Below, one piece after another: positions 1-64,000 of a stretch of DNA of 64,000 nt. How positions within the stretch are numbered: position 1 is the first letter of the stretch; each line of letters starts with the position of its first letter. This DNA comes from Malacoraja senta. Its lineage: Eukaryota. The stretch lies in assembly GCA_038087875.1 (NCBI GenBank), contig CM075994.1, positions 5,582,001-5,646,000 of the forward strand. Direction: 5' to 3'. The notes beneath the pieces are model-generated. The model was given only the letters and a program-made list of their open reading frames with translations. It had not been told where the DNA came from and ran no database searches. A program made the position numbers and the translations under genes.

Positions 1-520
1 TACTTCCCTGCTGAGCCCATAATGAGTAAATCCATGGCTGGCTGCTAGATCGTTATTTAGACGTAGTGCATGAGTTCAGAACGGTCTGTTCTGCTTCTTC
101 AAAACAATCATTAGCTGAGCACCTCTTGTGTTGTCAAAGTTCAAAACATCGTTATTTCCAAGGTCATGGTTCAGCAATCGCTGCCATATCTTCAAATTAA
201 TGTAAACAAGCTTTCTGGCTGTCTTCAATATTTTGCAGGCAGTCCCGGAAAGGACGTGTGACGTAATATTTTTTCGACACAATGACGTGTTTACTTAAGA
301 CCTATTGACGTATGCTCCCAGAATGAAATTCAAACAATCTGTTTCTATTCTTCAGGAAATAATCCTCAGGAAATAAAAACATCGGATTGTTTGACATTTT
401 CAATGTCGCTTCAATACAACATTGTATCTAATCTCGTAGCTGTTTTCAAGTTTGCAATGGCAGCCTTTTAAAAAAAATACAACGTTTTCTGCTCGTTACT
501 CACAGATATGGTGTTCTTAC

Positions 521-850
521 CAATTCTTCAATCTTCGTGGCTTCTGATGACCAAGGTCATGAACTCGTGTCCGTTGACTGCGACCAGCAGATTATTTGGT
601 CCAGGATTTAAGCTCTGATCTCCGGCAGAGAATCAGCCTTTCTGCAGTTCCTCTCTTGGAAGCAGTCTTTAGCAACTGCCTCCTGGTAGTAACATAGTTT
701 TCTACTTAAATAATGGCAGGTTTTTTCAAACGTTCCCAAAATCTAATTTCGGTAGCCATTAATAATCGGAGACGATTTGAAGGTGTAACCTAACGCACTC
801 ACCACACACAAGAGAAGGCAAAGATGAATCTTTCAGACGTCGTTGTTGAT
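521..850 (-). pseudogene. Possible decayed B7/butyrophilin-type IgV exon
   Basis: Across frames and stops it reads LVCGECVRLHLQIVSD..ATEIRFW..LPREELQKG*FS and ends at a phase-1 g|gtaag donor. Resembles V-set motifs VGEDVxLPC, MEIRW and LFxEELQKGNxSL, judged by eye only. Confidence 0.35.
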
Positions 851-1275
851 TAATTAGTCGTTTATTGATGGAATAGAAAACAAATGAGTAACTCATATCA
901 TTCCATCTTAGTCGCTGTTCCATTCACGTCATATTAATCACATAAAGGCTTATTATTATAAAGGTATGTCGTCTAGAAACATGTGTGTCGTGATCATGGC
1001 AGAAACCTATTTCCCCTCATATTCCGACACAAACTAAAACTTCAAATCTGCGAGTCTGCTCGTGACTCATCTATCAAAATAACACACCCGTACTACGTAT
1101 CAAATCCCACCTACAAAATACAGACAGATAAGGTCTAAATATTAAAAATGTCAGATAGTGCTCTAATGGCTCCTACAAATGGCTCCTACAAATATTTTGG
1201 CCATTTTAATTTTTTCAAGTAGTGAAGCTAAAAATAACAGAGGCAGTGGCAAAGGTCCAACAATGTTGACGAAAT

Positions 1276-1855
1276 TAAAATAGAACCAAAATGCTGGAAT
1301 AACTCAGCGCGGCAGCCAGGTTCTCCGGAATGAAGGAATGGGTGACGTTTCGGGTCCAGAGCCTTCTTCATACTGAGAGTCGGCGGAGAGGGCGATACAG
1401 TGCTAAATAATGTAGGCTGTGAATATGAGACATAAAAGAGGACGGTGATAAAGGAGAATGTATAATCGATCATTGTTAGCATTGTTACCATGACAACGAA
1501 GCATACACAGGTAACACATTAAATCATGGGGACAGTCAGACCGGTTGGTGAACTATGTCTTATTTTCACAACACACCGTCTTTCCATCTGTCTGAAGAAG
1601 GGTTTCGGCCCGAAACGTTGCCTATTTCCTTCGCTCCATAGATGCTGCTGCACACGCTGAGTTCCTCCAGCACTTTTGTCAACCTTCTTCCCATCTGTGC
1701 CGCCCTATCCTCTGACCCTCAGGCTCAAGAAGGGCCTTGATCCGAATCGACACCCATCCCTTCTATCCAGGGATGCAGCCTGTTCCGCTGAGTTCATCCA
1801 GCATTTTGTGTCTATCGTATATGTAAAGGAGCATCTTCAGTTCCTCCTGCACAAT
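1276..1855. mobile_element. Penelope-like element terminal-repeat fragments in inverted arrangement
   Basis: Minus-strand copy at about 1288-1380 and plus-strand copies at about 1590-1685 and 1720-1845 share the ctgaagaaggg..cccgaaacgt / gatgctgcc..cgctgagt..ctccagcatttt module. The same family recurs at about 5000, 10760, 31960-32165, 33080-33260, 38780-38980, 39730-39910 and 52990-53105. Confidence 0.6.
1592..1619 (+). ncRNA. Minimal type-I hammerhead ribozyme motif (Penelope-associated)
   Basis: CUGAAGA, then a GGG/CCC stem II, then GAAA and the ACGU palindrome with a GUU triplet: ctgaagaagggtttcggcccgaaacgtt. Confidence 0.6.
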
Positions 1856-2215
1856 TACGACGAAATGTTACCTTTATGACATCGAGGAGCTCACAGTCTC
1901 AAGTAGGGACTGAAAACGTGTAATTCCAAGGTCGCAAGAGGTTCGACCAGCCCCGACCCATGTTTCGATCGCCGGAGCGGGTAGCTCAGATCTCCCGATG
2001 CGGGAGCATGATCGCCTTGATGCAGACGGTCCGATCGCAGGATGCGGGAGCCAAGATCGTCCCGTCAATGGAAGGCTGGAGGCACCGGACCGCAGGCGGA
2101 CAAAGAATGGAATGAGATTGAACTTTTATTTTCGTTTCCATCACAGTGAGGAAGAGTCGCTGTGGTGGATGTTTATGTTAAAAAGTATTTGGTTTGTTTG
2201 GTTGCTTTGCATTGA

Positions 2216-3079
2216 TATTGATGCATGTCAAATCAAATCCCTGACATTTTGCAAAAATGCATTGCTAAAAAAGTATGAGTATGAGTATGATTATGATTAT
2301 GACAAAAACAAATTTCATTTCTTGGAACAAGCAGGACATATCCTGACTGGACTAACGAAGTCAATGTCACTTGACAGTGTTTAATTGTAATCTAATTTTC
2401 ATTTATATTTCGTGGTGGCTGCAAAACGATGCGTCAATGTCATTGACGTAAAACATGGCTCCTCTGCGCTCTGCTGAGAGACCTGCCTTCGTAAGGGGAG
2501 AATAACAGATATGTGCTCATGAAGCGTCAGAACAGGGTGGACATTGCTGCAGTTTAGCTGGCTTGGAAACCGATAAAATATCATCGTATGTCTGTAATAG
2601 TGATGTGCAAAAAGCACAACCCGGTGTTTTTCAGCAAATAACACAAATCTAAATCGCTGCTATATCTTCAAATTAATGTAAACAAGCTTTCTGGCTGTCT
2701 TCAATATTTTGCAGGTAGTCCCGTTAAGGACGTGTGACGTAATATTTTTTCGACACAATGACGAGTTTACGTAAGACCTATTGACATTATTCTCCCCTTA
2801 CGAAGGCAGGTCTCTCAGCAGAGCACAGAGGAGCCATGTTTTACGTCAATGACATTGACGCACCGTTTTGCAGCCACCACGAAATATAAATGAACATTAG
2901 ATTACAATTAAACACTGTCAAGTGACATTGATTCTATTAGTCCAGTCCGGATATGTCCTGCTTGTTCCAAGAAATGAAATTTGATTTTGCCATAATCATA
3001 ATCATACTCATACTCATATTTTTTTAGCAAAGCATATTTTGTAACATGTCATACATCATTGATTTGCCATACATCAATA
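2216..3079. repeat. About 290-bp inverted repeat (2216-2505 / 2787-3079)
   Basis: Arms are near reverse complements, e.g. acctgccttcgtaaggggagaataa versus ttattctccccttacgaaggcaggt. Confidence 0.9.
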
Positions 3080-3264
3080 CCAGAGGCAGTGGCAAAGGTC
3101 CAACAATGTTGACGAAATGAGAGGAACGCTAGAAGTTCAAGCATTCCATAGTGAATTCGACCCACCACAATGTGAGCATTTCAAATGACTACAACCGGTA
3201 TGTCACTGATTCGAAACTAAAGAGTGATCAAAATGCAGTGACGTTAAATTGGATTGCAAACTTC

Positions 3265-3800
3265 ATATAACCATATAACCATATAACCATAACAGCACGG
3301 AAACAGGCCATCTCGGCACTTCAAGTCCGTGCCGAACATTTTTTTTAATTTTTTTAAAAATTAAAAATAAATACTTCCCCCTAGTCCCATCTACCTACAC
3401 TCAGACCATAACCCTCCATTCCTTTCCCGTCCATATACCCATCCAATCTATTTTTAAAGGATAACATCGAACCTGCCTCCATCACTTCCACTGGAAGCTC
3501 ATTCCACACAGCTACCACTCTCTGAGTAAAGAAGTTCCCCCTAATGTCCCCCCTAAACTTCTGTCCCTTAATTCTCAAGTCATGTCCCCTTGTTTGAATC
3601 TTCCCTACTCTCAATGGGAAAAGCTTATCCACGTCCACTCTGTCTAACCCGCTCATAATTTTAAAGACCTCTATCAAGTCCCCTCTTAACCTTCTGCGCT
3701 CCAAAGAATAAAGACCTAACTTGTTCAACCTTTCTCTGTAACTTAGTTGCTGAAACCCAGGCAACATTCTAGTAAATCTCCTCTGTACTCTCTCTGTACT
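3265..3800 (-). mobile_element. CR1 LINE 3' fragment
   Basis: ORF 3381-3767 contains LSYRERLNKLGLYSLERRRLRGDLIEVFKI; (ccatataa)n tail. Confidence 0.9.
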
Positions 3801-3878
3801 TCCTTATGAATATAATGATAATAAAGAAAGTTGTCTTGCGATTTAAATTCGCTGCATTTCGTCTTCGGTTTTATTCAT

Positions 3879-3885
<7 letters not shown>

Positions 3886-3962
<77 letters not shown>
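3886..3962. repeat. (TA)n microsatellite
   Basis: Seen directly. Confidence 0.95.
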
Positions 3963-3965
<3 letters not shown>

Positions 3966-4773
3966 CTTCGCTTACGTTTCCTTTGAATTTATAAACCTCT
4001 CAAGATTAACTATATCCTGCATTTTGTGTAATGTCCAACAGAAGATCACGTAGTCCCAGAATTTACGATGATTTATCCCCGGAGAATGTCTGCGAGCAAC
4101 TGTTTATGATTGCTATCATCTTATTAGAGGCACTTTTAGAAAGGCTTCATACAGCGCCGTATGGCAAAAGGCTTTCAGAATATATCTAGAATGCCTCGAT
4201 TTCCCAATCTTTGTCGCTGCTGCTGCTTCAAATAAAAGCCCGTCAACAAATATTTGTGGATTTTGGAAGCCTCGTAAATATAAGAGCGTCAATGCGCTCG
4301 CCGGGCTATTGGAAATGATACGCAGGGCTTTCTCGTATAGACATCGGACCGTAGTTTGAATGGAGGATATGACTGTGCAATAATTCTTGAACCGTATTAT
4401 TCGCAAAATTAATTGAAAATATCTTACGAAATAGGGAGAGAAAATTCCTACAGCTTTAAATACGGGAAATTACGCTTTGTACCTTGAGTTTCACGATTTC
4501 TTTTAACAGTGGGAGTCAATTGAACTGCTATATATAATTGTTACTGTTATTCACTTTCATCTTTCAAAGATGACAACATTATTTATCGTCAGGTCGTATA
4601 CTGTGCAAATATTGTAGAGCATGGTTGAAGTTGATTTTGACGTGTTGTCCGCGGATGTCACCTGTTATACTTGATTTCCGGAGTCAAAATGGTCCATAAT
4701 ATATCTTCTCTGAATTAATGGCTCTGGTTACCTCCACTCACGATCCTCCAAACTATTGATAAACATGTCTTAC

Positions 4774-4809
4774 CGACATCTTTTCGAATTGCTTGTATTT
4801 GTTCTATTT
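4774..4809 (-). CDS. Gene A micro-exon, 36 nt (xIEQIQAIRKDV)
   Basis: Acceptor tttgtttttag, donor g|gtaaga, phase 1-1. Confidence 0.65.
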
Positions 4810-7800
4810 CTAAAAACAAATATAAGCAACAGTTATAATCCTATGTTCCAATGTAAGTGAGTCATGAGTAATCTGAAATGTGTGAGGCATATCATGTGCT
4901 TGGTATAGTTTGTCTATGGACAGTCTATGTACTTTGTCCATTTAAACATCCACTTTTAAAAATACGGTTGTGCAAGATACGTTGACGTCCAAACGTTACC
5001 CATTCCTTCTCTCCAGAGATACTGCCTCACCCGCTGTGTTACTCCAACATTTTCTGTCTACCTTCGACAGAACATAATATTCGCGTGTCCCTTTAGTAGA
5101 GCACTTCCACAGTATTTCACTGTACTTTGAAGTGCATGAATAACGTATTATGTCAGGGTCTTCCAAGTAAGTTTCGTGCTTCAAAGACAACTAAAATAAT
5201 ATATATATTTTTTAAGTTTTGAAAGTGCAATTTCGGGCAAGAAAACCATATTTTGTCCTGGAGAATAGATTCGACTATTCTCAAGAATGTTATCGTGGTG
5301 ACACATTAACACTCTAATACCGCCAATAAAATGCTTCCATTCACTCGGTGTGGAGCCTTGTAGATTATCTGCAAGTGTTTCATGGAAGAACTGCGGCATT
5401 CTGCGCATAGCTGCTTTGCTGTAGAAACCATGCATAACTATCAACCAAAATAACCCATTATTATGTATATGGGCAATTTACCTTCAGCGGTAGAATGGCA
5501 CAACTAGAACAGCCGCTGCTACACAAAGCCTGAGACATGTGATACTGAACTCAGATGTTGTCTGTGTGGAGTTTGGATGTTTTTCTGCGAACTTTCTTCT
5601 CAGTGCACTGGATTCCTCCAACGACCCTTAGCATTTCCAGGATAATATCGTCTGTAAGTCTCCCCCTCCCCCATCCCCAAATTATTGGATGTGGTGATTG
5701 ATTTTAGGCGTGAATACGGTGGGCCGAACTACCTCTTTCCATACTGGATGACGAAGCTCAGTTAATTATTACGTTATACGTCGAAAGAAAATTACGCAAA
5801 GTACAGTAATTATGTATAATACTGGTTTACACGAAGAAATGTGCAGTAAATATGTTGCCTACTTCTTCAGCAATATCATTGCGACTTTTCCATGATTTAT
5901 TTTGCTTTTGTCCATAGAGTCACAATTTTCCGAGAGAACGGTGAATTAACTGCTTTAACACTTAATAAAAACACACCCGTTCTCGTTTCCCGCAACCTTG
6001 TCTCTATGATTAAAACATAAGAAAACAGTTAGCTTTCCCAAAACGTTGCATGACCAACATACTAGCTGATATCTTCTTAGCAAGCATAATAGTTCAGAAT
6101 TTCTTGGAAAACTAGGTAATACAATAGGAAATATCGCACAATATTTGCGAGAATGTTAATATTCACTGGTATGTTTTGCTGATATTCAATTAAATGACGA
6201 GAAAATCGTTAAATAATTCGCCATTTAACGAAACATAATCGCATTGCTACCCTTCTCCAGATGTTCATGACGCTTCATCCCTGCGTTTGCTCGGGTAATA
6301 TGTTTTACTTCGTATTGGGAGGATATTTGTAGCAACACGGTATCATTGCATGATTCGGTAAGCATAATGCGCATTCGTGTTCTTTATTATATAAAACATG
6401 TTCATGTCCTATTTACCAGATTTAATTTGGGAAAAATATAATGAATTTGCATTATATCAAAATATCGTGATTTTTACGAAAACATATTCATTGAAATGTT
6501 ATAGCCGCCTCTTTGGCCAATAATATTCGCTAAATATGTGGCACATATAATTCTACTGGACTAGACGTTCTATTCGATGTTTCCACTAATTTAACATAGA
6601 AACATAGAAACATAGAAACATAGATAATAGACTGAGGACGAGGGCATTTGGCCCTTCGAGCCAGCATCGCCATTCAATGCGATCTTGGTGATCGTCCCCA
6701 ATCAATAACCCGTGCCTGCCTTCTCGCCATATCCCTTGATTCCACTAGCCCCTAGAGCTCTACCTAATTCTTTCTTAAATCCATCCAGTGATTTGGCCTC
6801 CACTGCCCTCTGTGGCAGGGAATTCCACAAATTCACAACTCTCTTGGTGAAAAGGTTTTTTCTCACTTCATTCTTAAATGGCATCCCCTTTATTCTAAGA
6901 CTGTGGGCCCTGGTACTGGACTCGCCCAACATTGGGAACATTTTTCCTGCATCTAGCTTGTCCAGTCGTTTGATAATTTTATACGTTTCTATAAGATCCC
7001 CCTCATCCTTCTGAACTCCAGTGAATACAAGCCTAGTCTTTTCAATCTTTCCTCATATGACAGTCCCGCCCTCCCAGGGATCAATCTTGTGAACCTACGC
7101 TGCACTGCCTCAATCACAAGGACGTTCTTCCTCAAATTAGGATTCCAAAACTGTAGGTAAAGCTCCAGATGTGGTCTTACCAGAGCCTATACAACTGCAG
7201 AAGAACCTCTCTACTCCTATACTGAAATCCTCTTGTTATGAAGGCCAACATTCCATTAGCGTTCTTCACTGCCTGCTGTACCTGCACGCCAACTTTATGT
7301 GACCGGTGTACAACGACACCCAGGTCTCGCTGTACCTCCCCCTTAAGTAACCTAACCCCATTGAGATAATAATCTGCCCCTTAGTTTTTGCCACCAAAGT
7401 GGATAACCTCACATTTATTTATATTATACTGCATCTGCCACGCATCTGCCCACTCGCTCAACCTTTCCAGGCCACACTGCAACCTGCTAACATCCTCTTC
7501 ACAGCTCACACTGCCACCCAGCTTTGTGTCATCCGCAAACTTGCTAGTGTTGCTCCTAATTCCCTCTTCCAAATCATTAATATATATGGTAACTGTTGCG
7601 GCCCCAACACCGAGCCTTAAGGCACCCTAGTCGCCACTGCCTGCCATTCTGTAAAGGACCCGTTCACACCTACACTTTGCTTCCTGTCTGCCAACCAATT
7701 TTCTATCCACGCCACCATCCTACCCCTAGTACCATGCGCTCTAATTTTAGTCACCAGTCTCCCGTGCGGGTCCTTGTCAAAGGCTTTCTGAAAGTCTACA

Positions 7801-10800
7801 TACACTACATCCACTGGCTCCCCTTAATCCATTTTATTGTCACATACTCAAACAAATCCAGAAGATTAGTCAAGCATGATTTTCCTTTCATAAATCCATG
7901 CTGACTTGGACTAATCCTTTTACTGCTATCCAAAAGCCCCATTATTACCTATTTAATAATTGACTCCAGGATCTTTCCCACCACCGAAGTCAGGCTAACT
8001 GGTCTGTAATTCCACGTTTTCTCTCACGCTCCTTTCTTGAAAAGTGGGATAACATTAGCTATCCTCCAATCCGTAGGAACTGATCCTGAATCTATTGAAC
8101 ATTGGAAAATGATCACCAATGCGTCTACTATTTCAAGAACCACCTCCCTGAGGACCCTAGGATGCAGTCCATTAGTCCCCGGGGATTTATCATCCTTCAG
8201 TCCCATTAGCTTGCCCAATACTATTTCTCGCCTAATGAAAATTTATTTCAGTTCCTCGACCACCATAGATCCTCTGTCCTCCAGTACTTCTGTGAGATTG
8301 TTTGTGTCTTCCCTAGTGAAGACAGATCCGAAGTACCTGTGCAACTCTTCTGCCATTTCCTTGTTCCCCATAATAATATTACCCGTGTCTGCCTCCAAGG
8401 GACCCACATTTGACTTTGCTACTCTTTTTCCTGTAACTTATGTAAATAAACCTTTACTGTCCTTCTTCATATTCCTAGCCAGCTTCCCATCGTACTTCAT
8501 CATTTCAGCCCGTGTTGCCCGTTTTGTTTCCTTCTGTTGTCCTAGGAAAGATTCCCAATCCTCTGGCTTCCGGCTACTCTTTGCTGTGTTATACATCTTT
8601 TCTTTTAGTTTTATTCTATCGCTAACTTCTCGTCAACCACAGTTGCCTCCTACTTACCTTTGAACCTTTTCTCCTTTTGGAATGAAATGATCCTGTGTCT
8701 TCCTGGATTATGCCCAGAAAGTCCTGACATTGCTGTTCCACCGTCATTCCTGCTAGTATCCCTTTCCAATCTACCTTGGCCAGCTTCTCTCTCATGCCTT
8801 CATAATCCCCTTTGTTCAGCTGCATCACTGACACTTCCGATTTAACCTTCTCCTTCTCAAATTGCTGATTAAAATTATGCATATGTCATCACTACCTCCA
8901 AGCGGTTCCTTTACCTCGAGTTCTCTTATCAAATCTGGTTAATTGGACAACACTAAATCCAGAATTGCCTTTTCTCTCTTCGGCTCCATTACAAGCCGCT
9001 CTAAGAATGCATCTCGGAGGCATTATCTTTGTTACATGCCAGTTTGAACTCCTGCTGCAACCTATCTTGTTTGAATGTATAATTGTCAGCCTATAATTGG
9101 TTGCTTACACGAATAGAAGTTACCGTAACGTATCGAATTTCCTGACAGGTTTACTTATCAGTCCACTTTTTACTTCATTGTGTTTATTGTCAATATTAAT
9201 CCATTTGCGCCTTTTCCTTGCTAACGTAAATATCACGGCAAGGGGCGTAATGCAAATATATATTTTCGAAAGGACGATTAAAGTTCGCCGTTCTTTCAAG
9301 AACGTCGGATAATTTTGATGACATGCTCTGTACAGAGTAATGTTTGGTTCTTACCGTCTTCTTTCATGTGACCTTCAATGATATCAATAGAGATTACAGT
9401 TACGATTGCAAAAACGAGAGTGCTAACAACAGCGATATTAAGTCACGTGGGGGTAAATGTAATACAACCATATTTAAAAACCGAATACCTTATTGCAATA
9501 CTACTTAAACAAATTGAATAAACATAAGTGTACCTGTCTCTTTATCAGCTGTGAACAGGGAGAAATGTGGCATATAACTATTAAACCATAGCAAGATGCA
9601 TTATTAATTTCAAGTAAGGCACACGGAAAGGAAATACATATAAATGAGAAAGCAACATATGCCCCCTCCACCCACAGAACGAGGTCAATTCTGTTCAAAT
9701 TGTTTACTATTTTCAACAAATTCCAGTGCAGAAGATCAATTATAACAACAAAAGAAAAATGTGGACTGAAATTTACTAGCAAATATCATTACACAAGCGA
9801 AATGGAATACTGAAATTCAGCGAGGATGGTTGCATATAAGAAGATATTTAAGCTTTCAACTTAATTTAAAAGCATGCACGCTCACTTTGATCCCGCAACC
9901 GTCTTTTCAGTTCATCCAACTCTGTAACATCAAAATATCTTTCTGTCAATATGTTCAACAGCGTACCCTTCAATCGCATTATATAAAGCCTTCACCTCTG
10001 GAGCATCACAGAATCAGACAATGCAGTCGTTCTAAAATTCCACGTCTTTCGTTTGACGTTCGCCAATCAGATTCATTCAGAGTCTACAGGATTTATTGTA
10101 TCTCTACCTCAACTCCTTTGTGAGGATTGCAACGTGAATTCTTAACAGGTTTCTCTTCCAGGGAATCTGTATGAACAATATTTGTTTTCGTTCTCTGCTG
10201 ACAGATGTACCGCGAGATCTGTTGAGCTATGCAGTATTTTGCATCGCAAAGTTCCATAATGTATTGTTTGGCTCGTTGGTTCATTCCATATCTCTCCATT
10301 ATAGTATTGCCATTAAAATGCGGTCACCCATCAGTTCCCTGTCAGCAAGACCACGTTCTGCAATTCAATCACGTTCTGACCTATATTGCGAACCAGGCAA
10401 CTGATTTTTTTCTCTCATAATTGCCATGTTTTTTGCGACTTAAATAATTTTCGAAGACGAACACTTCCGAAGAAGGATCAGATGTATGTACCACGGGATT
10501 GGACACCTACGACGTGGATTTATTCTTCGCAGACTGCACTGCTGATGCAATTAATTTCTGGATTTGAATGTCCTTGTGAAAATAAATTTGGCGAGTAGGT
10601 ACAGTGTAATCTCTACTCAAGAACCAGGTCAATGGTTAATTTAAGACTGGTATTACTACTGGTGTGACAGGTATTGATTATATACTTTTTTTTTTAAAGT
10701 AAATGGGTTCGAAGTCATCATTTGAATTTTGGCGACAATTTTTTGTGCTGAATTGGTAAGTCAAACCCGAAACATTGCCAATTATTTCCCTTCCGTGATG

Positions 10801-13800
10801 ATATCTATCCCGCTGACTTCCTCCAGCGTTTTGTATCTTTGGTCAGGCACATGAGTTCGTCACGCTCCCTTCAACAGACAAATGGCGCTATATCGATTAT
10901 CGATAAAACTATATTACAATTGAGTTTTCCTGACAAAATACCCTGCCTAGGTTCAGTGCCGAATTTTCATCTTACCAAAAAAATAGCCTCGAACCTATTC
11001 TGTCGTCGAATCCGTTAACAACATTTGTACTTTTGGAACAACACTGATCTTCAATGCCTTCATATGGTGTTAGAATCTATGGAAATAACTGTCAATCTGA
11101 AGTCTGATAGATTTTTTTTCTGAGGCAGGATCTCCATTCAACGTTAACAGCTATCGGTCTGTCTCGTCGTCATCGAAGATTTGGTGCCTCCAAGTTTATC
11201 TTGTTGCGTAGGAAAAACAACAATCTATGTATTTGTAAGATAAACCACCCCTTTTTATACAACATAGAAACATAGAAACATAGAAAATAGGTGCAGGAGT
11301 AGGCCATTCAGCCCTTCGAGACTGCTTCGCCATTCAATATGATCATGGCTGATCATTCAACTCAGTATCCTGTACCTGCCTTCTCTCCATACCCCCTGAT
11401 CCCTTTAGCCACAAGGGCCACATGTAACTCCCTATTAAATATAGCCAATGAACTGACCTCAACTACGTTCTGTGGCAGATAATTCCGGAGATTCACCACT
11501 CTCTGTGTGAAAAATGTTTTTCTCATCTCGGTCCTAAAATATTTCCCCTTTATCCTTAAACTGTGACGCCTTGTCCTGGACTTCCTCAACATCTGGAACA
11601 ATCTTCCTGCATCTAGCCTGTCCAACCCCTTAAGAATTGTGTAAGTTTCTATAAGAACACCTTAAATCTTCTAAATTCTAGCGAGTACAAGCCGAGTCTA
11701 TCCAGGCTTTCTTCATATGAAAGTCCTGACATCCCAGGAATCAGTCTGGTGAACCTTCTCTGTACTCCTGCTATGGCAAGAATGTCTTTCCTCAGATTTG
11801 GAGACCAAAACTGTACGCAATACTCCAGGTGTGGTCTCAACAAGTGGTGTGGTACAACTGCAGTAGAACATCCCTGCTCCTATTCGCTTTCTTCACTGCC
11901 TGCTGCACCTGCATACCTACTTTCAATGAGTGGTGTACCATGACAGCCAGGTCTCGTTGCATCTCCCCTTTTCCTAATCGGCCACCATTCAGATAATAGT
12001 CTACTTTCCTGTTATCCCATCAATGTGGATAACCTCACATTTATCCACATTATACTGCATCTGCCATGCATTTGCCCACTCACCCAGCCTATCCAAGTCA
12101 CCTTGAAGCCTCCTTGCATCCTCCTCACAGCTAACACTGTCCCCCAGCTTTGTGTCATCCGCAAACTTGGAGATGTTGCATTCAATTCCCCCGTCCAAAT
12201 CATTAATATATATTGCAAATAGCTGGGGTCCCAGCACTAAGCCTTGCGGTACCCCACTAGTTACTGCCTGCCATTCTAAAAAGGACCCGTTTACTCCTAA
12301 TCTTTGCTTCCTGTTGCCAGCCAGTCCTCTATCCACATAAATACTGAACCCCCAATACCGTGTGCTTTAAGTTTGTATACTAATCTCTTATGTGGGACCT
12401 TGTCGAAAGCCTTCTGAAAGTCCAGATATAACACATCCACTGGTTCTCCCTTATCCACTCTACTAGTTACATCCTCGAAAAATTGTATAAGATTCGTCAG
12501 ACATGATTTACCTTTCGTAAATCCATGCTGACTTTGTCCAATTATTTGACCACTTTCCAAATGTTCTGCTAAACAATCTTTAATAACTGACTCTAGCAGT
12601 TTCCCCACTACCGATGTTAGATGAACTGGTCTGTAATTCCCCGTTTTCTCACTCCCTCCCTTTTTAAAAAGTGGTGTTACATTAGCTACCCTCCAATCCT
12701 CAGGAAATACTCCAGAATCTAAGGAGTTTTGAAACATTATCACTAATGCATCAACTATTTCTGGAGCTACTTACTTACGTACTCTGGGATGCAGCCTATC
12801 TGGCCCTGGTGATTTATCGGCCTTTAATCCATTCATTTACCTAACACCACTTCCCGGCTAACCAGGATTTCACTCAGTTCCTCCATCTCATTTCCCCCGC
12901 GGTCCCCTGCTATTTCCGGCAGACAATTTATGTCTTCCCTAGTGAAGACAGAACCAAAGTAGTTATTCAATTAGTCTGCCATGTCCTTGTTCCCCATGAT
13001 CAATTCACCTGTTTCTGACCGCAAGGGACCTACATTTGTTTTAACTAATATTTTTCTCTTCGCATATCTATAAAAACATATGCAGTCAGATTTTGAGTTC
13101 CCTGCTAGTTTTCTTTCATAATCTATTTTCCCTTTCCTACTTAAGCCCTTTGTCCTCCTCTGCTGGACTCTGAATTTCTCCCAGTCCTCTGGTTGGCTGA
13201 TTTTCTGGCTAATTTGTACGCTTCATCTTTTATTTTGATACTATCCCTGATTTCCCCTGTTATCCACGGATGCACTGCCTTCCCTGATTTTCAAATACGT
13301 GCCAAAATAATTTGGTGATCATGTCTCTCTTCACCACCCAAGAGTACAAATAATTATTTTTAAAATAGCCATGCAAATTAATATATTACCAACATCTTTT
13401 TTGCGAATATCGCTTTCTGCAAGAAAAAAAACTTTAACATAATACCGTTCAGCAAGGGTTTCTAAAACAGTTGGATACACAATCATCCTTTTTTTCTCTT
13501 CCCATCTATTTTTCTTTAATAATACACAGGAAATAAAAATCGGGATGAATGCAAAGTGGTACATGTATTCATTTTTTGCTGCGATAATACCACTATCTTA
13601 TTAGTACGCAAATATTGTCCATTGGCTGATCGTCCGACCTTTAATTAGCCATGCAAGAGTCTTCATTGATTTGTAAAACTCACAACACCAATTTGTGTAT
13701 GTGTGTGTGTGTGAGGGCATTTTTAAAAATTGATTTCGAAGTGACTTGTGCATTTTAATGTTTTTGTGGAATATTTGGAAGATAAGGAAGCTTTAATATA

Positions 13801-16800
13801 AAATGACTATGAAATATACTGAGAAACTTTCCTGTTTCGAAATGTCCGACAAAATTACGGTCTTATTATCCCCGAACTGCTTATAGGATATAGATATCAG
13901 CACGAATGATCTCTGCCTGAGATTAAAATAAATAATGTGAATCTAAAAGAATAAAAAAAATGTTCTACAAACTGCAAGTTGTTTTTCAGCATGATCACAT
14001 GGCTCTTAAGCCCGTGCACTGTAAAGTCGCAGATCTGTCTATGACGTTAACTCAAATTACCTAAAATTAAGTAAACATCCATCCCCGCCAACAGTACTAT
14101 TTTATCGAGTTGAACCTGTTTCTGCTAAGTACTGTCGCTTGTTTCTTTACTTGGAGCTTTAAACATTTCCAGATACATTTCTCACCAGAATCTTGCAAGT
14201 TTTCCTTCAATGTATTTATTTCTGGAAAATAAAAGAATAATAACGACGGTTGAGTCATTTATGTTCTTATCACAGCTAACTTATGAAGATGAATCTGTTT
14301 GTGACATAAATCTGGATGTACACATGATTTTCTTTATTCACTTCGTCTGTTTTATGAACTCAGGAAGAACGTGCAATTCCTGATCTATTTCGTTCGGTTT
14401 GTTGAATCAAATTATCACATAAATATGTAGGACAGCTTTCCATTGCATTTAACTCATGGTATCTGATGTCAATGTAAAATCATACACATCAATTTTGCAG
14501 GTATTTCCAAATCGAAAACGATGTATTATCTATCCCAGTCTATCACGTTCAGACTTAGGTATTTTATTTTGTCCAATATTATGGTCTTAATATTTGAGTG
14601 TATGAAAAGGCACTTGATGTTTTCAGTCGCCGCTTTATTATGTTTGATCATGTATTTGTGAATGTGGTTTTCTTACTATAATATCGAAAAGTGTATTGAC
14701 ACATTTACATCAATTGATATATTTCAAGTGTCTGGCAGTTTAAGCCTATTATTAGCCATGTCAGCAATCCATTGGACCATAGAGGATGTTCAGTCGTATG
14801 TTATCAACGATATGATATTTGAGGTATATTTGTTACTTAAGAAGGCGCTTCCCTTCGCCCGCTGTAACCTCGCACGTGGAGGGAATTGATTAATTATCCC
14901 TTCCACCCATATCGGATGTGTTAACAGCCAGGACAAAGGCGAATCAGTACCGACATGCAGCATAATTGAGCTGTCAAGGGCCCTATATAGAAGCATTGTG
15001 GAAGCTAATATTATGTTTGCTGTTTTATGCGCCCGTTTCATGGCCGAGGAAGGCATACGCATGAAATAACAGATTTAACTAACAAAGATATTTTCATCAC
15101 CATCTCAAGTGATATCTTGGAAATAAATTTAGGACTGGATTATGTGGTTAGAAATAGTCAAAGGTGAAAATGATTGGAGAATTCAACAACATATACTGCA
15201 AACTGAGTGCGAAATCGTTCTAACTTCACAGTATATCAGATTGCAGGTCGAATTTGGCTGCAGAACTGTGATATATATTCTGCATTCTGCAATTTTCCCT
15301 TTGATCTGTCTTTTGGACTTGTTTGACGTCTGCATTTATGTATGTTTCATCTGATGTCTTCGGATAGCATACAAATAAAACATCACTTAACCTCGGTGCA
15401 AACATCAAGAATAAAACCAAATCTCTCTGAAAGCGTTTGTGTGGTCAATTATGAATGAGTGTTTCATTTAAAATTTAACAGATGAGCCGCTGTAGGCCAT
15501 CGATGCTTAGTGGTCTTGACGGAATCAACATTATTGGAGAAAGGCTCATGTCAGTGGTCTAGTAAATTAAACACCAGACCACGCTGGTGGACAGGCTGAA
15601 CTGGCATTCCTTGGAAATGATTTTGAAAGATAATGGATAAATCAGGGAAGTGCTCCGTTATTGGAATAACTCTATAGTTAACGCATTAGCTTTTAGTCTA
15701 ATTAATTAGGATATCCTCTGTACTAATTGCTTAGATTGAAACAAGCAGGCTGTTTACTGAATAATGTCTATTCTTTTTATATTCCTGTCCAGGAAGGACA
15801 TTAAAAGGCTGTAAATTTATTGTTAGAGAATATAATATCCTTGGAACAACAAAGCCAGGAGAATGCAGATTGTATCTTCTAGCTGGCACCATGGACTTTT
15901 GTCACGGTTCTCTATGCAAGCTTACATTTTCCAATCCAATTAAGTTACACTCGCACGTTATGAATCGCAAACCACGAGAGTATAAATTAATACACGTTGT
16001 CATAATTAGTTTTACTCTATGAGGATGTCGGTGAAATTAACCACTTTTTCTTACCTTTATCTTTTAGAAGAAGTTGCCTCACTGGCAAAAAAAAAGAACA
16101 AACCAATTGTAAACATGCTGTCTTATAAATTGTCACCATATCAAAGTTGTATACATAATTGTCTTAAATTATACAATCAGTCAAGGCATGATGAAGTGAT
16201 TCGCAGACCGGAGCAAAATCTGTGTTTATATTATTGGAGGATTGTATTTGATTCTAAATATAAGCGGCGTTGCGGGACATACATCAAACTAAACGTCACA
16301 GCATGGAAGTAAGGATACTATTAAGAACGCTTTTGCTGTAGTAAACCATTTCCATTATAGCGTTCTATCATAATAACTTTACGAAGTAGAAATGTACATT
16401 AAGGTGTGGAATGGATAATGGAATGGGTATGCATTTCTTTGCACCTCAAAACCCTCCGTAGCCAATCATTCTCATCCTTTGACACGGGGACAGGAAAGCC
16501 GTTGCGAATCCAGCCGCGGTTTGCATTTTGTGAACAGCCTGGTCACCGCGACCGCATTCTCTCGAAAGGCGGCTCGGAAGTTATGTTGGAAAGCGATCTT
16601 TATTTACCGATGAATGTCAATTAGATGAGAGCAATGAATGAAGTGCAGCTGGCAGCTGAGCGAAATCCCGAACATTCTCGCTTCAGTGATCAGTCTGCAT
16701 CACTTGGGTTCGGTACATGATGAAGGGCAAAGAGGGGGTCAGGTACATTTGCTCATCCAGTTGCTTGTCAACATGCAGCTAACAAGCATTTTCACCGTGC

Positions 16801-19800
16801 TAAGCTAATTGCTAATATCCCACAGACGATGGGAATCTCCGATGTCATTTATCAGCTTTATTTATGTTTTTACTTTTTGAGGTACAGCGTGAAAACAGGT
16901 CTTTCAGTTCACCGAATCCACCGAATGACCGCCATCGGTACCCAGTCGCACTAGTTCCATGTTTCCGCACTTACATCTCCACAACCTGCTTAGAGGGAGC
17001 AATTTACAGAGGCCAATTAACCTGCAAACCCGGACGACTTTAGGATGTGGGAGGAAAACGGAGCATTTGAAGGAAAATCATGCGGTCATTGGTAGAGTAT
17101 GCACAATCCACACAGACAACGCACGATATCAAGATCTAACCCAGGTGTCAGGCACATTAAAGCATGAATTCAACCAGCTGCGCCACCGTGCCGCCCTGTG
17201 CCATTTTTTTCGGAGACAGCCGGTCGATAGGTACTAAATTGCGCATGGAGTAAATGAGGTCCTTGAGGAGTATAAAGAATGTAAAAAGTATCTTAACAAA
17301 TACATTAGAAAAGCTAAAAGAAGATATGAGGTTGCTTTGGCAAGTAAGGTGAAAGTAAATCCAAAGGGTTTCTACAGATATATTAATAAGAAAAGGATAA
17401 CATTTGTCCATTAGAGAGTCAGAGTGGACAGCTATCTGCAGAGTCAAAAGAGATGGGGGAGATATTGAACAATTTATTTTCTTCGGTATTCACCAAGGAG
17501 AAGGATATTGAATTATGTGAGGTAAGGGAACCAAGTAGGGTAGCTATGGAAACTATGAGGATCAAAGAAAAGGAAGTACTGACACTTTTGAAAAATATGA
17601 AATTGGATAAGTCTCCAAGTCCTGACAAGGATATTCCCTAGGACATTGAGTGAAGTTAGTGTAGAAATAGCAGGGGCTATGACAGAAATATTTCAAATGT
17701 CATTAGAAACGGGAATGGAGCCGGAGGATTGTCGTACTGCGCATGTTGTTCCATTGTTTAAAAAAGGTTCAAAGAGTAAACCTGGAACTTCCGGTGGGGG
17801 CGGCAAGTTGGAGTAGTCGCACTTTTTCCAGCTCCCGACCTTTTCACCTCCAACTTTTATTACAGCTCAGTCTAAGTTTTTTAACCACCCACAAACATTT
17901 AAACATCATTGTGAGTACCTCTCTATGCTGTAAAGATGCCAAACAAAGGAAAGAAAGCGGAGCAAAAGACAGAAAACCCGGCGACCAGCACCAGCACCAG
18001 TATGGCCACGCTAGCAGCCATGTTAACAGAACATAAGGTATTGTTACTGGCAGAATTCAACACTGCGTTTACCAAATTGGAAAAGAAGCTGGACAATATC
18101 CAGACCACTATGCTAGACCACCAACACCGTCTCTCGTCATTAGAGTCTTTCGCCGCTACCACTACCCAAGATATACGAGCTTTAACGTCAATGTTAACTA
18201 CGGTGACCGAAGAGAACGCCAAGCTAAAGGCTAAGCTTATCAGCCTGGAAAGTAGGAGTCGCCGAAATAACATAAGGATAGTGGGTCTTCCAGAGAATAT
18301 CGAGGGCTCCCAAACAACAGCGTTTTTCTCTCAATTTCTGCTCGAGACTCTTGGTGAGCACATACTGGAATCAGCCCCGGAGCGAGACCGAGCCCACCGT
18401 ACGCTAACAGCCAAGCCAAGCCCTGGTGAGAAACCCAGAGCAGTTGTGATCTGCTTTCATAGATACCAGACCCGTGAGTTGGTGGTACGTGAGGCTCGGA
18501 GGCAGAGGGGTAAGCTGAAATACAAAGATACCCCGTTCCACATTTTCGAAGACTACTGTCCCGAGATAGTTGAACAACGCTTCGCGTACCGAGACGTTAT
18601 GAAGGAGCTGTATAACCTGGGTTTCAAACCCTCCCTTCATTATCCAGCCAAGCTGTTCATTACGTCCGGGGAGGGAAAGAGGCGACGACTAACATCTCCC
18701 GAGGACGCTCGGGATTTCATCTCATCTTACCGTCGACGCAGACCGGGACCCACAGATGACTGACTTCGTTCAGTACGTCTATATTCGAGTGGCACAGGGG
18801 CACGGTTAACCTATGGTTACATGGACTAACTTTAGCTTGACTGTTCCTAATATCTAGCTAAGGTTAGCGTTCAGCATTGCTGATTATGTTAGACCCCGGC
18901 TTCGAAATGTATGAGGCTGGTAAGAAATCATCAGGATTTGCGAATATTTTATATCAACTTTTTCTTATATTGTCTGGGTGTGACCATGCTTGAGGGGTCC
19001 CTCACCAGCATATGCTATAAAGCTGGGCTTAAGGGACCCACTTTGTGGTTTGTGATTTGGTCTCTGCCTTTCTGTTCTTAGCAGCTGGCCGCTAACGCTG
19101 TCAGCACCTGGCTAGTTTGTTTATACTAATCTTCATAATGAACTGTCTGGGGCTGATAAGAGCTCATTACAGCCAGGACTGTGTTATACAAATCTTATTT
19201 TATACCTTTTTTGTTTAACAAAACATAATTGATGCCTTTGGCGTTGCGCCCTAATCCAACAGCCCAGTTTGTAATTTGCTAACTTCACCAATGCTAACTC
19301 TCTCTTTATACTTTGTCGATTTTAAGACATACTATGCAACACCAAAGGAAGTTATTCTGGCTCCACTTACACGCTAACCGGTTTACTTAGTATCACCATT
19401 TTGTTAATAGGCTTTGTCTTATTGTGACTATCATCATTGCTATTATTACTATTAGTGTTAGCAATGGTACTGGCAGTACAACCATTATGATTATTATTTT
19501 AACCTTGCATTTATCAATGTATGTTTATCTTACTTCATTCCTATTCTCTGTTTTTCATATTATTATCATCATCGTTATTATTACTATTACTATACTTATT
19601 TTATTTCATGTTACATTATCGACACTGAGTGACTCCGTCGCTTTGGGAAGCTGTGATATAGGGAGTTAAGATCGGATATCTCCATGCGGAAGCGAGGACA
19701 ACGCACCTTGGTGCAATGGGCACTTAAGGTTCAGTTGACACATGGGGGATCTCAGGTCTGGAGACTCAGGTTTGAAAGATGGTTAAATGAAATGTGTCCC

Positions 19801-19893
19801 ACTTGTTTGTCGTGTGTATATGTTTTTGTTCTTGTTTTTTTGTTTTTTTGTTTTTGTTTTATTTTACTTCACATATATATATATATATGTATG

Positions 19894-19928
<35 letters not shown>

Positions 19929-22900
19929 CCCCCCCCCCCTCCATATCCCCACTCTTGGCAGCTGGTTTCGATGCGCTCTTCCGTCGCGTTCTGCAGAACT
20001 ACAGTGCATTACCCATATAGCTAAAAATGGCCAACACAAACGATACTCTTAGATTTGTCTCGTGGAACGTGAGAGGGATGGGAAGTCCTACCAAAACTGA
20101 CAGGATCTTGGCCCATTTGCAACAGCTCAAAGGCGATATATTCTTTATCCAATAGACCCACCTTCGCAACAGAGAGGTAACACGGCTTAAGAGAGGCTGG
20201 ATTTGTCAACTATTTCACTCGAAATTTAATAATAGGGCTAGGGGCACCGCTATCTTGATTCGTAAGAACATTAAGTTCGAACCACAGAAAACTGTGGAAG
20301 ACCCTGCTGGTCGCTTTGTCATGGTGTCGGGCAAACTGCAAGACACACCTGTCATATTGGCAAGCATTTATGGACCCAACTGGGATGACAGCTCATTTAT
20401 AACTAAATTTTTTACATCTCTCCCAAATATTGAAAATCACCATGTCATTGTGGGTGGACATTTTAATCTGGTCCAAGATCCTATACTGGATAGATCTTCG
20501 AATAAAGCCTCTACTTTAACTAAATCCGGTAAGACTCTGCGTGTTCTTGCCAAACAACTGGGGCTCACAGATCCATGGAGATTTATATCCCCCACGACTA
20601 AATTATTTTCATTTTTCTCCCATGTACATCGTACGTTTACCCGTATAGACTTCTTTCTCTTAGATAATAGATTGCTCTCCAAAATCAAATCCAGTGAGTA
20701 CCATAGCATCGTAATATCAGATCATGCTGCGACCTCCCTGGATCTTCATTTTTGTAAACGAACTAACCCTTTAAGTGGAGGTTCAACTCCTTATTAAAAT
20801 AAAACTATTAGCAGAGGCTCACTACATGCAATTCTTGCACTCTCAAATCACCCTATATTTTGAGCTGAATGACTCGCCGGACATAGAAAAGAGGTATACT
20901 TTGGGAAGCTTCAAAAGCTTATATTAGGGGCCAACTCATTTCCTTTATCTCCAACCTGAAAAGAACCGAGACGTTCCAAACGGCAGATCTGTTACAAAAA
21001 AATAAAGGACATTGATGACAAATATGCATCCGACCCAAACCCTAATCTCTATAGAGAACGCCTTAGGCTACAAACAGACTTTGACCTCATATCCATTAAC
21101 AAAGCCAAACTACGACTGCTTAAATCTAGGCAACACTTTTTTGAATCTGGGGATAAAGCTGGAAAGCTCTTGGCCCATCAGGCCAGAACAGAGGCGACTT
21201 CACGGCTAATTCCAGCCATTAGATCCAGCTCAGGGGAGACTCATACTGATCCTCTCAGAATTAATGAAGCATTTGCTAAATTCTACACTGAATTATACAC
21301 TTCCGACTGTCCCCCCACTGCAGGTGACATGTTCAGTAGTATGAGGCTTCCTCGAATTTACGAAGAAGCTATGAGAGACTTGGGTGGTCCCATAATTGTA
21401 GCTGAGGTCCAAGCAGCCATCACATCGCTGCAAAGCGGAAAGTCACCCGGCCCTGACGGCTTCTCCGTAGAATATTACAAAGCTTTCTCTGACCTCCTTG
21501 CACCAGTCCTGAGAGATATGTATAATGAGGCGTTTTTACACCGTCGCCTACCGCCCACCTTGTCGTGGGCTACCATCTCCCTAATTCTTAAAAAGGAGAA
21601 AGATCCCCTGCTTTGTGGTAGCTATAGACCAATCTCGCTCCTGAATGTGGACCTCAAAATCCTTTCTAAAGTTCTTGCGCTTCGTCTTCAGCAAGTGATG
21701 CCCTCTATTATCTCGTTGGATCAAACAGGGTTTATACCTGGCCGACAGTCTTCCCATAATACTAGGCGTCTCCCTTAACATCATTCACTCTTCGAGTAAT
21801 GAGACCCCGGAAATGGTGGTCTCCCTCAATGCCGAAAAGGCCTTCGACAGGGTTGAGTGGAGGTACCTTTATGAAGCGATGGATAGGTTGGCCTCGGCAA
21901 CAGTTTTATTCTCTGGGTGAGCCTATTATATTCGTCTCCGGTGGCCTCAGTACAAACAAACGACATACTGTCGCCCCACTTCACACTTCAGAGAGGTACC
22001 AGACAGGGTTGCCCGTTATCTCCACTCTTGTTTGATGTCGCGATAGAACCCCTGGCGGTCTGGTTACGCGCAGAGAAGGGCTTTGAAGGTATTACACGGT
22101 TTGACACAACTCATAAAGTCTCATTGTATGCGGATGACCTGCTCTGTACATCTCGAACCCAGTCAGTTCTCTCCCTGTGATTATGAATATTTTAGAACGG
22201 TTTGGTGCATACTCTGGTTATAAACTTAACTACCAAAAGAGTGAGCTACTACCGATTAACTTACCGGCTAAGCAGCTCCCTCGCTCTTTAACCTCATTCA
22301 AAAGGGCAGAGGATGGGTTTCGCTATCTCGGCGTTTTTATCACAATACCCTTATCTGATATGTTCCGCACAAACTTTTTGCCTCTGGTTGAGAAAGCCGA
22401 AAAGGATTTTGATCGCTGGTCAGTCTTACCTCTATCCCTCGTGGGCCGGATAAATCTGGTTAAGATGGTTGTCCTACCCAAATTCCTGTATCTTTTCCAA
22501 CATATCCCCATACTTATCACCAAATCTTTTTTTGACAAATTAGAAAGGACAATATCTAAATTCATATGGGGTAGCAAACCGGTCAGAATCCGAAAGGCGA
22601 TACTGCAGTCTCCTAAGTGTGATGGCGGTTTGGCCCTCCCTGATTTTAGGCGATACTACTGGGCAGCTAACTTGCAAAAAATCCTGTATTGGATGAATGA
22701 TGATTGCGAGCACCCACCGATCTGGGTATACATGGAAAAGGCGAGTTCACGTCTCCCATTCCGGTCTGTCTTAGCTCCCAACTCCCTCTTTCTATAACAT
22801 CTGTGGGTGCAGGCCCAATTGTGTCCCTTTCGCTCAAGATATGGTGCCAATTTAGGAAAAACCTCGGTTTACAGGGTCCTTCCATCTTGACCCCACTGCT

Positions 22901-25900
22901 TAAAAATCACATTTTTAAAACCTTCAAGTATAGACCACGCATTTAAAAACCTGGCATAGCAATGCATCAGTAGTATTAAAACCTATATAAGGATGGTATC
23001 TTCTCATCTTTCGCGGAGCTCTCGTCTAATTACAACCTCCCAGCCTCCCACCTTTTTCGGTTTTTCCAGATTAGGGACTTTGTGAAGAAGACATTTCCCT
23101 ACTTCCCAAATCGCCCTCCTGAAACCCTGACCGATATCATCTTAGCTTTAGACCCCAATCGGAAGAAATGCATCTCTATTTTATATAATTTGCTAGGGTC
23201 GGTTTTAATGAAACCTCATACCTCATTAAAAGCTGTGTGGGAGGGAGAGCTGAATACGCAATTAACAGACCAGCAATGGGACTCTGTCTGGATTTGACCC
23301 ACTCTTCTTCTATATGCGCTCGTCATGGCCTAATCCAATGCAAAGTCCTTTACAAAGTCCACTATACAAATGTAAGATTGGCTAGATTGTACCCAGCTGT
23401 CAATGACACCTGTAACAGATGTAGTCAATCTCCCGCCAACCATAGCCACATGTTTTGGTCTTGCCCTAAGCTAGCAGCCTTTTGGAGGAGTGCTTTTGAA
23501 TTGATAAGTAGAGCTTATGACCAGACTATTCTTCCAAATCCAATGTCAGCCATTTTCGGTACCCCTCCTAATACCAACCTCTCTGTTGCGGTGAAACGGT
23601 CCTAGCTTTTACAACCTTGTTAGCCCGGAGACTGGATCTTGCTTAATTGGAGGCTCACCTGTCCCCCGACACACGCCCGTTGGATTAAAGAGGTGCTCTA
23701 CAATCTGAAACTTGAAAAACTTAGGTTCTCTCTCAAAGGTTCTATCAAGACATTCCTAGATACATGGAACCCTTTCCTTGAATTGGTTAACTCTCTTACC
23801 TTGTCCCCGGACTCGGAAGAGGACTGAGTGTTCTCCATCATCGTTTTGTTCTACAGCAGCTGCTTTCCCCTTAACCTCCCCTCCCTACAATGGTTTATTG
23901 AGATATAAACGTATATGTATATGTATGTCTTAATGAATTTAGAAAAAATATTGATTGAGATTTTTATGTATATATATATATATATATATATTTTTATTTT
24001 TTTTTTATTTTTATTTTTTATTTTTTTTTTTTTTTTATTTTTTTTATTTTTATATAGCACATTTTGTTTCGTCTATTCTACCATTTGTGTGTGGATGTGT
24101 ATGTATGTGAGTGCTGTTTGTCCTCGTTTGGCTCCGACCTGACTTGGGTGGGTTGAGGGTGGGTATGGGTAAGGGTTTTGAGGATCGCTTACATACTGTT
24201 GTACAATTATGCCTTGATTATTACTGTCCGTTATTATTGTATGTATGTAAATTGCCGTGAAATTCAATTAAAAATTGTTTATTTAAAAAAAAAAAAAGAA
24301 ACAAAGAGTAAACCTGGCAATAGTAGACCTGTTAGTTTGACGTATATGGTGGGCAAATTAATGGACAGGATATTTATAGATAATATATATAATCATCTGG
24401 ATAAACAAGGTCTGATTAGGAACAGGCAACATGGATTTGTGCCTGGAAGGTCATGTTTGAGTAAGCTTCTTGAATTTTTTGAAGAGGTTACTAGGGAAAT
24501 TGATGAGGGTAAAGCAGTGGATATGGACTTCAGTAAGGCCTTTGACAAGGTTCCACGTGGAAGGTTGGTTAAGAAGATTCAATTGTTGGGTATTAATAGT
24601 GGAGTAGCAAGATGGATTCAACAGTGCCTGAATGGGAGATACCAGAGAGTAATGGTGGATAACTGTTTGTCAGGTTGGAGGCTGGTGACTAGAGGGGTGC
24701 CTCAGGGCTCTGTGTTGGGTCCACTGTTGTTTGTCATATACATCAATAATCTGGATGATGGTGTGGTAAATTGGATTAGTAAGTATGCAGATGGCACTAA
24801 GATAGGTGGAAATTGTGGATAATGAAGTAGATTTTCAAATTCTACAGAGAAATTTAGGCCATTTGGAAGAGTGGGCTGAAAGATGGCAGACGTAGTTTAA
24901 TGCTGATAAGTGTGAGGTGCTACATCTTGGCAGGACAAATCAAAATAGGATGTACATGGTAAATGGTAGCGAATTGAGGAATGCAGTTGAACAGAGCGAT
25001 CTAGGAATTACTGTGCATAATAATAATAATAATGGATGGGATTTATATAGCGCCTTTCTAATACTCAAGGCGCTTGTGCATGGTTCCCTGATGGTGGGAT
25101 CTCATGTAGATAGGGTGGTAAAGAAAGTTTTTGGTTTGCTTACCTTTATAAATAAGAGCATTGAGTATAGAAGTTGGGATGTAATGTTAAAATTGTACAA
25201 GGCATTGGTGAGGCCAATTCCGGCGTTTGGTGTACAATTTTCGTCGCCAAATTATAGGAAAGGTCAATAAAACAGAGCGAGTACAGAGGAGATTTATTAG
25301 AATGTTGCCTGGGTTTCAGCACCTTAGTTACAGAGAAAGGTTGAACAAGATAGGTCTTTATTCTTTGGAGCGCAGAAGGTTAAGGGGCGACTTGATAGAT
25401 GTCTTTAAAATTATGAGAGGGATAGACAGAGTTGACGTGGATAAGCTTTTTCCATTGAGAGTAGGGAAGATTCAAACAAGAGGACATGATTTGAGAATTA
25501 AGGGACAAAAGTTTAGGGTAACATGAGGGGGAACCTCTTTACTCAGAGAGTGCTAGATGTGTGGAATGACCTTCCAGTGGAAGTGGTGGAGGCAGGTTCG
25601 ATTTTATCATTCAAATATAAATTGGATAGGTATATGGACGGGAAAGGAATGGAGGGTTATGGTCTGAGTGCAGGTAGATGGGACTAGATGAGAGCAAGTG
25701 TTCGGCACGGACTAGAAGGTCCGAGTTGGCCTGTTTCTGTGCAGTAATTGTTATATGGTTATATGGAAAAGGAGAACATGGCTTAAAACATCACAATGGG
25801 CATTACCATAGACAAACGCAGCACCTAAAAAGATTTTCACGATCCTCCACTCCTGTGATCTTGCGCCGTTTTCAAATCCAGTTGTGATGTTATTAGTATA

Positions 25901-26534
25901 TAAGCTTGTAAGGCTTTGAGCGGGTTTCTACATCCCTCAATTTGCAGTTTTTTTTCCTGCATCTGTATGTTCCCCTAATGCACGGAAATATTTCTGTGAA
26001 CCTAAACTGATTGACCAGCAAAGTAATAGGAGTGTGATAAAAGTTCGAGGGGCTCTATATAAAGAAAAATTAGTGTAATAAAACAACTAGAAAAATTCTA
26101 CAGGTTCCGAGAATAACTTGTGATATGTCAGGCGGATAGATTGCTTACAAATGATGTGCAAGGGAAACGCACGCTTTCAGAGCATAAACATGGAGGCAGA
26201 AAGCAAGAAGCGCCGAAGACCAGTTTATTTCTATCTGACCAAGAAGGAAATACATTACCTCTTTGCAATGCATCCCCTACCACTCCTATGTCTGCATACA
26301 TCAGATATAGGCAGGATTTTACGAATGTGGATTTAGAAATATAGCTCTATCCACACCAGGAAACGAATATATATTAAATATCATGTAAAAATTACTTTCT
26401 CAATTGTGCGACGGAGGTAATGTAACACAGCTTATATTTGCATCAATAGCGTCATTGTGCGGGCATTTGCTCACGCATTTAATTAAATTACATTCTTAAT
26501 TGCTTACGGGTATCTTGTAGAAGTTTTTTGAATT
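4774..26534 (-). CDS. Partial multi-micro-exon gene A (coiled-coil tail, butyrophilin/BG-like architecture; hypothetical)
   Basis: Six strong AG/GT-bounded phase-1 exons of 27 or 36 nt: 26508-26534, 16055-16081, 14186-14221, 13390-13416, 9886-9921, 4774-4809. Weaker 15-18 nt candidates: 25807-25824, 9534-9548, 9355-9372, 9124-9141. Spliced frame is open: xFKKLLQDT..xRQLLLKDK-EINTLKENLQDS-ESDIRKKDV-ELDELKRRLRDQ..xIEQIQAIRKDV. Confidence 0.7.
6594..9020 (-). mobile_element. CR1 LINE, 5'-truncated, degenerate ORF2
   Basis: RT motifs DFQKAFDK and SKFADDTKLGG; (catagaaa)n tail. Confidence 0.9.
9886..9921 (-). CDS. Gene A micro-exon, 36 nt (ELDELKRRLRDQ)
   Basis: Acceptor ttttgatgttacag, donor gtgagc, phase 1-1. 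Confidence 0.7.
11262..13290 (-). mobile_element. CR1 LINE, 5'-truncated
   Basis: NYRPVHLTS, QHGFTKGKSCLTNL, GVPQG and KFADDTKL motifs; (catagaaa)n tail. Confidence 0.9.
13390..13416 (-). CDS. Gene A micro-exon, 27 nt (ESDIRKKDV)
   Basis: Acceptor ttttttttcttgcag, donor g|gtaata. Confidence 0.7.
14186..14221 (-). CDS. Gene A micro-exon, 36 nt (EINTLKENLQDS)
   Basis: Acceptor cttttattttccag, donor g|gtgaga. Confidence 0.7.
16055..16081 (-). CDS. Gene A micro-exon, 27 nt (xRQLLLKDK)
   Basis: Poly-T acceptor ending gccag, donor aag|gtaaga; 21/27 identical to the plus-strand exon 63415-63441. Confidence 0.8.
16870..17200 (-). mobile_element. tRNA-derived V-SINE/HE1-type SINE
   Basis: Head ggcggcacggtggcgcag with the conserved body. 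Related copies at about 31010-31270, 31790-31950, 35300-35560, 39290-39575, 45330-45520, 50610-50840, 54985-55290, 56865-57165, 60775-61060, 61180-62110 and 63210-63390. Confidence 0.7.
17936..18763 (+). CDS. L1 ORF1p (Transposase_22-type coiled-coil/RRM/CTD), intact, 275 aa
   Basis: LESRSRRNNIRIVGLPE, RAHRTL and IFEDY motifs. Confidence 0.9.
   Translation: MPNKGKKAEQKTENPATSTSTSMATLAAMLTEHKVLLLAEFNTAFTKLEKKLDNIQTTMLDHQHRLSSLESFAATTTQDIRALTSMLTTVTEENAKLKAKLISLESRSRRNNIRIVGLPENIEGSQTTAFFSQFLLETLGEHILESAPERDRAHRTLTAKPSPGEKPRAVVICFHRYQTRELVVREARRQRGKLKYKDTPFHIFEDYCPEIVEQRFAYRDVMKELYNLGFKPSLHYPAKLFITSGEGKRRRLTSPEDARDFISSYRRRRPGPTDD
20027..23827 (+). pseudogene. L1 ORF2 (APE endonuclease, RT, Zn knuckle), disrupted
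   Basis: SWNVRG, RIDFFL, ISDH, KSPGPDGF, YRPISLLN, GTRQGCPLSP, YADD and CNRC..H..WSC motifs; nonsense codon near 20153 and several frameshifts. Confidence 0.9.
25019..25074 (-). mobile_element. 56-bp 3' end of an L2-tailed SINE inserted in CR1, 7-bp TSD
   Basis: Matches the 3' end of the SINE at 31333-31673; TSD tgtgcat at 25012-25018 and 25075-25081. Confidence 0.85.
26508..26534 (-). CDS. Gene A micro-exon, 27 nt (xFKKLLQDT)
   Basis: Acceptor ttgttatgtcattcag, donor gtaagc; first 13 nt are 11/13 identical to exon 60571-60597. Confidence 0.65.
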
Positions 26535-27499
26535 CTGAATGACATAACAAGAAAATAATTATATGTATAATATGTACATTAATCCGTTTGCGCTGGTTGC
26601 GCACAATACTGACACACACGCACATTTACACAAACACACAAACACTTGCACGTGCATCGACAAAATAGTACACATTAGGCACCCCGTATCCGATATTATT
26701 TCCCACATGTAAACATTAATACATGGTTTATTAAATTTCGACGAAGCGACTCTCATAAAGCACATCAATTTGGTTCCAAGAAATGTAAATCCAGCTCCAA
26801 TGATTGTTATTAAATGCTCTCATGCCCGGTCTTTATAGTCCTCATGTTTGTCTTCCATTCCTTTTCAAGAACTCACAAACATCATCATAATTTAACTGTG
26901 CTCAATTCCAGTTTCGTCAAGACATTCAATTCCACGGCATGCACCAACATTTATCCATGGTATGGACAAATGAAATTATCTTCAGGATACAAATAAAATG
27001 AATTATCTCTTTTCTGGAAGTCTTGAGGAAGGGATGGGACAATATAGCATTACGTTGAGTGACGTGATTCTATGAAACTGTTCAGTATTTGAACTGAATC
27101 GCTTCACAAAGAACGTTGATATTTGATGATAGATTTCGTGAAAGAATGATCTCATGATGAATGTCCCCTTAAAAATTGAGGACTGCAGTTTCGTACATGC
27201 CATTAGTCAACCGGTATGTTGCTGCAATTCAGAAAGTGCGTATCCAAGCCACCACATAGGTAACCCTTAAATCACGACAGAAATCGATTTAGGTCTGAAG
27301 AATTGGTTCACATTGACAGTGATAGCGAAAACAAGGAATGCAGTATCTCTAATTGATTTTATCTTGTAGATAATAATCCGGAGACCAGACTTTTGGAAAA
27401 TTAGCAGTCAGTCAGTCTGTTTTAATGACTACACTAAAACACGCATTGACCGTCAAATTGGTAGCAACATTGTTCTCCGCGGTACAGTTGTACTTCTAC

Positions 27500-29620
27500 C
27501 TCTTCTTCTGTCGTGTGTCTTTTAGACCTGCAGATCCGTTGAGGCGAGCCAGGCCAACGTGTCATCGTCCAGTTCAATCAGACCTCGTTCACCATTCGGT
27601 GGCCGGTGTTTGGGGCAACTATTGACTGTGTGCTCCACTTTCTGTGTTTAGTCCCCACACTCGCAGGAGGCGCTGTGCACGAGGCCCCACCTCTTCATCG
27701 CTACTCCATAGCGTGCGATGCCTGTCCTCAAGCGGTTGAGGGTTGTCCACTGCTTTCGGGGCAGGTCCTGGCCAGGGACGTCCATGGGGTCATCGATGTA
27801 ATGGTGTAGCCTTGATGGTTCCGCTGACTTCCACAGGTCTCTCCATCTCGTCTTGACCCAGGCAGCCTTAGAATCGTCAGCCGGTGTTGTGCAGTGCAGC
27901 TCTTGGGCTTGCGTGGCAAAGGGGTGCCGTGATTTGAGGCGCACTCGTCGTGGTGTCTCTGTGATGATCTGATGGGAGAGGTGGGATTCACTGGTCTATG
28001 CCTTTCGAGAGAGGGCCTGCGTGGCTGCTTCTCGTCTGATGTTGGCTGGGGCGAGCGAGGACGGGCAGTTGGTTTACTGGGGTGGCTCGTAGGCATCCGG
28101 GGACAGTCCGCAGGGCGCTGTTGAGGGCAGCATCCAGCTTCTTGGCGTGAGGGCTACGGCACCAGACCGGGGCGCAGTACTCGGCGGCTGAGAACACCAG
28201 GGCCACTGTGGACATGAGCAGTGTCATCGTCGTGGCTCCCCATGTGGTGCCGGCTAGGCGGCGAATCAGCGCGGCACGGGCGCTTGTCTTTGCCTTGGCA
28301 CCTTCCAGGTGTTGTTTGAATTACAACGTTCTGTCGAGCTTCACACCGAGGTACGTGGGGACAGGCTGGGACCGTAACCGGGCGTTATCCACCATGACGT
28401 TCATCTCGTGGGACGCTTCCTGTTGTTTGAGGTGGAACATTGAAGATGTTGTCTTACACAGGCTGAGCTTGAGGCGCCAGTTCTTCAGGTATGAAGACAG
28501 GATGTTCATGTCTTCAGCGAGGCCCTCTTCTGCTGCTTCCCTGGATGGCTTACTAAGTAGGATGGCCAGGTCATCAGCATAACCATACTTCTTTGACTGG
28601 GTTGCAGGCAGGTCATGGATGTAGATATTGAACAGCATTGGTGCCAGCACTGTCCCCCGTTCTTACGTTTCCTCACCCTGCTGCATTTCCGTTGCTGGTG
28701 TGTAGCCTGAAGCTGCGGTTGCTCATCATCTCCATGATGAAGCTCACCATGCGCTTGTCTGGGATGGTTTCCAGAAGCTTCATGTATAGTCCACGCAGCC
28801 AGACAGCATCATATGCAGCTGTGAGGTCCAAGAAGACAACGCCAGCCTTCTCCCCTGCCTGGAAACTGTCCTCTATGTCTTGGCACAGGAGGGTCAACTG
28901 GTCCGCCGTTGACCTACCGCTTCGGAAGCCAGCCTGTTCTTTAGGCAGATGGGGGTCGATCACAGGATTGAGACGTGTGTGGAGGAGACGTTCCAGTAGC
29001 TTGTATGGAACACACAGCAGTGAGATGGGTCGGTGTCCCTTGGGGTCATCGCTAGGCTTGTTTGGCTTCGGCAGGGCGATCACCTTGGCACGGCGCCAGA
29101 TCTTTGGGCTGCTTCAGGCAGCGGAAACACGTGGAGAGGAATGAGCACAACCAGTCATTTGCCTTCTTGCCTTTGAGTTTTATGAATTTGCGGGTGGATG
29201 CCGTTGGTGCCTGGTGCCTTGCCGGTTTTCAGCCGTCGGATGGCCTGGTCGATTTCTTGTTTTGTGAAATCGTGGGATAGGTTGGAGTCGCAGCTCGGGG
29301 TCCTGTGCAGCTCGTGGACTCTCGCCGATGTTGTTCTGCTGAAGTCCTAGTCTGCGTTGGGGAAGCGCCCATTGCTCAGCAGTAGCGACACGATGGAATT
29401 TGCAGTGTTGGGACACTTTGCTCGGGTTGTCGACCTGCCCATCAGCTTATTCATGGTCTGCCTCGCCTGGAGGCTGGAGTGTGAGAAATAAATTGAGTCC
29501 ACTGTCTCCGTCCATCTTTGCCTGCGTTTCTCATTTACTCAGCAGATTAGTTAATTCGCTGCTTTGTCCCTGTCTTCGCTGGTTTGTGATTCTGTGTGGG
29601 GCGCGAAGTATGTCTTCACA
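27500..29620 (-). mobile_element. RTE-X/RTE-like LINE fragment
   Basis: RPISLLCVPYKLLERL, EQAGFRSGRS, DLTAAYD, YADDL and AAEYCAPVW motifs; short gaa-repeat tail. Confidence 0.8.
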
Positions 29621-30742
29621 TTCGTCATCAGTTATACAGTCAAGAGATATCAGCTCGAGATTTGAAAAATTGTCCATGGGAAACTGATAGCATCATGGCA
29701 AAATAAATCGACTCCATGTCAATGAACTACTCTTCTCGTACACGCGGCTGATAATTCATTCGACTTAAATGAGAACATGCTCAAAATGTGTGGTTATCCT
29801 TCACGATGTAATGATCTATATAATTCCTCCTCAAACAAATAAAGAATCAAGTAAATTTGAAAACAACAGAAGCATGTGAATGCATCTCTTTGTGGAACGA
29901 TCATATCAAGCCTTTGTCTTGCACACAGCTTTATGTGTCAATCCATTTCTAAAACTGTCATTTCTATCCTCCAGACTTTTCGAAAGCACTAGACTGAAAG
30001 AAGGGTCTAACCTTGCTGATTACGAAATTGCAAAGCAGTCCTAATCCACTGGAGAGATTATTGACAACTATAGCGTGTGCAAAAATACTGAAGGGGGTAA
30101 TGCCCGGTGGTTCAAAGAGGTTCCAAAGATATCTCCGCATGTGTCCGTGTGACCGTAAAATGTTCCACCATGGTAAGACCAAATCAAACATTTCATTTTA
30201 AAGTGACTTGCATTGAAACGGTTAATAAATGGGTGGCTGTCCGTAGATTCCGTCAGCTTGAAAATCCACCGGGCTGCAAAGAGTACCCACAGGCAGTGCT
30301 GATTTCGTGTTCTAGCTTTATTTTCGGATGTCCATATTTTGTCTTGGCTCTTTTGTGAAGTCTTCGGATAATTTAATTAAATCATATTGATCAAGAAGGA
30401 TATTAGAGTAGGGTAGATATCTAGTTGATGTAACAAAGATGTGGGTCCCAGGCGCAGTAACGCTCGAATGAAAAAAAAGCCTCTAAATTCTCTTTAGTAA
30501 AATGTAAAACTCACAAAATTCTCTAAATGTAAAACTCTACGCATATTAGAGAGAGGTTATCGACCAGGCCAATGTGACCACGATCCAGTTATTTGCCATG
30601 ACCGATATAATGTTGGAGATATTTCAATAAATCAATTAAAGATTACAGATTCGCGGTAAACTTGGTAACCGCCGCTTTATTTGTTTTACTACCGGAATCA
30701 ATACAACTTTGGTCCAAAGATCGATTGCCAACCACATTGCGG

Positions 30743-30942
30743 NNNNNNNNNNNNNNNNNNNNNNNNNNNNNNNNNNNNNNNNNNNNNNNNNNNNNNNNNN
30801 NNNNNNNNNNNNNNNNNNNNNNNNNNNNNNNNNNNNNNNNNNNNNNNNNNNNNNNNNNNNNNNNNNNNNNNNNNNNNNNNNNNNNNNNNNNNNNNNNNNN
30901 NNNNNNNNNNNNNNNNNNNNNNNNNNNNNNNNNNNNNNNNNN
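30743..30942. other. Assembly gap (200 N)
   Basis: Run of N. Confidence 0.95.
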
Positions 30943-31332
30943 GTAAAGAAAATCGAGGGGACACTTGTAAAATTCGCAAAATTCGGTAAGTTACAGAAAA
31001 ATACGCAAACATTAGTTGAGTTTAACGATACAGCGCAGAAAAAGAACTTCGGTCCTCCGGGTCCACATCGACCAGCGATTCCAGCACACTAACACTACCC
31101 TACAAACACTAGGGACATTTTTTTATTTATTTACCAAGCAAACTTACCTTAATGCCTTTATGTAGAAAAACTTGGAGGAAACTCACGCAGGTCACGGGGA
31201 GCAGCTACAAACTCCGTTAGACGGCACCCATAGTCGTAATGAACCCGGGTCTCCGGAGTCGGTGCCGCCCGATTTAAAAATTGGCGGAACATTTGTAGTT
31301 TGATCAACGAGCATACATTTCACGTCAATAAC

Positions 31333-31673
31333 GACAGATGGCGCAATGGGCTAAGTGTTCGGCTGGCAACCGGAAGGTAGCGGGTTCGAATCCCGCTTGG
31401 AGTGCATACTGTCGTTCTGTCCTTGGGCAAGACACTTCACCCACCTTTGCCTGCGTGTGAGTGTGTGTGATTGTGTGTGTGTGATTGGTGGTGGTCGGAG
31501 GGGCCGTAGGCGCAGATTAGCAGCCACGCTTCCGTCAGTCTGCCCCAGAGCAGCTGTGGCTACAGAAGTAGCTCACCACCACCGAGTGTGACTGAGGAGT
31601 GAATGAATAATGCGATGTAAAGCGCCTTGAGTATTAGAAAGGCGCTATATAAATCCCATCCATTATTATTATT
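31333..31673 (+). mobile_element. tRNA-derived SINE with L2-type 3' stem-loop
   Basis: A box tggcgcaatggg, B box ggttcgaatccc, tail aagcgccttgagtattagaaaggcgctatataaat..(att)n; TSD aataac. Confidence 0.8.
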
Positions 31674-32358
31674 AATAACATAGACGCAGTACCAGCTGTC
31701 CAACATCCTGAAACAATTATTCCATATTTCCATACGGACATTGGCGAACCTGCTGCATGCTCTCAACACAGCTCCAATTTGGGTTTTCTCGCATCTGCGA
31801 CACTGTGGAACAGCGGGAAAGAACCGGGTTCGATGCTGACTACGGGTGCTTTTTATATGGAGTTTGTGCTTTCTCCCTGAGACTGTGGGGGATTTCTCAG
31901 TGTGTTCCTGTTTCCACCCACATTTCAAAGACGTAAATGTTTGCAGGTTGTAGAAACAAAGAACCGCAGATGGTGGTTTATATCAAATATAGACAGAAAG
32001 TGGTGGAACTACTCAGCGGGTCTGGAAGCATCTTTGGAGTAAAAATGATAAGTAACATGTCGGGTCTGGATCCTTCTTCAGACGTTCTTCAGAAGAAGTT
32101 TCCCGACCGGAAACGTCATCTTTCCTTTTTCTCCAGAGCTGCTACCCGACCCGCTGAGTTACTCTAAAGTAAAAGAAGATCGTGCCGCCATCTCGCGTCC
32201 ATCACATTCCATTCTTCCGTGGCACAGTACCAATTAAAAATGAACGCGGCACAGCCTTGAAACTAAATTGTGTCATAGTTTCATATTCTGGCTTTAGTTC
32301 ACAATATACTGTACATAAATTCATTAGACTTGTCTGTAACCTATGTATTTCCAATTAG

Positions 32359-63441
<31,083 letters not shown>

Positions 63442-64000
63442 GTAAGGAAATTACTGTCTAATGTCGCTGACTGCAAATTAAATACCTATTGATGTGCCGG
63501 AATTTGTCTCCTATCGGCGTCATTGTTGCAGCAGCCTGCCTGCTGAGAAATAATCTTCTGGTCAGGCATCAACAATCTTGATATTGGTGGGTGAGGAAAT
63601 GTCTATTTCCAGGTTGTGCATTTCAAACTGGAAGTCATGTAGAACAGTCAATTTACAGTTCTGGCGAAAATAATTCGAAATAAATGCATGTGCGGTTATA
63701 TCATGTTCAATAATCAGGGTCTACACTGAAAGCAGTTCGATAGATTTATTTTTCCTTCAAGTCCGTATTCACACGCAATAAAGTGTGTTTGAATGCAATA
63801 GCGAGGGAGGACATAGGAATTCGTTTCGAGGCTACTTTGTGACAGAAAAAGGTTTCCTTAAAATATTTTTGCATTATTCTTTTAATATAATTGGCCATCT
63901 TCAATGGATTATAGATTAGTTTTCAAGGATTTGACCGGGGATGTCAGAGGCTGATCAATATTCGTGTATATTCATACGATTCAGCAATGTATCCCTCTAC

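Follow-up and report, generated by a model that had tools for sequence, protein, structure and literature searches.

Do the tiny open segments on the minus strand of this locus belong to a genuine gene and, if so, what kind of protein would they encode? The window, a 64,000-nt stretch of the skate Malacoraja senta on scaffold C18, had been read from its letters alone as holding six strong 27- or 36-nt phase-1 minus-strand exons and weaker 15- to 18-nt candidates, all in one open frame. We found that all six named peptides translate, each segment being bounded by AG and GT with a pyrimidine tract, and the weaker candidates gained in standing through 15- and 18-nt exons that have AG/GT counterparts of the same length in paralogous copies. 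So does a seventh 27-nt exon (5977-6003), bringing the total to nine. Joined in order, the nine are open only in phase 1, with stops in both other frames. Left of the scaffold gap described below, the minus strand carries five strong 27/36-nt exons and the plus strand none, against a chance level of 0.1 on average and 1 at most in 30 dinucleotide-matched simulations. The following segments are likely to be real exons:

26508..26534, minus strand: 27-nt phase-1 micro-exon, counterpart in the 4.997-Mb paralog at 93% identity with flanks
16055..16081, minus strand: 27-nt phase-1 micro-exon, counterparts in both paralogs (4.997-Mb and 3.79-Mb)
14186..14221, minus strand: 36-nt phase-1 micro-exon, counterparts in both paralogs
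13390..13416, minus strand: 27-nt phase-1 micro-exon with a weak donor, counterparts in both paralogs
9886..9921, minus strand: 36-nt phase-1 micro-exon, counterparts in both paralogs
9534..9548, minus strand: weak 15-nt phase-1 micro-exon, counterpart only in the 3.79-Mb paralog
9355..9372, minus strand: 18-nt phase-1 micro-exon with a weak acceptor, counterparts in both paralogs, aligning with a motif of shark proteins
5977..6003, minus strand: 27-nt phase-1 micro-exon outside the six first named, counterparts in both paralogs
4774..4809, minus strand: 36-nt phase-1 micro-exon, from which the chain extends past the left edge of the window, as far as about -158,400

These nine are a slice of a longer chain. 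The minus-strand gene comprises at least 57 paralog-supported micro-exons across about 290 kb, overrunning the 4774 to 26534 interval first assigned to it both downstream, to the point given above, and upstream, by at least 90 kb on the unplaced contig C4996. Its 551-codon chain contains zero stops, partly by construction because openness was required of each exon. One 33-nt candidate, a piece of a LINE with copies on both strands, was removed from the chain (58 to 57). A search for the first and terminal exons gave no convincing candidate, and no B30.2 exon of the gene's own subfamily was found for it among the best 150 of 660-680 candidates scored, which placed exons of this subfamily on C18 (two) and C5 (three) and nowhere else. 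Large retroelement insertions occupy the introns.

Proteins of other cartilaginous fish match these segments. The spliced 82-residue window peptide aligns in exon order with a catshark protein (Scyliorhinus canicula XP_038671246.1) at 42% identity over 85 columns; none of 300 shuffles of its exon order and none of 300 shuffles of its residues scored as high. Exon-order shuffles also never reached the scores of XP_038671249.1 (945 aa, coiled coil plus SPRY; 0/300) or of XP_069775425.1 from the electric ray Narcine bancroftii (0/300); other relatives were weaker, with 1, 6, and 17 of 300 order shuffles reaching the score (P0008, P0005, and P0018). Together with XP_038672308.1 (S. canicula), XP_072329362.1 (S. 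torazame), XP_069775384.1 (N. bancroftii), and XP_042191566.1 (Callorhinchus milii), these shark, ray, and chimaera proteins, all automated database models, carry the same repeat modules in the same order as the skate exons and are the actual family. They are filed under unrelated names (A33-like, golgin-like, TRIM39-like, TRIM58, uncharacterized), of which "zinc-binding protein A33-like" and "TRIM39-like" appear to derive from the B30.2 domain alone. SPRY was detected in 11 of the 14 family proteins scanned, the predicted rod has a hydrophobic period of about 3.5 residues (3.46-3.52), and an AlphaFold model of the Narcine protein consists of four long helices and a beta-sandwich (mean pLDDT 73.6, pTM 0.47). 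In a tree of 28 rows hand-chosen from hits, the family's B30.2 domains group in a clade of their own (100/100), separate from the butyrophilin and TRIM rows, and every named member of this clade is chondrichthyan; this tree does not choose between a TRIM and a butyrophilin derivation. Literature searches of nonsubscription papers found no description of the family. Judged by sequence comparison, this is a poorly annotated chondrichthyan coiled-coil/B30.2 micro-exon family, to which the skate exons belong by shared modules in conserved order. We propose, with a probability of roughly 60%, that the nine segments are coding exons of one member of this family, spliced into a long, probably soluble coiled-coil rod; several of its annotated relatives end in a B30.2/SPRY domain.

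Across an assembly gap lies a related gene on the plus strand:

30743..30942, no strand: 200-N scaffold gap at which both arrays meet
32359..63441, plus strand: 15 predicted 24- to 36-nt phase-1 micro-exons of the related gene
C18:5,710,011-5,710,531, plus strand, outside the window: B30.2/SPRY exon ending that gene

The terminal exon of the plus-strand gene matches PF00622 (E = 6.5e-12), but only 19 of the gene's 26 donors are preserved in its paralog. The two arrays had been called divergently arranged paralogs and hence a gene cluster, a proposal that survives in two of its three parts. Both arrays consist of modules of one family and match the same shark and ray proteins, and each has closer copies at other places on C18, with intron identities of 84% and about 66-70%; their introns, when compared with each other, gave no alignment beyond repeats. 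The divergent arrangement is unsupported, as the arrays meet at a gap that hides at least 90 kb and elsewhere both gene types stand in tandem: two other stretches carry them on one strand, and a third retains a remnant of that order. The head-to-head spacing of about 6 kb is an artefact because the gap cuts both arrays. Contig C4996 (39,200-130,062) matches the left flank of the gap at 99.6-99.9% identity where compared and then adds 90.8 kb of minus-strand exons, so that at least 90.8 kb is absent at the gap, a position spanned by a single alignment block against a gap-free paralog. The array downstream of the plus-strand gene is only 73-78% identical to C4996 and is therefore another copy. 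We dropped an earlier idea that a single gene copy had been mis-scaffolded, the plus array being its 5' half and the minus array its 3' half; the plus-strand gene has its own B30.2 exon.

Both genes sit in a field of roughly 3 million bases (about C18:3.05-6.02 Mb) containing hundreds of micro-exons, in which single exons and blocks have been duplicated in tandem. Gaps interrupt the assembly there at C18:5,612,743 and at 4,431-4,453 kb. Strand bias is pronounced, with 228 strong 27/36-nt exons against 9 on the opposite strand in the 1.44 Mb read. Over 1,061,598 bases, the coding strand held 93 strong AG-GT pairs of 27 nt and 71 of 36 nt, the other strand 2 and 5, and 163 of 164 strong pairs were open in the phase-1 frame. 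The same scaffold also carries many conventional B30.2 exons, and a RING-B30.2 gene is located within the field, at 4.55 Mb. An alternative explanation is that large parts of the field are one transcription unit with the B30.2 exon as an optional terminal exon, the minus-strand array being the distal part of a megabase-scale gene and no separate paralog. Same-strand exons do occur in 17 of 19 plus-field samples between 3.05 and 4.42 Mb, a B30.2-bearing stretch is deleted in another copy, and in the gap-free copy the homologue of the minus array begins about 18 kb after a same-strand B30.2 exon and has kept its splice sites, although it lacks a conserved block found ahead of it in other copies. 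We nevertheless consider this explanation unlikely: two copies retain a 1.45-kb block (CpG o/e 0.9) that follows the B30.2 exon, ahead of the next array, and contains a conserved strong donor that could serve as an independent first exon, some arrays are set apart by exon-free stretches of tens of kb, and annotated relatives are filed as separate genes of 213-945 aa, far shorter than the coding potential of the skate field.

Less likely again is that the micro-exons encode the intracellular tail of a membrane receptor of the BG/butyrophilin type, with its signal, IgV, and transmembrane exons located where sequence is unassembled or unread. The 5' end of the minus-strand gene is indeed unassembled, chicken BG tails comprise 13-36 small in-frame heptad exons (PMC4046983), and among solved structures the plus-strand gene's B30.2 exon is closest to BTN3A1/3A3, by a narrow margin over TRIM58 and TRIM21. 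Against this, none of 39 butyrophilin-type IgV hits (150 of 210 candidates scored) and none of 40 butyrophilin IgC hits (150 of 181 candidates scored) fell on C18, and five butyrophilin queries, run against roughly 1.8 Mb, matched nothing but B30.2 exons. Among matches listed from motif and tblastn searches of the fetched sequence for Ig, lectin, RING, and TNF-type exons, there were only B30.2 exons and one conventional TRIM. Nor do the family proteins contain an Ig or membrane segment: RING, B-box, TRIM_CC, and Ig families were matched in 0 of 14 scanned, and the maximum 19-residue hydropathy in 10 was 1.48, versus 3.17 in a butyrophilin control. This absence is read from the family proteins because the 5' end of the minus-strand gene lies in the unassembled part. 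The catshark and electric-ray models, moreover, start at about the same module.

Comparisons between skate copies in part support the reading as a coding member of a coiled-coil family. In a distant paralog, AG is kept at 34 of 35 and GT at 35 of 35 aligned exons (46 examined) in a setting of 73% flanking intron identity; against the reading, exon length differs in 7 of the 35 and a stop occurs in 1. Reversing the comparison, the window copy keeps AG at 38/38 and GT at 38/38 of the exons picked in the distant paralog and all 21 of those picked in a close one, with no stop in either set. The dN/dS ratio is 0.49 against the distant paralog. Less favourably, amino-acid constraint is modest, and dN/dS against the closer paralog is 0.73 in one direction and 1.2 in the other (29 and 21 exons). 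The least probable alternative, that the window copy is a decaying duplicate whose exon pattern was inherited from a functional ancestor and whose translation is lost, would fit the higher ratios, several weak splice sites, the retroelement-laden introns, and the missing terminal domain, but sits poorly with 57 exons of intact AG/GT and open frame over some 290 kb and with the reverse comparison. No transcript of the locus was seen: no RNA run was listed as containing window positions 9000-17000, and the contigs of four guessed-RNA runs fell almost entirely on repeats, with 0 of 4 on the B30.2 exon, a result that is uninformative either way.

If the segments are coding exons of this family, 27- and 36-base exons spliced end to end would yield a long coiled-coil rod, probably soluble. 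Because all are multiples of three and phase 1-1, they could be skipped, duplicated, or lost in frame, so that rod length and surface charge may vary among copies and isoforms, and a 27 + 36 exon pair would amount to three heptads and preserve the register. More tentatively, the rods may dimerize as the tails of chicken BG do and serve in the cytoplasm as scaffolds or spacers, displaying B30.2 domains with avidity; the minus-strand gene might then be a rod-only partner or reach a B30.2 exon located in unassembled sequence. A role in immunity is no more than a guess, prompted by the B30.2 domain and the copy-number churn. A bolder proposal, which we regard as doubtful, treats the 3-Mb field as one transcription unit of megabase scale, or a few such units, carrying several hundred in-frame cassette micro-exons along with B30.2 terminal exons that are used optionally. 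Splicing would then build rods that differ widely in length and surface pattern, and the field would be a vertebrate equivalent of the schistosome micro-exon genes, an ancestor or side branch of the BG/butyrophilin tail that lacks the head, and a diversified intracellular sensor or scaffold system of cartilaginous fish.

How, then, does this family compare with known systems? Like TRIM-B30.2 proteins, its members combine a coiled coil with PRY/SPRY and are apparently soluble, but in the 14 proteins scanned they lack the RING, B-box, and TRIM_CC matches noted above, and the TRIM-type coiled coil PF25600 was found in none of them, in a scan that matched conventional TRIMs; the sole RING exon recovered with TRIM queries, at 4.55 Mb, lies outside the exon arrays. 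Schistosome micro-exon genes (PMC8293314) are built largely from symmetric exons no longer than 36 nt, which can be skipped without loss of frame, and encode host-exposed parasite proteins described as schistosome-restricted. The skate array likewise consists mostly of symmetric exons of ≤36 nt, an analogy of architecture with no claim of homology. RefSeq isoforms of the plus-strand gene's orthologue in Narcine, which are automated models, differ by in-frame 6- and 9-residue blocks, two of them joining the same two starting residues to different downstream exons. With butyrophilins (BTN/BTNL), the plus-strand gene and 11 of 14 relatives share a heptad region followed by B30.2, no B30.2 having been found for the minus-strand gene; unlike them, the family has no IgV, IgC, or membrane segment, has a heptad region of hundreds of residues and not of a few repeats, and places its B30.2 in a separate clade.

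In architecture the family resembles the tails of chicken BG without the head. Three sources (PMC4046983, PMC5938342, PMC8813856) describe BG as a tandem multigene family whose long heptad coiled coil is built from numerous tiny exons in which the first codon is split, with exon numbers that differ among genes, alternative splicing that changes the tail, and a soluble tail form (zipper protein). The skate gene would similarly assemble a long coiled coil from many small in-frame exons with split first codons (57, all multiples of 3, phase 1). BG exons are 21 (24) nt long, 13-36 per gene, and follow an IgV domain and a membrane helix, B30.2 being absent, whereas the skate exons are mostly 27/36 nt and number at least 57 over about 290 kb in the minus-strand gene, in a family that yielded neither an Ig nor a membrane domain and has some members with a terminal B30.2. 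BG genes lie in or next to the MHC; for the skate field, linkage to the MHC could not be shown, as none of 88 class I hits (most of them on unplaced contigs) and none of 17 proteasome hits lay on C18, and class II alpha was found nowhere. About a quarter of the 11.9-Mb skate scaffold is taken up by a gene family that annotation fragments under misleading names. If expressed as predicted, it would offer a tractable case for the splicing and diversification of micro-exon arrays and would bear on how the cytoplasmic tails of butyrophilins and BG arose and on the "orphan B30.2" idea that PMC8813856 and PMC5938342 raise for BG. The BG-style design, a coiled coil made from tiny symmetric exons, is present in cartilaginous fish at far larger scale and with a 9/12-residue unit, some members pairing the BG-style rod with a B30.2 domain absent from BG itself.

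All six micro-exon peptides proposed by the sequence-only reading were found on the minus strand of the window, each flanked by AG/GT, and the weaker 15- and 18-nt candidates (9534-9548 and 9355-9372) were backed by comparison with paralogs, which also revealed an extra 27-nt exon on the minus strand at 5977-6003. The single open frame it had described likewise held: nine exons joined gave 82 codons open in phase 1, with stops in the other two frames. The window covers positions 5,582,001-5,646,000 of scaffold C18 in the assembly (1.94 Gb, 6,182 contigs) and has two gaps:

30743-30942, 200-N gap
58101-58300, 200-N gap

Left of the first gap, a generic splice-site model found five strong 27/36-nt exons on the minus versus zero on the plus strand, where 30 dinucleotide-matched simulations gave a mean of 0.1 and a maximum of 1; right of it, the counts were 12 on the plus versus zero on the minus strand. 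The window also contains an 8.6-kb insertion (17178-25767), missing in the 4.996-Mb paralog, in which plus-strand L1-type ORF1/ORF2 fragments (~17.9-23.6 kb) are nested in another repeat element, and a decayed 2.1-kb reverse-transcriptase element on the minus strand (27492-29635), missing in the 4.998-Mb paralog.

The suggestion that the plus and minus arrays are paralogs stood, in that both are old paralogous modules with introns that are not alignable, and the cluster proved far larger than first supposed. Searching the flanks for further copies, as had been recommended, recovered close copies of the minus array on scaffold C18:

4.91-5.34 Mb, minus strand, ~84% intron identity
3.75-3.91 Mb, plus strand, 66-73% intron identity
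5.73-6.02 Mb, plus strand, 73-78% identity to the unplaced contig C4996

Across 1,444,596 fully scanned bases, strong 27/36-nt exons numbered 228 on the coding strand versus 9 on the other. Samples of ten kb gave 53 versus 0 (19 samples, 3.05-4.43 Mb), seven samples at 4.665-4.90 Mb gave 15 versus 0, and 11 samples outside the field contained none; these counts therefore delimit a field at C18 ~3.05-6.02 Mb, on the plus strand up to 4.42 Mb, minus at 4.635-5.61 Mb, and plus again past 5.61 Mb. About 296 strong exons were counted, which extrapolates to a whole-field total of ~500. Lengths of 27 nt (93 versus 2) and 36 nt (71 versus 5) far exceeded background, and the phase-1 frame was open in 163 of 164 such exons. 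Tandem duplication affects both single exons and blocks; five similar 27-nt exons lie at window -83 to -96 kb, and pairs are repeated at 89-98 kb in the plus gene.

Several other features of the scaffold were recorded. A 28-kb direct duplication with 99.6% identity (3,547,488-3,603,891), flanking an N gap on both sides, is probably an uncollapsed contig overlap, and comparable doubling is seen around the gap at 5,946,618. The unplaced C4537:39,000-40,600 is 68-69% identical to the array at 3.95 Mb, and would be either an additional copy or a continuation missing from an existing one. The copy at 5,346,200-5,346,500 (minus strand) lacks ~26 kb present in the plus-strand copy, B30.2 exon included, and its two array types abut directly. 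A conventional RING/B-box-B30.2 TRIM gene (4,551,700-4,559,600) sits between converging micro-exon arrays, and many more conventional B30.2 exons occur at 6.5 and 9.8-11.6 Mb of C18 and on unplaced contigs.

The divergent arrangement claimed for the two arrays was not supported. The plus-gene paralog has an extra upstream exon, the minus gene continues for 90 kb more, and the B30.2-bearing type precedes the minus-array type on the same strand at 3.65-3.91 Mb (gap-free) and 5.61-5.94 Mb (internal gaps); we therefore ascribe the divergent pairing to the gap. With assembly gaps at both its ends (4.43-4.45 and 5.61 Mb), the minus-strand block may itself be a scaffolding inversion.

The minus gene runs left past the window to about -158,400, beyond which a gap at C18:5,410,966 cuts it, and upstream meets the gap at 30743. 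The first 10 kb of C4996 are 99.9% identical to the left flank, starting at window -8,465, and its positions 30,001-39,199 are 99.6% identical to window 21,547-30,742; beyond this matched flank, C4996 extends another 90.8 kb. A 4.4-kb alignment block (84%) with the gap-free paralog at 4.998-5.002 Mb spans the gap position. C4996 and C18 together yielded 63 exon candidates, of which 58 matched, in one or more paralogs, an open counterpart of equal length bounded by AG/GT; one of these was a LINE piece and was dropped. The remaining 57 exons span ~290 kb; 32 of them are 27 nt long, 16 are 36 nt long, and the others measure 15-33 nt. The chain that they encode has a high content of K, E, L, and D and a hydrophobic period of 3.46. 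The final base was G in 52 of the 58 exons, and most junction codons are therefore acidic. A search for the first and terminal exons of the minus gene found neither end. A candidate non-coding first exon of this gene type is offered by a 1.45-kb block that is conserved between C18:5,734,581-5,736,035 and 5,334,681-5,336,150, has CpG o/e 0.9, and carries a strong donor.

The plus array ends in a 30-nt exon followed by a phase-1 PRY/SPRY exon at C18:5,710,011-5,710,531 (PF00622, E 6.5e-12), which is 70% identical to a paralog at C18:3,733,604 and 63% to Narcine bancroftii XP_069775385.1. That protein (372 residues, coiled coil plus SPRY) is matched in order by the plus exons in its N-terminal part, and its five isoforms vary in start and by in-frame 6- and 9-residue blocks. 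Among 150 scored of 660-680 genome candidates, B30.2 exons of this subfamily numbered two on C18 and three on scaffold C5:

C5, 15.35 Mb, B30.2 exon
C5, 17.41 Mb, B30.2 exon
C5, 17.44 Mb, B30.2 exon

Phase-1 exons of 27 nt lie upstream of the first; the two near 17.4 Mb have none within 10 kb upstream. One C5 exon barely differs from a protein of Leucoraja erinacea (terminal branches 0.028 and 0.008). As assembled, the minus gene has none of these five. A single giant transcription unit with an optional B30.2 exon seems to us an unlikely account.

The Narcine coiled coil retrieved the 945-aa catshark XP_038671249.1, which in turn retrieved models in S. torazame, Narcine, Hemiscyllium, Cetorhinus, Rhincodon, Callorhinchus, and Leucoraja. 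The window minus peptide was 42% identical to XP_038671246.1 and 43% to XP_069775425.1; exon-order shuffles reached the score in 0/300 cases each for these two and XP_038671249.1, so exon order matters in the match (three other relatives: 1/300, 6/300, and 17/300). A separate array at C18:3.51-3.52 Mb matches the C-terminal part of XP_069775425.1. SPRY was present in 11 of 14 family proteins, RING, B-box, TRIM coiled coil, and Ig families in none of the 14, and a membrane helix in none of 10 tested. Family B30.2 domains clustered with 100/100 support in a tree of 28 rows selected from the hits, separate from its butyrophilin and TRIM rows, and AlphaFold predicts four long helices, short linkers, and a beta-sandwich for the Narcine protein. 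That the arrays encode a BG-like membrane tail is doubtful, as none of 39 IgV and none of 40 IgC matches fell on C18 (150 scored of 210 and 181 candidates). A search for MHC linkage placed none of 88 class I hits, most of which lie on unplaced contigs, and none of 17 proteasome hits on C18, and gave no class II alpha hit.

For selection, 46 minus-gene exons were picked, 35 of them alignable to the distant paralog (~3.75-3.91 Mb). AG was kept in 34/35 and GT in 35/35 at 73% flanking identity; length differed in seven, a stop occurred in one, and dN/dS was 0.49. The closer paralog (~4.9-5.3 Mb) kept AG in 28 and GT in 27 of 29 aligned exons (dN/dS 0.73; 1.2 on 21 exons in the reverse comparison), and the plus gene kept 26/26 acceptors and 19/26 donors (dN/dS 0.48). 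Conservation is thus evident for splice sites and only moderate for amino acids; that the minus gene is a decaying copy is the least probable of the alternatives.

Given the observed architecture, phase, homology, and periodicity, we propose that splicing of the micro-exons would yield a long coiled coil built of segments, and that in-frame gain, loss, and skipping of exons could tune its length. Nine plus 12 residues make three heptads, and skipping a lone 9-residue exon would shift the register. More tentatively, the products might be dimeric cytoplasmic rods carrying or pairing with B30.2 domains.

A literature search of titles and abstract openings found no paper on this chondrichthyan family, and the examined passages of PMC12841164, which reports butyrophilins with varying heptad numbers in cartilaginous fish, make no mention of it. 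Schistosome micro-exon genes resemble the skate arrays in design only (PMC8293314). Chicken BG genes build a coiled-coil tail from 13-36 exons, each 21 or 24 nt long; the tail also exists in a soluble form and can be truncated by splicing (PMC4046983, PMC5938342, PMC8813856). Judged from sequence, the predicted arrays appear to be real and to represent a variant form of the BG/butyrophilin/TRIM coiled-coil-B30.2 design.

Follow-up and report, generated by a model that had tools for sequence, protein, structure and literature searches.

Two 27-nt segments of a chromosomal stretch of Malacoraja senta, read on opposite strands, are quite probably genuine coding micro-exons, old duplicates of each other that belong to a large micro-exon gene or to a cluster of paralogous genes. 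The window, i.e. the whole stretch of DNA that was analysed, is 64,000 nt long. Near-saturated silent sites, loss of intron similarity and the conservation of seven residues out of eight together make a transcript-independent sign of old exon arrays that were once under coding constraint. The pair by itself is the expected outcome of exon duplication. The arrays around it are of wider concern, as genes made almost wholly of 27- and 36-nt exons evade ordinary gene finding and seed-based alignment.

The focal exon pair

The focal exon (16055-16081, minus strand) and its counterpart (63415-63441, plus strand) are identical at 21 of 27 bases, and both are bounded by a CAG acceptor and a GTAAG donor. 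Third codon positions hold five of the six differences, four of which are silent, and the remaining two differences are positions 2 and 3 of a K/T codon. Stops are present in phase 0 and phase 2 of both 27-mers, so that phase 1 is the sole open frame. A preliminary description of this DNA had reported the same six differences, with four silent third positions and two changes in the K/T codon, and the same conserved splice sites; our recount agrees with it on all these points.

Over the eight whole codons (24 codon bases; 5.5 synonymous and 18.5 nonsynonymous sites), pS is 0.82 and pN 0.08, a ratio of about 0.10. Fisher's test on this ratio gives p = 0.018 by one path through the K/T codon and 0.0008 by the other, for a pair that is partly ascertained, having presumably been spotted through its alike translation. 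By simulation, the probability that at least 7 of 8 residues are kept given 6 substitutions is 0.012-0.029. The preliminary description had concluded from the pair that purifying selection was at work, and that both arrays were independently supported. The silent excess is indeed real, but small, and what the pair supports is limited to exons on contigs 1 and 3 of the window; the arrays as wholes rest on separate tests of splice sites, strand and composition. Most other exon pairs in the window have 0-4 of 8 residues in common, versus 7 of 8 for the focal pair. The focal module thus stands out; it may be conserved to an unusual degree, or be the duplicate that arose last.

Flanking introns and copy number

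The earlier impression that the flanking introns were unrelated is borne out by alignment. Local scores of the flanks are at the level of shuffled sequences, both upstream (25, shuffle mean 22.9, equalled by 20 of 100 shuffles) and downstream (24, shuffle mean 20.8, equalled by 12 of 100). When positions 13271-17000 were compared by blastn with the right half of the window, the best match was the exon with its splice sites (48 bp, E 1.6e-5), and the 7 other matches were all at most 48 bp long, with E of at least 0.009. Near-saturated silent sites agree here with unalignable introns, and on these grounds the duplication behind the pair appears to be old.

The match might also be due to chance, or be a piece of a dispersed repeat. 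Repeats of the window do yield such matches: among its 452 AG-27-GT sites, 25 listed pairs reach at least 21/27, and the other 24, at 21-26/27, were found by inspection to sit in repeats. Against this, a random match of at least 21/27 has a p of 2.9e-8 per site (0.004 across both strands of the window), similarity does not extend past the exon with its splice sites, and adjacent exons match too, as described below. In DNA run X14, the summed depth, a rough measure as it is the depth of contigs, is 49 in the bin with the focal exon and 28-66 in other unique bins, versus about 1e5-7e6 in repeat bins, four orders of magnitude above unique bins. High copy number and homology reaching into the flanks, which would characterise a dispersed repeat, are both absent from the focal exon. 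Chance or a repeat is therefore largely refuted as the source of the match, and we find it barely credible. Both weaknesses that the preliminary description had foreseen, a 27-mer lying in a dispersed repeat and introns aligning equally well, were looked for, and what was found is a unique-level depth and introns that cannot be aligned between the two copies.

Micro-exon arrays

Exon candidates were scored on their intron-side splice bases alone, and a strict threshold left 114 candidates of 15-60 nt. Sense strands were defined as minus to the left of the first assembly gap (gap 1) and plus to its right. Lengths of 27 or 36 nt account for 13 of 53 sense-strand candidates versus none of 61 antisense ones (Fisher 2e-5), these lengths and the strand split at gap 1 having been picked post hoc; at three looser thresholds the same excess gives Fisher values of 5e-5, 1e-4 and 4e-4. 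No enrichment of 21-nt exons was seen on the sense strands.

Tests of phase, composition and end bases are independent of the post hoc choice. Phase 1 is open in all 13 strict exons, versus 576 of 933 control sites (p 0.002). Their 113 residues include no Pro or Gly (10.6% in controls, p 3e-6), and the share of E, K, Q, R and L reaches 58%, versus 33% in controls (p 2e-8). Their first base is A in 11 of 13 cases (p 1e-4) and their last base G in 10 of 13 (p 3e-4).

Other exons also match between the arrays. Exons 26508 and 60571, which are the direct upstream neighbours of the pair only if the weak candidates -26259 and +62789 are not exons, have a shuffle p of 0.0014 (identity in Table 1). 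Exons 14186 and 36803 (shuffle p 4e-5, uncorrected) and exons 16055 and 46015 (shuffle p 0.0012, uncorrected) are related as well. Since the exons upstream of the pair match, the duplicated block would have held at least two exons, and the duplication would have come atop an older internal repetition.

Coordinates of the exon model are collected in Table 1, in which four weaker plus-strand candidates were included partly by eye. Candidates -9777-9809, -26259-26291, -521-543, +50897-50929 and +55379-55420 were left outside the model, as were +62789-62815 (GC donor), +55079-55105 (within a SINE-like repeat) and the 27-nt candidate -15758 (phase 1 closed).

Table 1. Candidate micro-exons of the model and assembly gaps in the window.
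Feature	Position	Strand	Basis
36-nt phase-1 exon	4774..4809	-	strict set
27-nt phase-1 exon	5977..6003	-	strict set
27-nt phase-1 exon	13390..13416	-	strict set
36-nt phase-1 exon downstream of focal exon, related to 36803-36838	14186..14221	-	22/36 identity
focal 27-nt phase-1 micro-exon, RQLLLKDK	16055..16081	-	splice sites, open frame, strict set; covered by DNA contig 14 without differences and also by diverged contig 15
27-nt exon upstream of focal exon, probable homolog of 60571-60597	26508..26534	-	15/27 identity
200-N assembly gap 1, exon strand switches here	30743..30942	.	sequence
27-nt phase-1 exon, first right of gap 1	33896..33922	+	strict set
36-nt phase-1 exon	36803..36838	+	strict set
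27-nt phase-1 exon	37347..37373	+	strict set
weaker 27-nt candidate, weak donor	39992..40018	+	picked partly by eye
27-nt phase-1 exon, more distant relative of focal exon	46015..46041	+	16/27 identity
weaker 36-nt candidate, weak acceptor	51227..51262	+	picked partly by eye
weaker 27-nt candidate	52668..52694	+	looser thresholds only
weaker 36-nt candidate	55466..55501	+	picked partly by eye
27-nt phase-1 exon	57515..57541	+	strict set
200-N gap 2, between exons 57515 and 60571	58101..58300	.	sequence
27-nt exon upstream of 63415	60571..60597	+	splice-site scan; match to 26508-26534
paralogous 27-nt phase-1 micro-exon, RQLLLKDT	63415..63441	+	sequence match to 16055-16081

One gene or several

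The window is composed of three contigs parted by two 200-N gaps, and the coding strand flips exactly at gap 1. The two copies had been described as 47 kb apart; their coordinates and strands are right, but 47 kb is not the true distance, because the gaps 30743-30942 and 58101-58300 separate them. Distance and opposite orientation of the pair both hinge on scaffolding across these two gaps, and neither should be cited as established.

Both arrays run up to gap 1 with internal-type exons and no unusual spacing (4.2 kb on the left, 3.0 kb on the right). Around the gap, between the two arrays, neither a domain match nor an obvious first exon was found, and CpG ratios picked out no promoter near it. 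The strand asymmetry of masked DNA is near zero on either side (TA skew 0.018 and -0.015) and says nothing on orientation. This leaves two readings: the gap may be much longer than its 200 Ns and conceal the 5' ends of both arrays, or the left contig may have been placed in the wrong orientation, which would make the pair an internal or tandem repeat. Since the strand switch falls exactly at gap 1, a single gene with one contig inverted deserves as much weight as a pair of inverted paralogs. Provided that the micro-exons are genuine, we lean slightly towards two or more paralogous genes, and we would put a single gene, with an internal repeat and a mis-oriented contig, a little short of an even bet. 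The coordinates in any case flag a possibly mis-oriented scaffold join at 30743-30942. Unique DNA shortly before the first micro-exon of the plus-strand array contains a 93-codon open frame (32792-33070, plus strand) without Pfam match.

A further, diverged copy

DNA run X14 contains exact contigs over 15042-16343 (0 differences, depth 17.7) and 9032-10618 (depth 23.9). It also contains diverged contigs over 15433-16343 (122 differences and 6 gaps, depth 21.1), 14180-14767 (81 differences, depth 22.8) and 9763-10618 (104 differences and 42 gaps, depth 19.5); for the adjacent stretch 16316-17022, a single contig of depth 31.8 is listed. At about 86% identity to the window, the diverged contigs hold exons 16055 and 14186 together with their introns; this is a further copy and not that of 63415, because the 63415 flanks do not align there. 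It may be a paralog of more recent origin or else a strongly diverged allele, and in both cases its presence would explain the fragmented assembly. At base 5102, both covering X14 contigs differ from the window, which points to an assembly error or to a different individual.

A more speculative proposal, which we consider unlikely, is that a cartilaginous-fish gene family employs its 27- and 36-nt phase-1 exons as exchangeable units of length in a giant rod placed before a B30.2 recognition domain, evolves by block duplication and exon skipping, and has at this locus two haplotypes, with introns that differ by about 14%, maintained by an MHC-like balancing polymorphism. If true, this would be an unannotated innate-immune locus under such polymorphism.

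Proposed product and its alternatives

We propose that both 27-mers go back to one ancient duplication, of a block of exons that also took in at least the respective upstream exon. The large gene, or paralogous gene cluster, would comprise numerous symmetric phase-1 exons, 27 or 36 nt in length, each of them coding for a module of 9 or 12 residues, mostly joined via a codon split as G and AN (Asp/Glu). Such modules could be duplicated, lost or skipped without frameshift. The product would be a helical rod free of Pro and Gly and rich in E, K, Q, R and L, probably oligomerising as a coiled coil, and it may carry a binding domain at its end, with B30.2/SPRY as the likeliest kind. Splicing of the exons and the coiled coil are what we infer from these features; that the array product ends in B30.2 is a prediction, which we hold to be fairly likely. 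Plus-strand exons 52668, 57515 and 60571 exceed the hydrophobicity expected of a plain coiled coil, and helical or heptad periodicity of the computationally spliced peptides is not significant (shuffle p 0.24 and 0.75), for which missing or false exons could also account.

Pfam was searched with 272 of the 275 non-repeat frames (3 frames over a TA repeat were omitted): there was no RING, B-box, Ig, lectin or SPRY match, and the 2 matches obtained were both under curated cut-offs. No B30.2 exon was found within the window. A protein search with the single contiguous frame around exon 14186, a query whose ceiling is about 18 bits, gave 7 candidates, none with E of 10 or below. A profile of single-exon peptides reached at most 11 bits against its own target and was set aside, and a degenerate exon pattern had 0 matches in metagenomes. 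In three of 13 runs of other organisms that were guessed to be RNA (shares 0.05-0.08), and in one DNA run, at 80% likeness, all 15 listed joints (1354 more were present) fell in LINE/SINE; these data were swamped by LINE/SINE contigs and give no evidence either way. Depth was low over 13702-16011 in run X1 (0.3-4.7) and was 8.5 at 13702-14163 in run X3, neither value being tied to exons.

Two other origins of the arrays were weighed against this proposal. The micro-exons could encode the cytoplasmic tail or extracellular neck of a butyrophilin/BG-like or other single-pass membrane protein, the Ig, lectin or transmembrane exons of which would be outside the window or in the gaps. The tails of chicken BG, which according to the accessible part of PMC5938342 come from split-codon 21-nt exons and are proposed to form a coiled coil, speak for such a protein; but the lengths here are 27 and 36, with no 21-nt series, and no Ig, lectin or SPRY match was obtained in the 272 frames, which makes it quite unlikely in our view. 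Alternatively, one or both arrays might be pseudogene fragments from a segmental duplication, in which the silent excess would reflect past selection only. Neither array has a first exon or a recognisable 5' end beside gap 1, an extra copy of about 86% identity exists, and the introns are crammed with transposons, all of which would suit such fragments. Nevertheless, all 13 strict exons have open frames and canonical sites despite introns diverged past alignment, and we regard decay into pseudogenes as decidedly unlikely.

Other features of the window

A near full-length L1-like LINE (17915-23700, plus strand), with an open 282-aa ORF1 and a frameshifted ORF2, lies antisense to the minus-strand array, in the intron upstream of the focal exon; its ORF1 is nearest to chordate-dominated clusters, and on this ground the DNA looks vertebrate-like. 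A degenerate LTR retroelement with gag/pol fragments, Gypsy-like by its motifs, occupies 40330-44230 (minus strand), and a pair of short direct repeats at 40084-40265 and 44198-44387 (81%) may be its LTRs. Three CR1-like LINE fragments (6641-8958, 11281-13268 and 47899-50197) are 72-87% alike. Two more decayed reverse-transcriptase elements, of other types, are found at 27480-29400 (minus strand) and 58400-60330 (plus strand). Short local direct and inverted duplications of 92-94% identity are present at 176-319, 2213-2505 and 2652-3082. CpG observed/expected in the non-LINE parts, mostly 0.7-1.0, exceeds what is usual in vertebrate introns and reaches up to 1.2 at 30001-31000 and 61001-62000.

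Comparison with known systems

Our literature search, the coverage of which left out most subscription papers, found no paper on such a chondrichthyan micro-exon gene family, and the accessible part of PMC11788884 contains nothing on one. The arrays seem to represent a solidly supported hidden type of gene, apparently unstudied in the literature searched.

One comparison in exon structure is with chicken BG genes. As far as the available text of PMC5938342 goes, these have exons of 21 nt (a few of 18 or 24), each coding for one heptad, behind Ig-V and transmembrane exons, and exon number varies among genes. The arrays resemble them in their many short split-codon (1+2 nt) exons, with a coiled coil presumed in BG (same part of PMC5938342). 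They differ in having 27- and 36-nt exons, and the window has no 21-nt heptad exons, no Ig match in its 272 frames and no visible transmembrane exon; the 5' ends may fall in the gaps or beyond the window.

If the B30.2 link holds, the proposed product would be similar to TRIM and finTRIM proteins, in which a coiled coil spaces a C-terminal B30.2 (PMC2657112, part seen). The coiled coil of finTRIM is encoded by a 96-bp and a 234-bp exon that follow the RBB exon (same portion of PMC2657112). In contrast to that portion's account of finTRIM, the rod here is micro-exonic and no RING/B-box match is present in the window; the arrangement expected of a TRIM (C-IV) gene, a RING/B-box exon together with coiled-coil exons close to 96 and 234 bp in length, is not seen within it.

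Finally, Schistosoma MEGs encode short secreted parasite proteins, the longest of 189 aa, in the part of 10.1101/2023.06.21.545858 that was accessible. They belong to an unrelated lineage and offer an analogy only, but according to the same text they share with the present arrays very short exons amid long introns, which are hard to annotate automatically.
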